From positions 83,388-147,387 of the forward strand of contig CAWJRG010000006.1 in assembly GCA_963845185.1 (NCBI GenBank): a stretch of DNA of 64,000 nt, read 5' to 3'. The position numbers and the translations under genes are program-made. This document shows positions 1 to 64,000 of this stretch, in pieces (within the stretch, counting starts at the first letter, position 1; each line of letters opens with the position of its first letter). The DNA comes from an uncultured bacterium. Lineage in GTDB: Bacteria > Oederibacteriota > PGYV01 > CAWJRG01. The notes below the pieces were generated by a model, which saw nothing but the letters and a program-made list of their open reading frames with translations, had not been told where the DNA came from and did no database searches.

Positions 1-501
1 ATCGCGGTCATAGGCGGAGGCGATACCGCGGCCGAAGAATCGGTTTTTTTGACGCGGTTTGCAAAAAAGGTTTACCTGATACACAGGAGGGACAGGCTGC
101 GCGCGACAAAGGTCCTGCAGGAACGCGCCCTGTCAAATACCAAAATCCAGCCTGTTTTTGACACTGTGGTCGGGGAAATCATCGGCGAAAAAGCGGTTGA
201 AAAAATAAGATTAAAAAACATCAAGACAAACGAAACCAGGGACCTTGCGGTCAGCGGGGTTTTTATATTCGTGGGGCTCACGCCGAACACCGAGTTTTTG
301 GCAGGATACCTTGACATGACCGATGAGGGATATATAAAAACCAGCGCTGAAATGAAGACTTCAAAAGCCGGGATTTTCGCCGCAGGCGACTGCGTAGACA
401 AGAAATTCAGGCAGATAATCACCGCTGCCGGCGACGGGGCGACTGCCTCATATTTCGCGCAGCATTACGTTGAGCACCTGAAAGGCACGGAATACGTATA
501 A
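1..501 (+). CDS. trxB: Thioredoxin-disulfide reductase, 5'-truncated by window edge
   Basis: Frame 1 reads IAVIGGGDTAAEES; later IHRRDRLRA, GVFIFVG and GIFAAGD...RQIITAAGDGA motifs. Confidence 0.95.
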   Translation: MAVIGGGDTAAEESVFLTRFAKKVYLIHRRDRLRATKVLQERALSNTKIQPVFDTVVGEIIGEKAVEKIRLKNIKTNETRDLAVSGVFIFVGLTPNTEFLAGYLDMTDEGYIKTSAEMKTSKAGIFAAGDCVDKKFRQIITAAGDGATASYFAQHYVEHLKGTEYV

Positions 502-571
502 ATACAGGCTCCTGCTCCGCGCATTTTTTTTTAACCCGTTAATTTATCCATAACCTATCCGGCAAATAATT

Positions 572-599
572 GGAACATTTTTCCATAAAAATTGTCTAA
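572..599 (+). promoter_or_regulatory. Putative ECF sigma-factor promoter GGAAC-N17-GTCTAA
   Basis: Same bipartite motif with identical spacing recurs at 26203, 28607 and 30651. Confidence 0.6.
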
Positions 600-624
600 T
601 TATCAACAGGAGAGTGTATCAGGA

Positions 625-1353
625 ATGATTAATAAGAAGGCATTTGCAATAATCTTATTTTTTACCGCTGTTTTTTCATTATGCCTATACGCCGGCAATT
701 ACAAATTCGGGTTCCCTTTGCCGGGCACTGCTGCGCCGGATTCCGTGCCCCTGGATGCCATGAGAAAAATAGCCGCGGATTCAGCCGTGTCCGTATGGGG
801 GCAGGCTTTACCGGTGGCGGAAATACCGTGCTGCGGCATGGACGGCGCAGAATCTTTTTATTATTTTGTCTTCAGGATAGACGGCGGCGCGCCGGGGGAT
901 TACCCGTCAATCACATCTGAAATCATGCAGGGAAGGGCCGATTACAAAGAAATAATAAATTCCCCCGTGAATAACACGAAAGAATATTACGCTAAATTCC
1001 TGGACGCGAAAAAAAGGAAGTGGGGCATAGGCAGGTACGGGACCGTCGTAGTTTCATGCAGGCTGTCGTTCCCGCCGGTGCCAGAGTTTATACACGGCCT
1101 GCCGCCTTTTTATACCATGCTTGATATTATGGCGTCGCAGTGCCCTGCAGGGGCAACGCTTACGAGGATTTATTATATTACGCCCATGGACCAGTTTTAT
1201 GAATTTTCCTCAGGCAGCAAAAGCACGGTAATTGACGGGCTGTCGCTGAAAGTTGAGGACATGGACGGCCTGAAGAAAAGATACCCGGGCTCATTTGCCT
1301 CCAATGCAAATGAAAAAAATTTTGAAAAGGAATGGGCCCGCTATGGCCGCTAA
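625..1353 (+). CDS. Secreted protein resembling a stand-alone peptidase propeptide/Spi-type inhibitor
   Basis: Signal peptide MINKKAFAIILFF...; FYYFVF...GTVVVS...PP pattern recalls the YVFN...GFVIVS...P pattern of streptopain prodomain/Spi; overlaps start of downstream peptidase gene. Confidence 0.55.
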   Translation: MINKKAFAIILFFTAVFSLCLYAGNYKFGFPLPGTAAPDSVPLDAMRKIAADSAVSVWGQALPVAEIPCCGMDGAESFYYFVFRIDGGAPGDYPSITSEIMQGRADYKEIINSPVNNTKEYYAKFLDAKKRKWGIGRYGTVVVSCRLSFPPVPEFIHGLPPFYTMLDIMASQCPAGATLTRIYYITPMDQFYEFSSGSKSTVIDGLSLKVEDMDGLKKRYPGSFASNANEKNFEKEWARYGR

Positions 1354-4300
1354 AAAAACCCTCCTCATATCAGCCTTTATATTATGCGTATTTTCACTGC
1401 ATGCGGCTTATCATTATGTTCCTTACATGGACGGGGCAGACATGACGCGCATGCCTGCTTTTTTGTGGTATGCGGGCTGCGCCCCGACATCAGCGTGCAT
1501 GGTACTGGGTTACTGGGATAATTACGGCGCCATGGGCGGCGGGACTTATGGCAAGAACATCAATTACGGCAAACTTTTGCAGTATTATATGGACAAGACC
1601 GCAATGCTTACGCTGAAGGGGTACAACGGGACGATTTTTTCGTGGAGTTATTACGACGCGGACGTGCCAAAGGCAAAAACACAGTACGAGCTGGCGTATT
1701 ATATGCACACCGATTCCGGCGGCGGCACAACCACCAATATGGCGCCGGTGGGAATAGCAACGGTCGCGGCATCCAGGGGCTATACCGACGCGACCAGCGA
1801 AGATTTGCAGGGAACCGCGGCCAATGACTGGTCGTGGCAAAACCTTGTGAATTCCATCAACAGCGGGCAGCCGTGCATATGGTACAACATCATATCCAGC
1901 CAGGGGCATGCCATGGCGGCATGGGGATACAATGACAACAAGTATGTCATGGTTTACAACACATGGGATGAAATGCGCCATGATTATTATTACCAGTATT
2001 ACACCGGAGTGACAGGCATGGCTAATGTGCTTGCAGGCGTGACCACGTTCAATCCCGGGACCATGGGCATGGATTCGGACGCGGAGCTTTTTTCGCCTGA
2101 CGGCGGCGAGGCATGGGCCGATAACATACCGCAAAGCATACACTGGCAGCAGTACGGGCCAAGCATAGATACAGTGAACATATTTTATTCCCAGGACGGC
2201 GGGCTGGACTGGACGCAAATAACTTCAACTGCGGGCGCAACAGGCGACAATTATTTTACATGGACCCCTCCGGGTACAGTGAACTCAACGAGAATGAGGG
2301 TCAGGATAGAGGGGTGGTCCGGAGGCGGGAGCGGCCTGCATTACGGCGACGACGGCAGCAGGCAGAATTTCTCGTGCACGGCACCTACATTTACATGCAC
2401 ACCGACGCCGACATTTACAGGCACGCCGACAATAACGCAGACATATACAGTAACGCCTTTAGTGTCGCCGACGGGCACCCCGATAATAACCAGTGTTCCC
2501 ACCATAATTCCGGGGTCAACGCCCTGCTTTATAACGCAATGGGGCGGTTTAGGAACCGGCAACGGGCAGTTTTATAATCCTTACGGAGTAGCAGCAGACA
2601 GCAGCGGAAACGTGTATGTTTCAGACACTTATAACAACAGGATACAAAAATTCAGCAGCACAGGCACATATATAACGCAGTGGGGCGGTTTAGGAACAGG
2701 CAACGGGCAGTTTGAATACCCCAATGGAATAGCGGCAGACAGCAGCGGGAACGTGTATGTTGCAGACACTGATAATAACAGGATACAAAAATTTGACAGT
2801 ACAGGCACATATATAACGCAATGGGGAAGTCCGGGAACCGGCAACGGGCAGTTTAGCTGGCCCTATGGAGTAGCAGCAGACAGCAGCGGAAGCGTGTATG
2901 TTTCGGATGCTGATAACAGCAACATCCAGAAATTCAGCAGTACAGGCACATATATAACGCAATGGGGAAGTCCGGGAACCGGCAACGGGCAGTTTAGCTG
3001 GCCCTATGGAGTAGCAGCAGACAGCAGCGGAAGCGTGTATGTTTCGGATGCTGATAACAGCAACATCCAGAAATTCAGCAGTACAGGCACATATATAACA
3101 CAGTGGGGAAGTTACGGAACAGGCAACGGGCAGTTTGATTATCCTGAAGGATTGGCTGCAGACAGCAGCGGAAACGTGTACGTTATAGACGATGGCAATG
3201 ACAGGGTACAGGAGTTCAGCAGTACAGGCACATATATAACACAATGGGGAAGTTCCGGGACAGGCAACGGGCAGTTTGATTTTCCTTATGGAGTGGCAAT
3301 GGACAGCAGCGGAAACGTGTATGTTTCAGACACTGAAAATAATATAATCCAGAAATTCGGCGCGTGCCTCAGCCCTACGCCGACTCCGACATCCGGGCCG
3401 ACGCCCTGTTTTATAATGCAGTGGGGAAGTTACGGGACAGGCAACGGGCAGTTTAACGGTCCTGTAGGAATAGCAATAGACAGCAGCGGAAATGTGTATG
3501 TTTCAGACAATGAAAGAATCCAGAAATTCAGCAGCACAGGCGCATACATAACGCAATGGGGCAGCCTAGGAAACGGAATTGGGCAGTTTAACGGCCCTAC
3601 CGGAATAGCAACAGACAGCAGCGGAAACGTGTACGTTGTGGACACTTATAATGACAGGATCCAGATATTCAGCAGCACAGGCGCATACATAACCCAGTGG
3701 GGAGGTTTTGGATTTGGCCCCGGGCAGTTTTACTGGCCCGGTGACATAGCATTGGACAGCAGCGGAAACGCATATGTTGCAGATTCCAGCAACAGCAGAA
3801 TTCAGGTGCTGAGCAGTACAGGCGCATATTTAACCCAGTGGGGAAGTTATGGGACAGGCAACGGGCAGTTTAACTCGCCTTATTTCCTGGCGCTGGACAG
3901 CAGCGGAAACGTGTACGTTGCAGACGATGTTAACGACAGAATACAAAAATTCAACAGTGCAGGCACATACATAACGCAATGGGGCAGTGCCGGGACCGGC
4001 CCGGGGCAGTTTAATAACCCGTGGGGGCTGGCGGCAGACAGCAGCGGGAACGTGTATGTTGCGGACAATTCCAACGGCAGAATCCAGGAATTCAGCAGTA
4101 CAGGCGCATACATAACGCAATGGGGCAGCATAGGAAACGGCATAGGGCAGTTTATTTATCCTGATTCCGTGGCAATAGACAGGAGCGGAAACATATATGT
4201 TACGGACGAAGGCAATAACAGGATCCAGAAATTCGGCGCGTGCGGTAACCCGACGCTTACTTTAACGGCAATACCTGCAATAACACAAACCATAACTGAA

Positions 4301-6064
4301 ACAACGACGGGCACTCCTACGATGACACAGACAAGGACGCCGGTCCCGTCGCAAACACAGACGTACACGGCAACGCCTGTCGTATCTTTGACAAACACAT
4401 TGACAACAACACTGACAAGCACAATGACACCTACGCCGACAATGACGCCGACTTTAACAACAACGCCTGTAGTGTCAATGACAGATACTGCGACAGCGAC
4501 GCCGACATATACGGCAACACCTGTAGTATCGGCGACAGAGACCCCTACAGCGACACAGACGTTTACAGCAACGCCTGTTGTGTCAGCCACAGACACGCCG
4601 ACAATAACGCCGACATATACTGCCACTTTAGTGTCCGGGCCTACGCCCTGTTACATACTTAACTGGGGAACATTCGGGGCCTCCAGCGCGCAGTTTAATA
4701 ATCCATATGGAGCAGCAGCGGACAGCGCCGGAAACGTGTATATCGCTGACACTGATAACAACAGGATCCAAAAATTCGACAGCACAGGCACATATATAAC
4801 CCAGTGGGGAAGTTCAGGAACAGGCATTGGCCAGCTTAACAGCCCCATGGGAATAGCAACAGACAGCAGCGGAAACGTATATGTTTCGGATTCGGGCAAT
4901 TACAGGATCCAAAAGTTCAACAGCACAGGCACTTATATAACCCAGTGGGGAAGTTTAGGAACGGGCATTGGGCAGTTTAGCTGGCCTTATGGAATAGCGG
5001 TTTACAGCAATGGAAATGTGTATGTTGTAGATACAGGCAACAACAGGATAGAAGAATTCAGCAGCACAGGCGCATATATAACCCAGTGGGGAAGCGCCGG
5101 CAGCGGCACAGGGCAGTTTTACAGCCCCATGGGAGCAGCCATGGACAGCAGCGGGGACGTGTATATAGTGGATACCAATAATAACAGGATAGAAGAATTC
5201 AGCAGTACAGGCGCGTATATAACCCAGTTTGGCGGCGCAGGAATCGGCAACGGCCAGCTTTTTTATCCGGAAGGGATAGCGGTGGACAACAGCGGAAACG
5301 TGTATGTTTCAGACAGCATGAACAACAGAATCGAAGAATTCGGCAGCAATGACATTTATTTTACACAGTGGGGCGCTTACGGGACCGGCGCAGGCCAGTT
5401 TAACGGGCCTGGCGGAGTAGCAGTGGACAGCAGCGGGGACGTGTATGTTGCAGACGTCAGTAATTTCAGGATACAAAAATTCGGAGCGTGCACCAGCCCG
5501 ACGCCGACTTTTACAAACACAGTATCGCAGACGCCTACATATACAAACACGCCGAGCCCGACGCCGACGTTTACGGTGACTCCAACATCGACATGCACAA
5601 ATACAGCCACGGCTACCGGCACAACAACGCTCACTTTTACTTATACCGCCACGATTACCCCTTCCCGGACAGCACTGGTTTTTACAGCCACGCCAACTTA
5701 TACGGCGACATACGCCGGGACCGTGACGCCGACTGTTATCCCGACCGAATCCACGGCAAGAATAATCAATCCTGTAATTTACCCCAACCCGTATGACCCG
5801 GCAGGTAACGGGGACTTGCGGATAAGGCTGCAGATTACGCAGGTATTTAAGAATATCAGGCTGAGGATATACACCGTGGCTTTCAGGCTGATAAGGGAAG
5901 AAACCTGGGACGGGGAATTCCAGGCAGGCGGAATAAACATAGACGTCGCGCAGGACAAGCTTTATAACATGGCAAACGGCACATATTATTTCCTGATAAC
6001 GGCTGAAACATGGGACGGGAAGACAATAAAAGGCAAGCCGGAAAACGTCATTATATTAAGATAA
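1343..6064 (+). CDS. Large secreted modular protein: papain-fold (C39-like/C10-like) Cys peptidase + Ig-like domain + three 6-bladed NHL propellers + Thr/Pro linkers + YPNP C-terminal domain
   Basis: Signal peptide from ATG 1343; GCAPTSACMVLGYW, GHAMAAWGY and YNTW catalytic-like motifs; SPDGGEAW Ig start; 18 NHL repeats; C-terminal IYPNPY...NGTYYF...IILR. Confidence 0.85.
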   Translation: MAAKKTLLISAFILCVFSLHAAYHYVPYMDGADMTRMPAFLWYAGCAPTSACMVLGYWDNYGAMGGGTYGKNINYGKLLQYYMDKTAMLTLKGYNGTIFSWSYYDADVPKAKTQYELAYYMHTDSGGGTTTNMAPVGIATVAASRGYTDATSEDLQGTAANDWSWQNLVNSINSGQPCIWYNIISSQGHAMAAWGYNDNKYVMVYNTWDEMRHDYYYQYYTGVTGMANVLAGVTTFNPGTMGMDSDAELFSPDGGEAWADNIPQSIHWQQYGPSIDTVNIFYSQDGGLDWTQITSTAGATGDNYFTWTPPGTVNSTRMRVRIEGWSGGGSGLHYGDDGSRQNFSCTAPTFTCTPTPTFTGTPTITQTYTVTPLVSPTGTPIITSVPTIIPGSTPCFITQWGGLGTGNGQFYNPYGVAADSSGNVYVSDTYNNRIQKFSSTGTYITQWGGLGTGNGQFEYPNGIAADSSGNVYVADTDNNRIQKFDSTGTYITQWGSPGTGNGQFSWPYGVAADSSGSVYVSDADNSNIQKFSSTGTYITQWGSPGTGNGQFSWPYGVAADSSGSVYVSDADNSNIQKFSSTGTYITQWGSYGTGNGQFDYPEGLAADSSGNVYVIDDGNDRVQEFSSTGTYITQWGSSGTGNGQFDFPYGVAMDSSGNVYVSDTENNIIQKFGACLSPTPTPTSGPTPCFIMQWGSYGTGNGQFNGPVGIAIDSSGNVYVSDNERIQKFSSTGAYITQWGSLGNGIGQFNGPTGIATDSSGNVYVVDTYNDRIQIFSSTGAYITQWGGFGFGPGQFYWPGDIALDSSGNAYVADSSNSRIQVLSSTGAYLTQWGSYGTGNGQFNSPYFLALDSSGNVYVADDVNDRIQKFNSAGTYITQWGSAGTGPGQFNNPWGLAADSSGNVYVADNSNGRIQEFSSTGAYITQWGSIGNGIGQFIYPDSVAIDRSGNIYVTDEGNNRIQKFGACGNPTLTLTAIPAITQTITETTTGTPTMTQTRTPVPSQTQTYTATPVVSLTNTLTTTLTSTMTPTPTMTPTLTTTPVVSMTDTATATPTYTATPVVSATETPTATQTFTATPVVSATDTPTITPTYTATLVSGPTPCYILNWGTFGASSAQFNNPYGAAADSAGNVYIADTDNNRIQKFDSTGTYITQWGSSGTGIGQLNSPMGIATDSSGNVYVSDSGNYRIQKFNSTGTYITQWGSLGTGIGQFSWPYGIAVYSNGNVYVVDTGNNRIEEFSSTGAYITQWGSAGSGTGQFYSPMGAAMDSSGDVYIVDTNNNRIEEFSSTGAYITQFGGAGIGNGQLFYPEGIAVDNSGNVYVSDSMNNRIEEFGSNDIYFTQWGAYGTGAGQFNGPGGVAVDSSGDVYVADVSNFRIQKFGACTSPTPTFTNTVSQTPTYTNTPSPTPTFTVTPTSTCTNTATATGTTTLTFTYTATITPSRTALVFTATPTYTATYAGTVTPTVIPTESTARIINPVIYPNPYDPAGNGDLRIRLQITQVFKNIRLRIYTVAFRLIREETWDGEFQAGGINIDVAQDKLYNMANGTYYFLITAETWDGKTIKGKPENVIILR
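2799..3100 (+). repeat. Exact 141-bp tandem duplication of one NHL blade
   Basis: Blades 3 and 4 of propeller 1 are nucleotide-identical (SWPYGVAADSSGSVYVSDADNSNIQKF twice). Confidence 0.85.
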
Positions 6065-6089
6065 CGCTGCCTGCCAGGGAAGATTAAGT

Positions 6090-8395
6090 TCATTCCCGGT
6101 AAAACAAATAAACCGCGCCGAGGGCCAGGAAAATAAACACGATAAAATAAAATAAAATCATATACAGCTCAATGTTCAGGGGATGGTATTTAAAGATAAG
6201 GTCGTGCGTCCCTTTTGCGAGCTTTACGCCCATGTATATGCCGAAACATTTTTCAAGTTCAGCGGACTTGTTGTCCACGTACACTTTCCAGCCGGGATAA
6301 AAATTATTCGAAAAAATAAAATATCCGTCCTCGTCTATTGTGGCATTTACCTTATAAAAGGTAAAATCATATACTTTCCTCGACCAGGAAGACTGGGAAA
6401 TAAGCAGGTCCGGGACATCCCTGCTTTTTGAGGCGAAAAACATGGGAAGGGCACCGTGGTTTTTGTATATCTTGAAATACGGTCCGTCGTACATCTTGTC
6501 GTAATCGGGCGCAGACATATCCGAGAGCGAAACAAGGTATTTGACGTTCAATAAATTAAGCTTGCCGGGTCCAGGATTTCGTCGTCCCTGAATATCCCGG
6601 ACATGAAGTCGTGGTAACTTTTCAGCTCCAGGGCATCGTACCCGCCGGCTTCGGATATTTCAAAAAGCATGCCTGTGTTTGACGGTATCTGCATGAAGAA
6701 ATTTTTGTCCGAGTCAAAAACACTGGTTCCGGGTATGACCCTGTCCCTGTCGGCAGCGTCCGTGTGCATGATTTTATAATTATTTGATTTAACCATGGAA
6801 ACGGCAGGAATGGAAAGCGAGGCAGTGTCATATATTTTGTTCCCGACAACCGGGTTTATGCCGGATATAAAATAAAGGGACTCAAAAAACATGAAAAACA
6901 CCAGGATGACCGAATAAAAACCCGTCGAAATCCTGCCTTTTTCCTTGAAAAAGAAAAGCGCGATATTAAAGCCGAAAATAAGAAAAAATACCAGGCAGCC
7001 GTAAATGAATTTCAGGAAAACGGGGTAATCCATGCCGTAAACTTTCATCAGCTGCAGCCGGTTGAGGATTACAAGGGCAAAAACCAGGACCATAAACAAA
7101 AACACCTTAAAAAGGCGGCTTGAAAATTTAAGGCTGAAATAACTGCTTACGCGGGAAAAAGGCGTCAGCTTGTCGAAAAGCGAAAGCTGGACCTCGTTTA
7201 TGAAATTAATATTCTCCAGCGAAAAGGCAGCCATTATTGCGAACGGGAGTATAACCAGCGTCATTGCGAACGCGGGATGGCGCATGGCCGAGAAAAATGG
7301 GATAAAAGTGAAAAACCAGGAGTAAACCGGCGTGTTCCTGCCCATGGCCATGAGCAGGCCGGCGCACAATACAAGCGCACTCCACACGTAAAGCCTGTTT
7401 TTCGGGTAAAAGAAGGATACGGTAACCAGGAACAGGGCGGTTATTGTAAAAAAGTTCATTGTGCCCATGGCATAAGAAAGCCAGTCAGTTAAATAATTCA
7501 TATCAACGCCTTTTATGCCCGCAGGCATCATGAAAGCCAGCAGGTTTTCGAAAGACACGGAATAAGCGGAGACTGCCCTGTAATCAAGGCCGGCCATCCT
7601 GGAAGAATTTTTCATTAATTCGAGGAACAGGCCAAGCTGGGGCAGCACAAGCAGGGCGAATGCAAATGAACTTATAAGAAAAAAAAGCAGGATTTTCATT
7701 ATATAAGGCCATGAAAACCTGAATTCTTTTGTCGCGGAAAGGTGGTAAAGCCAGAAAGCGGACAACAGCAGCAGGGTATATATAAATACAGGAGGATGGC
7801 CGGACAAGAAACTTAAAGCAAGCAGGCATATAAACAGAACCCAGTAAACAACTTTTTTTTCTGCCAGGAATTTTTTGAAAACAAGTATTATCAGGGGCAA
7901 AAAAGCCAGAGCACCCAGCGCGCTGAGAAAATCAATTTTTGTCACGGTGAAAGAATTGAACAAAAAGACAAAAGAACCGGCTATCGAGGGCAGCGGGGAA
8001 AAGTTAAAAGCGCGCAAAAGAAAGTAGATGGACACGCCCATTATAACGAAATGCGCGAGCACATATATTTTCAAGGCCGGCGAAAAGTCAAGAAAATAGA
8101 AAACTATGCCCAAGGGATAAAAGGCGCCCTTTTGTATATCGGCAAGATACGGCATGCCTGAAAATACAAACGGGTTCCAGAAAGGCACGGCCCTGTTTTC
8201 AATTGACTGCTTCAGGAAATTTTTCCACGGGAAAAACTGGGTGTATATGTCGCCGATAAAGAAATTGTCCTTAAAAAAAACAGTTTTATAAAAGTAAACA
8301 AAAACTGCCAGTATTATAAATACGCATGCCAGGAAATCCGGGTTTATTTTACGGGGTTTGTCTGTTCCGTACATTATTTTTTCTCCATCGCGCAA
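6090..8395 (-). CDS. YfhO-family (GT-C-like) membrane protein, split by a 1-nt frameshift near 6563
   Basis: PFWNPFVFSGMPYLAD motif in the 615-aa ORF; FSNNFYPGWKVYVD in the 153-aa ORF; adding one A gives DPAKLNLLNVKY, the typical junction. True start may be 8371. Confidence 0.8.
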
Positions 8396-11300
8396 ACCGC
8401 GTCCATTTCGGTTTTTATTTTTTTGTCTTTTGTCAGATCAAAATAACGGCCGTAATAATAACATGATTCTGAATATTTTTCCATATCTTTGAGAAGGCCG
8501 GCTTTATTGAGGTAAAGCTCGCTCACGGGGAAAGAAACCAGCTCTTTTTCAGGAGGGGATAGGGGATTTGCGGAAGGCATGCCTTTTTCTATCCCGTCGT
8601 ATTCAGCCAGCGCCGCGCTGTAATTTTTGTCTTTCCAGTAAAGCACGGCAATGTTATTCCTTGCCGTGAAATAATACGGCTCGAGTTCCACCGCGGCCTT
8701 CAGGTATTTTTTGGAGAAGGTCCTCGTCATTCAAACAGGAGTAGCAAAATCCGGCGAACTCATTGTAAGTAAAAGCCCTGTAAGGGTTAAATTTTACCGC
8801 AAGATTATAATATGAGCGGGCTTCCTTATACATGTGCATTTTTGTGTAAATGCGGGCTAGGTGCAGGCAGTATGTTTCATTATGACTGTCATATTTCATG
8901 GCCAGTTCCAGGTAAAAAATTGCGGATTTTGAATCGTAAATCCCCTCGAAATATTTCCCGAGCTCAAAAAGGTATTTGTCGTTGAACTGTTCGGCAAGAT
9001 ACGCGTCATAAAGCGCCCCGTAATCCTTATTTTTTTCATACTGGCTGAACAAAAAACGCGACAATCCGGGGCGGAGCACAAAAACAAAAAGCAAAAAAGC
9101 GAGTATGAGCGCGGGGAAATAAGAAATGCGGGTAAAAAGCAGCAGTTCCTTGCGCACGGTCCTTAAGACGTATTTTTCCTTTACCACCATTGAGGCGGCT
9201 ATCGCCATGGTATAAAGTATGCCGGGGTCGTGAAGATTAAAGTCAAAAAGAGAGTAAAATAACATGCCTATAACCGCAAAATACGCGCCTGTGCACGAGG
9301 CCCATAATTTGTTATGGCCTTCATATACGGGAGGATGTTTCAAAAGGTTAAAGGCAAGGATTATAAACAAAATAAGCCCGGGTATGCCGGTGGCGGCGCC
9401 TATCTGAAGCAGTTCATTGTGGGCAAAAGGCGTATTCATCTGGTACCTGTACACCGAGTCAACCGGGAAATTATAAAGAGGAAAAACCCGCTCGAAACTT
9501 CCTATGCCATACCCGGTCAGGGGCCTGGCCAGGATCATTTTAAAAGCGGATTTGTAAATAAGCAGCCTGTTAAAATAAAACGGGTTTTCCGAAACACCGG
9601 TTATTTTTCTGCCTGACGGCAGCAGTTTTGTGAAAGACAGCGCTATCAGGAGCAGCAAAAGGCCTGCGATAATGAAGTATTTTATCCTGGCCGCGCCGGG
9701 CGTATCCCTTGAAGCGGCGAACTTTAACCTGTAGTAAAGCGCAACAGCCAATAAAATCACGATAAGCGTGAGTATCCCCCCCCTTGAACCGGTACAGGCA
9801 TTTACGAGAATAAAAAGCGCGGCTGCGGCTGTTTTTGCCGCGAGGTTCTTGAGGTTTTTTCCAAAGAGCATTTTTGAAAGTATAAAGGCGAAAGGTATTG
9901 TCATATAACTCGCGAAAAGGTTGGCATTCGGGAAAAAGGCATCGATGGAATGGGTGTCATGAGAAAAAAACCTGTAAGCAAGCTGCATAATACCCACAGC
10001 AGACAATATAATTCCAAGAGCCACAATAAAATTGGAAAGTATTATTTTGTAAACATATTTTTTCAGGAACTGCGAAGAAAGGTAAAAAATAAGCACGGCG
10101 CCCAAAACCAGGATTAAATACAACAGGCCCTGGTAAAGGTAGCTACTGTAGTACAGTGAAAAGGCAAACCAGGCTAGCATAAGAAGCATGGGTATGTCGA
10201 CAGGCGTGCGCCTTATATTTTCCTTGCTTATAGACCACAGCGCAAAGCCTGCAACTACAAGGATGTCCATAAGGGATAAAATATAAGCCTGTTTGCCGCC
10301 GGTTATTATTGAAAGCACAAGAATGCCGCAGATAATCCAGAATATCATGTCGCGCCTTTTGCCCGGGTTTATGCCGAGCATGTAGGTGAGCCTTAGCTTT
10401 TTTATTTCGATAAGGCCTATCTTCATCTGGCTCATGAGTATGGAAATCAGCGCCACAAATACCACGGTTATTTCAAAATTATAAACGTCAAAATCAACGA
10501 GGTTGTGTATCAAAAACGCAGAAGCGCCGGTCACAAGGGAGATTACAAGTATTTTATTATGGGGTTCCCTCAAAAAATAAAAGTTTTGCATTATTGTTTT
10601 ATACGCGTAAATTACCACTGCCGCAAACAGGGCCAGGCCGACAAGGCCGCTCTCCACGGTTATCTGCAAAATCACATTATGCGCGTATTTCAGATACATG
10701 GCAGGCGTGACAAGCGCCGAATTGTAAACTTCCTCGAAACTGCCCGGGCCCGAGCCGAAAAACAAGTGCTTTTTTATTATGCCCAGCATCAGGAGGTAAT
10801 CCGCGAGCCTGCCGCGCAAATCGGGAATAATGCTGTGAAAACCCCGGAAATATAAAACAGCGGACAAAACAGCAAGAAAACATGCGATACAAACCAGGAT
10901 TATTTTTTTAAAATCCCTTATTTCAGGGTCCGAGATAAAGAATAAAATGATTAAATAAGCAAGCACCAGGGAAACAACCGCGCCTATTGATTTTGTCAGG
11001 AATAAATTAACAACCAGCAGGAGAAAAAAAGGCGCGAGAACCGGCCTGAATTTTTTTTCGTTTTTCAAAAAGCCGAGCGCTAAAGGAATTATTAATATAA
11101 GAAAGCCGGCATAGGCGTTCGGGTAAATAAAAGTGGAAAAAATACGCTTGCTCTCAAGCCGTGATTTTATATCCTCGAAATTCGCCATGGGGTGCGCGGA
11201 TATAGACTGCAGGGCATCATTGAATCCGATAAAATACTGGTAAAGCCCGTATAAAGCCAGGACACCCGCAATGGCAAATATGAAATAAATGAAGTATTTA

Positions 11301-11647
11301 TGGTAAATGCGGGAGTAATTGTAAATGAGGTAATAAAGAAGGAGAAAGGTGCAAAACACTACGATCGCGTTTAAAGCGCTGAATTTATTTACGGCAAAGA
11401 AAAAAGACAATATATAAAAACAAAAAAGGAGGAAAAGGTAAGTGTCTATAGGGGTCTCAATGACGTTTTCTTCCTTTAATAATTTATTGCTCATTACGAA
11501 TAAAAATCCGGCGATAACAATCAGCGTTTTATAAAGCATGAGCAAATCAGGGTGCAAAAACGTAGGGAGAAAAAGCGACAAAGCTATAGTGAGTCCCAGT
11601 ATAAAAAGCGTAACGGAGTCTATTATTTTTAGGATTTTCTCGGTCAT
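8374..11647 (-). CDS. Tandem double O-antigen-ligase (Wzy_C) membrane protein with C-terminal TPRs, frameshift near 8716
   Basis: Two sets of ligase motifs (STFIYPNAYAGFL...HNVILQ and FFPNANLFASYM...AHNELLQ); removing one C gives DEDLSKKYLKAAVELEPYY, joining the 118-aa TPR ORF. Confidence 0.8.
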
Positions 11648-12078
11648 TTTGCTATTTTTGCAGCTGCCTCAAGCGCCAGGTAATAACTGTTTTCCCCAAA
11701 GCCGGTAATCTGGCCAACGACAACAGGAGCGATAAACGACTTTTGCCTGAAATCCTCCCTTTTATATATGTTGGAAAGGTGGACTTCTATGGTGGGAATA
11801 TTTACCGAAGCCAGGGCGTCCCTTATTGCCACGGATGTGTGGGTATAGGCGCCGGGGTTTATTATAATGCAGTCTGCCCAGTTCAAGCCGTGCTGTATGG
11901 TGTCCACAATCTCGCCTTCATGGTTGCTTTGAACTGTTTTAATCTCCATATCAAGCTCTTTTGCCTGTATTTCAAGGTTTTTATTTATTTTTGCAAGGTC
12001 GGTATTGCCGTATATATCAGGCTCTCTCTGGCCGAGCAGGTTTAAATTCGGGCCGTGTATAACAAGGACCTTTTTCAT
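11644..12078 (-). CDS. aroQ: Type II 3-dehydroquinate dehydratase
   Basis: MKKVLVIHGPNLNLLGQREPDIYG, QSNHEG, INPGAYTHTS, EVHLSN; GGAGG RBS before ATG 12078. Confidence 0.97.
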   Translation of the reverse strand: MKKVLVIHGPNLNLLGQREPDIYGNTDLAKINKNLEIQAKELDMEIKTVQSNHEGEIVDTIQHGLNWADCIIINPGAYTHTSVAIRDALASVNIPTIEVHLSNIYKREDFRQKSFIAPVVVGQITGFGENSYYLALEAAAKIAK

Positions 12079-12201
12079 GATTATGCCTCCGTGGTTGCTT
12101 GATTTTTTTAAGTATAACAGAAAAGCACGCGATTTCAACAGATTTTTCAGTTGAAGTTTTTGAATATAGGTTGTAAAATTGTGAAAATACGGATCCAGGA
12201 A

Positions 12202-12279
12202 GGGCTGGTAACTCAGTTTGGTTAGAGTGCCATCTTCACAGGATGGAAGTCGCCAGTTCAAATCTGGCCCAGCCCACCA
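12202..12279 (+). tRNA. tRNA-Val(CAC)
   Basis: Cloverleaf: GGGCTGG/CCAGCCC acceptor stem, anticodon arm CCATC-TTCACAG-GATGG, TTCAAAT T-loop, encoded ACCA end. Confidence 0.93.
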
Positions 12280-12376
12280 TGATTTTTCTTTTCCATACAA
12301 AAGCGGAGCAGATTGACTATTCGCTGGACAGACTGAATAATGTGAAGTTCAAAATTTCAAACCGGAGGCAGTAATT

Positions 12377-12445
12377 ATGTGCAAAACGTGCGGTTGCGGC
12401 ATGCCCAAGAAAACAAAAAAGAAAAAAACCAAAAAAGGCAAATAA
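12377..12445 (+). CDS. Putative 22-aa microprotein MCKTCGCGMPKKTKKKKTKKGK with a HypB-like CxxCGC metal-binding motif
   Basis: GGAGG at 12364-12368, ATG 12377, TAA 12443; directly upstream of hypA. Confidence 0.6.
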   Translation: MCKTCGCGMPKKTKKKKTKKGK

Positions 12446-12473
12446 CTTTAGAACAATATTTACGGAGTAAATC

Positions 12474-12815
12474 ATGCATGAAGTCTCAATAGCCGAAGAA
12501 ATCAGGGATATAGTCCTGGAAAAATTAAAGGAACATAAGGCAAGCAAGGTGAGTAAAATAAAATTAATGATAGGCGAGCTCACCACCATAGTACCTGAAG
12601 CACTTAAGTTTGCCCTTGAAATAGTTTCGGACAAGACAGCAATGCAGGGCGCAAAAATACAGATAAAGACTGTAAAAACAAAAGTAAAATGCCTAAAATG
12701 CAAAAGGAAATTTAAAGCCGTTGATTTTGATTATGCCTGCCGGGCTTGCAAAAGCCAGGATGTCAGAATCATTGAAGGAAAAGAAATGATAATAAAGACT
12801 ATTGATATGGAGTAA
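12474..12815 (+). CDS. hypA: Hydrogenase nickel metallochaperone HypA
   Basis: MHE start, two CxxC motifs, GKEM. Confidence 0.95.
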   Translation: MHEVSIAEEIRDIVLEKLKEHKASKVSKIKLMIGELTTIVPEALKFALEIVSDKTAMQGAKIQIKTVKTKVKCLKCKRKFKAVDFDYACRACKSQDVRIIEGKEMIIKTIDME

Positions 12816-12819
12816 CGAT

Positions 12820-13497
12820 ATGGCCAAAATCGATGTTTTTGAAAATATCATGAAGCGCAACGAGGCTAATGCCGCGAAAAACAAGAAAATAATAGGAAAG
12901 TCCCTGTGCATCAATATTATGAGCTCGCCGGGCGCAGGCAAGACAACCATACTTGAGCGCACAATGGAAATACTCGGAAAAAAATATAAAATTGCCGTAA
13001 TTGAAGGGGATGTGGCAACATCCAATGACGCGAAAAGAATCAAGAAATACAAAATACCAGTGTACCAGATAAAGACGGAGAACTACGGTGGCGGCTGCCA
13101 CCTGGACGCGGCCATGGTAAACAGCGCGCTTAAAAAATTAGGCGCTGGAAAGAAAAGGTATGATATTATTATAATTGAAAATGTAGGCAACCTTATATGC
13201 CCGGCTGATTTCGCGCTTGGCGAGGATAAAAAGGTGGTTGTGCTTTCCGTTACCGAAGGGGAAGACAAGCCGCTTAAATACCCTCTGATGTTTCAGGTGG
13301 CGGATGCGATGGTACTTAATAAAATAGACCTTGTGCCGCACCTTGATTTTGACCAGGAAGAGCTGTTCAAAAACATGAAAAAAGTTAACAGCCGATTGAC
13401 CCTGGTAAGAATGTCAGCCGCGCACGGGACATACACGGAGCAGTGGACAGGCCTTTTAGAAAAATGGATTAAGGAGAAAAAATGCCGGAAGAAGTAA
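12820..13497 (+). CDS. hypB: Hydrogenase nickel incorporation GTPase HypB
   Basis: SSPGAGKT, CHLDA, ENVGNLICPA, EGEDKPLKYP, NKID; no N-terminal CxxCGC or His-rich extension. Confidence 0.95.
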   Translation: MAKIDVFENIMKRNEANAAKNKKIIGKSLCINIMSSPGAGKTTILERTMEILGKKYKIAVIEGDVATSNDAKRIKKYKIPVYQIKTENYGGGCHLDAAMVNSALKKLGAGKKRYDIIIIENVGNLICPADFALGEDKKVVVLSVTEGEDKPLKYPLMFQVADAMVLNKIDLVPHLDFDQEELFKNMKKVNSRLTLVRMSAAHGTYTEQWTGLLEKWIKEKKCRKK

Positions 13498-15641
13498 AAC
13501 CATTAAGCAAGGATGATATAGATTACGCAAAGGTATTTAATATAAAAGTATGGGAGGGCATCCAATATAAACTCGCCAAAGTTCTCGGCATAACGATAAA
13601 AGTAATAAGCGAAGATAATAAAATAGAAACCGAGGAAACCAATTTTAACGAGTTCTGCGAACTTGTCAGGGGCACGGAAAAAGGCGCGTTGGCATGCAAG
13701 GAATTAAGGGTAAGCGAAACTGAAAAAGGAGCGAAATTCATCAAATGCAAGGCGGCGGGATTTACCCATTATTGCGCCTCGACTTATTTTTACGGGAAAA
13801 GATTCAATATACTTATAGGCATAAAAGGAGACCTGGATTATGACAAGACCGTAATTAAAAAAATCAGCGATGATTACGGGATAGATGCGGAAAAACTAAT
13901 AAAATCATATAAAAGCATGAGCGTAGTGTCTGAGGAAAAAATAATCAGCCTTACGGATCTGATACTGGACCTTTTTAACATAGTGGTGGAACTTTCAGTG
14001 CAGCAATACACCATTCACCGCGCAAACAAGGAAAAAGAGGAAGAAATAAGCAAGATGAGCGCGCTGATGGAAGCCAGCATAGTAATAAACTCCACCAGAA
14101 ATTTGCAGCAGCTTTTAAGGATAATCATGCAGTCTGCCGAACGCGTAATGCAGGCAGAGGCCAGCTCGGTATTTTTAATTGATTCAGAAAAAAACGAGCT
14201 GTATTTTGAAGTGGCTACAGGCCCGAAAGAAAAAGAGGTAAAAGAAATAAGGCTGAAAATGGGCGAGGGCATAGCAGGATATGTGGCATATACGGGCGAG
14301 TCTTTGCTTGTGCCCGATGTCTCAAAAGACCCGAGGTTCGCGCGCAGGGTGGATGAGCAGACGCACTTCATAACAAGATCAGCCATATGCGTGCCTTTGA
14401 AAGTAAGAAATCAGATTATAGGCGTGGTACAGGTGCTTAATAAAATAGGAGGGACAACTTTTTCCAAAACCGAGATAAAATTCCTTGAGGCCCTTGCGTC
14501 ACAGGCAGCCATAGCTATTGAGAATACAAACCTTTATGAGCATCTGGAAGAAAGGGCGGAGCAGTTAAACAAGGAATTAAAAGAAGCAAATATAAACCTG
14601 TCGATAGAAAAGCGCAGGATAGAATCAATGGTACAGAGCATGCAGGACGCCGTACTTGCCATAGACAAAGGCAGAAAAATAACCATGATGAACAGGATAG
14701 CGGAAAAAATATTTGATATTAACGCGGGCGAGGCTTTTAACAAGTTCATAGGAGATTATGTCAAGAACAAGGAAATAATTGATAATTTTAATCTGGTATT
14801 GACTGAAAAAAACTCAACAAAAGGCGAAGTTAAATTTATGCTGGGAAGCAAAGAACATATTTTTGCGGCAGTATTTGCACCGATAATATCAGAAAGCCAG
14901 GAAGCCGCTGGTTCGGTGGCTGTTTTAAGGGATATAACGGAATTAAAAGAGCTGGATAAAATGAAAACCGAATTTTTGAACATGGTCTCTCATGAACTCA
15001 GGACCCCTCTTACGCCGATACAGGCTTATTCGGAACTAATGATGACGCGGAATATGGAAGGCGAAAAGATAAAAGATTATGCAGGCATTATAAACAAGGA
15101 AACGCAAAGGCTTGGCGCGCTCATAGGGGACCTTCTCGACCTTTCAAGGGTGGAAGCAGGCAAGGGACTCAGCCTTGAACTGGAGGAAGTCGACCCTGTG
15201 GAGATAATCAAGCTTGTTTACGATACATTTAAAAATTCATCAAGCAAACATAAATTTATTTTGACAATACCTGAAAAAAGTGAGAAAATAATGATTGATA
15301 GAAATAAAATAATCCAGGTTATAACAAACCTGTTATCAAATGCCGTAAAGTATTCACCGGATGGCGGGAATATAACAATTATTTTTGAAGACAAAGGTAA
15401 TAGGGTGTATGTAAGAGTAAAGGATGAGGGAATAGGATTGGCCAAAGAGCATATTGACCAGGTTTTTGACAAGTTCTACAGGGTTCCAAGCGAAACAGTT
15501 AAAAAAATAAGCGGTACGGGCATAGGATTAACCATAGTAAAGTATATACTTGAACTGCACAACGGTGGAATAGCGGTTGAAAGCGAAGAGGGCAAGGGAA
15601 GCACATTTAGTTTTTATTTGCCAAAGGTAAAATCGATTTAA
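13482..15641 (+). CDS. Cytoplasmic sensor histidine kinase (PocR-like, GAF, PAS, HisKA, HATPase)
   Basis: SHELRTPL H-box; NAVKYS, DEGIG, GTGIGL; GEGIAG GAF motif; N-terminal FC...C...C PocR-like pattern. Confidence 0.9.
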   Translation: MPEEVKPLSKDDIDYAKVFNIKVWEGIQYKLAKVLGITIKVISEDNKIETEETNFNEFCELVRGTEKGALACKELRVSETEKGAKFIKCKAAGFTHYCASTYFYGKRFNILIGIKGDLDYDKTVIKKISDDYGIDAEKLIKSYKSMSVVSEEKIISLTDLILDLFNIVVELSVQQYTIHRANKEKEEEISKMSALMEASIVINSTRNLQQLLRIIMQSAERVMQAEASSVFLIDSEKNELYFEVATGPKEKEVKEIRLKMGEGIAGYVAYTGESLLVPDVSKDPRFARRVDEQTHFITRSAICVPLKVRNQIIGVVQVLNKIGGTTFSKTEIKFLEALASQAAIAIENTNLYEHLEERAEQLNKELKEANINLSIEKRRIESMVQSMQDAVLAIDKGRKITMMNRIAEKIFDINAGEAFNKFIGDYVKNKEIIDNFNLVLTEKNSTKGEVKFMLGSKEHIFAAVFAPIISESQEAAGSVAVLRDITELKELDKMKTEFLNMVSHELRTPLTPIQAYSELMMTRNMEGEKIKDYAGIINKETQRLGALIGDLLDLSRVEAGKGLSLELEEVDPVEIIKLVYDTFKNSSSKHKFILTIPEKSEKIMIDRNKIIQVITNLLSNAVKYSPDGGNITIIFEDKGNRVYVRVKDEGIGLAKEHIDQVFDKFYRVPSETVKKISGTGIGLTIVKYILELHNGGIAVESEEGKGSTFSFYLPKVKSI

Positions 15642-15655
15642 AAGGAGGAAATAAT

Positions 15656-16069
15656 ATGGCTGATGAAAAAAGAAAGGTGGTTGTAGCAGATGATGAGCCT
15701 TTTATATTGTCTGCGTTGCAGGATACTTTATCCGAGGACTATAAAGTTTACAGCGCAACAAACGGCAAGGAAGCCATAAAAATGGTTGAAAAGGTGGAGC
15801 CTGACCTGATAATACTTGACGTAATGATGCCTGAAATGGACGGGCTTGAGGCATGCAAAGTTTTGAAAAAATCTGCCGTAACTGCAAACGTGCCCATAAT
15901 AATATTGACCGCAAAAGGCCAGATAACGGATATTGAAAAAGGTTTTAAATCAGGAGCGGACGCTTATATTGTCAAGCCATTTTCACCGGCAAGGCTTATT
16001 GAGAAAGTGGAAGAAATTTTTGAAAAGGTTGAAATGCGGAGAAAGATCCAGGACAAAAAGAAAGAATAG
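15656..16069 (+). CDS. Single-domain response regulator
   Basis: ADDE, LDVMMP, LTAK, KPF receiver motifs. Confidence 0.93.
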   Translation: MADEKRKVVVADDEPFILSALQDTLSEDYKVYSATNGKEAIKMVEKVEPDLIILDVMMPEMDGLEACKVLKKSAVTANVPIIILTAKGQITDIEKGFKSGADAYIVKPFSPARLIEKVEEIFEKVEMRRKIQDKKKE

Positions 16070-16088
16070 TTATTATAGGTTTTAAAAG

Positions 16089-16119
16089 AATAGCTGCTCG
16101 ATAAAAAGCAGCTATTTTT
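16089..16119 (+). terminator. Probable intrinsic terminator
   Basis: AATAGCTGCT-loop-AGCAGCTATT hairpin followed by T-run after the response regulator. Confidence 0.6.
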
Positions 16120-16176
16120 AGGTAATACTTAGTGAAAAAAAATACAAAGTTAGATGAAAATATTTAAAAAAAGTGT

Positions 16177-16205
16177 TTGACAAAAAAGACAAATTTTATT
16201 ATAAT
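16177..16205 (+). promoter_or_regulatory. Consensus sigma70 promoter
   Basis: TTGACA-17 nt-TATAAT upstream of the aminotransferase-serA operon. Confidence 0.8.
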
Positions 16206-16258
16206 TTAATCAAAAGATAGTTAAATTTATCACAAACTTTTAAAGGAGGTGTGCTAAA

Positions 16259-17413
16259 ATGAAGAAAAAATACATTATGGCACCAGGACCAACAGAAGTA
16301 CCGCCTGACGTATTGGCGGAAGGCGCAAAGCCTGTATTGCACCACAGAACACCGCAATTCAGGAAGATTCTTACCGAAGTTCTCGACGGGGTAAAGTATG
16401 TAATCGGCACGACAAGAAACGTTTACATTATGACGGCTTCGGGCACAGGAGCAATGGAAGCAGCAGTCTCAAATGTCGTAAATCCGGGCGATAAAGTAAT
16501 TGTGGGAACCATAGGTTCTTTTGGAGACAGATGGGAAAGCCTCGCAAAAGTATACGGCGCGAATATAGTCAAGATTGCTCCGGAGTGGGGCTATGCGTTA
16601 AATCCAAACGAGGTTAAAAAGGCGCTTGACGCAAATCCCGACGCAGTTGCGCTGTTTATCCAGCTCAACGAAACGTCTACGGGCGTTTATAACGATGTGG
16701 AAGCAATAGGCAAGCTTACGGCAAATCACAAAGCCCTGCTAGTGGTGGACGGTATCTCGGGAATAGGGGCGCAGCCGTATTATCAGGACAAATGGGGAGT
16801 AGATGTGACGGTTATCGGTTCACAAAAGGGATTCATGATACCGCCGGGTCTTGCTTTTATTTCCTGCAGCGAAAAAGCATGGAAAGTCGTGGAGGCAAAT
16901 AAGGCGCCCAAATTTTATTTTGATTTGAAGAGGTATGAAAAGGCGCTGACAAAAGAAAAAATGCCTGATACGCCTTGGACATCAGCTGTGTCGCTTATAA
17001 CCCAGCAGGCTGTGGCGCTGCGCATGATAAAGGAAGAGACGAACGAGAAAATATGGGAAAGGCACGCCAAACTTTCAAAAGCGGTCCGCGAAGGCATTAA
17101 AGCCCTGGGACTTGAGCTTTTTGCAAAAGAGAACCCAGCAGTTGTATTGACGACCGTAACGGTACCTCAGGGTGTTGACGGCAAGGCACTTGTAAAAAAG
17201 ATCAGGGATGATTACGGAATATCCATGGTTGGAGGCCAGGCAAAACTTGAAGGCCTGATATTCAGGATTGGAACCCTGGGTTATACCGACAGGTTTGACC
17301 CGATAATGGGTATCGCAGCAGTTGAAATGGCTTTAAAAGAGCTTGGAGGGAATATTGAAATCGGAAAAGGTGTGAAAAGAACAATGGAAGTTCTTATGGA
17401 AGAAAAATATTGA
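16259..17413 (+). CDS. Class V PLP aminotransferase (alanine-glyoxylate/serine-pyruvate family), probable phosphoserine aminotransferase role
   Basis: PGPT, SGTGAMEA, NETSTG, VDGIS, GSQKG (PLP lysine); adjacent to serA. Confidence 0.9.
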   Translation: MKKKYIMAPGPTEVPPDVLAEGAKPVLHHRTPQFRKILTEVLDGVKYVIGTTRNVYIMTASGTGAMEAAVSNVVNPGDKVIVGTIGSFGDRWESLAKVYGANIVKIAPEWGYALNPNEVKKALDANPDAVALFIQLNETSTGVYNDVEAIGKLTANHKALLVVDGISGIGAQPYYQDKWGVDVTVIGSQKGFMIPPGLAFISCSEKAWKVVEANKAPKFYFDLKRYEKALTKEKMPDTPWTSAVSLITQQAVALRMIKEETNEKIWERHAKLSKAVREGIKALGLELFAKENPAVVLTTVTVPQGVDGKALVKKIRDDYGISMVGGQAKLEGLIFRIGTLGYTDRFDPIMGIAAVEMALKELGGNIEIGKGVKRTMEVLMEEKY

Positions 17414-17486
17414 TCGACACTATAAAAAAGTTCAACAATAATGCCAGATTTAAATAATAGTTGGCTCGAAAAAAAGGAGGTTGGTT

Positions 17487-19076
17487 ATGTTTAAAATTTT
17501 AGTCAGCGACAAGCTTGCAGATGATGCGTTAAAAATGCTGCAGGGAGAAAAGGACATAGAGTGCACGGTAAAAACAGGCCTTACAGAGGAACAACTCGCG
17601 GATGAGCTGCCCAATTACGACGCCCTTATAATAAGGAGCGGGACAAAAGTGACGCCAAAGGCGCTGGAGAAGGTAAAAAAATTAAAAGTGATTGGAAGGG
17701 CAGGAGTCGGGGTAGATAATGTCGACATGCCCACTGCCACTGCCAAGGGCGTGATAGTGATGAACACGCCGGACGCGAATACTCTGTCAACAGCAGAGCA
17801 GACAATTACGCTTATCCTCAGCATGGTAAGGAATTTGCCCCAGGCAGACGCGTCTTTAAAAGCAAAAAAATGGGAAAGAAATAAATTCACGGGAATGGAA
17901 CTCTACGGAAAGACGCTAGGTATTATCGGACTCGGAAGGATAGGTACCGAAGTGGCAAAAAGAATGCTTTCTTTTGGAATGAAGGTAATAGGACAAGACC
18001 CTTTTATTACGAAAGAAAAAGCCGAGGCGCTGGGCGTGGAGATAATGCCGGTGGCTGAGATTATTAAGAAAGCGGACATAATCACCGTCCATGTACCAAA
18101 AAACAAGGAAACCACGAATCTGATAACCGCAAAGGAAATAGCTACAATGAAAGACGGGGTAATGCTTGTGAACTGCGCGAGAGGCGGCATAATCAATGAA
18201 AAAGACCTTGCGGACGCGTTAAAGTCCGGCAAAGTCAAAAAAGCTGCGCTTGACGTGTACGACAAGGAACCACCTTTTGACTCCGAACTTTTCACGGTCG
18301 ACCCAAGCAATATAATACTGGCTCCTCACCTTGGGGCGTCTACTGTTGAGGCGCAGGAGAATGTAGGAAAAGTAATAGTGGAGCAGGTAATTGACGCACT
18401 AAGGGGCAAACTTATAAAGAACGCCCTTAATATACCTGCCATACCGCCGGAGATTTTAAAGGAAATGCAGCCGTACCTTACCTTAAATGAAAAGCTTGGA
18501 AACTTTGCGGCCCAGCTTATCGAAGGCAACATAAAGAGTGTCACAATAGAATACAGCGGCGATGTGACGAAATACGACATGAAATTTTTGACCATAGCCG
18601 CCATCAAGGGGCTATTGACACCGGCTGTAGGCGATACGGTGAATTATGTGAACGCGTTGCCAATAGCCAAAGAAAGGGGCATAGCGGTTATTGAGAAAAC
18701 GACCACGGTAATAACCAACTATCCGAACCTTGTTAGCGTTGCCATTGAAACAGACAAGGAAAAAAGAATGGTGTTTGGAAGTCTTGCCATAACAAAGGAA
18801 GCCAGGATAGTAGGCATTGACAAGTTTGAGCTTGAAATAGCGCCTGAGAAGAACATGATTGTTTATAAGAACAACGACAAACCCGGCATAATCGGCAGGG
18901 TTGGAACAGTACTCGGGACAAATAACATTAACATAGCTTCGTTTGCGCTTGGAAGGCACAAGGAAGAAAAAGTCGCGCTTGGCGTGCTGACCGTAGACAC
19001 CGAAGTGCCCAAAGCAGTGATTGACAGCCTGAAAAATACAGGGGATATAATAGAGGCAAAATATATAACCCTGTAA
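17487..19076 (+). CDS. serA: D-3-phosphoglycerate dehydrogenase (long form with ASB/ACT domains)
   Basis: GRAGVGVDNVD, GLGRIG, NCARGG, PHLGAST, DKPGIIG ACT. Confidence 0.96.
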   Translation: MFKILVSDKLADDALKMLQGEKDIECTVKTGLTEEQLADELPNYDALIIRSGTKVTPKALEKVKKLKVIGRAGVGVDNVDMPTATAKGVIVMNTPDANTLSTAEQTITLILSMVRNLPQADASLKAKKWERNKFTGMELYGKTLGIIGLGRIGTEVAKRMLSFGMKVIGQDPFITKEKAEALGVEIMPVAEIIKKADIITVHVPKNKETTNLITAKEIATMKDGVMLVNCARGGIINEKDLADALKSGKVKKAALDVYDKEPPFDSELFTVDPSNIILAPHLGASTVEAQENVGKVIVEQVIDALRGKLIKNALNIPAIPPEILKEMQPYLTLNEKLGNFAAQLIEGNIKSVTIEYSGDVTKYDMKFLTIAAIKGLLTPAVGDTVNYVNALPIAKERGIAVIEKTTTVITNYPNLVSVAIETDKEKRMVFGSLAITKEARIVGIDKFELEIAPEKNMIVYKNNDKPGIIGRVGTVLGTNNINIASFALGRHKEEKVALGVLTVDTEVPKAVIDSLKNTGDIIEAKYITL

Positions 19077-19094
19077 AAGATAAGAATAGAAATT

Positions 19095-19145
19095 CCGGCG
19101 GCCCGGTTGCGCTATACGCATAGCGCTCCTGCCGCCGGTTCTGTT
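19095..19145 (+). terminator. GC-rich hairpin after serA
   Basis: CCGGCGGC...GCCGCCGG stem followed by TTCTGTTTT. Confidence 0.5.
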
Positions 19146-19255
19146 TTATATTGAAATTTGAAGAGAAATGATATATTATTATTCGGGTTTGAATGCGTAT
19201 CAGGATAAAAATCCGGGAAACGGCCATAAAAATTTAAAAATAAAAGGAGCAAAAC

Positions 19256-20533
19256 ATGCCTGCTGATGTAATATTAGGGACCCAGTGGGGAGATGAAGGT
19301 AAAGGCAAGATAGTCGACCTTTTTTCGGAGAAATATGACGTCATTGCCCGGTATCAGGGCGGCAGTAACGCAGGGCATACAGTAATTGTAGGCAAAGAAA
19401 AATATATAATGCACCTATTACCGTCAGGAATCCTGCATAAGAATAAAATAAACATAATAAGCCACGGGGTTGTTATTGATATTGCAGCGCTGGTTTCAGA
19501 AATAAAAGAACTTGAAAAAAGAGGGGTTAAGATAACTTCAAAGAACCTCATGATAAGCGATAACGCAAGCCTGGTGCTGCCTTACCACAAGGCCATGGAC
19601 AAAGGCAAAGAAAAAATGAAAAAAGACAAAAAAATAGGCACAACAGGCAGGGGCATAGGCCCGGCTTATACAGACAAGTACGTAAGAATAGGCGTAAGGC
19701 TGCGGGATATTTATAACGACAAGGTGTTTAAAGCAAAAATTGAAGAAAACCTTGAAGAAAAAAATTTTATTTTGAAAAAATTTTACGGTGAAGATGAAAT
19801 AAGCGCGGCCATGGTAATAAATGAAGTAAAAAAATACAGAGAAATATTAAGGCCGTATGTAAAAGACACCGTTTACGAGATAAACCGCCTGCTTGACAAA
19901 AAAAAGAAAGTATTGTTTGAGGGAGCCCAGGGAGCGCTGCTTGATATAGATTTCGGCACTTATCCTTATGTGACATCTTCAAACCCAACAATAGGCGGAG
20001 TCATAACCGGTACCGGCGTAGCACCAAACAGGATTAAAAAGGTATGGGGCATAACCAAGGCATACCAGACGAGGGTCGGGAACGGTCCCATGCCGACGGA
20101 AATGGATATTAAAACGGCAAACACGACTAGGGAAAAAGGCTCCGAATACGGCGCCACTACAGGCAGGCCGCGAAGATGCGGCTGGCTGGACCTGGTTGCT
20201 CTGAAATATGTGTGCGAATTAAACGGACTTACCGACATGCTGCTTACAAAAATAGATATATTGTCTATTTTTAAAAAAATACAAGTAGCAACGCATTATA
20301 TATATAGAGGCAAGAAGATAACGCGGTTCATTGCCGACGGCGAGGAACTGTTTAAATGCAAACCGGTTTACAAAATACTAAATGGATGGGGAACAGACCT
20401 TTCTACAATAGAACGTTACAAAGACCTTCCTAAAGCAACAAAAGACTATTTAAAATTCATTGAAGAATATACAGGCGTAAAGGTTTCAATTATATCAGTC
20501 GGCCCTGAAAGAAGACAGATATTAAAAAAGTAA
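19256..20533 (+). CDS. purA: Adenylosuccinate synthetase
   Basis: QWGDEGKGK, GGSNAGHT, GTTGRGIGP, EGAQG, TTGRPRRCGW. Confidence 0.98.
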   Translation: MPADVILGTQWGDEGKGKIVDLFSEKYDVIARYQGGSNAGHTVIVGKEKYIMHLLPSGILHKNKINIISHGVVIDIAALVSEIKELEKRGVKITSKNLMISDNASLVLPYHKAMDKGKEKMKKDKKIGTTGRGIGPAYTDKYVRIGVRLRDIYNDKVFKAKIEENLEEKNFILKKFYGEDEISAAMVINEVKKYREILRPYVKDTVYEINRLLDKKKKVLFEGAQGALLDIDFGTYPYVTSSNPTIGGVITGTGVAPNRIKKVWGITKAYQTRVGNGPMPTEMDIKTANTTREKGSEYGATTGRPRRCGWLDLVALKYVCELNGLTDMLLTKIDILSIFKKIQVATHYIYRGKKITRFIADGEELFKCKPVYKILNGWGTDLSTIERYKDLPKATKDYLKFIEEYTGVKVSIISVGPERRQILKK

Positions 20534-20553
20534 CAAAATATACGGAGAGCGTA

Positions 20554-21384
20554 ATGAAAAAGAAAAGCAGTATAATAAATATATCAATAACAATAATTGG
20601 GTTTATTTTGGCAGTAATTATTGGATATATCGATTATAAGACAGGCAGGGACATAAGCATTGATATATTTTATTTGCTGCCGGTGGCTATGGTGGTGTGG
20701 TTTACGGAATTGCCTTTCGCGGTTTTTATATCGTTCGCAGGGGCGCTGATATGGTATGCAAGCGATGCAAGCAGCGGGTATAAATACCCCCATCCGGCTA
20801 TAATTTACTGGAATGCGTTTGCGATTTTCGGCATTCTAATAATAACCGCGCTTCTGCTTGATGGATTAAAAAAATCCCTTATAAAAGAAAAAGCTTTGGC
20901 AAGGACAGATTATCTTACGGAACTGGCAAACAGGCGGAGTTTTTTCGAGGCAGCTGACGCGGAAATAAACCGCAGCGGCCGCAATAAACTGCCGTTTACC
21001 ATGGCTTATATAGACACAGATAACTTTAAAAGCATCAATGACAATTTCGGCCACGCGACCGGTGACAGGGTTTTGAAAATCATCGCAATGGGCATAAAGA
21101 AAAATATAAGGAAAATGGATACGGCTGCCAGGATTGGCGGCGATGAATTCGCCGTGTTACTGCCCGAAACAAACAGCGAGGCGGCAAAACATGCAATGGA
21201 CAAAATATACATGCTGCTAAGCGAAGCCATGAAAGGCCTGTCTTTCCCGATAACATTCAGTGTAGGAGTGGTGACTTTTGCGAACCCGCCGAAAGACGCG
21301 GACGAGATGATTAAGATAACAGACGAGCTGATGTATTCGGTGAAGGCAATGGGGAAAAATAATATAAAGTACGAAATTAACTAG
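20554..21384 (+). CDS. Membrane-bound diguanylate cyclase
   Basis: N-terminal TM helices; DYLTELANRR, FKSINDNFGH, intact GGDEF. Confidence 0.92.
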   Translation: MKKKSSIINISITIIGFILAVIIGYIDYKTGRDISIDIFYLLPVAMVVWFTELPFAVFISFAGALIWYASDASSGYKYPHPAIIYWNAFAIFGILIITALLLDGLKKSLIKEKALARTDYLTELANRRSFFEAADAEINRSGRNKLPFTMAYIDTDNFKSINDNFGHATGDRVLKIIAMGIKKNIRKMDTAARIGGDEFAVLLPETNSEAAKHAMDKIYMLLSEAMKGLSFPITFSVGVVTFANPPKDADEMIKITDELMYSVKAMGKNNIKYEIN

Positions 21385-23321
21385 GACTGATTTTTAAGCT
21401 CTTTTTTTATATAATTTATCTTTCCGCCGGCTATTATAATTTCACGCTCGCGCCCGCTTAAAGCGTAATCAAGCGTGATTTCCGTTTTACCGTTTATTTT
21501 TGCCTTTATTTTCAGGCATTCATTCATGGAAGAAACCACATCAAACAACTCCAGTGTATCGCCCTGCTGTATTTTGTCGTAATCGGAAAACCTGGCAAAA
21601 ATAAGCGGCAAAATGCCGAAGTTAATCAGGTTTGCCTTGTGTATGCGGCTGAAAGATTTTGCTATCACAGCTTTCACGCCAAGATATAAAGGCGCAAGGG
21701 CCGCATGCTCACGGCTTGAGCCCTGGCCGTAATTGTCCCCTCCTATTATATACCCGCCTTTTTCCGAAACAGCGCGGTTGTAAAAATCACGGTCAATTTT
21801 CGAAAAAACATGTTTTGATATTTCGGGTATGTTCGAGCGCAAGGGAAGAATTTTCGCGCCTGCAGGCATTATGTCGTCGGTTGTTATGTTGTCTTTCAAT
21901 TTAATCAGGATTTTTCCGGATATATTATTTTCAAGCGGTTTTGCCCCGGGCAAAGGTTTGATATTCGGTCCCATTATTATTTTGATTTTATTTCTTTTTG
22001 CGGCTGAGAGCGGCTTTAAAAGAAGGGAATCATCGGCCGGGAATTTGATAAGCGGGCTTATGCCGGGATATTTGCCAAGTTTTTTAGGGTCAGTAATCTC
22101 ACCGTAAATTGCCGCTGCAACGGCAACTTCCACGCTCGCGAGCAGGATTCCTGCGTCGGAAGTGCCTGCGCGTCCCTGAAAATTCCTGTTAAAGGTCCGC
22201 ATTGAAGCGGTACCTGAAGCCGGGGCATGGCCCATGCCTATGCACGGCCCGCAGGCTGTTTCTATGACCCTGGCGCCGGATTCGATAAAATAAGACAGGT
22301 GTTTATTTTGCACGAGCGCGTTCAGGATTGTTTTCGAGCCCGGGGCCACTATGAACGAAACGTCCCTGTGAATTTTACGGGTTTTCAAAATTTCCGCCGC
22401 TGTCATTAAGTCCTTGTAGGAAGAGTTGGTGCAGCTGCCTATAATAACCTGGTTTATTTTATAATTTTTTATCTCTTTTACCAGTTGCACATTATCAGGC
22501 GAATGCGGCATGGCAACCATTGGCTCTATTTTTGAAAGGTCAATTTCAATTATTGAGGAATATTGCGCGCTTTTGTCAGGCAACAGGCTTTTATAATGCT
22601 TTGCTCGTCCAAAGGCTTTTAAAAATTTCAGGGTATTTTCATCCGATGGAAAAAGCGAAGATGTGGCTCCGAGCTCTGCGCCCATGTTCGTTATTGTCGC
22701 GCGCTCGGGAACAGACAGGGATTTTACACCTTCCCCAAAATATTCAAACAGCCTGTTTACACCGCCTTTTACGCTGAGCTTTTTTAAAAGGTAAAGTATC
22801 ACGTCTTTTGCCGACGACCACGCAGGAAGCCTGCCTGATAATTTAACCCCCATAACTTCCGGGCATAACAGGGAATAAGGGTAGCCGATCATGGCAGAAG
22901 CAACCTCGAGACCGCCCACGCCGACAGCAAGCATGCCGATGCCGCCGGCAGTAGGAGTATGGCTGTCGGAACCGATTAAAGTATCGCAGGGCCTCGCGAA
23001 TCTTTCCAGATGCACCTGATGGCAGATGCCGTTGCCGGGTTTTGAAAAATAAAGGCCGTATTTTTCGGCAACAGACTGCAAAAACATATGGTCATCCGCG
23101 TTTTCGGAGCCGGTTTGCAGCGTGTTGTGATCTATATAACTGACAGAAAGTTTTGTGGCGATTTTTGGGACATTAAAATTTAAAAATTCAAGATAAGCCA
23201 TTGTACCGGTCGCGTCCTGGGTCAAAGTCTGGTCTATTTTTATGGCTATTTCGCTGCCGGCGGAAAGCTTGCCGGATACAAGATGCCTGCTTGCTATTTT
23301 TTCGAACATAGTTCCTTTCAT
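21381..23321 (-). CDS. Aconitate hydratase (compact ~650-aa type)
   Basis: QDATGT, GICHQVH, DSHT, GSCTN, CGPCIG, NRNF, YGQGSSREHA. Confidence 0.93.
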   Translation of the reverse strand: MKGTMFEKIASRHLVSGKLSAGSEIAIKIDQTLTQDATGTMAYLEFLNFNVPKIATKLSVSYIDHNTLQTGSENADDHMFLQSVAEKYGLYFSKPGNGICHQVHLERFARPCDTLIGSDSHTPTAGGIGMLAVGVGGLEVASAMIGYPYSLLCPEVMGVKLSGRLPAWSSAKDVILYLLKKLSVKGGVNRLFEYFGEGVKSLSVPERATITNMGAELGATSSLFPSDENTLKFLKAFGRAKHYKSLLPDKSAQYSSIIEIDLSKIEPMVAMPHSPDNVQLVKEIKNYKINQVIIGSCTNSSYKDLMTAAEILKTRKIHRDVSFIVAPGSKTILNALVQNKHLSYFIESGARVIETACGPCIGMGHAPASGTASMRTFNRNFQGRAGTSDAGILLASVEVAVAAAIYGEITDPKKLGKYPGISPLIKFPADDSLLLKPLSAAKRNKIKIIMGPNIKPLPGAKPLENNISGKILIKLKDNITTDDIMPAGAKILPLRSNIPEISKHVFSKIDRDFYNRAVSEKGGYIIGGDNYGQGSSREHAALAPLYLGVKAVIAKSFSRIHKANLINFGILPLIFARFSDYDKIQQGDTLELFDVVSSMNECLKIKAKINGKTEITLDYALSGREREIIIAGGKINYIKKELKNQS

Positions 23322-23465
23322 TTTTATACCTCGTTTGAATAATTTTATTTATATTACGGCAAGGGCAGGGAAAAGTAAATATATTTTTTCATTGCCAACA
23401 AAATGATTGACTTTACTACGGTTGTAATATAAAATTTCTAAAACTGTTAAAAAGAGGTATAAAAA

Positions 23466-24026
23466 ATGACTGAATCCATAGCCAATGCCCTGAAAAAAGA
23501 AATAGTAATACCGGAAGTTTTTAAAAGCGCGTTGATGGCAACATTGTTTTCCTACCTTACATTTACCGCAGCCCTGATAAAGATTTACATGCCCGGGAAC
23601 CCTGTGCCTTTTACCATGCAGACTTTTGTTTTATTTATGGCTGTATATTATCTAAGCGCCAAAGAGAACGGCATTTCCCAGCTAATATACGTGGCTGCGG
23701 GAATGTTTGGAGCGCCTGTTTTTGCTGCAGGGCTGACAGGCGCGGTAGCTTTAATCGGGCCGACAGCCGGATACTTAACAGGCTTTATTGTTTCCGGGAT
23801 TTTGATGTCATATATCATGCGAAAAGCAGGCAAATTAACCTATATAAAAACAGTTTTGATTTTTGCCACAGGCGGGTTTATAATACTGGCGTTCGGAACG
23901 CTTCACCTTTATTTTATCTATAAAATGCCTTTGGATAAGGCGATTATATTGGGATTTTTACCGTTTGCCGCAAGCGATTTTATCAAGATCCTTGCTGCAG
24001 CCGGTTTCTACAGAATAAAAAAATAA
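23466..24026 (+). CDS. bioY: Biotin transporter BioY
   Basis: PVPFTMQT, GAPVFAAG, GPTAGYL motifs. Confidence 0.9.
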   Translation: MTESIANALKKEIVIPEVFKSALMATLFSYLTFTAALIKIYMPGNPVPFTMQTFVLFMAVYYLSAKENGISQLIYVAAGMFGAPVFAAGLTGAVALIGPTAGYLTGFIVSGILMSYIMRKAGKLTYIKTVLIFATGGFIILAFGTLHLYFIYKMPLDKAIILGFLPFAASDFIKILAAAGFYRIKK

Positions 24027-24151
24027 TAACATATTTTAACAATCCGGATATTTACGCATTTACTGTGCCCAAAAAGAAAACGGCCAAGTAACAGCGGAAT
24101 CCAGCAGATAAGAGACATAGAGTAAAAAAACAAAGGGGTTTTACACAAACC

Positions 24152-25613
24152 GTGGATTATTCCAACAAACTCAGTATTCAGCAGGAACTCAAACAATATT
24201 TAAGGTTAACGCCCGAGATGCGGCTCAGACTGGACGTGCTGCAGGCAACAAGCCTTGAACTCAAGGAAATCCTAAGCAAGGAACTCGAGGAAAACCCTGT
24301 CATTGAAGACATTATTTATCCGGAGGATGATGTTGAGCCGAGCGGGGAAAAACAGGATAAAAAAGAAGAAACAGAAGAAATAAAGATAAACGACAACAAG
24401 GCGCATCTCGAAGAAATAAACAGCGAAGAGTATGAAAATGTGTTTCCCAAAGACGATTTTGAAAACAAGAGCGGTTACGAGGAGGAATATAACCCGGAAT
24501 TCGCGAAAATAAGGGACAGAAAATACAACAATACGCCGGCTGAAGAAAAAAAAGACCTGCAGTCCGAGCTTAAAAGGCAGCTTGACAGCCTTGATATTAT
24601 GCACGAGGACTATGCTGCTGCCGAAATTCTTGTCTCAAACATCGACAGCGACGGATTTTTAACAGAGGATATTGGTACAATATCACTGGCAAGCGGCGTG
24701 CAGGAGGCAACACTGAATAAAATGCTTGAAGTCATAAAAACATTCGAGCCGGCCGGCGTCGGTGCAAGAAACGTGAGCGAAAGCCTGATGATACAGCTAA
24801 GGCAGAAAAACCAGAAAAGATTCGCTGGCTTATCAAATCGTGGAAAAATATTTCGGCCTTTTGTCAAAAAAAGAATATAAGAAGCTTGCAAGAATATTCA
24901 AGGTAAGCGAGCAGGACATAAAAAAGGCCGAGGAAATAATGAAGGAGCTGTCCCCTTATCCGGGAAGGAACCTTACGAAATACGCAAACGAATATATAGT
25001 GCCGGATATAATAGTAACCGAGGAAGACGGCATATACAGGATAAACATGGCAGGGGACATTCCGGAGATAAAGATAAACAAAGAGTATCTGGAAATGTAC
25101 AAGGAAAAAAAAGAAACAAAGGATTTTATAAGGAAATACGAGGCCAGGATAAAAGCCATACTTTCATCAATAGAAGAACGGAATAAAACAACGGTAAAAG
25201 TCGTCGGTAAAATCCTTGAAATTCAAAGAGATTTTTTGAGCAACGAAATGACGGGCCTGAAGCCGCTCACATTAAAAGAAATTGCCGGCGACGTTGGAGT
25301 GCATGAGTCCACAATCAGCAGGATAGTGTCGAGAAAATATGTTCAAATGCCGTCGGGGGTTTTCCCTTTAAAAATGTTTTTTTCAGGCAAGCTTGACACT
25401 ACCGAAGGAGAAGTTTCCAGCTCCTCAATAAAAGAAAAAATCAAGGGCATGATTGAAAACGAAGATAAAACCAATCCGTTGACCGATATGGAAATATCAG
25501 ATTCTTTAAATAAGCAGGGAGTAAATATTTCGAGAAGGACAATTGCGAAATACAGGGATCAGGCTGACATCCCTTCGGCGGGGATGAGGAAAAGATTGAG
25601 CATAAAGGATTAA
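24152..25613 (+). CDS. rpoN: RNA polymerase sigma-54 factor, split by +1 A in a homopolymer near 24816
   Basis: ELEENP and FEPAGVGARN in ORF1; VHESTISR and RpoN box SRRTIAKYR in ORF2; removing one A gives QKDSLAYQIVEKYF. Confidence 0.92.
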
Positions 25614-25669
25614 TTTAATTTTCAAGTCGCCAATCATCTATTTCCAATTTTAAAAATAAAAAAAATAAG

Positions 25670-25697
25670 GTAGAGACACGCCAAGGCGTGTCTCTAC
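25670..25697. repeat. GTAG-type REP-like palindrome
   Basis: GTAGAGACACGCC-AA-GGCGTGTCTCTAC perfect 13-bp stem. Confidence 0.65.
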
Positions 25698-25754
25698 AAA
25701 TAAAAGTAAATAACGTCAAGAAACCTTAGTGGGGGAAAATGACGGATGCGGCTG

Positions 25755-25809
25755 GCTCGCTTCAACTCCCAATGAAATGATAATTTTTGGTGCGGATGGT
25801 GGGAGTTGA
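25755..25809 (-). repeat. Direct-repeat copy of tRNA-Leu 3' end plus trailer
   Basis: Near-identical to 25965-26020; includes 22 bp identical to the tRNA 3' end. Confidence 0.85.
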
Positions 25810-25998
25810 CTACTACGCCGCTACTTCGCGGCTGCCCTTCGTTTCACTCAGGACAGTCATCTCTAAGACTCGATAAAACCTCGCCTAAGAGGCTGACTGC
25901 GTAGTCTCCCCTCGCTATGCTTTCGCTCGCCGCCGGCTCGCTTTTCACCCAATGGGTGCGCATAGCTCGCTTCAACTCCCAATGATATAATAATTTTT

Positions 25999-26084
25999 TG
26001 GTGCGGATGGTGGGAGTTGAACCCACACACCCTTGCAGGTACTAGAACCTGAATCTAGCGCGTCTGCCATTCCGCCACATCCGC
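25999..26084 (-). tRNA. tRNA-Leu(CAG)
   Basis: Reverse complement GCGGATG...CTAGA-TTCAGGT-TCTAG, long variable arm, GGTTCAACTCC, CATCCGC-ACCA. Confidence 0.95.
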
Positions 26085-26202
26085 ACGGGTATCATTTTTA
26101 GCATATAAAATATTGAAATGCAACAAAAAATCTTTTATTGAAGTCCGGATTTTACTTAGAAAAGGCTGATTTAAGAGGAGGAACTTTGAAACAATAATAA
26201 AT

Positions 26203-26230
26203 GGAACTTATTATTATAAGATTTGTCTAA
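26203..26230 (+). promoter_or_regulatory. Putative ECF promoter GGAAC-N17-GTCTAA
   Basis: Recurrent motif; upstream of S53 peptidase. Confidence 0.6.
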
Positions 26231-26271
26231 AATGTTATATAATATACAGGTAAATAAAAAGAGGTGTGTTG

Positions 26272-28539
26272 ATGAGGATAAAAGCAGTATTCGGCATTAT
26301 TTTGGCCGGTGTAGTCCTGATACCATTGCGGGCTGCTGCGGATAATGCAACTGTTTTGCAGGAGAAACAAATATTGCACGGCCATATTCCGCCGGATGTT
26401 GCGTCGGCAAAACAGCTTGAAAAACTCGACGGGAAAAAGCGCCTGAAGCTTGTAATAGGACTGCCTCTGCACGACAAACAGGCATTGAAGGAATTCCTCG
26501 CTGGTGTCAGCAACCCCAAAAGCCCGAATTACCGGCATTACCTCACGTCACAGGAATTTATTGACAAATACTGCGAGACCCGGGAAGAATACGTCAGGGT
26601 AAAGGAATTTTTGAAATCAAAAAATTTAAACATAACAAATACATTTCCTGACAGAATGCTGATAGACGCTGAAGGCGCTGCTTCGGACATAGAAAAAGCA
26701 TTTAACGTAAATTTTTATAACTACCGGCGCACCGATAGCACTGTTTTTTACGCGCCGGATACCGAGCCGTCAATAGATTCCGGTATTGCCATCCTGCATA
26801 TAAGCGGGCTTAGCAACGCCGGTATTTTAAAGCCTATGGCGCTTACCGGGTCCGGGTTAAACGGGTCTTTTATGGGCCAGGATTTCAGGAATGCTTATGC
26901 GCAGGGCGTGCCGTCATCGCTTATTGGAACCGGACAGATAGTGGGCATATTTGCCATGGATAATTATTATACAAGCGATATCACCGCATACGAACAACTG
27001 GCTTCTCTTCCGAATGTTCAGATAACAAACAAAATTGTTTACGGCTCACCTGCTACGTTTTACAATTACAACAGCGAGCTGAGCATGGACATTTCTGCTG
27101 TAATATCCATGGCGCAGGGCTGCCAGGTGTATGTATACGAAGCATATTATGACGGCACCCAGGGAGGTTATGACAACATACTTGAGGCCATGGCAGGCGA
27201 CACCCAGGTCAATCAATTTACAAGTTCATTTTCAGTAGCACCGCCGCTGGACATCACAGCGTTGAACAGTTATTTAAAAATAGAGGCTCAGGGGCAGTCA
27301 TTTTTTCATGCTTCCGGGGACAGCGGTGCTTATGCCCCGGGTTCAATGGCGGGCTTTGATATTGAACTGCCTGACATTACTATAGTAGGCGGTACCGATT
27401 TAACGACAGTGACAGGCGGCGGAGCATGGGTCTCTGAAACCGTATGGAACGACTGGTGCGGCGCAAGCGGCGGAGGCATATGCCCGGATATAACTATTCC
27501 ATATTACCAGCAGGGAATAATCAATTCCGCAAATGCGCCTTATGTTTCTACTTCATACAGGAACATTCCTGATGTGGCTGCGGTCGCACAGGATGTGTTT
27601 ATTGTTTACGACAGCGGGGTTGAGGCCATGGATTGCGGGACCAGCTTCGCATCGCCCCTGTGGGCCGGTTTTTGTGCACTTATAAACCAGGAGGCAGCCA
27701 TACGCGGAAATTCGCCTGTAGGGTTTTTAAACCCGGCTATATATGCCATAGGAGAAGGACCGAATTATACAACAGATTTTCACGACATTACAACCGGCAA
27801 CAACGGTAGCAGCACGCAATATCCCGCTGTTACGGGGTATGACCTATGCACAGGATGGGGCTCGCCCAACGGCATGCCGCTTATAAGCGACCTGGCAGGG
27901 CCGACACAGTCAGACACGCCGACAATAACCCAGACGTACACGGCAACGCCTGTAGTGTCATCAACAGACACGCTGACAGATACGCCTACCTTAACTCAGA
28001 CAGATACGCCTACAATAACGCTGACAGCCACAATGACGCTGACTCAAACAGATACACTTACCCAGACCCAGACATACACACCAACACCGGTATTGTCAGA
28101 TACAGATACACCTACCATTACTTTTACACCCACGCAGACAAACACTTTTACCTGTACGCCGACATTTACAGTATCACCGCAATATTCGCCTACCAGCACC
28201 CAAATTGTCACGGGAAATACAGAGCTTGTAATAAGCAATGTTTTTGTTTATCCAAACCCATTGGAAACAGGGGATGACAAGCTTTACATACGACTGGATG
28301 CAACGCATCAGCCACAGTCCATAAGCATGAAAATTTACACAGCATCTTTCAGGCTGATAAAAGAAAAAACATGGAGCGCAGATTCCATGGCTTCAATAAC
28401 CTGGCATTATACTGTGAATATACCAGCAGGGGAACTAAACAACCTGGGAAACGGGACTTATTATTATGTTCTTACAGCAGAAGACAGCGCTGGTATGCAG
28501 GTAAAAAGCAGTACAGGAGTGCTTATTGTGTTAAAATAA
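26272..28539 (+). CDS. Secreted S53 (sedolisin/kumamolisin) peptidase with prodomain, Thr/Pro linker and YPNP C-terminal domain
   Basis: Prodomain PKSPNYRHYLT; ELSMD (E/D), ASGDSG, GTSFASP (Ser), GYDLCTGWGSP Ca site; VYPNP...NGTYYY...IVLK. Confidence 0.9.
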   Translation: MRIKAVFGIILAGVVLIPLRAAADNATVLQEKQILHGHIPPDVASAKQLEKLDGKKRLKLVIGLPLHDKQALKEFLAGVSNPKSPNYRHYLTSQEFIDKYCETREEYVRVKEFLKSKNLNITNTFPDRMLIDAEGAASDIEKAFNVNFYNYRRTDSTVFYAPDTEPSIDSGIAILHISGLSNAGILKPMALTGSGLNGSFMGQDFRNAYAQGVPSSLIGTGQIVGIFAMDNYYTSDITAYEQLASLPNVQITNKIVYGSPATFYNYNSELSMDISAVISMAQGCQVYVYEAYYDGTQGGYDNILEAMAGDTQVNQFTSSFSVAPPLDITALNSYLKIEAQGQSFFHASGDSGAYAPGSMAGFDIELPDITIVGGTDLTTVTGGGAWVSETVWNDWCGASGGGICPDITIPYYQQGIINSANAPYVSTSYRNIPDVAAVAQDVFIVYDSGVEAMDCGTSFASPLWAGFCALINQEAAIRGNSPVGFLNPAIYAIGEGPNYTTDFHDITTGNNGSSTQYPAVTGYDLCTGWGSPNGMPLISDLAGPTQSDTPTITQTYTATPVVSSTDTLTDTPTLTQTDTPTITLTATMTLTQTDTLTQTQTYTPTPVLSDTDTPTITFTPTQTNTFTCTPTFTVSPQYSPTSTQIVTGNTELVISNVFVYPNPLETGDDKLYIRLDATHQPQSISMKIYTASFRLIKEKTWSADSMASITWHYTVNIPAGELNNLGNGTYYYVLTAEDSAGMQVKSSTGVLIVLK

Positions 28540-28606
28540 GGCCATATAACAGGGTGTATTTGCAAGTCTGGTTCAAAAAGCAGGGGATTTTAATGTAATA
28601 TTTATT

Positions 28607-28634
28607 GGAACTTTTTGGCATAAAATTTGTCTAA
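28607..28634 (+). promoter_or_regulatory. Putative ECF promoter GGAAC-N17-GTCTAA
   Basis: Recurrent motif; upstream of PQQ-propeller gene. Confidence 0.6.
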
Positions 28635-28749
28635 TTATTAAAGGTTTTTACAATTAAAAGAACTTAAATAGCATATAATTTTATTCAGGGGAGGCGTATG
28701 GTTTGCAGTTGATTAGAAACAGTAAAAGCCAAAATACGGGTTGGAAAAG

Positions 28750-30537
28750 ATGAGTGAGGCATTAATACATATTGCAAGGGATAAAAGACGGTTAAAAAGT
28801 ATTTTTTTTATCCTGTTATTAATGTCTTTTTGCCTGCCTGTTCATGCCGATGTATGGGCAGACAGGCACGGTACCACGAGTACAGCAGGTATAGATTCGG
28901 GGACAAGATATAATCCTTATTCAAACCTAAAACCACCACTTGTTTTATTATGGTCACAGACAAATTGGAACGGGACCAACACTGCCATACAAGAATCCTG
29001 TCCTGCAATAGTAAATGGAATAGTGTATGTGGGTTCTTTTAACGGCAACTTATATGCATGGGACACGTCAACAGGAACACCTATTCCTGGATTTCCTGTC
29101 AGTGCAGGAGTGGGAGTAACTATCTCTTCATCTCCTGCAGTTGTAAATGGAATTGTTTATATAGGAGCATGGAATGGAAACTTATATGCATGGAATGCTA
29201 CAACAGGGGCAAGTATTCCGGGATTTCCTGTCGGCACAGGAAACATGATTTGGACTTCATCGCCTGCAGTAGAAAATGGAATTGTATATGTAGGTTCTGA
29301 GGATGGAAAATTATATGCATGGAACGCATTGACGGGAGCAAGTATTGCGGGATTTCCCGTAAGCACAGGTTTAGTAATTGACTCATCACCCGCAATATCA
29401 AACGGCATTGTATATGTAGGTTCAAGTGATGGAAAATTATATGCATGGAACGCATTAACAGGGGCGGGTATTACAGGATTCCCTGTTTCTACAGGAATGT
29501 ATATCAGATCAATGCCGTCAATCGCAAATGGAATTGTATGCGCGTTATCATGGGATACTAATTTTTACGCATGGAACGCGTTGACAGGAGCGATTAGCCC
29601 GGGATTTCCTATAGGTACCGGAGGCCAGGGCGACTCATCCCCGGCAATAGCAAATGGAGTTGTTTGTGTTGAGGGAGGCAACGGAGATTTGTACGCGTGG
29701 AATCAGTCAACAGGAGCAGCTATTTCCGGCTTCCCGGTAGCTTTACCCGGGTCTACCGGATATACGAATACTTCGCCGGCAATAGCAAATGGATATATAT
29801 ATGTAGGCAGCGATGCAAATATAGTAAATGCAATTGATATAACAAACGGGAATATCGTATGGCAATACCAATTGCCGTTAAATTGGGGGGATGAGGGATT
29901 TGATAATGCCTCGACAGCTATTGCTGAAGATAAATTATTTGCAACATCAGACCAGGGAAACGGAATATTTGTGTTTTGCATGCCAAGCCCTACAATAAGC
30001 GCAACAATAACGCCTACATACACAATTTCGCCGACTTATACAATCACAAACACTTATACGTTTACGTTTACTATAACAGAAACATATACTAATACGCCCA
30101 CTTTTACTATATCACCAACCGGCACAATTACGAACACTTATACATCAACTATAACCATATCTCAAACCAATACGATTACAATAACACAAACACTGACACC
30201 TACGGCAAGCATGACATGTACAATAACCGTAACGCCCACATCGGTAATACCATTTTGCCTTACATTATATAAAAATTCGCCCAACCCATGTTTAAACGGA
30301 ACGAATATAATTTATCAATTGTGCGACGAGGCAGAAGTTAATGTAAAAATATACACAATAAGCGGCGAGGTTGTGGTGGAGTTAACACAACAGGGGCAGC
30401 CTGGAATGAACAGCATATACTGGGACACCAAAAACAAAGCAGGCAGGGGTGTGGCGAGCGGAACATTTATTTACAGCATAGAGGCAGTTGGAAAGTCAAA
30501 GCAAAAGGCTTGGGGAAAGATGGCGGTGGTGAAATGA
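28750..30537 (+). CDS. Secreted PQQ-like (BamB-type) beta-propeller protein + Thr linker + NSPNP/FlgD-Ig C-terminal domain
   Basis: ~40-aa repeats SSPAIxNGIVYVGSxDGKLYAWNAxTG; C-terminal CLTLYKNSPNP...VASGT...WGKMAVVK; start codon uncertain. Confidence 0.85.
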   Translation: MSEALIHIARDKRRLKSIFFILLLMSFCLPVHADVWADRHGTTSTAGIDSGTRYNPYSNLKPPLVLLWSQTNWNGTNTAIQESCPAIVNGIVYVGSFNGNLYAWDTSTGTPIPGFPVSAGVGVTISSSPAVVNGIVYIGAWNGNLYAWNATTGASIPGFPVGTGNMIWTSSPAVENGIVYVGSEDGKLYAWNALTGASIAGFPVSTGLVIDSSPAISNGIVYVGSSDGKLYAWNALTGAGITGFPVSTGMYIRSMPSIANGIVCALSWDTNFYAWNALTGAISPGFPIGTGGQGDSSPAIANGVVCVEGGNGDLYAWNQSTGAAISGFPVALPGSTGYTNTSPAIANGYIYVGSDANIVNAIDITNGNIVWQYQLPLNWGDEGFDNASTAIAEDKLFATSDQGNGIFVFCMPSPTISATITPTYTISPTYTITNTYTFTFTITETYTNTPTFTISPTGTITNTYTSTITISQTNTITITQTLTPTASMTCTITVTPTSVIPFCLTLYKNSPNPCLNGTNIIYQLCDEAEVNVKIYTISGEVVVELTQQGQPGMNSIYWDTKNKAGRGVASGTFIYSIEAVGKSKQKAWGKMAVVK

Positions 30538-30650
30538 AATTCAAGATTCAGAATGGGAAGTGGGAGAACACGCTGGTCAATATTGAAGTTCAGCGCTTGC
30601 TGGAGAAAGGCTGATTTTAAGAAACAGTGGTTTTTAATGCAATAATTATT

Positions 30651-30678
30651 GAAACTTTTTAGCATATAATTTGTCTAA
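30651..30678 (+). promoter_or_regulatory. Putative ECF promoter GAAAC-N17-GTCTAA
   Basis: Recurrent motif; upstream of PorV-OmpA gene. Confidence 0.55.
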
Positions 30679-30802
30679 ATAATAAAGGTTTATATAAAAA
30701 TTTATTGCCAAAATTAAGCCTAAATGGTGTATAATTGTTTCGATAATAATATAGTTTGTAGCTGATTATAAGCAGGAGAAATTAAAATACAGGAGGGTTA
30801 TT

Positions 30803-32776
30803 ATGAGAAAGATATTATTATTTGTCGTTTTTGGCATGGTTGTGTTTTTTAACAGTCTTTACGCAGGGGCGGAGCTTGTCGGCACAACGAGCACTAATTT
30901 CCTTAAAATCCCGCCTTTTGCCAGGGCAGAAGGCATGGGAGAGGCATATTCCGCCATATCAGACGGCACATACGGCCTGTATTACAACCCCGCTGGAATA
31001 GGCTCGATAATAGGATATGAGGCCCAGGCGAGCCATATAGCCTGGTTCCAGGACATAAATTATGAATTTGTTTCCTTTGTTGGTTCGTTCCCGCATGCCG
31101 ATGATATTGGAAAGTTCGGCATAGCTATCGCATGGCTGCAGGTAAACAACATGGCCAGGACATCTGTATCGCCGTCCTACGATTCATCCTATTTAAACAG
31201 CATAAACCCGGACAGCCTGATAAGCGGCAGTTTTTCCCCTTTTGATTATTCGGTTATACTCGGGTACGGGCAGGACATAAATGAGAATTTCAGCGCCGGA
31301 TTGACGCTCAAGATTAATTCGGAAAACATAGATACTTTCAGCGGCGAGAATGTGGCGGGAAATTTAGGAGTAATGTATAAGCTGGCGCTGGATAATAATT
31401 TTATCAGGGCAGGGTTGACTATTTCAAACCTCGGCATGGGTTTAAAGATGAGCACCTCTTCTTTCAGCACGCCGCTGAATATGCAGATCGGTGTGGCAGA
31501 CCAGATTAATTTATTCGGGAACGAGCTTACCCTGGCAGGGCAGGTCATACCGCAGACAGATTACAACCCTATATGCGGCGTTGGCGCGGAATACTGGGTA
31601 GACAACATAATGGCGCTAAGGCTGGGCTACGAATTCGGTGCGTTTACCCAGCCGACATTCGGCGTAGGCTTAAAATACGCGGACATCGAGTTTGACTACG
31701 CTTTTGTAAGCTATGATGAACTGGGAAATACCAACAGGGTTTCACTGGTTTATTCCTGGGGCACGCCGCCTTTGAAGCTGAAAACCACCCCTGCGGTTTT
31801 TTCGCCCAACGGAGATAAATACATGGACTGGACATATTTTTTCCCTTCGACAAAACTGCCCAATAAAATAAGGTCGCTCAAAATAGACATTTATGACGAG
31901 ACCGGGCAGACGCTTTTAACAAGCATTCAGGCTAAAAGCGGGTTTGACAAATACATGGCATGGGACGGCAAGGCAAACGGCGTTGTTTTAAAAGACGGTG
32001 TGTACAAAGCAAAAGCAACGGCAGAATACGACAACGGGAAATCGGAGTCAAACGAAACTACAGTGGAAGTAGACAATACGCCGCCTGAAGTGAGGGTCGA
32101 CGCTGAGCCGAAACTTTTAAGGCTTGGCCAGGAAAACCTGATGATACCGGCGACATTCACCCTTTTCGCGCATGACAAAAATAACATAGGGGCATGGCAG
32201 TTTACAATATGGGACAAGGACAAAAAGGTATTCTTTTCAACACAGGGCAAGGGCGAACCGCCTATTTCGTACATATGGGACGGCAAAGGGAACAACGGCG
32301 ATTACGTGAATACCGGAAATATTTATTATTACAGCTTAACCGCTTACGACTCGGTGGGAAACAAGGCGCAGACACCGGCTCAATCGCAGGTTGTGCTGCT
32401 TAAGGAAATAAAACTCACGTTCTCGTCTGATACGCTGTTTGACCTTGGCAAGGCAGACGTCAAAATATCAGCTTATAATATCCTGAAGGGTATGAAAGAA
32501 ACACTCGACAAATACCCGGAGAGCGACATAGTAGTCGCGGGCTATACAGACAATACCCCGGTTATGGCAGGGAAATACGGTTCAAATACGGAGCTGTCCA
32601 AAGCAAGGGCGGATGCTGTCAAGTTTTTCATGGTAAACCTGCTTGAAATGGACGAGAACAGGATAAAGACAGAAGGCTACGGCGAAGCGCAGCCCATAGC
32701 GCCAAACGATACGGATGAAGGCAGGCAGAAAAACAGGCGTGTTGAGATAATAATAAAAAGCACCATATATAAATAA
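30803..32776 (+). CDS. PorV/PorQ-family outer-membrane barrel fused to FlgD/CHU_C-like Ig domains and an OmpA peptidoglycan-binding domain
   Basis: GTTSTNFLKIPPFARAEGMGEAYSAISDG...YYNPAG PorV-family N-terminus; barrel ends RVSLVYSWG; FSPNGD, WDGK twice; LFD...GYTD...LSKARA...GYGE...NRRVEI. Confidence 0.85.
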   Translation: MRKILLFVVFGMVVFFNSLYAGAELVGTTSTNFLKIPPFARAEGMGEAYSAISDGTYGLYYNPAGIGSIIGYEAQASHIAWFQDINYEFVSFVGSFPHADDIGKFGIAIAWLQVNNMARTSVSPSYDSSYLNSINPDSLISGSFSPFDYSVILGYGQDINENFSAGLTLKINSENIDTFSGENVAGNLGVMYKLALDNNFIRAGLTISNLGMGLKMSTSSFSTPLNMQIGVADQINLFGNELTLAGQVIPQTDYNPICGVGAEYWVDNIMALRLGYEFGAFTQPTFGVGLKYADIEFDYAFVSYDELGNTNRVSLVYSWGTPPLKLKTTPAVFSPNGDKYMDWTYFFPSTKLPNKIRSLKIDIYDETGQTLLTSIQAKSGFDKYMAWDGKANGVVLKDGVYKAKATAEYDNGKSESNETTVEVDNTPPEVRVDAEPKLLRLGQENLMIPATFTLFAHDKNNIGAWQFTIWDKDKKVFFSTQGKGEPPISYIWDGKGNNGDYVNTGNIYYYSLTAYDSVGNKAQTPAQSQVVLLKEIKLTFSSDTLFDLGKADVKISAYNILKGMKETLDKYPESDIVVAGYTDNTPVMAGKYGSNTELSKARADAVKFFMVNLLEMDENRIKTEGYGEAQPIAPNDTDEGRQKNRRVEIIIKSTIYK

Positions 32777-32798
32777 TCAAAGTCAATTACGAATCATA

Positions 32799-32824
32799 CC
32801 CGCCGGCTCCTGCCGGCGGGGTTT
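32799..32824 (+). terminator. GC hairpin after the PorV-OmpA gene
   Basis: CCCGCCGGC-TCCT-GCCGGCGGG then GTTT. Confidence 0.5.
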
Positions 32825-32865
32825 ACTGATTGCCGAAGGAGTTCAATGATTTTCAAGGAGTGGAC

Positions 32866-34080
32866 ATGAAAGAAAATAAAATTAAGGCAATAATCATTTC
32901 AGGCATAATTTTATTTTATTGTTCGCAAAGAGCAACGGCCTGCGTTTCATATTCTGATGATTTCAGCAACCCGGCCACGATTAATTATTACAACTATTTT
33001 AATGTCAATTCGCAGTCACCGGGTACTCCCGCGAGCACGGGTTATCAAATAACGGGCGGGGAACTTAATGTTGTAGGCAACCAGGGAAACAACAACATGG
33101 GGGGAGTGGCAGTTGTAAACAGCGCGTATTTCAGCGGCACTACTGATTACCAGATAGACGTGGACGCGGAGATGGACTCAACATCAGCAAATGGACAATA
33201 TGGAATATTCGGAATAGCATTCAGGGTGCAGAGCAACGGCTCTTTTTATTCTTTCCAATGGAACGCCGACCCTTCACGCGCGGGCGGGAGCGCAGGTGAC
33301 TGGGAAATAGAGAAGTGGGGCTCATATCTTGCGGGCGGAAACACCAATTATACTTACGGCACGTGGGTGCACCTTACGGTGGTAGTGAGCGGAAACACAT
33401 TCACATGTTACCTGAATTACGTGCAAATTTACCAGGTGACTGATAATTCATATACAAGCGGCGCGGTGGGAGTGAGGACATACGCCATTGCCAACGGGAA
33501 CGTGGCGAGGTTCAAAAATTTCGTGGTGAATACCTGTGCAAGAATAGGCACGCCGACATTTACTCCGGTAGTGACGGAAACATGGACGCCGACAGAAACT
33601 GAGACATCGATACCTACAGAAACTGCAACATGGACGCCTACGGCAACAATAACGCAGACATTTACTATGACGGCAACTTTTTCAATGACGCCGACTTTAA
33701 CCATTACTCCTTCCATAACTGCTACAGGCACTATTACACAGACATTTACAGTCAGCCCCACTTATACTAATACCATGATAGCCACACCCACTCCATGCCT
33801 GGCATTATATAAAAATTCGCCAAACCCTTTCACTGTTGGCACAAACTTTATATTTGGTTCATGCATCCAGGTGGAAGTAAAGTTGAAAATATACACCATA
33901 AGCGGCGAGCTTGTGGATGAATTGACTCAGCAGGGTCAGCCGGGAATGAACAGCATATACTGGGATGCTAAAAACAAAGCAGGCAAGGGCGTGGCAAGCG
34001 GGACATATATTTACAGCTTTGAGACAGTTGAAGGCATGTCAAAGCAAAAACAGTGGGGAAAAATGGCTGTAGTGAAATAA
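32866..34080 (+). CDS. Secreted concanavalin/DUF1080-like beta-sandwich protein + Thr linker + NSPNP C-terminal domain
   Basis: Signal peptide; YSDDFS, GIAFR, WVHLTVVVSGNTFTCY, GAVG...FKNF; same CTD ending WGKMAVVK. Confidence 0.75.
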   Translation: MKENKIKAIIISGIILFYCSQRATACVSYSDDFSNPATINYYNYFNVNSQSPGTPASTGYQITGGELNVVGNQGNNNMGGVAVVNSAYFSGTTDYQIDVDAEMDSTSANGQYGIFGIAFRVQSNGSFYSFQWNADPSRAGGSAGDWEIEKWGSYLAGGNTNYTYGTWVHLTVVVSGNTFTCYLNYVQIYQVTDNSYTSGAVGVRTYAIANGNVARFKNFVVNTCARIGTPTFTPVVTETWTPTETETSIPTETATWTPTATITQTFTMTATFSMTPTLTITPSITATGTITQTFTVSPTYTNTMIATPTPCLALYKNSPNPFTVGTNFIFGSCIQVEVKLKIYTISGELVDELTQQGQPGMNSIYWDAKNKAGKGVASGTYIYSFETVEGMSKQKQWGKMAVVK

Positions 34081-34081
34081 A

Positions 34082-35722
34082 ATGCGGTTAAAAAGTCTTT
34101 TATTTGTTCTGCTATTAATATTTTTTTGCCTACCAATTTATGCCGATGTCTGGGCCGACAGGCACGGAACTACAAGCACAGCAGGCATAGATTCGGGAAC
34201 GCGGTATAATCCTTATTCGACGTTAAAACCCCCTCTGATATTGTTGTGGTCGCAGACCAACTGGGACGGATATGATGGTTCGGGAAATACAATTAATGTC
34301 ATACAGGAATCATCGTCGGCAATAGTAAATGGGATTGTGTATTTGGGGTCTTCAAACAACTGGTTTCCTGCAAGCCATGGTTTATACGCGTGGGACACGA
34401 ATACAGGCGCACTTATTGCCGGTTTTCCCATAACCCCACCTAATAATACAACATCCTCGCCGGCAATAGCAAATGGAATAGTTTACATAGGTTCGGAAGA
34501 CGGTAATTTATATGCATGGAATGCGGCGACAGGGGCAGGCATTGCAGGATTTCCAGTCAGTACAGGAGGCCGGGTTTGGTCCTCGCCGACAATAGCAAAT
34601 GGGATTGTTTATGTCGGGTCGGAAGATGACAAATTATACGCATGGAACGCCCTAACAGGAGCAGGTATTCCGGGATTCCCGGTAAGTACCGGAGGCATGA
34701 TTGATTCATCGCCAACGATAGCGAATGGAATTGTTTATGTGGGCTCAAGGGACCATAAATTATATGCATGGAACGCCCTGACAGGGGCAGGTATACCCGG
34801 ATTCCCGGTAAGCACCGGGTATGATATTGAATTATCTTCTCCTGCCGTGGCAAATGGAGTTGTTTATGTGGGGTCAATGGACAATAAATTATATGCATGG
34901 AACGCCCTGACAGGGGCAGGTATGCCCGGATTCCCGGTAAGCACCGGGAGCAATATTGCGTCGTCGCCTGCAGTGGCAAACGGTTATGTATATGTTGGGT
35001 CGTGGGATAATAATTTATACGCGATTGATATTACAAACGGAAACATTGTATGGCAATAAACATTCCCATCAAATGGCGGCTATGAAGGCACTGACCGCTG
35101 TTCGCCTGCGATAGCAGAAGACAAGCTTTTTATGACATCAGACGAAGGAAACGGAATATTCGTATTCTGTATGCCAAGCCCGAATGCAACGCCAACAATA
35201 ACCGGGACGCCGCCGACTGCGACGGTTTTTCCAACAATAACGCCTACATTGACAATAACGCAAACGTATACAATTTCACCGACGCTTACGGCAACCATGA
35301 CGTATACAAAGACGGTATCACAGACATGCACTTATACGCAGACAACGACATTTACAATATCGCCAACCGGTACAATTACACCTACGCCAAGCATGACATG
35401 CACAGAAACAATAACACCCACACCGGTAATACCGTTTTGCCTGACATTATATAAAAATTCGCCCAACCCCTGTTCATACGGCACGAATATAATATACCAG
35501 TTGTGCGACGAGGCTGATGTAAATGTAAAGATATACACGATAAGCGGCGAGGTCGTCGTGAAACTTTCGCAGCATAGCCAGCCGGGCATGAACAGCATAT
35601 ACTGGGACACCAAAAATAAAAGCGGCAAAGGCGTGGCAAGCGGGACATATATTTACAGCTTAGAGGCTGTTGAGGGCAGGGAAAAACAAAAACAGTGGGG
35701 AAAGATGGCTGTAGTGAAGTAA
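34082..35722 (+). pseudogene. Paralog of the 28750 PQQ-propeller protein interrupted by an in-frame TAA at 35057
   Basis: ORFs 34082 and 35132 are in the same frame; paralog has TGG CAA TAC where this has TGG CAA TAA, and alignment continues without gaps. Confidence 0.8.
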
Positions 35723-35832
35723 GATTTGGGATTTGGAATTTGGCATTCCGGGGATTTATTCATTAATTAAAAAAATATGATATAATATTGTTGTGCAGGG
35801 AGCACGAGTTCCCGGGATAGAGGTGTTTTAAT

Positions 35833-38253
35833 TTGGCAAAAACAATAAAATATTTCCTGTTTTTCTTATTTGGATTTTTTATAATAAATTCCCATGCCCT
35901 GGCAGACACTCCGCCATGTTACCTCCTTAGCTGGGGAACTTCCGGAACAGGCAACGGGCAGTTTAACGGCTCTGCCGGAATGGCAATAGCCGGCGACGGA
36001 AACGTGTATGTTGCAGACGGTTTAAATAACAGAATCCAGGAATTCAGCAGTTCGGGGGCATATATTACCCAATGGGGAAGTTATGGGAGCCTCAATGGCC
36101 AGTTTATTTTGCCCGCGGGATTAGCCTTAGACAGCAGCGGAAATGTTTATGTTGCAGATATGGGCAATAACAGAATACAGGAATTCAGCAGCACAGGCGC
36201 ATATATAACGCAATGGGGCAGTCCCGGGACCGGCAATGGGCAGTTTAATAATTCTCCCGGCGACGTCGCAGTATCCAGCAGCGGGAACATATATGCTGTA
36301 GACACTTATGATTTCAGGATTGAGGAATTCAGCAGCACAGGCGCATATATAACGCAATGGGGAAGCCAGGGAAGCGCCAACGGGCAGTTTAATTATCCTG
36401 GCCCAATAGCCATAGACAGCAGCGGAAACGTATATGCTACAGACGAGATTAATGACAATATCCAGGAATACAGCAGCAACGGCACCTATATAACTCAATG
36501 GGGAAGCGCCGGGAGTGGAAACGGGCAGTTTAACCGCCCCATTGGAATAGAATTTGGCAGTAACGGCAACCTTTATGTTGCGGACAGCCTTAATAACAGG
36601 ATCCAGGAATTCAGCAGCACGGGCGCATATATAACGCAGTGGGGAACTTCAGGGGCCGGCCCCGGGCAGTTTAATTATCCAAATAATGTTGCGATAGACA
36701 GTGGCGGGGATGTGTATGTTTCAGATTCGGGTAATTACAGAATCCAGGAATTCGGCTGGTGTGGTAGCCCCACGCCGACTTTCACTGCATCGCCAATAGT
36801 AACACCTACAATATCACCTACGATGACGCCGACATATACTGCCACTTTTACATCAGGGCCGACACCTTGTTTCGTACGCAGTTGGGGGAGTACCGGGAGC
36901 GGCAATGGGCAGTTTAATTATCCGTGGGGAGTAGCAGTAGACAGCAGCGGGGACGTTTATGTTGCAGACATTGATAATAACAGGATCCAGGAATTCAGCA
37001 ATACGGGCACATACATAACACAATGGGGCAGCGTGGGAAGCGGCAGTGGGCAGTTCAGCGCGGCCCGTACATTAGCAGTAGCAAAAAACGGAAATGTTTA
37101 CGTTGCAGACCAAGGTAATAACAGAATCCAAGAATTCAGCAGTAGCGGCACATATATCACACAATGGGGCAGTTATGGAATCAGCAGTGGGCAGCTTAGT
37201 GGTCCTATCGGAATTGCTATAGACAGCAGCGGAAATGTATATGTTGCAGACACAGGTAATAATAGAATCCAAGAATTCAGCAGTACAGGCACATATATAA
37301 CACAATGGGGAAGCACTGGAAGCGGCAATGGGCAATTTAACAATCCAGTTGGAATAGCAGTATCGAGTAACGGAAACGTGTATGTTGAAGATAATCATAA
37401 TAACAGGATTGAGGAATTCAGCAGTAGCGGCACATATATCACACAATGGGGAAGTCTTGGGAGCAACCCCGGGCAATTTCATTTTCCTTATGGTATAGCA
37501 GTAGACAGCAGCGGGTACGTGTATGTTTCGGATGTAAACAACAGGATCCAGGAATTCAGCAGCACAGGCACATATATAACACAATGGGATAATGGTTTTA
37601 ACGGCCCTATTGGAGTAGCAGTAGACAACAATGGAAACATTTTTGTCGTGGACAACGGCAACAACATAATAGAGGAATTCGGCTCGTGCGGCAGTCCCAC
37701 GCCGACCCTGCAGGTGACGCCGTCATCGACATGGACAATAACGCCGACATTTACCATATCGGAGACTGATACAATCACAAACACTTTTACAGCAACATTA
37801 ACGATAACACAAACGCTTACTGAAACTCCGACTTATACCATATCGCCGACCAATACAATTACTGCAACAATAACGCCCACTCCAAGCATGACATGCACCG
37901 CTTCAATAACACCCATTCCCAGCATAACATGCACTATAACAGCGACATCCACGCCGCAGGCGCCGCTTTGCCTGACTTTATACAAAAATTCGCCTAACCC
38001 GTGCTCAAACGGCACAAATATAATTTACCAGTTATGTGATGAGGCAGAGGTAAATGTAAATATATACACCATCAGCGGCGAAGTGGTGAGAGAACTCTCG
38101 CAGCAGGGTGAGCCTGGGATGAACAGCATATACTGGGATACTAATAATAAAACAGGCAGGGGAGTTGCAAGCGGAGTATATATTTACAGCATCGAGGCAG
38201 CTGACGGGCAAGGAAAGAAAAAAGCATGGGGAAAGATGGCGGTGGTGAAGTAA
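35833..38253 (+). CDS. Secreted protein with two 6-bladed NHL propellers, Thr/Pro linkers and NSPNP C-terminal domain
   Basis: Signal peptide (TTG start, GAGGTG RBS); 12 NHL repeats; CTD ending WGKMAVVK. Confidence 0.88.
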   Translation: MAKTIKYFLFFLFGFFIINSHALADTPPCYLLSWGTSGTGNGQFNGSAGMAIAGDGNVYVADGLNNRIQEFSSSGAYITQWGSYGSLNGQFILPAGLALDSSGNVYVADMGNNRIQEFSSTGAYITQWGSPGTGNGQFNNSPGDVAVSSSGNIYAVDTYDFRIEEFSSTGAYITQWGSQGSANGQFNYPGPIAIDSSGNVYATDEINDNIQEYSSNGTYITQWGSAGSGNGQFNRPIGIEFGSNGNLYVADSLNNRIQEFSSTGAYITQWGTSGAGPGQFNYPNNVAIDSGGDVYVSDSGNYRIQEFGWCGSPTPTFTASPIVTPTISPTMTPTYTATFTSGPTPCFVRSWGSTGSGNGQFNYPWGVAVDSSGDVYVADIDNNRIQEFSNTGTYITQWGSVGSGSGQFSAARTLAVAKNGNVYVADQGNNRIQEFSSSGTYITQWGSYGISSGQLSGPIGIAIDSSGNVYVADTGNNRIQEFSSTGTYITQWGSTGSGNGQFNNPVGIAVSSNGNVYVEDNHNNRIEEFSSSGTYITQWGSLGSNPGQFHFPYGIAVDSSGYVYVSDVNNRIQEFSSTGTYITQWDNGFNGPIGVAVDNNGNIFVVDNGNNIIEEFGSCGSPTPTLQVTPSSTWTITPTFTISETDTITNTFTATLTITQTLTETPTYTISPTNTITATITPTPSMTCTASITPIPSITCTITATSTPQAPLCLTLYKNSPNPCSNGTNIIYQLCDEAEVNVNIYTISGEVVRELSQQGEPGMNSIYWDTNNKTGRGVASGVYIYSIEAADGQGKKKAWGKMAVVK

Positions 38254-38357
38254 TATTATATAGAAGAATGTAGAGTCAAATTATAAATAATTCCCTATTC
38301 GATGGTGTATAAAAAAGTATGTAATTTCAATTTTTATTATTATCTGAAAAGAATTTT

Positions 38358-38509
38358 CCCTCTCTCTCGGCGGGAGAGGGCGGAGATTTTTATGATTTCT
38401 CCATACCCCTCACTCTGACTCTTGGGTAGAAAAGCATATTTTAAATTATAAATGACTTCTACCCGTTTAATAATCCACAGGATTATTTAACTCAACAAGG
38501 GGAGAGAGG
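38358..38509. repeat. REP-like CCCTCTC...GGGAGAGG palindromes, second copy interrupted
   Basis: CCCTCTCTCTCGGCGGGAGAGGG; CCCCTCACTCTGACTCT[68 bp]CTCAACAAGGGGAGAGAGG. Confidence 0.5.
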
Positions 38510-38656
38510 TTGTTTGTTTTTGAAATTACACACAAATTAAGACAATACCACCTGTTTCTCGCCTCTTGATAAAACCAATAAATAATGATAATATGCAAAC
38601 AACTTTTGGGAATCGGGAATAGAGAATCGGGAATTGATGATTGTAAACGGTGAAAA

Positions 38657-40742
38657 ATGGCTGAAAAATACTTAAAAAAGGCGTTTGAAATATTCCTGCT
38701 TTTTTACATAACTTTTATACCGCTTGTATTTTTTAATCACGCAAACGACCCTTTCTGGATCGTGGAAAAATTTTTCCTCAGGTTCGCGGTTTCAATACTT
38801 ATCTGCATATTCCTTATATACATGCTCGCTGCCAAAAAATTCCTTTTGATAAAAACGCCTTATAACATTTTATTCCTGGCTTTTATCGGCATAAACCTGA
38901 TTGGGATATTCAAAATATCCAACTTTTACGCGTTTATTGACAGGTTCTTTGAAAATATATGCTATATAATTACAGCTTACCTTGCCTTGCTTTACCTTTT
39001 ATCGAACCGGCAGTCTGATAAAACATACAAGATACTCGCACTTTTGGTTTCTGCGGCTTTTTTTATGGCAATTTACGGCATAGCCCAGAGCCTTGGCATT
39101 GATTTCCTGTCGTGGCAAAACAATTTCTCGAACCGCGCTGCTTCGACTCTCGGCAACCCGAATTTCCTGGCAGGGCACATGGTGCTTATAATACCGCTGT
39201 GTTATGCCATGATATTCATGGCCCAGAACAGGCTGTTAAGGTTCGCTATGCTCCTGGTTTCAATCATTACAACCACTGTACTTCTTTTTACGCAGACAAG
39301 GGGCGCGTACATAGGGTTTGGAATTTCCGTAATATTTTTTATTTTGCTTTTTGCGTTTTACGCAAGGGATACCATAAAAAAATATAAAGTATGGGTGATA
39401 ATTTTTTGCTGCATTGCGGCAGGCATTGCAGCCGCTTACCTTGTGAAAAACCACAATGCACTTTGCAAGGATAAAGGAAATAGTGACCTTAAAAGACGAG
39501 TCGATGCGTATCAGGACATTGCTGTGGAAAAACAGCCTTTATCTGATTGCGGAAAACCCATTGCTCGGCTCGGGCGCAGGCAATTTTTACGCCAAATACC
39601 CTTACTACCAGTCAAGGGCGCTTGATTATACTTATTTTGCAAACAATGATTTTTACCGCTCGGGCCACAGCCATAATGATTTTATCCAGTTCGCAGCGGA
39701 ATACGGCATACCAGGCGCGGGAATAATATTTGCCATATTCGCCCTGATATTCATAACCGGGTTCAGGTACTTAAAAAAAGCCGATACTTTTCACCCTCTC
39801 TCTGCCTCTCTCCCGTCGAGGGAGAGAGGATTTGAAAAGGACAAGATGCTTGTTATAGGAATATTTCAGGCATAACAGGACTGCTCATACACGCATTTTT
39901 TAATTTTCCATTCCAGATAATACCCACAACCGTGGTTTTTTATTTGTTTTTAAGCATGATGGTTTTCAGTGAAAAGGAATTTTCCATCAAGAGAATTTCC
40001 TGTTACAGGGGCGGCAAGGATTGCGGGCGCGGTTTACTCATGATTTTCATTACAGCCGGCGTAATTGCCGTAAGGGCTCTTGCCTCAGACTCTTATTTAA
40101 GAAGCGCGAAAGAAGCAGACTATTTCAAACAGCCGGAAAACGCGGCAGGCTACGCGGCCCAGGGCAATAAGGATTACGCCGTGGAACGAAGACGAGCTGT
40201 TTTTTTACGGCCAGGTGATGGACAAACTGGGCAAAAAAGCAGACGCTGACAGGAGCTATGAGCAGGTTTACAAAATAAACAAGACATACTGGGAGGCGAT
40301 GCCGCAGGTTTTTCAATACTATATGGAGCAGGGAATGAAAGTCAAGGCGCTCGACGTCGGCGAAGAAATGTACAAAATGTCGCCTTACGCGAAAAAATCC
40401 ATAATTGCGCTGGCTTACGCTTATTTCATGAACGGGAAAACCGGTGACGCGATAAGAATAAGCGAGCAGGGCATTAAATATTATCCGGACGACTCCACTA
40501 TACTGGACCAGCTTTCGGGCATTTACGGCAGCGCAGAGAATTATGAAAAGACGCTGTTTTACGCGCAAAAGGCAATTGAGGCAGAGCCGGGTTTTTCCGA
40601 GCCTTATTACAACGCGGGCCTGGCATATTTCAAAATGAAAAATTACAGGGAAGCAAAAAAGATGATTGATAAAATGCTTGTTCTTGAGCCGGACAGCGGC
40701 AAAGGCAAGTCCCTGCTTGAGGCCATAAAAAATGCCAAATGA
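38657..40742 (+). CDS. O-antigen-ligase family + TPR protein, fragmented by about five single-base indels
   Basis: RAASTLGNPNFLAG, TQTRGAY, GSGAGNF, HSHNDFIQ, HAFFNFP, TPRs; indels near 39463, 39866, 39992, 40034 and 40157 restore one frame. Confidence 0.8.
39791..39829. repeat. REP-like palindrome embedded in coding sequence
   Basis: TCACCCTCTCTCTGCCTCTCTCCCGTCGAGGGAGAGAGG matches intergenic copies at 50731-50768 (reverse) and 50878-50917. Confidence 0.75.
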
Positions 40743-42882
40743 CAGGAAAACTATTTTTATCTCAATAATACTGTTTTTGCTCACTTTTAACATATACGTG
40801 TATACCTTAAACCCGGTTTTTCACGCAGATGACTCGCCTGAGACTATCGCGTGCTCTTACACGCTCGGCATACAGCACCCGCCGGGCTATCCGCTGCCCA
40901 CGCTGATCGGAAAAATATTCACACTGATACCGGCAGGCAATATAGGATTCAGGGTAAATCTGCAGGCTGCTTTTTTCGCGGGGCTTGCCGCGGTTTTTAT
41001 TTTTCTCGCGATACTCGACATACTCAGGAAAAAGGAATTTGACGCAGGCATTGCCTTTACGTCGGCATCTGCCGCGGCTTTAAGCTTTGCGTTTTCGGAT
41101 GTTTTCTGGAGCCAGGCGCTTTCGGCAAAAGGCGGTATTTATACATTCAACGCCTTTTTTATAGCGGCTTTAATCTACCTGATTTTTCTGTGGGAAAGGA
41201 AACGCGAAAACAAGTATTTCTATATTTTCAGCCTTATGTGCGGCTTATCTGCGGCAAACCACTGGGAAAGCGTGCTTGTGGCAGTGCCGGCATTCCTGGT
41301 TTTTATCACGCTGGTTTTGCTCGACAACAGGTTTTATCTGAAAGTAAAATCAAAAAGCGCGGTTTACGCGGCCTGCTTTTTCCTTTTTGGGATTTTTGCC
41401 TATGTTTACCTTGTTATCCGCGCGAGAGCAGGCACTTATCTGGACTGGGGAGACCCTGTGAACTTTAAACAGCTCGCTTGGGTTGTAACAAGGGCGGAAT
41501 ACACGCACCTCGAGAAAGCCGCGGACATAAGTGTCATTCTCAAGCAGGCGGCAAGGATTTTAAAGTTCCTTATATCCGAGTTTTCAGTCGCCGGGTTCCT
41601 GATTTTTTTATACGGCATTTTTTGTTTCTGGAAATCCGGAAAAACCAGGCGGCTTGCCCTGGTTGGCGTGCTTTTTTTGACTGTCATTCTAAGCCTTGCG
41701 TTTTACCTCAACCTAAAGGACGAGATGATATGGGTCATGGATGTTTTTCTTATCCCGGCTTATCTGGCAATGGCGTTTGTGCTGGGCGCGGGCATAAGCG
41801 GGATTTTAAGCCTGATAAAAAAATTATACAGCGGGAAAACCGTACGCTATACTGCTTTGGCCATGGTATTTTTGCTGCCTGCATGGAACTTTTACTCAAA
41901 CTATCACAAATGCAGCCAGGACAGATATTTTTACGCTTATGATTTCGGCAAGAATATAACAAAATGCGTGGACAGCGGAGGCGGCATGGCTCTGCTGGAA
42001 GGCGATTACGCGGTAATGCCGCAGATGTATTTTAAATACGTGGAGAAAAACGTGAATTTCTGCCCGATAACCACTTTGTTTTTATCCACGGACTGGGGCG
42101 TGAAAAATCTTAAAAGGGACTGCCCGCTGATCTCAGTCATAAACGAGCCGCAGGCCACTTATACGCAGAAGCTGCAGGATATTATCGCGCTTAATTACAA
42201 GGAAAGGAACGTATATGTTTCAATATTCAGGCAGGCTTTCCAGCAGTTTTACAAGGAAGGCGATAATTTTATGGTCCCGAACGGCGTCCTTATGAAACTG
42301 TCAACAAACAGGATGGCTACCCTCAAACAGGCGGAAATAAATTTTAAAAGGATAACATACAGGAATTTGGTTGACGACAAACTTTACCAGGACTCATCCA
42401 CCAAGTTCTGCATATCAAATTACGCAAGCGCGTACATGGAAGCGGGGAACGCATACAGGAATTTAAAGATGGACGGCAAGGCGCTATTATATTTGACCAG
42501 GGCAATAGAGCTCGCGCCTGAGCAAAACAGGGCAGAGGCATACACGCACGCGGGAATTGAATATTCCACCATCAACAGGTATAATGACGCTGTGGACGCA
42601 TACCAAAAAGCATTGGCGATAAAGCCGGGGCTGATTGAAGCGCGCTCAAACCTCGCGGGCACATACAACATACTAAAGGAATATGACAAGGCCATAGAGC
42701 AGGCAAGCGAGGCCATCAAGATAAACGACAAGTTTTCGGAAGCGTATAACAACCTCGCCATTGCCTATTATTATAAGGGAAACAAGCAGGAAGCGATAAA
42801 TGTGCTTGAAAAGGCGGTCGCGATTGACCCGAACAACACAATGGCGCAGAACAACCTGAATATTTTAAGAGGACAAAAATAA
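40732..42882 (+). CDS. DUF2723 (TMEM260-like) GT-C membrane protein with TPRs
   Basis: DDSPETIACSYTLGIQHPPGYP, FWSQA, NH, WGDP motifs; C-terminal TPRs. Confidence 0.88.
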   Translation: MPNDRKTIFISIILFLLTFNIYVYTLNPVFHADDSPETIACSYTLGIQHPPGYPLPTLIGKIFTLIPAGNIGFRVNLQAAFFAGLAAVFIFLAILDILRKKEFDAGIAFTSASAAALSFAFSDVFWSQALSAKGGIYTFNAFFIAALIYLIFLWERKRENKYFYIFSLMCGLSAANHWESVLVAVPAFLVFITLVLLDNRFYLKVKSKSAVYAACFFLFGIFAYVYLVIRARAGTYLDWGDPVNFKQLAWVVTRAEYTHLEKAADISVILKQAARILKFLISEFSVAGFLIFLYGIFCFWKSGKTRRLALVGVLFLTVILSLAFYLNLKDEMIWVMDVFLIPAYLAMAFVLGAGISGILSLIKKLYSGKTVRYTALAMVFLLPAWNFYSNYHKCSQDRYFYAYDFGKNITKCVDSGGGMALLEGDYAVMPQMYFKYVEKNVNFCPITTLFLSTDWGVKNLKRDCPLISVINEPQATYTQKLQDIIALNYKERNVYVSIFRQAFQQFYKEGDNFMVPNGVLMKLSTNRMATLKQAEINFKRITYRNLVDDKLYQDSSTKFCISNYASAYMEAGNAYRNLKMDGKALLYLTRAIELAPEQNRAEAYTHAGIEYSTINRYNDAVDAYQKALAIKPGLIEARSNLAGTYNILKEYDKAIEQASEAIKINDKFSEAYNNLAIAYYYKGNKQEAINVLEKAVAIDPNNTMAQNNLNILRGQK

Positions 42883-44031
42883 ATGAACATACTTATGTTA
42901 TCCCCAGTTTTCCCTTTTCCGCCGGACGACGGCGACCGGCTGAGGATTTTTTATTTTCTGCAGCAACTTTCAAAAAGGCATGATATTTATTTCGCGTGTT
43001 TTTCAACGCACCGGGACGAAAAATATTTTGACGAGCTTAAAAAATATTGCGCCGGTGTAAGCTGTATACCCATGACAAAAGCGGAAATTTTCATGAAAGC
43101 AGTTGAGTCGGTTTTTTCCGGGATTCCGGTTAATGCCGGCGCTTATAAAAACAAGAAAATGAGACGCCTTGTTGCATCAATAATGTCCGTTAAAAAAATC
43201 GACCTGATTTTTGCCTACCGCATGAGAATGGCGCAATACGCAGAAGGCATTGAAATACGCAAGGTAATTGACATCGTGGATTCGCTGGCCCTTTATAATC
43301 AAAAGCGAAAGCAATACGAAAAAAATATCTTAAGCAGGATTTATATGGCTATTGACGGGCCAAGAATATTAAAATATGAAAAAGTATTAACCGCAAAGTT
43401 CAATTATGTTTTTATTAATTCCGGGGAGGACAGGGATTTTCTAAAAGGGAAGAATATAATCGTTGTTCCCAACGGCGCTGAGGGGCAGAAAACAAAAAGT
43501 AAAAAAAATACAGTTTTTACAGCAGGCTTTTTCGGGAACATGGCATACCCGCCAAACAGGGATGCCGCGCTGTATTTTATTAAAAATATATGGAAAAAAC
43601 TGTTGAATTCTGATAATAATATTAGGCTAATAATAGCCGGAAAGGGAAGCGAAAGCCTGAAAAATAAAATCGGCGGGCAGAATGTGGAAATAAAGGGCTA
43701 TGTAGATGACATTGTAAAGGAAATAAGCTCGTGGGATTTGAGCCTTGTGCCTGTGAGGTACGGAGCAGGCAGGCAGAATAAAATACTGCTTAGCTGGCTG
43801 GCTTCAGTTCCTGTGCTCGCGACGCCTTTTGCTGCGGCAGGCGTTTCCGGCAAGGATATGCATAATATTTTAATAGCCGGAAACGAAAATGAATTTATCA
43901 AAAAGATTGCTGTTATAAAAAACAATCCCGGGTTGGCAAAAAGGATTACTGCGGCTGCATTGAAAACATTAAAGAAAAACTTTGACTGGAAAAAGTCGGC
44001 AGGGATAATAGAAAAATATATCAAAAAGTAA
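42883..44031 (+). CDS. GT4-family glycosyltransferase
   Basis: PFPPDDGDRLR, FFGNMAYPPN, PVRYGAGRQNK. Confidence 0.88.
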   Translation: MNILMLSPVFPFPPDDGDRLRIFYFLQQLSKRHDIYFACFSTHRDEKYFDELKKYCAGVSCIPMTKAEIFMKAVESVFSGIPVNAGAYKNKKMRRLVASIMSVKKIDLIFAYRMRMAQYAEGIEIRKVIDIVDSLALYNQKRKQYEKNILSRIYMAIDGPRILKYEKVLTAKFNYVFINSGEDRDFLKGKNIIVVPNGAEGQKTKSKKNTVFTAGFFGNMAYPPNRDAALYFIKNIWKKLLNSDNNIRLIIAGKGSESLKNKIGGQNVEIKGYVDDIVKEISSWDLSLVPVRYGAGRQNKILLSWLASVPVLATPFAAAGVSGKDMHNILIAGNENEFIKKIAVIKNNPGLAKRITAAALKTLKKNFDWKKSAGIIEKYIKK

Positions 44032-44135
44032 AAAAATTTTGTTTTTCATTGAAAATTGAGAATTAAAAATTATTTGGAAACGGAGGCGGTTATGATTCTT
44101 CGATGTGCTCAGGATGATAAAACAAGGTGCGGAAA

Positions 44136-44708
44136 ATGAAAAAAATAATATGCTTGATTCTAATTAGTTTTGTAATAAGTTTCGCAATAACGGCAGATAA
44201 CACAGATTTGCCATTAGGAAGAAGCCTTTACTTCGGGTTAAAAGTTGGTTTTGATGGTACTTTAACCTCGAATGGCCTGGGAAATGATGTATTTTGGACA
44301 GGCGGGATTATTGCGAGGCATAATATTAACAACATTTTTGCATTACAGATGGAACTTAATTATTTCGGGACAAACTCTCCACCAGGTTTTGACCCGCCTT
44401 TATATTTTGCTACATCCCATTATATCCAGGTCCCGTTTTTGATAAAAGCAAACCTTTCAAAAGGCCCTTCTCCCTATTTGGATATTGGGCCTGCTTTTGA
44501 TTATGAGTTTGCGATAAATACAAATTGGCCAATTGTTCAACATTTATACAGGAGTTTCAGCGGTATTATTGGTCTGGGAATTGATTTTTCCCCGAAAGAG
44601 GAAAATGGAGTGGAATTGGAAATCAAGGCGGACCGGTCCATTGTAAATAACATCGCCGTAAATTATAACCCGGCTTTTATTTATTTTACGCTCGGGTATA
44701 TTTTTTAA
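44136..44708 (+). CDS. Small outer-membrane beta-barrel (porin/PorT-like family)
   Basis: Signal peptide, FGLKVG, LQMELNY, YIQVP, terminal TLGYIF aromatic beta-signal. Confidence 0.7.
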   Translation: MKKIICLILISFVISFAITADNTDLPLGRSLYFGLKVGFDGTLTSNGLGNDVFWTGGIIARHNINNIFALQMELNYFGTNSPPGFDPPLYFATSHYIQVPFLIKANLSKGPSPYLDIGPAFDYEFAINTNWPIVQHLYRSFSGIIGLGIDFSPKEENGVELEIKADRSIVNNIAVNYNPAFIYFTLGYIF

Positions 44709-44891
44709 AAATACTTAAAGAATAATAAATAATATTTTTATAAAGTGGACTGTTTTTAATCCCTTACTTTCAAATCTTTTCATCCATCTACCAATCCAGA
44801 AAGAAATTCCTTTTTTGAAGGGATGTATTATAATTTTCCGGAGGGAACTCTTTATAACCTCCGGTGGGTTTTAGAGGAGCCGACGACTTCA

Positions 44892-45007
44892 GAGACTGTC
44901 TCAAAACTGTTTTTTCAACGAAAACAGCCACAGCATATTGTTGTTTGACCTTTCGTAAAACAAAATGTTGCGCGAAAAAGTTTATTTTTTCGTTTTGAGA
45001 CAGCCTC
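44892..45007. mobile_element. 116-bp MITE with IS1182-like terminal inverted repeats
   Basis: TIRs GAGACTGTCTCAAAAC / GTTTTGAGACAGCCTC flanked by TTCA direct repeats (44888-44891, 45008-45011). Confidence 0.75.
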
Positions 45008-45132
45008 TTCAGTTGGCGGGGTTCCACTTGTCAACGGCAACAAACTGCGTAAAATGCAGGAAAAAAGACGGCGATAAAGAACCAATCAAATTATTACTTG
45101 ACAAATTATGCGGTATCGTATAGATTGTCAAC

Positions 45133-46416
45133 ATGAGCCTGAAACGAAGAGTATACCAAAACATAATAAAAGACCTAAAGCGCAGGGAAGTATCGATAAT
45201 CATCGGGCCGCGGCAGGTCGGCAAGACTACCCTTTTAAAGGAATTATTTTCTTTCTGTGCGCAAAAGAAAATAAAATCCTCGTATTATAATCTTGAAATG
45301 CCGCATGATCTTTCCTCGTTTTCCGGTGATTTTCAAAAAGTCCTCAAAGATATCTGCGCCGGCAATAAAGTCGTAATGATAGATGAATTTCACTATTTGC
45401 CGAACGCCACCAGATTATTTAAGGCGGTTTATGACGGTTGCCCCAGAATCAAAATATTCGCCTCCGGATCTTCGGCGCTTGAAATGCACAGACATATGAA
45501 GGAAAGCCTGGCAGGCAGGCGTATATTGCACAGGGTTTTTCCCCTTTCCTTTTTTGAATGGCTGCCTTCGCAGATAAAAAACGCTGTTTTACCCCGGTGT
45601 ATTGACCTCGCTTTGGGGGAGGCAGATCATACGATGCTGAAAAAGCAGCTTGATAAGTTTCTGGTTTACGGAGGCATGCCAGGACTGGTTCATGAGAAAA
45701 ATAACGACGATAGAAAAAGGCTTTTGATAGACCTGGTAGCGACATACATACAAAAAGACATAAAGGCGCTGCTACGGGACGAGGATGTCATTTCTTTTAA
45801 CAGGCTTTTGTCGGCGCTTGCTGCGCAGGACTCCGGGATATTGAGCGAGAACGCTTTCTCCGGAAATCTCAATTATTCACTGCGCCAGGTAAGAAAAGAC
45901 ATTACGATACTGAACCAGATGTTCATACTTTACAGCCTGAAACCATTTTCCTTGAACAGGGGCAGGGAGCTTAAGCAGTCGAATAAATCATATCTTTTTG
46001 ATCCGGGTATCAGAAACGCGGTATTAAACGATTTCAGGAGATGCAAGGACAGGCCGGATAAGGGCGCTATATATGAATCATTTGTTTTTCTTGAAATGCA
46101 GAAGAATCTGCGCGTAGCGCAGGAAATTTATTACTGGAGGACAAGGCAAAAAGAAGAAGTGGATTTTGTGCTTATGACCGACAGGGTGCCGTTACCGGTA
46201 GAGGTTAAGTCGAAAATAATACCGGGTGAAATACCTCAGGGCATCAAAAGGTTCCTGGACGTATACCCGGAATGCAATTTGGCGGTTGTGATGAACACGG
46301 ATTATCACGGACAAACCGGTTATAAAGATAAAAAGATAATTTTTGTTCCCCACTATTACGCGGCGTTAATCCCTGAATGTGGAAGGACAGACAGGCTGTC
46401 GACAGGGAAAAAATAA
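45133..46416 (+). CDS. AAA_14/DUF4143 family ATPase
   Basis: GPRQVGKT, IDEFH, SGSS, ESLAGR, GGMP, DPGIRN, YWRT...EVDF...VEVK. Confidence 0.9.
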   Translation: MSLKRRVYQNIIKDLKRREVSIIIGPRQVGKTTLLKELFSFCAQKKIKSSYYNLEMPHDLSSFSGDFQKVLKDICAGNKVVMIDEFHYLPNATRLFKAVYDGCPRIKIFASGSSALEMHRHMKESLAGRRILHRVFPLSFFEWLPSQIKNAVLPRCIDLALGEADHTMLKKQLDKFLVYGGMPGLVHEKNNDDRKRLLIDLVATYIQKDIKALLRDEDVISFNRLLSALAAQDSGILSENAFSGNLNYSLRQVRKDITILNQMFILYSLKPFSLNRGRELKQSNKSYLFDPGIRNAVLNDFRRCKDRPDKGAIYESFVFLEMQKNLRVAQEIYYWRTRQKEEVDFVLMTDRVPLPVEVKSKIIPGEIPQGIKRFLDVYPECNLAVVMNTDYHGQTGYKDKKIIFVPHYYAALIPECGRTDRLSTGKK

Positions 46417-46445
46417 TATGGAAAAGCAGCAGGATATATGATATA

Positions 46446-46536
46446 AAATCCCCTGCGTCCCCCTTGTTAAAGGGGATAAATTAAGGAAAATGCAAGTTAA
46501 ATCCCCTAAGCCCCATTTATTAAAGGGGATAAATTA
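46446..46536. repeat. Two tandem REP-like AAATCCCC...AAAGGGGATAAATTA palindromes
   Basis: 46446-46483 and 46499-46536 share ends and self-complementary CCCC/GGGG arms. Confidence 0.55.
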
Positions 46537-46550
46537 TAGGAGAGTTTTTA

Positions 46551-47825
46551 ATGAAGATAAGGACATACTTAATAGGCGGTTGCTTGGGATTGCTGTTGTT
46601 TACATCGTGCGTAGTTTACAAGGGAGAAAAAACTGCCCCTGTAACACAAAATGAAGTCACGGCAGAAGAGACAGAAGCTGCGAACCTTTATAACGAAGGC
46701 AAATACGTGGACGCAATTACCAAGCTGAAAGACATGCTGGAAAAGGACCCGAAGAACCCTGTTATATGGGGCCAGCTCGGCAGCGTTTACGCGCAGATAA
46801 ACCAGTTTGAATATGCGGAATACGCGCTGCAACAAACCCTGAAATATGACCCGAAAAATATCAAGGCCATGTACAACCTGAGCATTGTTTATACTGAAAA
46901 AGGCGATGAAAGCAAGGCCTTAAAACAGGTAAAAAAAGCCCTGAAAATCTCCCCGAAAAACCCCCTGCTTCAGGCCAGCCTGGGCAATATTTTAATAGAC
47001 ACAAATGAAACAAAAAAGGCAAAAGTAGTCTATGAAAGGCTTGTCCAAACAAAGCCGGATTTTGACCTCGCCCATTTCAACCTGGGAGTAATAAATTACA
47101 AGGAAAGGAACCTTGATGCGGCTGAGAAAAATTACAAAGACGACCTTTCCTTAAAACCCGACGATTATGAGGCAAAAGAAAATCTTGCGGCTATATATAT
47201 TATAAAGGCAAATTACGCGGAGGCGGTTGATTATTTAAAACAGGTGATTGAAGCGAACCCGGACAATGACATTACCCTGGAAAACGCTTATTACGACATG
47301 GGCGTGGCGTATATCCGCCAGGACAAAAAAGAGGATGCGCTAAAGGCCTTTGAAGAGGCCCTGCGGATAGAGCCGTGGGATATGGCTGCTTATGTCAGCG
47401 CGGCTATTGTATCGGAACAATTGGGGTTTAAGGAAAAAGCCATAAAATACTGGCAGAAGTACGACAGGCTGCTGCCTGTCAATAAACGCAAGGATGAAAT
47501 CAAAAAGCGGCTCGCGAGATTAAAAGCAGGGATTATTTTTGACGAAGGCAAGCAAACAGCCGCTGAAAAAACCACAAAAACAGCCAAGAATAAAACGAAA
47601 AAAAAGAAAAAACAGGAAGCAGAATCTATAACGCAAACAGCTGAAGAAATCGTTATACCTCCGGCGCCGGACGAGACAAACGTCCAGCAAGCCGGTCAGG
47701 CTGAAAAAGGGAAAAAAGAAGAAACAACGCCTGAAACCACACCGCAGGATAAAAGCGGCGAAAAATCCGGGAGCAACCAGGGAGAAAAACAGGACAATAA
47801 CAATAAAGGGGACAATAAGAATTGA
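46551..47825 (+). CDS. TPR lipoprotein with charged low-complexity tail
   Basis: Lipobox-like LLLFTSC; multiple TPR motifs. Confidence 0.85.
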   Translation: MKIRTYLIGGCLGLLLFTSCVVYKGEKTAPVTQNEVTAEETEAANLYNEGKYVDAITKLKDMLEKDPKNPVIWGQLGSVYAQINQFEYAEYALQQTLKYDPKNIKAMYNLSIVYTEKGDESKALKQVKKALKISPKNPLLQASLGNILIDTNETKKAKVVYERLVQTKPDFDLAHFNLGVINYKERNLDAAEKNYKDDLSLKPDDYEAKENLAAIYIIKANYAEAVDYLKQVIEANPDNDITLENAYYDMGVAYIRQDKKEDALKAFEEALRIEPWDMAAYVSAAIVSEQLGFKEKAIKYWQKYDRLLPVNKRKDEIKKRLARLKAGIIFDEGKQTAAEKTTKTAKNKTKKKKKQEAESITQTAEEIVIPPAPDETNVQQAGQAEKGKKEETTPETTPQDKSGEKSGSNQGEKQDNNNKGDNKN

Positions 47826-48700
47826 AATGGTGTTTTTTTGCGGCATTTATATTATTTTTTGTAACAGTGTTTGCCGATGTTGATGGTTTAATACAGAGGG
47901 CAAAAGAAGATATAGATAAAGAAAATTACAAGGAAGCAACCAGCCTTTTGAAAGAGGCGGAAAAAGACGCTAAGCAAAACAGCCTTATGGGCATTTATAT
48001 AGACCTCGGAATATGCTACAGGAAAACCGGCAATTATGATGAAGCAATCAATTATTATAAAAAGGCGCTCGTGTTTTCCCCAAAGATGGCGGATATTTAT
48101 TACAATATAGGGCTGGCTTATTATTATAAAAAGTCATACAAAAAATGCATGGAATACCTCGGTAAATGCATAAAAATTTCCCCGCAATATACCGAGGCGT
48201 ACGGAGCACTTGCCATGTGTTACAGGGATAACGGGAACTTGAACATGGCGATGGCAACCGTGAACAAAGCCCTGGTGATAAATCCGGAATATGCCGGGGG
48301 TTATAACATACTGGGCAACTGCTACGAAGACAATAATATGCACGAAGGTGCAATACAAATGTACATGAAAGCAATACACCTGAAACCGAATTACACGTCG
48401 GCTTTTTACAACCTCGGGGTTGTATATGACGAGACAGGCAGGTACCAGGACGCTGTTTTTTCATACCGGCAGGCGCTCAAGCTTGACAGTTATGACCCGC
48501 AGATATGCTACAACCTCGGAATTGCGTGCATGCACGCAAAGGATTTTTACAGCGCCGGGGATTATTTTAAGCAGGCAATTGCGCTCGACAACAACATGAG
48601 CGCTGCATACGATAACCTTATCATGTCAATGAAGAGCTCGGGCATGAGCGACGAAGCCGCCAAGTGGGAAAAAACAAGAATGGAAAGATTCGGCAAATGA
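47822..48700 (+). CDS. Secreted TPR protein
   Basis: Signal peptide; repeated YYNxG...Y.KA TPR motifs. Confidence 0.85.
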   Translation: MKWCFFAAFILFFVTVFADVDGLIQRAKEDIDKENYKEATSLLKEAEKDAKQNSLMGIYIDLGICYRKTGNYDEAINYYKKALVFSPKMADIYYNIGLAYYYKKSYKKCMEYLGKCIKISPQYTEAYGALAMCYRDNGNLNMAMATVNKALVINPEYAGGYNILGNCYEDNNMHEGAIQMYMKAIHLKPNYTSAFYNLGVVYDETGRYQDAVFSYRQALKLDSYDPQICYNLGIACMHAKDFYSAGDYFKQAIALDNNMSAAYDNLIMSMKSSGMSDEAAKWEKTRMERFGK

Positions 48701-50631
48701 ATGAAAATATAAAGAGGATTCTGCTGATTTTGCTGCTGGGGGCCGCATTTCTTTTTGAAAAAATATATGCTTTCCCCAAGGAACTGCTTTTTTATGTGGC
48801 GGAACTGACGGCTTTTGCCCTCGGCATAACTGTGTACCTGGCGGCCGGGATCAGAATTCTTAAAATCCTGAAAATAAAATACGACAACATTGAAAAATAC
48901 CCTTACGCTTTTGCCTTGTCTACGGTTTTTATCTCAACTTTCTGGTTCGCAATAGGGGCGCTTCCTTTTGCCGTATACAAATTTTATTTTGTTTATATAT
49001 TTGTTTTTTTAACTGCTTTGCTGACTTTAAACGAAATAAAGGAAATTATCTCCGATATAAGGAAAGCTGCCGGCTATATCATGAAGAAAAAATACGATTT
49101 TTATACAGGCCTTGCGGCATTTATAGCAGGGGTAATATTCCTGTACGTTTTCATTTCATGCCTTGTGCCGCCGCTTTTTTACGACACACTCACTTACCAT
49201 CTTGCGGTACCGCAGCAATATGTTGCTGCAGGAAGGATTGTGGATTTGCAGGGGAATATTTACTCATATTTTCCCGGGCTGGTCCAGATGAATTACCTCA
49301 TTTTCATGCAGCTGGGGGGTGATATTGCCGTAAATGTTTTTCAGATATTCTTTTATTTCATGTCTATCGTAATAATTTATAAGTTTTCAGCGGCAGTCAA
49401 AGGAGACATAAGTTACACGGTTTTGCTTGCCGCAAGTTTCCCGCTTTTTGTGCTTAACGCGCTGAGGTGCGGAGTGGATTTGCCGCTGGCATTTTTTATT
49501 TTGCTGGCACTGTATTTTATGCACAAACAGCAGTGGACGGCCGCGGACCAGAAAAAAGAAAACGTTCAGGGCAGGAGTATTTTTTTAGGCTTGATTTTAG
49601 GCGCAATAATCACATCTAAATATACCGGCGCAGTAGCCCTCGTTTTTGTCGCAGCATATTACGGTTATCTATTTTACAAAAAAAGCATCAAGTCCGGGGA
49701 AATCGCGGCAATAATCCTGATCCCTTTTTTGGTACTGCTGCCGTATGCCCTGAGAAATTATATTTTTACAGGAAACCCGCTATATCCTTTTGCAACCGGA
49801 TTTTTTGCCACAAGCCAGCAGTTAAGAAACGAAGCAGTTGCCTATGTCGGCCAGGTACACGGGTTCGGGCTGAGCCATGATGTAGTGAATTTTTTACTGG
49901 CGCCTTATGATATGACCTTTAACCCGGTGATTTTTGGCGGGGATGTCATATCGCCGGTGCTGCTAATAACCATAGCACTGCTTTTTACAATTAAAACAAA
50001 AAACATAAATTTTTTACTTATATTTTGCGGGTTTTATTATACAGTATGGTTTTTTACCGGGGAGGTATTACGATTTATTTTGGGGCCGCTCATGCTGATG
50101 GTAATTGTTGCTGGTTACGTTGTAAAAAAAACCGACAGCAGACTCAAACACCTGCTTTTCGGCCTTATTATATTTGTACAGATAAGGGCATCGGTTTATT
50201 TTGTCGAAAAATACATGCAGCCGTTCGGCGTATTTGTCGCGAAAAGGGCTGAATATGTGGCGCATACAGTATCGTATTTTAATGCCGCTGAATTTATCAA
50301 TGCAAAAACAAAGCCGGAAAACGCGGTGCTTTTTCTGGGCGAGGCAAGGTCATACTACTGCGAAAGGCGCGTTTACACAAATACGGTATTCAACAGGATG
50401 CCTGTTTTAAGCGATTTTAACCGGGAAAACTACGACAGCGCAGTCAATGAGCTTAAATTAAAAAAAATAAAATATATAATGGTTAACTTCGAAGAACTTG
50501 AAAGACTAAAAACAGGGGGATTTAACGATATTTACGCCATGGTGTATTCGCAGAAATTCAAAAATTTTATAGACAATTACTTCATAAAATTATACACTGA
50601 CGGCAAATGCGATGTATATGAACTTAAATAA
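48697..50631 (+). CDS. Multi-pass GT-C-like (PMT/ArnT-like) membrane protein
   Basis: PPLFYDTLTYHLAVP, KYTG, RNYIFTGNPLYP, many TM helices. Confidence 0.75.
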   Translation: MNENIKRILLILLLGAAFLFEKIYAFPKELLFYVAELTAFALGITVYLAAGIRILKILKIKYDNIEKYPYAFALSTVFISTFWFAIGALPFAVYKFYFVYIFVFLTALLTLNEIKEIISDIRKAAGYIMKKKYDFYTGLAAFIAGVIFLYVFISCLVPPLFYDTLTYHLAVPQQYVAAGRIVDLQGNIYSYFPGLVQMNYLIFMQLGGDIAVNVFQIFFYFMSIVIIYKFSAAVKGDISYTVLLAASFPLFVLNALRCGVDLPLAFFILLALYFMHKQQWTAADQKKENVQGRSIFLGLILGAIITSKYTGAVALVFVAAYYGYLFYKKSIKSGEIAAIILIPFLVLLPYALRNYIFTGNPLYPFATGFFATSQQLRNEAVAYVGQVHGFGLSHDVVNFLLAPYDMTFNPVIFGGDVISPVLLITIALLFTIKTKNINFLLIFCGFYYTVWFFTGEVLRFILGPLMLMVIVAGYVVKKTDSRLKHLLFGLIIFVQIRASVYFVEKYMQPFGVFVAKRAEYVAHTVSYFNAAEFINAKTKPENAVLFLGEARSYYCERRVYTNTVFNRMPVLSDFNRENYDSAVNELKLKKIKYIMVNFEELERLKTGGFNDIYAMVYSQKFKNFIDNYFIKLYTDGKCDVYELK

Positions 50632-50730
50632 AAAATTATCAATCCGAGCGAATCCACCGACTTTAGTCAGTGGTGGGGCGTGGGGGCGAAGGCCCCACAC
50701 CTTATTGACCACCAACAAAGTTGGTGGTCT

Positions 50731-50917
50731 CCTCTCCCTCGACGGGAGAGGAAAAAAGGAGAGGGTGAAGAAGCGGCAATAGCTATGTAAATTAAAATAA
50801 AAGATAGAATGAGAAATAAGAAAAAGAAGTTTTGGGATCTGATGTTGGCGTGAAGTGACACAGTATCAGCTGCTACCTCACCCTCATCCCGACCTTCCCC
50901 CGTCGAGGGGGAAGGGG
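50731..50917. repeat. Inverted pair of REP-like CACCCTC...CCCGTCGAGGG elements
   Basis: 50731-50768 is the reverse complement of the 39791 element; 50878-50917 is a forward variant. Confidence 0.7.
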
Positions 50918-50940
50918 AAGTTTTAGAATCCTCCGACGAA

Positions 50941-52567
50941 CAGACTGTGTCATAATGTTTTTGTAGTCTGAAACGATATTTGACAGATAAAAAATGGTAT
51001 AATGTCTCCAGAAAACACATCAGAAAAGGAGACAAAAATGGCATACCGATATGGAGACCGAAGTCAGTTGACAATGTTTCCGCAGAGCATAGAAGAATAT
51101 GTAGGGGAAGATGATCCTGTAAGGGCGTACGACGCGTTCGTAAAGGCGTTGAAAATGGAAGAACTTGGGATAGTAATAGATGAAACGCAAATGGGAAATT
51201 CGGAATATGACCCTGAGGCTATGATAAAATTGCTGGTATACGGATATTCATACGGGACACGAAGTTCGAGAAAACTGGAAAGAGCGACGCATCATAATGT
51301 GTCTTTTATGTGGCTGCTGGGAGGATTGAAGCCGGATCATAAAACAATAGCAAGGTTTCGAAAAGACAACCGGGAAATGTTGAAAAACGTGATGAAACAA
51401 AGCGCAAAGATGTGTATGAAACTGGGATTGATAGAAGGAAACACGCTATTTGTAGACGGGAGCAAGATAAGGGCGAACGCGTCGATAAATAACACATGGA
51501 CAATGGAGCGGTGTGAAAAAAGGATAAAGAAGATAGAAGAAAACATAGAAGCGATAATAAAGGAGAGCGAAAAGATAGACGAGGAAGAAAGCGGCGCTGA
51601 ATCACTGGTAAAGATGAAGGAAAAATTAAGAGGCAAAGAGAAATTAAAAGCAAAGATAAAAGAGGTAATGGAAGAAATAAGGAACGAGGGGAAAAAGTCG
51701 ATAAATACGACAGACAAGGAATGCGTGAAAGTAAAAGGGCGTCAGGGAACGCATGCGGGATATAACGGGCAGATAGTGGTAGATGAAAGACACGGACTGA
51801 TAGTGCATAGCGACGTAGTAAACGAAAGCAATGACCGCAAGCAATTCGGGAGTCAGATTGAAGAAGCGGCGAAAACAGTTGAAAACAAATGCAAAAATGC
51901 GGGGATGCCGGATATGCCAGCATAGAAGAAATGAAAAAGATACACGACAAAGACATAAATGTAATAGTACCTTCTCAGGAACAGGTAGAGAAAAAAGACA
52001 TCGGGCCGTTTGGGAAAGATAAATTCCAATACGATTCAGAGAAAGATACCTACACTTGTCCCGAAGGACAGATATTGACATGGCATAGTTTTGATAAAAA
52101 AAAGAATCTTGAAGTATATAGGTCTACTGAAGAAAAGGCTTGTATAGAATGTAAAAACTTTGGAGTATGCACCCGGTCTCCGAAGGGCAGAATGATAAAG
52201 AGGCTAAAAAACGAAGAACTAAAAATATTGCTTGAAGAAAAATATAAAACAAAAGAATCGCAGGATATTTTCAAGTTGAGAAAAGAGAAAGCAGAGTTGC
52301 CGTTCGGACATATTAAAAGAAATCTTGGAGTAAGCGGGTTTCTGCTGCGAGGGCTTGAAGGAGCAAGAGCTGAGATGGCGTTGTTCACAAGTTGTTTCAA
52401 TATGGCTCGAATGATAAGCATTGTAGGTGTCAGGGAGTTGATTGCGCAGCTTGGATAGCAAGAAACATCGGGCCACGCAGGTTTTTTGTATAAAACAGGA
52501 TATTTTGTAGATTTTTTTAATTTACCTACGGCAATCAGCTGTGGACGGAGACTTATGACACAGTCTG
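50941..52567 (+). mobile_element. IS1182-family insertion sequence
   Basis: Perfect 15-bp TIRs CAGACTGTGTCATAA / TTATGACACAGTCTG around a transposase. Confidence 0.88.
51038..52458 (+). CDS. IS1182-family DDE transposase, frameshift near 51900
   Basis: YGYSYGTRSSRKLE, PDHKTIARFR, DGSKIRANAS, GYNGQ; then DAGY, CPEG, AELPFGHIK in the next frame. Confidence 0.88.
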
Positions 52568-52688
52568 AAAACCGGCGGTAATTCAATTAAGAGTTATCAA
52601 TTTTCAAATGATTTTGAATTTTGGAATTTGGATTTTGGAATGAAATACCAAATACCAAATGACGAATTACCGACATCCGAGGTGTAAA

Positions 52689-53756
52689 TTGCAATACTTG
52701 ATTATCGGGGCAGGCGCTTTCATATTATCGGTTGCGTTTATGCCTGTATTTATGAAGATAGCGCATCGTTTTGCCATCCTTGACAGGCCGACAACGCATT
52801 TAAAAAAACATGAAAGGCCGATACCTTATCTTGGCGGGGTGGCGATTTACCTGGCGTTTTTAATAACTGTGGGCACGGCGAAGATACTAATGCACCAAAC
52901 ATTCCACGGCATCATAGGCATAATACTGGGCGCTACGATAATTGTCCTGATGGGAATAATTGACGATGTAAAAAATTTGCCGCCTTACCCGAAATTAATC
53001 ATACAACTCATAACAGCCGCTATTATTATCGGGGTGAATATACATATAAATTTTATGGAAAACAATATTGTCAATATAATACTTACGGTTATCTGGGTTG
53101 TGGGCATAACAAATGCCATGAATATAATCGATATAATGGACGGGCTTGCAGGAGGAGTGGCAGCCATAGCGGCGCTCGCATTTTTTGTGGTCGCGACACT
53201 TGCCGGCAGGGTCAATGATATGATACCGGCAATAGCGCTTTTCGGCGCGGTGGGAGGATACCTTATTTACAACAAGCCGCCGGCCAAGATATACATGGGC
53301 GACGCAGGCTCGCTGTTTTTGGGATTCATGCTTGCGACACTTGCACTGAATGAGAGTTATTCCAAGATCAATTTTATAGCCGTGTTGTCACCCATACTTA
53401 TACTCGGAGTGCCTATTTTCGATACCACGCTTGTGACTTTTATAAGGATAAGAAAAGGCATAATGCCGCTTTATGGCTCAAATGACCACCTTGCACAAAG
53501 AATCGTGATGCTTGGATTTACGAAAACGCAGGCTGTATTGATTTTATTATTTATTTCCTTGCTGCTTTCGCTGCTTGCGGTATGGAGCACGTTCCTGAAT
53601 TTTTCAGGAGCTCTTTTATTGTACCTCGGTTCGGGTTTTACAGCTGTATTCGCAGGCATGGCAGTTGCGGGAGTTGATATGAGCGATTATCATAATATTT
53701 TAAAGAAACGCCAAAAAGCTGAAATATCCAGCATTATTTCACCGTCAAAGAAATAA
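52689..53756 (+). CDS. WecA/MraY-family undecaprenyl-phosphate sugar-1-phosphate transferase
   Basis: PYLGG, GIIDD, NAMNIIDIMDGLA, YMGDAGS; GAGGTG RBS before TTG 52689. Confidence 0.9.
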   Translation: MQYLIIGAGAFILSVAFMPVFMKIAHRFAILDRPTTHLKKHERPIPYLGGVAIYLAFLITVGTAKILMHQTFHGIIGIILGATIIVLMGIIDDVKNLPPYPKLIIQLITAAIIIGVNIHINFMENNIVNIILTVIWVVGITNAMNIIDIMDGLAGGVAAIAALAFFVVATLAGRVNDMIPAIALFGAVGGYLIYNKPPAKIYMGDAGSLFLGFMLATLALNESYSKINFIAVLSPILILGVPIFDTTLVTFIRIRKGIMPLYGSNDHLAQRIVMLGFTKTQAVLILLFISLLLSLLAVWSTFLNFSGALLLYLGSGFTAVFAGMAVAGVDMSDYHNILKKRQKAEISSIISPSKK

Positions 53757-53763
53757 AATTCAC

Positions 53764-55059
53764 ATGAAAACCGTTATAATAGGCGCAGGACTTGCGGGGC
53801 TCACTGCGGGTATAAAACTGCGGGAAAAGGGCGGGGATTATATAATCCTTGAAAAAACAGGCAGGCCCGGCGGCATGGCAAGAACAGAAATTATAAACGG
53901 TTTTACTTTTGACTATACGGGTCATTTCCTGCATTTGAGAAATCCGCAAATAGAAAAGTTCATTTTTTCTTTTATGAAAATGAAACTGAATAAAATAAAA
54001 AGGGAAGCGTATATTTTTAGCAACGGAGTTTATTCGGATTATCCTTACCAGGTTAATAATTACGGCCTGCCTATAGAAATAATCGAGGAAAACCTCACGG
54101 GTTTTTTGCACGCGTATTTTAAAACGAAAAATCAGACGGAAAATTTCAAGGAATGGGCGCTGCAGACTTTCGGAACAGGGATTGCGAAGAATTTTTTATT
54201 TCCTTACAACAAAAAGTTATGGCATTATCCGCTCCAGAAACTTACCACAAAATGGATGGGCCGCTTTGTGCCCACACCTACGATAGAAGAGATTATGACC
54301 GGTATATTGCCGAAAGGCAGGACTGATGTCGGTTACAACGCATACTTTTACTATCCGGAATACGGGGGAATTGAATCAGTTGTAAAAGCACTATATGAAA
54401 ATGTAAAGGATAAAACAATCCTAAATGCCGAAACAGTAGAAGTGGATGTTGAGAATAAAACTGTCCATTTTAATAAAGAAAGCGTCAAATATGATACGCT
54501 ATTGACAACAATGCCGCTAAATATGTTCTTAAGCATAATAAAGGGAGATAACAGCTTGAAAAAATACAGCAGTAAACTGCTTGCAACTTCGGTTTATTGC
54601 CTTAATATAGGTTTCAAATCAGAAGAAAAAATTAACAGGCACTGGATATATGTGCCGGGAGAAGAATATATTTTTTACCGGGTAGGCTTCCCGTCTGCAA
54701 TATGCAGCTCAAATGCACCCCGGGGAATGCAATCTGTTTTTGCCGAAGTTTCTTTTAACGCTAATATACCTGCGAGTATAGACAATGCAATAATATCAGG
54801 ACTAATTGGAATAGGAATAATAAAAAATAAAAACGATGTTTTCCTTAAGTACTCTATGATATTGCCGGACGCTTATGTTATATATAATAAGGAAAGAGAA
54901 AGAACCCTGCCTGTTATAAAGGAAAAACTGAAAGGTTACGGCATACTGACTGCGGGCAGGTGGGGAAACTGGGAATATACAAGCATGGAAGACGCTATAA
55001 TAGAAGGAATGGAAGCTGCTGAAGAATGTTTTAAACTGAACATTCAAGGCAAAAGTTAA
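53764..55059 (+). CDS. FAD-dependent oxidoreductase (protoporphyrinogen oxidase/UDP-galactopyranose mutase-like)
   Basis: GAGLAGL, GFTFDYTGH, PYNKKLW, FYYP..GG, GRWGNWEY; located in a glycan operon. Confidence 0.8.
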   Translation: MKTVIIGAGLAGLTAGIKLREKGGDYIILEKTGRPGGMARTEIINGFTFDYTGHFLHLRNPQIEKFIFSFMKMKLNKIKREAYIFSNGVYSDYPYQVNNYGLPIEIIEENLTGFLHAYFKTKNQTENFKEWALQTFGTGIAKNFLFPYNKKLWHYPLQKLTTKWMGRFVPTPTIEEIMTGILPKGRTDVGYNAYFYYPEYGGIESVVKALYENVKDKTILNAETVEVDVENKTVHFNKESVKYDTLLTTMPLNMFLSIIKGDNSLKKYSSKLLATSVYCLNIGFKSEEKINRHWIYVPGEEYIFYRVGFPSAICSSNAPRGMQSVFAEVSFNANIPASIDNAIISGLIGIGIIKNKNDVFLKYSMILPDAYVIYNKERERTLPVIKEKLKGYGILTAGRWGNWEYTSMEDAIIEGMEAAEECFKLNIQGKS

Positions 55060-55082
55060 AACCGATATTAAGGTGTAAAAGA

Positions 55083-56219
55083 ATGAAGAAAAATATAGCC
55101 ATAGTTATCACACGATTGGACATGGGTGGCGCGCAGAAGGTAGCGCTTTATATAGCCGAAAATCTGGACAAAAGCAAATACAATGTTTATTTCATAACAG
55201 GCACGGGCGGGTATCTTGATGATTACGCGAAGCAAATAAAAGGCATTGAACTTCTATTTATGAAGGAATTAAAGCACCCAATAAGCCCGCTTAATGATAT
55301 GGCAGCGTTTTTCAAACTTAAAGGCTATTTTATCAAGAATAAAATTGACATAGTACACACGCATTCGTCAAAAGCCGGCATACTTGGAAGGTTGGCCGCA
55401 AAGACGGCGGGAATTAAGAAAATAATACACACGATTCACGGTTTTTCTTTTCACGAATACCAAAATATTTTTACACATTTTCTGTATCTTACCCTTGAGA
55501 AAATTACGGGCGGAATAACCGACAAACTCGTTGCTGTCGGCAATGACGTTGTTGAATACGGATTAAGAAAAGGCGTGGCTGATAAAAGCAAATATGCCGT
55601 GATAAGGGCTGGTATTGACATTAATAAAACGCAAAATGCGGCGCGCAGTACGCGGAGTTATTTGGGAAATTACGGTCTTAAGCAGGGAATATACACTGTG
55701 GGTATGATAGGAAATTTAAAAAAACAAAAAAATCCCGAAGCATTTGTGAAAATAGCCAAACAAGTCCTTAATCTGGACAAAAATTTTCAGTTTGCCTTTG
55801 CAGGCGATGGCCCGTTGAAAGAAAAAGTTTGCGCAATGGTGAAACAATACGGCATAGAGGATAAAACTAAATTTACAGGATGGATAGAAGAACCGGAAAA
55901 GTTTTTAAAAGCAGTTGACATATTTTTGCTTACTTCTTTATGGGAGGGTTTGCCATGCACGATACCACAGGCAATAGCGGCGGGAAAACCGTGTGTAGTG
56001 AGCAACATCGCCGGCAATAGGGAATTGATAAGAGACGGGAAAACCGGTTTTTTATACGAGCCATTTGACTATAAAGAAGCCGCTGAAAAAATAATATCCT
56101 TAAAAAATAACCCGAAAGAATCCAAAAAAATAGCAAAAGCGGCTTTTGCCGAGATTAAAACCGAATATGACCTTAAATATATGTTGAAACAATATGAAAT
56201 TATTTATAAAAACTTATAG
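55083..56219 (+). CDS. GT4-family glycosyltransferase
   Basis: GGAQ, HTHSSKAG, KQKN, SLWEGLP. Confidence 0.92.
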   Translation: MKKNIAIVITRLDMGGAQKVALYIAENLDKSKYNVYFITGTGGYLDDYAKQIKGIELLFMKELKHPISPLNDMAAFFKLKGYFIKNKIDIVHTHSSKAGILGRLAAKTAGIKKIIHTIHGFSFHEYQNIFTHFLYLTLEKITGGITDKLVAVGNDVVEYGLRKGVADKSKYAVIRAGIDINKTQNAARSTRSYLGNYGLKQGIYTVGMIGNLKKQKNPEAFVKIAKQVLNLDKNFQFAFAGDGPLKEKVCAMVKQYGIEDKTKFTGWIEEPEKFLKAVDIFLLTSLWEGLPCTIPQAIAAGKPCVVSNIAGNRELIRDGKTGFLYEPFDYKEAAEKIISLKNNPKESKKIAKAAFAEIKTEYDLKYMLKQYEIIYKNL

Positions 56220-56290
56220 ATCAGTTTAAAGATGAAAACAGTCTAGATACAGGATAAAACAGAAAAAACCGGCGGACAGGAAGTTATTTA

Positions 56291-56319
56291 TTGACCAAAT
56301 TTCGGCATTAGCATATAAT
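56291..56319 (+). promoter_or_regulatory. Sigma70-like promoter
   Basis: TTGACC-17 nt-TATAAT. Confidence 0.65.
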
Positions 56320-56359
56320 AATACAGTAATTTCGCAATGGATTGTTACAGGAGGAAAAA

Positions 56360-57451
56360 ATGAAAGTTTTTTTAAAAACCATTTCAATCCTTTTATTAGG
56401 CAGCACATTAATTTTTGCTGCGGATAAAGATTCAAAAAATACAAATAAAACACAAGGCGATGCGGTAAATCAGGGACAACCGGCTGATACTATTATTACA
56501 CCGCACATGGGAGATAATATAAAAGCAGGCAGGAACATAGTATATTGTATGAGTTTTCAACTTGCATGGGACGCATTAAAAAATGATTTAATAAAAGAAG
56601 ATATACGCATGGAGAATGAGCCGCTTTTGGTAAGATTTTTAAATAAAAGCGTATCATCTAAAAACGATGTAGACAAATCAAGCTATATCGCTATGGCCGG
56701 TTTTGGAAAAGATAAAATAATTGAAAAAATACGAAAAACGTTTAAGGCAAAGTTTGAAAACAGCGCTCCTGCACTAGACACTAAAATAAAACCTAACGAT
56801 ATAATCGTTTATGCATACCTTTATAAAAACTTGAAGTTCGCCAAGAAGTTCGAGAAAATAGAAGATGGTATAAATTTTAATAATAGCAACCGACCTGTCG
56901 GGGCATTTGGCATAAAAAAATATTCCACGGCCAAAAAAGGATTGGTAAGCCAAATCGATATTCTGTATTATAAAAACGACGATAATTTTATTATCCGTCT
57001 GAAACCAAAATCAACCGGGGATGAAATAATACTTGCTAAAGTCAAGCCGGGGAATACATTTTTTAATACAATTGAAAACGTTAAAACAAAAATTTCCTCA
57101 GTAAAACCATCGGGGCTTGAAAACGGGGATTCGTTAAAAATTCCTAAATTTAATTTTGACATAGGGCATGAATACAAAGAACTTATGAACAAGCAACTAA
57201 AGTTAAAAAAAATTGATTTTAATGGATATATTATTGCGGAAGCAATACAGCAAATAAAATTTAAATTGAATGAAAAGGGAGCAGTCTTAAAATCGGCAGC
57301 TAAAGTATTGATGATGGAAACTGCCTTGCAAGAGCCTAAAGCAAGAAATTTTATTTTTGATAAACCATTTTTAATTTATTTGAAAGAAAAAAAGAGCAAT
57401 TATCCTTATTTTGCCATGTGGGTAGAAAACGACGAACTGATGGAAAAGTGA
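56360..57451 (+). CDS. Secreted protein with a divergent serpin-like C-terminus
   Basis: Signal peptide; LKIPKF, IKFKLNEKGAVLKSAA, FIFDKPFLIYL...YFAMWV. Confidence 0.55.
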   Translation: MKVFLKTISILLLGSTLIFAADKDSKNTNKTQGDAVNQGQPADTIITPHMGDNIKAGRNIVYCMSFQLAWDALKNDLIKEDIRMENEPLLVRFLNKSVSSKNDVDKSSYIAMAGFGKDKIIEKIRKTFKAKFENSAPALDTKIKPNDIIVYAYLYKNLKFAKKFEKIEDGINFNNSNRPVGAFGIKKYSTAKKGLVSQIDILYYKNDDNFIIRLKPKSTGDEIILAKVKPGNTFFNTIENVKTKISSVKPSGLENGDSLKIPKFNFDIGHEYKELMNKQLKLKKIDFNGYIIAEAIQQIKFKLNEKGAVLKSAAKVLMMETALQEPKARNFIFDKPFLIYLKEKKSNYPYFAMWVENDELMEK

Positions 57452-57562
57452 AAGTAGCCAGTAAATGGGGAAATATTTAATAAAAAAACAGGGGGATACA
57501 TTCACTTTTTAAAATAACACAGTATTATTTGCAGTTCCTGGAACAAAATATAAGGGAGTAAG

Positions 57563-58231
57563 ATGGAATATACTATTGTCATAAAAAAATTAAAGGATAT
57601 GGGGACTAAAGAAAACATTGCCGGAATGAAGCGATTTAAAATAGTCACTAACAATGCTTTCGGGGTGTCAATTCCCAAAATAAGAGGCTTCGCCAAAGAA
57701 ATAGGAAAAGACCATGAATTGGCTTTGAAACTTTTTGATTCTGGCAATATCGATGCCAGAATACTTGCCAGTATAATAGGAGATCCGAATAAAGCGACAG
57801 ATGCTCAACTTGAAAAATGGGTAATGGCATTTGATTCATGGGCTGTATGTGACCAAGTTTGCGATAATTTTATATCGCGCACTAAATATGTTTATAAAAA
57901 AATAAATGATTGGAGCAAAAGAGAGGAAGAATTTATAAAAAGAGCTGCCTTTTCTTTGATAGCAATAGCAGCTGTTCACGATAAAAAAGCTAAAAACAGC
58001 AGGTTTGTTAATTTACTTAAAATTGTTAAAAGGGAAGTAAATGACGACAGAAATTTTGTACGAAAAGCCGTTAACTGGGCGTTGCGCAATATCGGTAAAA
58101 GAAACAGATTTTTAAATAATGCGGCTATCAAATGCAGCATGCAAATTAGTAAAATAGATTCAAAATCTGCAAGATGGATAGCAAGTGATGCTTTAAGGGA
58201 GCTGAAAAAAAAAACCTCGAATTTTAAATAG
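57563..58231 (+). CDS. DNA alkylation repair (AlkD-like) protein
   Basis: GVSIPKIR, DSWAVCD, DDRNFVRKAVNWALR. Confidence 0.85.
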   Translation: MEYTIVIKKLKDMGTKENIAGMKRFKIVTNNAFGVSIPKIRGFAKEIGKDHELALKLFDSGNIDARILASIIGDPNKATDAQLEKWVMAFDSWAVCDQVCDNFISRTKYVYKKINDWSKREEEFIKRAAFSLIAIAAVHDKKAKNSRFVNLLKIVKREVNDDRNFVRKAVNWALRNIGKRNRFLNNAAIKCSMQISKIDSKSARWIASDALRELKKKTSNFK

Positions 58232-58242
58232 TGGTGATTGAT

Positions 58243-58707
58243 ATGAAACTGTACCTTGTGCAACATGCGGAAGCAAAAAAGGAAGAAGAGGATCCACAAA
58301 GGCCAATAACTGAAAAAGGTATTATAGAAACAAAAAAAATCGCAGAGTATTTAAAAAAAATTAAGGGTATTGAGGTAGACACAATACTACACAGCGGAAA
58401 ACTGAGAAGCCAGCAGACTGCTGAAATATTTGCTGAAATACTAAAACCAAATGATGGCTGCTGGTCTACAGATGGGCTAACGCCCGACGCTGATCCGCAA
58501 ATATGGTTAAACAATATTCACGATACTCAAGATAATATCATGCTAGTAGGACACCTACCGCATCTTCAAAAATTGGTTTCAACTTTGATTTTACACGATA
58601 CTGAAAAAAAAATAATAAATTTGAAAAATGCAGGAATTATATGTCTTGAAAAGGGATCGGAAGGGAACTGGGCGATTGAATTTATTATTACACCAGAAAT
58701 AATATAA
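58243..58707 (+). CDS. sixA: Phosphohistidine phosphatase SixA
   Basis: LYLVQHAEA, HSGKLRSQQTAE, LVGHLPHL. Confidence 0.85.
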   Translation: MKLYLVQHAEAKKEEEDPQRPITEKGIIETKKIAEYLKKIKGIEVDTILHSGKLRSQQTAEIFAEILKPNDGCWSTDGLTPDADPQIWLNNIHDTQDNIMLVGHLPHLQKLVSTLILHDTEKKIINLKNAGIICLEKGSEGNWAIEFIITPEII

Positions 58708-58896
58708 TTTTAATTGCGTCCATAAATAAGTCTTTTTTTTGATAGAATGTGAATTATATATACTAAATTGCTTTAAAAGATGTTATTAATATATTATCAA
58801 TAAAATTAAACAATTTTGTTAGGTTTTATGTAAGGTTTTTCTTGACTTTAAATAACCCATAATGTATACTTACTTCTGCAGAAGGAGGTAAGTTAA

Positions 58897-59139
58897 ATGA
58901 GAGAAAAAGGCAAATTTAGAAAAGAAAAAAAAATATTAATAAGAGTGAACGAGCAAGAGAAGAAAATAGCAGAAGAAATGGCGCAAAGCGAGGGAAAAAA
59001 TACTTCAGAGTTTTTCAGGGATTTGCTTGATGAACACCGTCAAAAAAAGTTTATGGATGTTCATATGGGAATAGTGGAAAAGTACGAAAACTTGTTTGAA
59101 AAATATGGACAGTTACTGGCAGAATACAAAAAAAAATAG
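58897..59139 (+). CDS. Small ribbon-helix-helix-like DNA-binding protein
   Basis: IRVNEQEK...A...GKNTSEFFR pattern; AGGAGG RBS. Confidence 0.6.
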   Translation: MREKGKFRKEKKILIRVNEQEKKIAEEMAQSEGKNTSEFFRDLLDEHRQKKFMDVHMGIVEKYENLFEKYGQLLAEYKKK

Positions 59140-59369
59140 AAATTTAATTAAATATTTATAAAGACGCCCTTTACTGCAAAATTCGGAGCATGAGGACCAG
59201 GTATTTCGGAGCAAAAGGACCAGTCGTTTCGGCCGAAAAGGACCAGACATTTCGGTCCAAAAGGACCAACTTATCCACTTATTTCAGGATACTATAACGC
59301 AGCCTGAAATCCAAGCATAATCCTCAAAAACTGCCATACTGTGCCATTCTAAAATTAGGAGGCACACAG

Positions 59370-60953
59370 ATGGCACAAAAGAGGTTATGCATGAGAAAAA
59401 GCAAAGAGATTTTGAGGTTGAAGTACGAGTTAGGCAAGACAGAAAGAGAAATACGGGACATATGCGGGCTGAAAAGCAAGACAACGGTCCACAGGTGCCT
59501 TGAAAGAGCCGGGAAGGCGGGTATAACATGGCCGTTGCCCGAAGGCATGACCGAGGACGTGCTGGAGGCACAACTGTTTCCGGCCATACAGCCTTGCAAG
59601 GAATTCAAAAAAATCGCAATAGATTGCGCGCATGTTCACGAACAGATGCAGATGGATAACGTAACCAAAAAACTCATTTGGGAAGAATATGTCGAATCAA
59701 ATCCAAACAACCACTATGGATATACTCAATTCTGCCAATATTACAACAGATGGACAAATAACCTGAATTTCAGCATGAAACAGGTATATAAGGCCGGGGA
59801 AAAAGTATTTGTGGATTTTGGCAGCGGGTTATCCGTAATCGATAAAGAGACCGGCGAGATAATGAAGACGCATGTGTTTGTAGCAGTGCTCGGTGCGTCA
59901 AAATATTCGTATGCGGAAGCGGTATTTAACCAGGACCTGCCGTCATGGATATTGGTAAACAGACATATGCTTGAATTTTTTGGATGCGTACCTCAGGTAA
60001 TAATCCCGGATAATTTGAAGGCGGCAGTAGATAAAGCTGATTGGTATGAGCCGTTTATTAACCGGTCATACGAAGAATTTGCCGGACATTACGGGACAAA
60101 TATATTTCCAACAAGGCCCAGACAGCCCAGGGATAAAGCTCTTGTAGAAAATGGCGTCAGACTGGTCAAGCGGTGGATTCTGGCTAGGCTGCGGAACAGG
60201 ATGTTTTTCAGTCTCGCAGAGTTAAATGCGGCAATACGCGAACTGCTTGAGAAGTTTAACGACAACATAATGAAAAAAGTCGGTAAATCAAGGAGAGAAC
60301 TATTCCTCACGTTGGACAAACCCAATATGAATCCCCTGCCTGAACATCCTTTTGAATATGCGGAATGGAAAAAAGCCAGAGTTGGTTGTGATTACCACAT
60401 ATCTTTTGGGAAGCACATGTATTCCGTGCCGCATTATTTGAAAGGCAGCGAAATAGACATAAGAGCGACAAGTTCAATCGTAGAAGTATATTTAAAGGGC
60501 AACCGGATATGCTCGCACAAAAGAAGTCACAAAGAACATGATTTTACCACGGTAAAAGAGCATATGCCGGAAAGACATCAGGCAGTAGCCGGTATAACCC
60601 CGCAAAGCCTATTGGATTGGGCTGAAAAAACCGGGCCCAATGTCCTAAGAATGGTACAGACTAAACTCGATTCAAAAATGTTTTATGAACAGTCATACAG
60701 GAGCTGCCTTGGAATATTGAACCTTGCCCGTAAGTACGGGAATGAGCGCCTGGATAAGGCGTGTAAACGTGCCTTGCACTTCGGCACTATGTCCTACCCT
60801 AAAGTTTCAAGTATTTTAGAACAAAAACTTGAAGATCAGGAATATGAAAAGTTGTATATAACAAGGCCTCACTTGAACCACGAAAATATCCGCGGCGGTC
60901 AGGAATTTGCAGACAGACTTCTTGAAAAACAAAAAACGGAGGAAATACAATGA
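59370..60953 (+). CDS. istA: IS21 transposase
   Basis: GEKVFVDF, PDNLKAAV, PRDKALVE, YSVP. Confidence 0.93.
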   Translation: MAQKRLCMRKSKEILRLKYELGKTEREIRDICGLKSKTTVHRCLERAGKAGITWPLPEGMTEDVLEAQLFPAIQPCKEFKKIAIDCAHVHEQMQMDNVTKKLIWEEYVESNPNNHYGYTQFCQYYNRWTNNLNFSMKQVYKAGEKVFVDFGSGLSVIDKETGEIMKTHVFVAVLGASKYSYAEAVFNQDLPSWILVNRHMLEFFGCVPQVIIPDNLKAAVDKADWYEPFINRSYEEFAGHYGTNIFPTRPRQPRDKALVENGVRLVKRWILARLRNRMFFSLAELNAAIRELLEKFNDNIMKKVGKSRRELFLTLDKPNMNPLPEHPFEYAEWKKARVGCDYHISFGKHMYSVPHYLKGSEIDIRATSSIVEVYLKGNRICSHKRSHKEHDFTTVKEHMPERHQAVAGITPQSLLDWAEKTGPNVLRMVQTKLDSKMFYEQSYRSCLGILNLARKYGNERLDKACKRALHFGTMSYPKVSSILEQKLEDQEYEKLYITRPHLNHENIRGGQEFADRLLEKQKTEEIQ

Positions 60954-61690
60954 GCATAGAACAGACAATAGACAAGCTTATTGAAATGAAGTTGACAGGT
61001 ATGTCACAGTCCTACAAAGAAAGAAGGATAAAACCGGATCACAAAGACCTCTCGTTTGACGAGTTTTTTGGGCTTGTGGTAGATGACGAGCACATATACA
61101 GAAAAAACAAACGACTTAAAAAACTTTTAAAAAAAGCCAAATTTAAATTCGCTTCTGCCTGCCTTGAAGATATTGATTACAGGCAGCAAAGAGGCATGCT
61201 AAAAACGCAGGTGGTAAATCTTCAAAATCCATCGTGGCTGGAAAATCACCAGAATATTCTCATTACTGGCCCTACAGGCATCGGAAAAACATATCTTGCC
61301 TGCGCGTTTGGTACCTGGGCATGTAGAAATGGCTTTACAGTCTATTATTCCCGCTGGTCAAGGCTTCTCGCTGATATACACGCTTCCCGCAGCGATGAGA
61401 GTTATCTTAAGTATCTTCGAAAACTCGCTAAGATAGATTTGCTTATAATCGATGATTTTGGAATGAATTCTCTTTCCGAGAATAACAGAGATGATTTTTT
61501 TGAAATTATTGAAGAAAGGTACTTGATTGGCTCTACTATTATTACAAGCCAGTTGCCTATCAAAAATTGGCACGAATTCATGGGCGAGGCTACAATCGCA
61601 GACGCAGTAATGGACAGGCTTCTTCAGGTTTCGTATAGATTCGAACTAAAAGGAGCTTCCATGCGGAAACAACAAAAAAACATCGAATAA
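60950..61690 (+). CDS. istB: IS21 helper ATPase
   Basis: GPTGIGKT, LLIIDDFG, TSQ, ADAVMDRL, GASMR. Confidence 0.95.
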   Translation: MSIEQTIDKLIEMKLTGMSQSYKERRIKPDHKDLSFDEFFGLVVDDEHIYRKNKRLKKLLKKAKFKFASACLEDIDYRQQRGMLKTQVVNLQNPSWLENHQNILITGPTGIGKTYLACAFGTWACRNGFTVYYSRWSRLLADIHASRSDESYLKYLRKLAKIDLLIIDDFGMNSLSENNRDDFFEIIEERYLIGSTIITSQLPIKNWHEFMGEATIADAVMDRLLQVSYRFELKGASMRKQQKNIE

Positions 61691-61802
61691 AGCATTTGGT
61701 TTTATCGGCGGTTATTAAAATCTTGATAAGCGCAAATGAAAGTAATATAATAATATTACTGAATTAGTTGTTTATTTTAAATAAAATCGCGAGGTGTTCA
61801 GA

Positions 61803-62216
61803 ATGCCTGAATTATTAAGATTTGGAGTTTCATTGGACAGCCACCTTCTTAAAAAATTTGATAACCACGTTAAAAATAACAAATATCCAACAAGGTCAAA
61901 AGCCATAGCCGATTTGATAAGAAAGGTATTTGTGGAACAAGAATGGGAGGATGGCAAAAATGTAGCTGGAGCCATAATAATTGTTTATGACCATCACAAG
62001 AGAGATCTAGTAAATAAGTTGATTAACACACAACACGATTTTCAGGACATTATAATAGCCTCACAGCATGTTCATCTTGATCACAACAATTGTCTCGAAG
62101 TGGTCGTTGTAAAGGGGAAAACGTCAAAAATTCGTGAGCTGGCGTCGATTTTAAAGTCCGCAAAAGGAGTAAAACACGCAGCTTTATCCGCCGCCACAAC
62201 TGGTAAAAATTTTTAA
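61803..62216 (+). CDS. nikR: Nickel-responsive repressor NikR
   Basis: RFGVS RHH, RSKAIADL, YDHH, HVHLDHNNCLE. Confidence 0.95.
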   Translation: MPELLRFGVSLDSHLLKKFDNHVKNNKYPTRSKAIADLIRKVFVEQEWEDGKNVAGAIIIVYDHHKRDLVNKLINTQHDFQDIIIASQHVHLDHNNCLEVVVVKGKTSKIRELASILKSAKGVKHAALSAATTGKNF

Positions 62217-62290
62217 TTCCATGTCAGCAATTCTATACTTATAATAATTAAACAATGTGGAAAAATCCTGTTGACATCTGGCTTCTATTC

Positions 62291-62317
62291 GTGCTACATT
62301 TTTTATAAACGTGGCAC
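62291..62317 (+). promoter_or_regulatory. Putative NikR operator GTGCTAC-N13-GTGGCAC overlapping a -10 box
   Basis: Imperfect inverted repeat overlapping TACATT, downstream of TTGACA 62271, before nickel-uptake genes. Confidence 0.65.
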
Positions 62318-62332
62318 GAAAGGAGCAATGGT

Positions 62333-63022
62333 ATGAATAAAGAAGGGTTAATATTAGCTTTGTTTTTTGTTCTTTTCGTCGTGGATAATGTATTTGCCTC
62401 AAGACCGCTTTCTACCGACGACGCGTACACAATCGAAAACGGCAAGACCGAGATAGAGCTGGGCTATGATTTTGTAGGAGGAACGGCTGGAGAAGATAAT
62501 ACACATATGGCCGGCATCCAGGTAGGACACGGCATTACGGAAAAGATGGACATAAAGGTCGTATTCCCCTATTCCGTGAGCCCAGCAAGAGGCGCGGAAG
62601 GTGTTTTAATCGGCTTAAAGCTGACGGTTTTAAGTGAAGCCGAAAATATACCCAGCGCTGCGGTGAGCGTTTTTACCGAGCCGGGGCAGCCGGAATACTC
62701 GGTAAACGGCATAATCTCAAAAACGCTGGGTTCTGTCAGCCTGTACCTGAATTTTGGCTATGAATCAACTGGTGTTCCGGGTGAGCAGGGAGGATATACA
62801 TGTTCGATAGCCGGGGATTACAATATAACCGAAAATATCTCGATCGGAGCGGAAATAATTGACTCAACGGAAGAAAAGTTTATTCATCATAATGTTACGC
62901 CGTTTATAGGCGCACGTTTTTCAGTGGCAGAATGGATCACGATAGATGCAGGAACAGGAATTAACTTTAGCAAAGAATCTCGATTAGTTCATGTGACATC
63001 TGGATTGACGTTAAAAATATAA
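62333..63022 (+). CDS. Putative outer-membrane transporter/porin-family protein
   Basis: Signal peptide, RPLSTDDA N-terminal motif, alternating beta-strands. Confidence 0.65.
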   Translation: MNKEGLILALFFVLFVVDNVFASRPLSTDDAYTIENGKTEIELGYDFVGGTAGEDNTHMAGIQVGHGITEKMDIKVVFPYSVSPARGAEGVLIGLKLTVLSEAENIPSAAVSVFTEPGQPEYSVNGIISKTLGSVSLYLNFGYESTGVPGEQGGYTCSIAGDYNITENISIGAEIIDSTEEKFIHHNVTPFIGARFSVAEWITIDAGTGINFSKESRLVHVTSGLTLKI

Positions 63023-63038
63023 TTAAAAGGAGGAATAT

Positions 63039-63724
63039 ATGCACATACCTGATGGTTATCTCGGCCCACCTACCTGTGCCGTAGCTTTTGCGGCTATGGT
63101 ACCTATTTGGACGGTTGCCGTAAATAAGGTTAGGAAAACGCTCAAGACAAAACAGGTCCCTTTACTTGCATTAGGAGCGGCGTTTAGTTTTGTTATAATG
63201 ATGTTCAATGTCCCTATACCTGGAGGTACGACCGGTCATGCTGTAGGCGGTGTTATCATCGCAATACTGCTTGGCCCATGGGCTGCGTGCATAGCTATTA
63301 CCGTAGCGCTCGTGATACAAGCGTTGCTTTTTGGTGACGGTGGAATCACAGCATTGGGCGCAAACTGTTTTAATATGGCTTTTGTCATTCCATTTACTGG
63401 CTACTATCTGTATAAACTTTTTGCTGGAAAGTCAAAAATTGGCTCAATGCGGCAAATAATATCAGCTGGGGCCGCAGGATACCTAGGAATAAACCTTGCG
63501 GCCTTTTGTGCAGGAGTGAATTCGGTTTACAACCTATTTTTCATCACACAGTATCCGGCCAATCTTTGTATTGTCCTTACGGTTTGAACGTGGCGGTACC
63601 AGCAATGTTGCTTGAGCACATAATACTTTTCGGCTGGGTGGAAGCAATCGTGACGGCGTTGGTGCTTGTTTACATCGGAAAACAAATGCCCAAGCTATTA
63701 CAGAACGGGGGTGCAGATAAATGA
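63039..63724 (+). CDS. cbiM: Ni/Co ECF transporter substrate component (CbiM/NikM), frameshift near 63517
   Basis: MHIPDGYL, GTTGH, QALLFGDGG; one added base gives GVEFGLQP...HIILFGWVEA. Confidence 0.88.
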
Positions 63725-64000
63725 AGCCAACGATAAAATTGTGGATAGGACTAGCAGTGTTGGCAATCCTGTCACCGCTTGGATTGCAAGGCCGTTATTT
63801 TTTAAGGCCGGGGCTGCGTGGGGCGAGTGGGGCACTTATGAAATAAAACAAATTGCAGGCTATGTTCCAGAGAAACTGAAAAAATTATCGGAATTATGGA
63901 AAGCTCCAATGCCTGATTACTCTTTTGCGGGCTGGGAGAATAAAAACATGGAGCATTTGAGCTTTGCTTATATTTGTTCGGCAATTTTAGGCATAATAGT
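63721..64000 (+). CDS. NikN/PDGLE-type component, frameshifted near 63790 and 3'-truncated
   Basis: MKPTIKLWIGLAVLAILSPLG, then AGAAWGEWG...WKAPMPDY in another frame. Confidence 0.7.

Follow-up and report, generated by a model that had tools for sequence, protein, structure and literature searches.

Background

Several small nickel binders are known, among them Hpn and Hpn-like of H. pylori, the C-terminal tail of SlyD, CooJ and the His-rich stretch of HypB. Another very short nickel site is the N-terminal nickel hook of NiSOD.

The site that most resembles the one described below is the N-terminal tip of E. coli HypB, which the available part of PMC12284835 gives as Cys2, Thr3, Thr4, Cys5, Gly6, Cys7, Gly8 and Glu9. 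This tip binds Ni(II) with picomolar affinity and in square-planar geometry, the ligands being the N-terminal amine and the thiolates of Cys2, Cys5 and Cys7, and a peptide maquette of the motif binds both Zn and Ni. According to the same partial source, maturation requires the site, yet HypA does not receive the nickel bound there, and the motif without the rest of the N-terminal extension does not suffice for maturation; the role of the high-affinity site is still debated. The site in the HypB G domain has been defined as CHX30-34C and HypB proteins have been divided into subgroups 1–3 (PMC13202556); as presented in the available part of that paper, these subgroups include no free peptide. 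Cys-Gly-Cys nickel sites have been described in the A-cluster of acetyl-CoA synthase and in a designed 13-residue di-nickel peptide (PMC10005181, available part).

What was already known is thus the nickel-binding tip of HypB, and what is new here is this tip as a stand-alone, lysine-tailed micro-protein encoded inside a hyp operon. A full-text search of open-access PMC and bioRxiv did not turn up any account of a free peptide with CxxCGC, of a micro-ORF ahead of hypA or of cysteine-capped poly-lysine micro-genes as a family.

Results and discussion

A micro-gene between tRNA-Val and hypA

The window, by which we mean the whole stretch of 64,000 nucleotides that was analysed, carries a very short open reading frame (micro-ORF) between a tRNA-Val gene and hypA. 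The features of this region are as follows.

12202..12279, + strand: tRNA-Val(CAC), the upstream neighbour of the micro-gene (ARAGORN; Rfam tRNA, 62.6 bits)
12313..12341, + strand: promoter-like site TTGACT-17-AATAAT (consensus scan, 10/12 matches; a candidate by pattern match only)
12364..12368, + strand: Shine-Dalgarno sequence GGAGG, 8 nt before the micro-ORF ATG
12377..12445, + strand: micro-gene, 22 codons and stop, translation MCKTCGCGMPKKTKKKKTKKGK
12474..12815, + strand: hypA, 113 aa, starting MHE and containing two CxxC pairs (Pfam PF01155 HypA, 111.2 bits; TIGR00100, 103.7 bits)
12820..13497, + strand: hypB, short type, 225 aa (TIGR00073, 251.8 bits)
13482..15641, + strand: PocR-GAF-PAS-HisKA-HATPase sensor kinase (Pfam), its start overlapping the end of hypB by 16 nt
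15656..16069, + strand: stand-alone response-regulator receiver (Pfam PF00072, 108.5 bits)

The ATG at 12377 opens the micro-ORF and a TAA at 12443-12445 ends its 22-codon frame. This ATG is fixed as the start by an in-frame TAA upstream (12338-12340), with no start codon between the two. The first eight residues, which we call the head, read M-C-K-T-C-G-C-G, and the remaining 14 form a tail with 10 lysines. A lipoprotein or secreted peptide is ruled out, as the micro-protein has no hydrophobic segment. It also has only three cysteines, where a metallothionein has many clustered ones binding several metal ions.

The promoter-like site is located between the tRNA-Val gene and the micro-ORF. Downstream, 28 nt separate the micro-ORF stop from the start of hypA, and hypB starts 4 nt past the hypA stop. 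The PocR sensor kinase is probably part of the same operon as hypB. A gene for type II dehydroquinase lies upstream on the opposite strand. The only match in an Rfam scan was the tRNA, with no nickel/cobalt riboswitch. The hypB gene at 12820..13497 is the sole hypB of the genome, where hypD and two or more genes for [NiFe]-hydrogenase large subunits are present as well.

The match of the local HypB to the E. coli-type model PRK10463 is limited to profile positions 79-286 of 290, and the protein therefore lacks the N-terminal extension. Its G-domain site is present as CH-X32-C (spacing counted in the translation). By the classification in the available part of PMC13202556, this HypB is of the short type. 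A reading of the DNA that was made beforehand without database searches (the sequence-only reading) had pointed to a GGAGG site and a 22-codon frame just ahead of hypA, and to a local HypB without an N-terminal Cys motif; the first two are as it described them, and the third is borne out by the limited PRK10463 match.

Conservation within the order and in metagenomes

The head pattern ATGTGYNNNNNNTGYGGNTGYGG, a back-translation of M-C-x-x-C-G-C-G, has a single occurrence in the 3.5-Mb genome, and the reversed pattern used as a control has none. When 60 relatives were searched with the head pattern, five genomes matched, all from the same order and all with syntenic micro-ORFs, whereas the reversed pattern gave one match in 61 genomes. 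The head pattern was absent from all 37 same-phylum genomes outside the order. It had been proposed from the sequence that conserved MCxxCGC micro-ORFs upstream of hypA be looked for in related genomes, and micro-ORFs with this head were found in 6 of the 24 species genomes of the order (Candidatus Goldbacteria) and at seven metagenome loci.

All six genome copies are frames of 15-22 codons with GGAGG 6-11 nt before the ATG, and all lie downstream of tRNA-Val(CAC), from which the ATG is 24-129 nt distant. Their heads follow the pattern M-C-[K/A]-[T/A/N]-C-G-C-G and their tails are 64-86% lysine. In five of the six genomes the micro-ORF is followed by hypA, hypB and the PocR kinase. In the sixth (G003) the kinase comes directly after the micro-ORF, and hypA-hypB lie on another contig behind a putative hypE (read from sequence alone). 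Across individual loci, the PocR kinase follows hypB in L003-L006, L018, L147, L160, L163 and L174, and directly follows the micro-ORF in L002.

The metagenome loci were obtained by a scan for the head followed by ATGCAYGA 25-55 nt downstream, a design that covers only micro-ORFs close to hypA; the spacing found in the window itself does not fit it. The 54 stretches recovered consist of seven micro-ORF and hypA pairs, 43 long HypB-like frames that carry an in-frame Met-His-Glu/Asp, and four chance matches reading Met-Cys-stop. The seven pairs represent five distinct sequences, one of them identical to that of genome G002, and all five have the order tRNA-Val, micro-ORF, hypA, hypB, PocR kinase. 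In every relative and at every metagenome locus checked, the micro-ORF has the same tRNA-Val upstream. In all, 13 loci give 10 distinct nucleotide versions from four families of the order. Exact look-up of six of the micro-proteins in a collection of 15 billion proteins found none of them. We regard it as very probable that the micro-ORF is a real gene.

The micro-ORF is distributed with hypA. All six genomes with a micro-ORF belong to the 10 hypA-bearing genomes of the order, and it occurs in none of the 14 genomes where hypA was not found. This co-occurrence is no more than suggestive of a link to hydrogenase maturation, as the genomes are related and not independent. Four of the 10 hypA-bearing genomes lack the micro-ORF. 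One of these (G013) has the same operon of tRNA-Val, hypA, hypB and kinase with no micro-ORF, and its 63-nt spacer between tRNA-Val and hypA contains a short inverted repeat (read by eye). Among the six genomes in which tRNA-Val is directly upstream of hypA, G013 is the exception and the other five have an intact motif. No decayed version of the micro-ORF was seen in the 24 genomes of the order.

Conservation as a coding sequence

In the 10 versions the Cys and Gly codons of the head vary at third positions only, and this period-3 pattern is visible directly in their alignment. The Cys codons TGC and TGT occur in ratios of 7:3 at codon 2, 5:5 at codon 5 and 4:6 at codon 7, and codon 6 is GGT in six versions, GGC in three and GGA in one. 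Position 3 of the head is K in eight versions and A and R in one each; position 4 is T in eight and A and N in one each. The invariance of C2, C5, G6, C7 and G8 among the matches is imposed by the search pattern, and the unbiased sample is the order's 24 genomes. RNAalifold predicted no conserved structure for the 10 versions (-0.29 kcal/mol, three pairs, no compensatory change), and the window RNA folds no better than its shuffles (z +0.66).

The lysine tails provide a second indication. Long A-tracts cause slippage of ribosomes and polymerases, and the longest A-run in the tail is only 5-8 nt in all 10 versions. Summed over the versions, the longest runs come to 71 nt, compared with 121 nt when Lys codons were resampled according to the AAA/AAG usage of neighbouring genes; none of 5000 simulations reached 71, a count that is not a probability, the versions being related. 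In versions whose neighbouring genes use AAA for 93-100% of their lysines, AAG makes up 29-43% of the tail lysines. Avoidance of A-tracts is expected of a frame that needs faithful reading. The micro-ORF is conserved as a coding sequence.

Comparison with HypB and other nickel sites

The window peptide is identical to the tip of E. coli HypB at seven of the first eight residues, by the sequence given in the available part of PMC12284835. That source also agrees with the earlier statement that the N-terminal CxxCGC of E. coli HypB is a high-affinity Ni site. In the micro-protein, as in HypB, a cysteine comes right after Met1, the C-x-x-C-G-C follows from there, and the N-terminus is free. The sole NCBIfam matches of three versions that were searched are HypB_prefix_1 (NF053667; E 0.0015-0.011, the window micro-protein having 0.011) and HypB_prefix_2 (NF053668). 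The scores, 17.1-19.9 bits against a cut-off of 30 for the former and 12.9 bits against 35 for the latter, are below both cut-offs because such short peptides cover only the tips of the models, in the case of HypB_prefix_1 profile positions 1-19 of 72. Pfam gave no match for the micro-protein.

Like the N-terminal extension of HypB, the micro-protein thus has M-C-x-x-C-G-C-G at its very N-terminus and is encoded in a hyp operon. However, it is not joined to the G domain of the HypB GTPase: the micro-ORF has its own stop, it lies upstream of hypA and not of hypB, and hypA stands between it and hypB. In place of the acidic or His-rich linker of the HypB extension, it has a lysine tail.

The micro-protein can also be compared with the small nickel-storage and chaperone proteins, which are, as the micro-protein may be, small accessory nickel binders feeding or buffering the HypA/HypB pathway. 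Those proteins contain much His (and Cys) and hold several ions at lower affinity, whereas in the micro-protein a single N-terminal site with three Cys is joined to a polycationic tail and His is absent. The acetyl-CoA synthase A-cluster, the di-nickel peptide and the NiSOD hook share the use of CGC and/or an N-terminal amine with thiolates to hold square-planar nickel in a very short sequence. By analogy with acetyl-CoA synthase and the designed 13-residue peptide, as far as these are described in the available part of PMC10005181, the C-G-C unit of the micro-protein might hold nickel in an N2S2 manner. The likeness is one of motif only, known here from the sequence, and implies no catalytic role.

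No sign of a recent split from the local HypB

The sequence-only reading had suggested that the HypB N-terminal nickel site was split off from the local HypB, or that a rearranged hypB 5' end had left the frame behind as a relic. No recent event of the first kind is indicated. Each of the 10 HypBs seen in the order begins with M-A/S-E/K-I-x-V-F-E-N-I-M... and is without the motif, and in a search of 5.8 billion proteins, 119 of the 120 best HypB clusters lack CxxCGC in their first 40 residues and are of the short type. The remaining cluster, at 52% identity, has the head and a His-rich stretch; the close clusters are named HypB of Candidatus Goldbacteria or Goldiibacteriota. The second suggestion is contradicted by the conservation of an intact micro-ORF.

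An apparent true split of HypB was found elsewhere, in a single MAG of Parasutterella. There hypA is followed by a separate 60-aa ORF consisting of the head and a His-rich part, then by a G-domain-only hypB and hypF. The 60-aa ORF has a ribosome-binding site and a stop of its own, a stretch of about 70 nt in which every frame is closed separates it from hypB, and hypB has its own start.

Relation of the micro-ORF to hypA

In nine of the 10 versions the micro-ORF stops 2-28 nt before the hypA ATG. The gaps are 28, 2, 3, 12 and 9 nt at the five genome loci and 15, 9, 3, 3 and 2 nt at the metagenome loci. At L003, L004, L160 and L163, where the gap is 2-3 nt, hypA has no Shine-Dalgarno sequence, so that its expression there would depend on translation of the micro-ORF. 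In the window, with its 28-nt gap, hypA has its own GGAG. Among five hypA loci without the micro-ORF, four have a GGAG or a purine-rich site before hypA. This arrangement suggests that the micro-ORF is coupled to hypA by termination and reinitiation, in which case the peptide and HypA would be made together.

The micro-ORF may also share its transcript with the tRNA. At L005, L006, L147 and L156 only 24-26 nt separate the 3' end of the tRNA from the micro-ORF ATG, which leaves no room for a separate promoter, and the operon is therefore probably co-transcribed with tRNA-Val at these four loci.

Leader peptides and other upstream ORFs resemble the micro-ORF in that it is a short first cistron ending 2-28 nt before the next start. 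They differ in that the micro-ORF has no attenuator terminator or alternative fold and in that its peptide sequence is conserved. No terminator-like site was found on the + strand in 11900-13700, and neither a terminator nor alternative RNA structures of the attenuation type precede hypA. A metal-sensing leader peptide, which had been proposed for this frame, is a less likely but conceivable reading. The short gaps and the missing hypA sites agree with the part of that proposal that ties the micro-ORF to hypA translation; for the sensing part, no attenuator-like terminator and no conserved RNA structure were found.

A fusion of the peptide to HypA by programmed frameshifting was considered and rejected. 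The relative frames of micro-ORF and hypA differ between versions, and fusion would bury the N-terminal MHE of HypA, which we take to be its nickel site.

Similar heads and lysine-tailed micro-genes in other lineages

A scan of species genomes for the head followed by two Lys codons within 25 nt gave at least 116 stretches, and flanking sequence was obtained for 80 loci; these are examples and not a census. Many of the matches listed are full HypBs. Also among the matches listed are His-rich proteins of 59-145 aa without a G domain, in Desulfovibrionaceae-type genomes, and Cys-rich proteins of 39-46 aa, which in one MAG are located in a cluster of ferritin, rubrerythrin, desulfoferrodoxin and peroxiredoxin genes. 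In a Phycisphaerae order, 25 matches of 85-91 aa from 81 genomes are of the NifU-domain type, and the one that was scanned is PF01106. The head is a portable N-terminal module.

At least 14 matches are short ORFs of 11-31 aa with Lys-rich tails, three of which are from the Goldbacteria genomes already found. One example comes from Methanocellales, where 13 of 15 genomes carry a 12-residue version, MCD[T/S]CGCGKKPK with a GGAGGTGA-type site, and the copies show synonymous differences. A scan of the neighbours at three of these loci placed them near PAC2, RIO1, KH or eIF2-alpha genes. Methanocellales also have a family of 52-60 aa (one member of 84 aa) with the same head. The head with a basic tail was found in addition in a gammaproteobacterial MAG, a Chloroflexota MAG, a Woesearchaeota genome and a Phycisphaerae genome, in the last of which the lysine-tailed micro-gene is near flavodoxin and histone-like Hc1 genes. 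At L127, L128 and L136, in other phyla, the micro-genes stand alone with their own ribosome-binding site and an intrinsic terminator (read by eye).

The Methanocellales, Phycisphaerae, Chloroflexota and Woesearchaeota micro-genes share with the Goldbacteria copy the same head, a short basic tail, a length of 11-31 aa, their own ribosome-binding site and the lack of annotation. A class of cysteine-capped, poly-lysine micro-proteins can be defined by an ORF of less than about 35 aa with a ribosome-binding site of its own, a lysine-dominated tail, conservation within a clade and absence from protein databases, and the micro-gene of the window has all of these features. However, none of the free micro-genes outside Goldbacteria with scanned neighbours adjoins hyp genes, and the head-bearing NifU-like and poly-Lys genes of Phycisphaerae have no hyp neighbours, whereas in Goldbacteria the micro-ORF heads the hypA-hypB operon as its first cistron. 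Some function of the cysteine-capped, lysine-tailed design may therefore be unrelated to hydrogenase.

HypB is present in four of five genomes with a free micro-gene, and all four of these HypBs are of the short type. This is only consistent with the idea of action in trans, as the short type is common anyway. Co-occurrence of hypB and micro-ORF in the Phycisphaerae order is uninformative because hypB is found in 63 of its 81 genomes.

Proposed role and alternative explanations

We propose, at a probability of roughly 0.55, that the micro-ORF encodes a trans-acting nickel-binding micropeptide that would be made together with HypA and HypB and would provide the short-type HypB system with an N-terminal high-affinity site. 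Translation of the gene would give a peptide of 15-22 residues composed of head and tail. Judging by the identity of the motif, the head C2-x-x-C5-G6-C7-G8 would bind Ni(II), and possibly Zn(II), as HypB does. The lysine tail could take the place of the covalent linker, and would dock the nickel-loaded head electrostatically on HypB, HypA or the hydrogenase precursor, or park the head on a polyanion. As the product of the first cistron of an operon of micro-ORF, hypA, hypB and kinase, and presumably coupled translationally to hypA, the peptide would provide in trans what other HypBs have in cis, a nickel site of high affinity at the N-terminus.

A free Ni-binding peptide was among the possibilities raised beforehand. 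The free peptide is favoured by a conserved coding ORF with its own ribosome-binding site, by its place as first cistron of hypA-hypB and by the HypB prefix match; the binding of nickel is read from the motif. We likewise infer the nickel specificity of the micro-protein and its role in hydrogenase maturation. Action in trans is plausible on several grounds: G003 keeps the micro-ORF with hypA-hypB on another contig, stand-alone micro-genes of the same design occur in other phyla (L127, L128 and L136), the four HypBs in such genomes are all of the short type, and the Parasutterella MAG has a separate ORF with head and His-rich part beside a G-domain-only hypB. In general HypAB can function without the peptide, since four of the 10 hypA-bearing genomes do without it and the short type accounts for 119 of the 120 nearest HypB clusters. 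Most short-type HypBs presumably work without such a peptide. Also weighing against the proposal are the E. coli findings that HypA does not receive the nickel of this site and that the bare motif does not sustain maturation, the family scores below cut-off, and the look-alikes remote from hyp genes.

Three other explanations have to be weighed against the trans-acting nickel peptide. The micro-protein could be a generic cysteine-capped polycation that coats RNA, ribosomes, DNA or polyphosphate, with a cap that binds a metal such as Zn or is redox-active, its position before hypA reflecting merely the slot behind tRNA-Val. The same head and basic tail do occur without nearby hyp genes (in 13 of 15 Methanocellales genomes and in other lineages), and in G003 the micro-ORF stays behind tRNA-Val with hypAB elsewhere. 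However, within the order it is confined to hypA-bearing genomes (6/10 versus 0/14), nine of the 10 versions abut hypA by 2-28 nt with signs of coupling, and the head is exactly the HypB tip, the sole family match being to a HypB prefix model. We consider a generic polycation unlikely. A cis-acting upstream ORF, which loads ribosomes onto hypA or tunes the operon, possibly as nickel or cysteine levels change, and whose peptide has no job of its own, is to our mind quite improbable. It would account for the gaps of 2-3 nt and the missing hypA ribosome-binding sites at L003, L004, L160 and L163 as well as for the GGAG-type site that hypA has where the micro-ORF is missing. The micro-ORF of G003, which heads the remaining kinase operon, fits an operon leader too. 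Yet coupling requires no particular peptide, whereas the head is kept by synonymous changes and the tail avoids A-runs; moreover, no terminator or conserved alternative RNA fold lies between micro-ORF and hypA, hypA in the window has a GGAG site and starts 28 nt past the micro-ORF stop, and free monocistronic versions exist elsewhere.

It is hardly credible that the micro-ORF is what remains of a rearranged hypB 5' end, or an accidental frame in an A-rich spacer, even though its head matches the beginning of long-type HypB genes and the local HypB is without that part. In 10 versions from four families the start codon, the ribosome-binding site, the stop and the motif have all stayed intact, while the flanks are unalignable and vary in length (24-129 nt from tRNA to ATG). 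In addition, the motif is missing from every HypB of the order, and the reversed pattern is found 0 times in the genome and once in 61 genomes.

Conclusions

The cysteine-capped, lysine-tailed peptides of 11-31 residues could be widespread, unannotated minimal metallopeptides of bacteria and archaea, with the Goldbacteria member as a nickel chaperone of peptide size, the third in [NiFe]-hydrogenase maturation, that offers the HypB site in trans and is anchored by its tail to a partner or polyanion. We put this wider proposal forward tentatively, as a possibility that is rather more doubtful than the role suggested for the Goldbacteria peptide itself. Gene callers miss micro-genes of the cysteine-capped poly-lysine kind, and the Goldbacteria locus gives them a first functional anchor by genomic context. 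If the proposal is true, the high-affinity site, as a separate peptide of 15-22 residues, could be studied, titrated, deleted and added back alone.

An apparently split HypB and proteins that share its head

The N-terminal head of the 22-codon micro-ORF, MCxxCGCG, which is the same as the nickel-binding tip of HypB, is also found outside full-length HypB in other lineages. In a metagenome-assembled genome (MAG) of Parasutterella it is separate from the GTPase domain:

L071:2094-5031, apparent split HypB locus

Here a 60-amino-acid ORF with its own ribosome-binding site and its own stop codon carries the Cys head and a His-rich stretch. It is followed by a spacer closed in all frames and then by a hypB gene that has its own start and encodes the G domain only, and all three are located between hypA and hypF. 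HypB appears to be truly split in this organism, although the arrangement comes from a single MAG and an assembly artefact is a possible alternative.

Among the matches listed from the scan of species genomes, His-rich proteins of 59-145 amino acids from Desulfovibrionaceae-type genomes (L030, L054, L027, L104, and L075) begin with the HypB head and have no GTPase domain. The gene at L075 adjoins one for a cation-efflux (CDF) transporter. The matches listed also include Cys-rich proteins of 39-46 amino acids (L067, L061, L130, L113, and L102), which share this head and contain additional CxxC/CC motifs. The L067 gene lies within a cluster for ferritin, rubrerythrin, desulfoferrodoxin, FMN-reductase, and peroxiredoxin, and by comparison of layout L061 has a matching gene arrangement.

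Two families are present in Methanocellales (L202-L231, genomes G065-G079), each in 13 of 15 genomes. One is a 12-residue ORF, MCD[T/S]CGCGKKPK, preceded by a GGAGGTGA-type site. The other, with head MC[I/V/L]SCGCG, has 52-60 amino acids (84 in one case) and often occurs in more than one copy per genome. Neither has a family match except weak ones to HypB_prefix, the models of the HypB N-terminal extension. A Methanocellaceae micro-ORF (L105) adjoins a gene for an NHL protein similar to one encoded at 1295-6064 in the window, whose 1589-amino-acid translation reads as many NHL-type repeats with Thr/Pro-rich linkers between them.

In an order of Phycisphaerae (L232-L259), an MC[D/E]xCGCG head is found at the N-terminus of NifU-domain proteins of 85-91 amino acids (25 matches in 81 genomes). 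Genomes with such a protein carry hypB in 24 of 25 cases, versus 63 of 81 overall; hyp neighbours were absent at all six loci scanned. One genome (G062) has a free micro-gene, with flavodoxin and histone H1-like Hc1 (PF07432) genes downstream:

L255:492-1523, 31-amino-acid Cys-capped poly-Lys micro-gene

Transcription and gene context of the hyp operon

In several relatives (L005, L006, L147, and L156), just 24-26 nucleotides separate the 3' end of tRNA-Val from the micro-ORF start codon. Because this spacer is so short, the hyp operon and tRNA-Val are probably on one transcript in these relatives, and the 5' end of the hyp mRNA is probably a product of tRNA processing. In the window, where tRNA-Val through the start of the micro-ORF spans 12202-12377, the spacer is 97 nucleotides and holds a promoter-like site.

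Two genes follow hypB in the window:

13482-16069, PocR-GAF-PAS histidine kinase and stand-alone receiver

The last 16 nucleotides of hypB are shared with the start of the kinase gene, and the receiver comes next. A PocR-GAF-PAS kinase is located 3' of hypB in all syntenic relatives, and directly 3' of the micro-ORF in G003 (L002), where hypA and hypB are on another contig. The kinase and receiver may form a two-component system linked to the nickel/hydrogenase operon.

Follow-up and report, generated by a model that had tools for sequence, protein, structure and literature searches.

We analysed a 64,000-nucleotide stretch of DNA, referred to as the window, in which a gene of the PorV/PorQ family lies among five genes for proteins with Sec signals. 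This cluster is best explained as cargo genes of a surface-sorting system resembling type IX secretion systems (T9SS), in which the PorV/PorQ-family barrel would likely be the shared, wall-tethered carrier or anchor of one class of C-terminal domains (CTDs), called class 0. Our confidence in this explanation is about even, the role of the barrel being suggested by homology and gene order. The genes are the following:

26266..28539, + strand: cargo 1, 757 aa, S53 (sedolisin/kumamolisin-type) peptidase precursor with a Pro-kumamolisin activation domain (PF09286, 92.4 bits)
28741..30537, + strand: cargo 2, 598 aa, PQQ-like beta-propeller (PF13360, 116.8 bits)
30803..32776, + strand: PorV/PorQ-family barrel fusion, 657 aa (NF033709, 143.6 bits)
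32830..34080, + strand: cargo 3, 416 aa, LamG/3-keto-disaccharide-hydrolase-like (PF06439, 26.2 bits, just under the cut-off of 26.8)
34082..35722, + strand: cargo 4, second PQQ-like propeller gene, with one in-frame TAA at 35057-35059
35833..38253, + strand: cargo 5, 806 aa, two NHL-repeat propellers (PF01436, 274 bits)
1295..6064, + strand: sixth CTD protein, 1589 aa, NHL repeats (PF01436, 464.9 bits)

A first-pass annotation had described a PorV/PorQ gene among five co-oriented secreted proteins, and this arrangement was recovered: all six genes lie on the + strand between 26266 and 38253. A sixth cargo gene that it had named is also present, 20 kb from the cluster and with the same layout, but starts at 1295 rather than at 1343. 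The window also contains transposase genes. A scan of positions 25500-38800 for promoters and terminators gave 13 terminator-like sites where 12.5 were expected and was uninformative on operon structure.

Each cargo protein is built from a signal, a passenger, a Thr/Pro stalk and an Ig-like CTD. A hydrophobic, signal-like N-terminal segment, a stretch with at least 50% Thr plus Pro and a PNP motif in the CTD are found in all six proteins, and the last residue is K, or R in the sixth. The shared layout claimed in the first-pass annotation thus holds for six of six, although the CTDs do not form one family. Those of cargo 2-5 are 72-85% mutually identical and belong to class 0, which with 24 members is the largest CTD class of the genome and occurs mostly on beta-propeller proteins. 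The cargo 2 gene lies directly upstream of the barrel gene at a gap of 266 nt, and its product has a stalk at aa 413-505 and a class-0 CTD (YKNSPNP...WGKMAVVK). Cargo 3, encoded 54 nt downstream of the barrel gene, has its stalk at aa 234-323 and a class-0 CTD with 72% identity to the one in cargo 2. The cargo 4 gene carries its TAA at the position of a Tyr in the paralogue, and the downstream piece (35132-35722) codes for a stalk followed by a class-0 CTD; either the gene is a pseudogene or the interruption stems from an assembly error. In cargo 5 a Thr/Pro segment separates the two NHL propellers and is followed, after the second, by the stalk and a class-0 CTD. Cargo 1 (signal-like N-terminus, stalk at aa 545-650, end ...IVLK) has a CTD of another class, class 6 with 6 members. 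The sixth protein ends with ...NVIILR, and its CTD, matched at aa 1494-1582 by an HMM built in this analysis, falls outside class 0.

The CTDs were compared with the T9SS sorting-domain model TIGR04183 (cut-off 23), as proposed in the first-pass annotation. Three of the six passed, namely cargo 2 (27.5), the C-terminal piece of cargo 4 (29.0) and cargo 5 (29.0), while cargo 3 (21.3) and cargo 1 (16.8) stayed below the cut-off and the sixth protein gave no match. The CTD of cargo 1 scored 30.4 bits against the CTD part of PorU, and for that of the sixth protein the only matches came from the PorZ and PorU models, in their CTD parts. A structure model of the class-0 CTD (pLDDT 93.7) is a seven-stranded Ig-like sandwich, the sorting fold that had been postulated. 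Its best Foldseek match was the PorU entry 6za2 (TMq 0.80), with the PorZ entry 5m11 in sixth place, and the match of the CTD sequence profile falls in PorU residues 1061-1154, the C-terminal end of that protein. Two lysines close to the C-terminus, K91 and K95, are conserved without exception in the class-0 CTDs (22 of 22). According to Lauber 2024 (PMC10994853), type A CTDs have a Lys shortly before their end that hardly varies and makes contact with PorV. In the whole genome 155 ORFs carry a C-terminal CTD, of which 125 have K or R as the last residue.

The protein encoded at 30803-32776 belongs to the PorV/PorQ family, has a PorV-like fold and continues into two Ig-like domains and one OmpA-like domain. 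A signal peptide (about aa 1-22) is followed by a helical plug (32-68), about 14 strands (72-319), the Ig-like domains (324-423 and 429-533) and the OmpA-like domain (535-652). The NCBIfam model NF033709 (PorV_fam) matched with 143.6 bits, above its cut-off of 90, over model positions 1-325 of 326. The protein stayed under the cut-offs of the equivalog models for PorV (NF033710, 49.1 versus 250) and PorQ (NF033711, 73.2 versus 220). The profile of the barrel family matched PorV 6h3i_F with an E-value of 1.3e-18. In the structure model (pLDDT 83.6) the plug and about 14 strands are seen, and its top Foldseek matches were 8gl6_F (E 1.8e-14) and 6h3i_F (E 3.9e-14) with TMt values of 0.65-0.68, both of them PorV chains from solved T9SS translocons. 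As the first-pass annotation had held, the barrel is therefore PorV-like and not merely FadL-like.

It is nevertheless conceivable that the barrel serves to import hydrophobic compounds, as a channel of the FadL type, and has no role in secretion. In architecture the PorV/PorQ family resembles FadL, and weak matches to the Pfam family Toluene_X (FadL/TodX) were obtained for 9 of 35 paralogous barrels in a scan. The barrel in the window, however, gave no Toluene_X match at E ≤ 0.01, none of the structural matches listed, where PorV came first, bore a description as FadL or TodX, and an importer would not account for the systematic pairing with CTD genes described below. We consider such an uptake channel very improbable.

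The OmpA-like domain matched PF00691 with 64.3 bits (cut-off 27.2) and, in Foldseek, 3td5_A (TMt 0.80), a structure in which an OmpA-like domain is seen together with a peptidoglycan peptide. The motif residues T582, D583, R602, A603, R645 and R646, which we take to be the peptidoglycan-binding residues of this domain, are invariant in 45 of 45 homologues. About 85 full-length homologues of the fusion exist. The fusion also matched PF13860 with 37.2 bits. An alignment by hhalign of the internal Ig domain with the CTD (probability 54%, E 1.2e-4, 83 columns) is suggestive of a common descent of the two.

The genome encodes 36 barrels of the PorV family. A co-oriented CTD gene is found directly upstream of 24 of these 36 genes, compared to 116 of 2761 approximate genes overall (4.2%), such that the pairing of a barrel behind a CTD gene is far above chance. 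It depends on the size of the CTD class: a barrel gene lies directly downstream of 13 of 37 genes with a unique CTD, of 8 of 25 in classes of 2-3, and of 3 of 93 in classes of 6-24 members. Class 0 is tied to a barrel at two places only, in the window and at an 80%-identical paralogue locus on contig C10. Between these two loci the nucleotide identity is 76% for linker plus CTD and 81% for the barrel, while the passengers differ. Linker plus CTD and barrel were copied as a single unit, with an exchange of the passenger. Since both class-0-linked loci stem from one duplication, they count as one observation. A further barrel paralogue of the same genome, C10_781060 (60% identical), has no cargo gene alongside.

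The similarity of the barrels correlates with that of their CTDs (Pearson 0.749, 0 of 5000 permutations), a signal carried by about six recent duplicates. A deep co-diversification of barrels and CTDs was not supported: after removal of the pairs with a barrel similarity of at least 0.35, the Spearman coefficient was 0.038, a value reached by 641 of 2000 permutations.

The relatives of this genome belong to the candidate division FCPU426 (Goldbacteria type). Three of them possess a full-length orthologue of the barrel (54-59% identity), and in 0 of 3 was a CTD gene found in the examined flanks, on which count a conserved synteny of the cluster was rejected. The module of the first-pass annotation accordingly exists as a cluster here but is not kept as a locus. 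In two of the three relatives (G092 and G093) class-0-like CTDs are present, scoring 122 bits compared to at most 92 for the non-class-0 CTDs of the present genome; in the third (G094) a CTD with 91 bits is ambiguous as class-0-like.

This distribution bears on the possibility that the PorV-Ig-OmpA protein is a housekeeping tether between outer membrane and wall, an analogue of OmpA or Pal, beside which cargo cassettes landed by chance. Such a view agrees with the CTD-free flanks of all three orthologues, the paralogue without cargo, the reduction of the two cargo-linked loci to one duplication, the lack of deep co-variation between barrels and CTDs, and the transposase genes in the window. 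Against it speak the copying of linker plus CTD together with the barrel while the passenger was exchanged, the proportion of barrels behind a CTD gene compared to that of genes in general, the four class-0 cargo genes around a single barrel, and the CTD-binding carrier PorV as the closest structure. We regard a chance neighbourhood as unlikely.

A putative T9SS-like translocon gene is present outside the window. It is a single ORF of 2145 aa on contig C9 that resembles SprA, matching TIGR04189 in four collinear stretches with 183.7 bits (E 3.6e-54), just under the cut-off of 200. The models for GldL (TIGR03513), GldM (TIGR03517) and GldN found no match in the genome in profile searches that had no working positive control: GldM matched in 0 of 31 intended control genomes (one Ignavibacteria genome and 30 of its phylum), a set that includes genomes of 1-3 Mb and is doubtful as ordinary Bacteroidota. 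For GldK nothing beyond partial matches at the C-terminus was obtained, none above 45 bits (cut-off 350); these were rejected as generic as they also occur in B. subtilis, Caulobacter and Methanosarcina. The PorP/SprF model TIGR03519 matched neither in this genome nor in the control genomes. The first-pass annotation had proposed a PorV/CTD pathway in a probably non-Bacteroidota organism, and this was supported: with its FCPU426 relatives and with the unmatched GldL/M/N and PorP models, for which a working positive control was lacking, the genome is not that of an ordinary Bacteroidota carrying a canonical T9SS. It had also called the system possibly minimal or divergent. PorKLMN indeed remained unmatched genome-wide, with the same limit on the control, but a SprA-like ORF does exist, on C9.

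Two C25 peptidases are encoded in the genome, one of which (1657 aa, PF01364 129.2 bits) carries its own CTD. It was also the best match to the PorU sortase model NF033707, at only 65 bits compared to a cut-off of 420. An equivalog of PorU was not found in the genome, nor one of PorZ in a narrower search. With two C25 peptidases, one of them bearing a CTD, CTDs could be cleaved in this organism. In T9SS, type A CTDs are taken off by the PorU sortase and the protein is attached to anionic LPS. The barrel could then be a general PorV for type-A-like CTDs, with cargo passing through the SprA-like pore to cleavage by a PorU-like C25 peptidase and being released or attached to a glycolipid of the surface, while the OmpA-like domain would merely stabilise the envelope. 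The CTDs are indeed type-A-like, half of those in the window passing TIGR04183; a candidate peptidase with its own CTD exists; the fusion family is conserved among its homologues as expected for a housekeeping carrier; and one PorV serves all type A CTDs in Bacteroidota according to PMC12618676. Yet no more than 7 of 61 genomes of the phylum, and 0 of 3 relatives with a barrel orthologue, contain C25 peptidases, and the best PorU equivalog score is far below its cut-off. A peptidoglycan-bound barrel would moreover be an odd mobile shuttle, and 36 divergent barrels together with the cargo-barrel gene pairs speak against one general carrier. A canonical shuttle of this kind therefore seems improbable to us.

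We thus return to the barrel as carrier or anchor of class 0, for which the following process can be envisaged. Sec would take the cargo across the inner membrane. Inside the SprA-like pore, extracellular loops of the barrel would then capture the CTD of this cargo, as solved for PorV of F. johnsoniae, and the pair of barrel and cargo would exit the pore sideways. The CTD would then stay bound to the barrel without covalent linkage, with the passenger standing on its stalk above the surface. It would stay bound because the extension of the barrel must be periplasmic and presumably binds peptidoglycan, and because the phylum has no conserved sortase of the PorU type. One polypeptide would in this way take on the tasks of both PorP and PorE, which serve type B cargo in P. 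gingivalis. In favour of the carrier reading we also counted the co-occurrence of class-0-like CTDs with the barrel orthologue in G092 and G093. We counted against it the CTD-free flanks of the orthologues, the cargo-less paralogue C10_781060, the single duplication, the barrel-CTD correlation carried by recent duplicates only and the other CTD class of the S53 neighbour, as well as the two C25 peptidases, the SprA-like score under the cut-off and a motor absence found without positive control.

Known systems share parts of this arrangement. Like the PorV carrier of F. johnsoniae (6h3i_F, 8gl6_F), the barrel belongs to the NF033709 family, has type-A-like CTD cargo alongside and is accompanied by a SprA-like translocon in the genome. 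It differs by a periplasmic extension of 330 aa with two Ig-like domains and an OmpA-like domain, by being one of 36 paralogues that failed the equivalog models instead of a single general carrier, and by the lack of detected GldLM/GldKN partners in searches without a working positive control. PMC9143113 and PMC12618676 describe PorP-like barrels that anchor their cognate type B CTD cargo, namely PorE-PorP-PG1035 in P. gingivalis and SprF-SprB in F. johnsoniae. As in these systems, the barrel is encoded beside its cargo, is predicted to hold the CTD on the surface and has a peptidoglycan-binding OmpA_C-like module attached. The barrel studied here is, however, of the PorV/PorQ family, the CTDs are type-A-like and not type B, and the wall-binding module forms one protein with the barrel, whereas PorE is a separate lipoprotein. 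A presumed sharing of one barrel by some "orphan" cargo is a further likeness to SprF-SprB: according to PMC12618676, three type B orphans of F. johnsoniae share the barrel Fjoh_1677.

The third comparison is with PorV-PorU and PorQ-PorZ. The class-0 CTD is structurally closest to PorU, with PorZ in the list of matches as well. PorU and PorZ keep their own CTDs and remain bound to PorV and PorQ. PMC12365241 lists components of the T9SS attachment complex, to which both pairs belong. The putative clients here would instead be ordinary cargo (propellers, a lectin-like domain) and not machinery subunits.

The pattern of this genome recurs across the phylum (FCPU426/Goldbacteria type): SprA-like ORFs occur in 58 of 61 genomes, and GldM was found in 0 of 61 by a profile search without a working positive control. 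We tentatively extend our reading to the whole phylum, as a possible though rather doubtful scheme. It would perform type IX-style secretion without a PorLM motor or a PorKN ring, and dozens of PorV-family barrels, some riveted to the wall by an OmpA-like foot, would replace the one mobile PorV as cargo-class-specific sockets. The choice of barrel would then accomplish sorting, release from the translocon and anchoring, instead of motor and sortase. According to recent structural work (PMC10994853 and PMC12635249), energy is required in type IX secretion to pull the carrier-cargo complex from the SprA pore, a step that relies on the GldLM motor together with the GldK/PorK hub. If a lineage has SprA, carriers of the PorV type and about 155 CTD cargo proteins but no detectable motor or hub, this would open the energy question to a direct test: either there is another source of energy, or release needs none. 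The window, whose copy on C10 stems from the same duplication, provides the only genetic link of the largest CTD class (24 proteins) to a barrel. The locus suggests the hypothesis that unique CTDs have a private barrel alongside while large CTD classes share one.

A literature search for Goldbacteria with type IX secretion returned PMC7031533 alone, a single-cell genomics study of cellulose-degrading bacteria and the one functional study found for the phylum; it does not discuss type IX secretion, and the phrase occurs once, in the title of a reference. Searches by title and start of abstract, for PorV paralogues outside Bacteroidetes and for T9SS in Fibrobacter, candidate phyla and Elusimicrobia, gave no such system. 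Look-alikes of the barrel in a protein atlas (score 0.95, to be taken as leads only) fall into PorV/PorQ clusters from Zixibacteria, Gemmatimonadota, Krumholzibacteriota, Ignavibacteriota, Elusimicrobiota, Calditrichota and Bacteroidota.

On the plus strand of the window, positions 26266-38253 hold six genes, one of them split into two pieces. Five of the six encode a hydrophobic, signal-like N-terminal segment, a passenger, a stretch with a Thr+Pro content of 50% or more and a C-terminal domain (CTD) some 95 aa long. Two of the passengers are PQQ-like propellers; the others are an S53 peptidase precursor (PF09286, 92.4 bits), a LamG/3-keto-disaccharide-hydrolase-like domain and a double NHL propeller. 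A sixth CTD protein (1589 aa, NHL repeats) is encoded at 1295-6064. The sorting-domain model TIGR04183 (cut-off 23 bits) scored three of the six CTDs above its cut-off (27.5, 29.0 and 29.0) and two below (21.3 and 16.8), and gave no match for the 1295-6064 protein, whose tail matched the PorZ and PorU models at their CTD ends only. A structure predicted from 22 aligned tails was a seven-strand sandwich (pLDDT 93.7). Its top match in the PDB was P. gingivalis PorU (6za2, TMq 0.80), followed by PorZ (5m11) and FlgD Ig-like domains, and the top match of the tail sequence profile was PorU residues 1061-1154 (E 0.0015).

Among these genes lies that of a barrel protein with the following layout in its AlphaFold model (pLDDT 83.6):

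30803-32776: barrel protein, 657 aa, NCBIfam PorV/PorQ family model (143.6 bits, cut-off 90)
aa 32-68: helical plug
aa 72-319: about 14 long strands
aa 324-423 and 429-533: two Ig-like domains
aa 535-652: OmpA-like domain

The protein stayed under the equivalog cut-offs for PorV (49.1 versus 250) and PorQ (73.2 versus 220). A profile of 45 homologues matched F. johnsoniae PorV (6h3i_F, E 1.3e-18), and in Foldseek searches the model found first the PorV chains of the solved translocon (8gl6_F, E 1.8e-14; 6h3i_F, E 3.9e-14; TMt 0.65-0.68) and, as a second group, OmpA-like peptidoglycan-binding domains (3td5_A, TMt 0.80). T582, D583, R602, A603, R645 and R646, which we take to be the peptidoglycan-contacting residues of the OmpA-type motif, were invariant in 45/45 homologues. 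A barrel with an even number of strands has both ends in the periplasm, such that the extension should be periplasmic as well and would link barrel and cell wall. The first Ig domain showed a weak likeness to the cargo CTD (hhalign probability 54%, E 1.2e-4).

The source genome (3.50 Mb, 11 contigs, 99.4% complete), in which the window spans positions 83388-147387 of contig C6, was then searched as a whole. An HMM built from the tails of the window and iterated three times placed a CTD at the C-terminus of 155 out of the 11,290 ORFs that span 60 aa or more; the last residue was K or R in 125 of them. NF033709 gave 40 matches corresponding to 36 barrel ORFs, a count that leaves out a split match without a single ORF (contig C9, ~136.6-137.4 kb). 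The periplasmic extensions of the barrels were OmpA-like plus Ig in five cases, the barrel of the window included, TPR in ~10, Ig only in three and fn3 in two, while ~14 barrels had none. A 2145-aa ORF on C9 reached 183.7 bits with the SprA/Sov translocon model (cut-off 200, E 3.6e-54). The models for GldL, GldM, GldN and PorP found no match in the genome, and likewise none in the control genomes; GldK gave generic partial matches only, which were also found in B. subtilis. The PorU model matched 51 places, 50 of them through its CTD end only, and two C25 peptidase genes were present, one with a CTD. A locus at C9:170784-188011, ~9 kb before the SprA-like gene, encodes a further PorV-Ig barrel (629 aa, only 25% identity to that of the window), a large TPR protein and a TPR and TolB-like protein that matched PorW/SprE weakly (25 bits); the interval up to the SprA-like gene contains LPS genes and a gene for a chemoreceptor.

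A co-oriented CTD gene was found directly before 24 of the 36 barrels, i.e. ending within -150 to +300 nt of the barrel start, versus 116 of 2761 approximate genes. Single-linkage clustering of the 155 tails (minimum 50% identity across 60 aa or more) yielded classes of 24, 18, 13, 12, 11, 9 and 6 members, three of 3, eight of 2 and 37 singletons. A barrel directly followed 13/37 singleton tails, 8/25 tails in classes of 2-3 and 3/93 tails in classes of 6-24. Rare tails thus tend to have a private barrel, while common tails mostly do not. Four tails of the window fall into class 0, which is the largest, and that of the S53 protein into class 6. Propellers of the NHL, PQQ-like or Kelch type are found in 18 of the 24 class-0 proteins. 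Only two class-0 genes have a barrel directly after them, the PQQ gene of the window and C10_691201 on contig C10. Both barrels are 657 aa long and 80% identical; a third paralogue shares 60% identity with the barrel of the window, a fourth 40% and the rest ~30% or less. Nucleotide identity between the two loci is 76% in linker plus CTD and 81% in the barrel, with different passengers, for which reason we count them as one ancestral cassette and not as two independent observations.

Over the 24 pairs, barrel similarity correlated with tail similarity (Pearson 0.749, 0/5000 permutations). This correlation stems from about six recent duplicates: upon their removal a Spearman coefficient of 0.038 was obtained, which was reached in 641/2000 permutations. 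Full-length orthologues of the barrel in three relatives (54-59% identity) had no CTD gene within the fetched flanks. Class-0-like tails occur elsewhere in the genome of two of these relatives (122 bits, where other CTD classes of the source genome score at most 92 bits); the third gave an ambiguous result. The orthologue flanks and the duplicate-driven correlation speak against a tight code between cargo and barrel.

In the F. johnsoniae system, extracellular loops of PorV bind the CTD within the pore of SprA. Carrier and cargo exit as a pair via a lateral opening, release being the energy-requiring step (PMC10994853). For type B cargo, cognate PorP/SprF-like carriers are encoded alongside, and orphan cargo share a single carrier (PMC12618676). 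The locus of the window resembles this cargo/carrier logic, but uses PorV-family barrels and type-A-like tails. In P. gingivalis the type B protein PG1035 is held by PorP, which also binds PorE, a protein that attaches to peptidoglycan (PMC9143113), whereas here the wall-binding module is fused to the barrel. From the likeness to the type B system we infer that class-0 cargo may share this barrel as a carrier or anchor tethered to the wall. The cargo would bind the barrel and keep its CTD, and no motor would be used.

The nearest records were named 'candidate division FCPU426 bacterium', 'uncultured Spirochaetia bacterium' and 'uncultured bacterium'. The FCPU426 16S cluster corresponds to Goldbacteria according to PMC7031533, and we took the FCPU426 record to share one GTDB phylum with the source genome. 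In a sample of this phylum, all 61 genomes had PorV-family matches above the cut-off (10 to >30 each), 58/61 a SprA-like ORF and 7/61 a C25 peptidase; GldM was found in 0/61, with a model that gave no positive-control match. Comparable MAG proteins are labelled 'PorV/PorQ family protein' at NCBI. Reviews assign the T9SS to the FCB superphylum (PMC11205867). Titles and abstract starts from a literature search described neither a T9SS-like system for Goldbacteria nor an expansion of PorV paralogues outside Bacteroidota. The window contributes a link of the largest CTD class to one barrel clade and a rule connecting class size with barrel pairing. In a MAG with the title Ignavibacteria (locus L022, 1028-3266), a CTD gene precedes a PorV-like gene by 368 nt; the phylum sample of this MAG held small genomes and no GldM match. 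The cargo-then-barrel order thus exists outside the FCPU426/Goldbacteria-type phylum too.

Further features of the window are:

24152-24880 and 24840-25613, +: rpoN (sigma-54) in two overlapping ORFs, between which the core-binding domain is divided into halves; the activator-interacting domain is in the first ORF, the DNA-binding domain in the second
38657-39625 and 39456-39875, +: O-antigen-ligase-like (Wzy_C) gene in two overlapping ORFs, just downstream of the cargo cluster
40732-42882, +: TMEM260-like protein O-mannosyltransferase with TPR repeats
42883-44031, +: GT1-type glycosyltransferase
48664-50631, +: PMT_2-like membrane protein
51002-52458, +: DUF772/DDE transposase in two ORFs
56342-57451, +: 369-aa protein, partial serpin match (PF00079, 34.3 bits, C-terminal third only)
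59370-61690, +: IS21-type pair (integrase-core transposase and IstB ATPase)

The rpoN split is due either to a frameshift or to an error in the assembly. The second PQQ gene contains one in-frame TAA (35057-35059), where a paralogue has Tyr. Three broken genes within 16 kb (rpoN, Wzy_C and PQQ) suggest consensus errors in the assembly as the explanation of these breaks. On contig C10, a class-0 PQQ-propeller cargo gene (175140-177030) has a CTD interrupted by stop codons or a frameshift; two copies that are intact (177525-181671) belong to the same tandem array. The TMEM260-like, GT1-type and PMT_2-like proteins encoded after the cargo cluster are candidates for O-glycosylation of the Thr-rich stalks.
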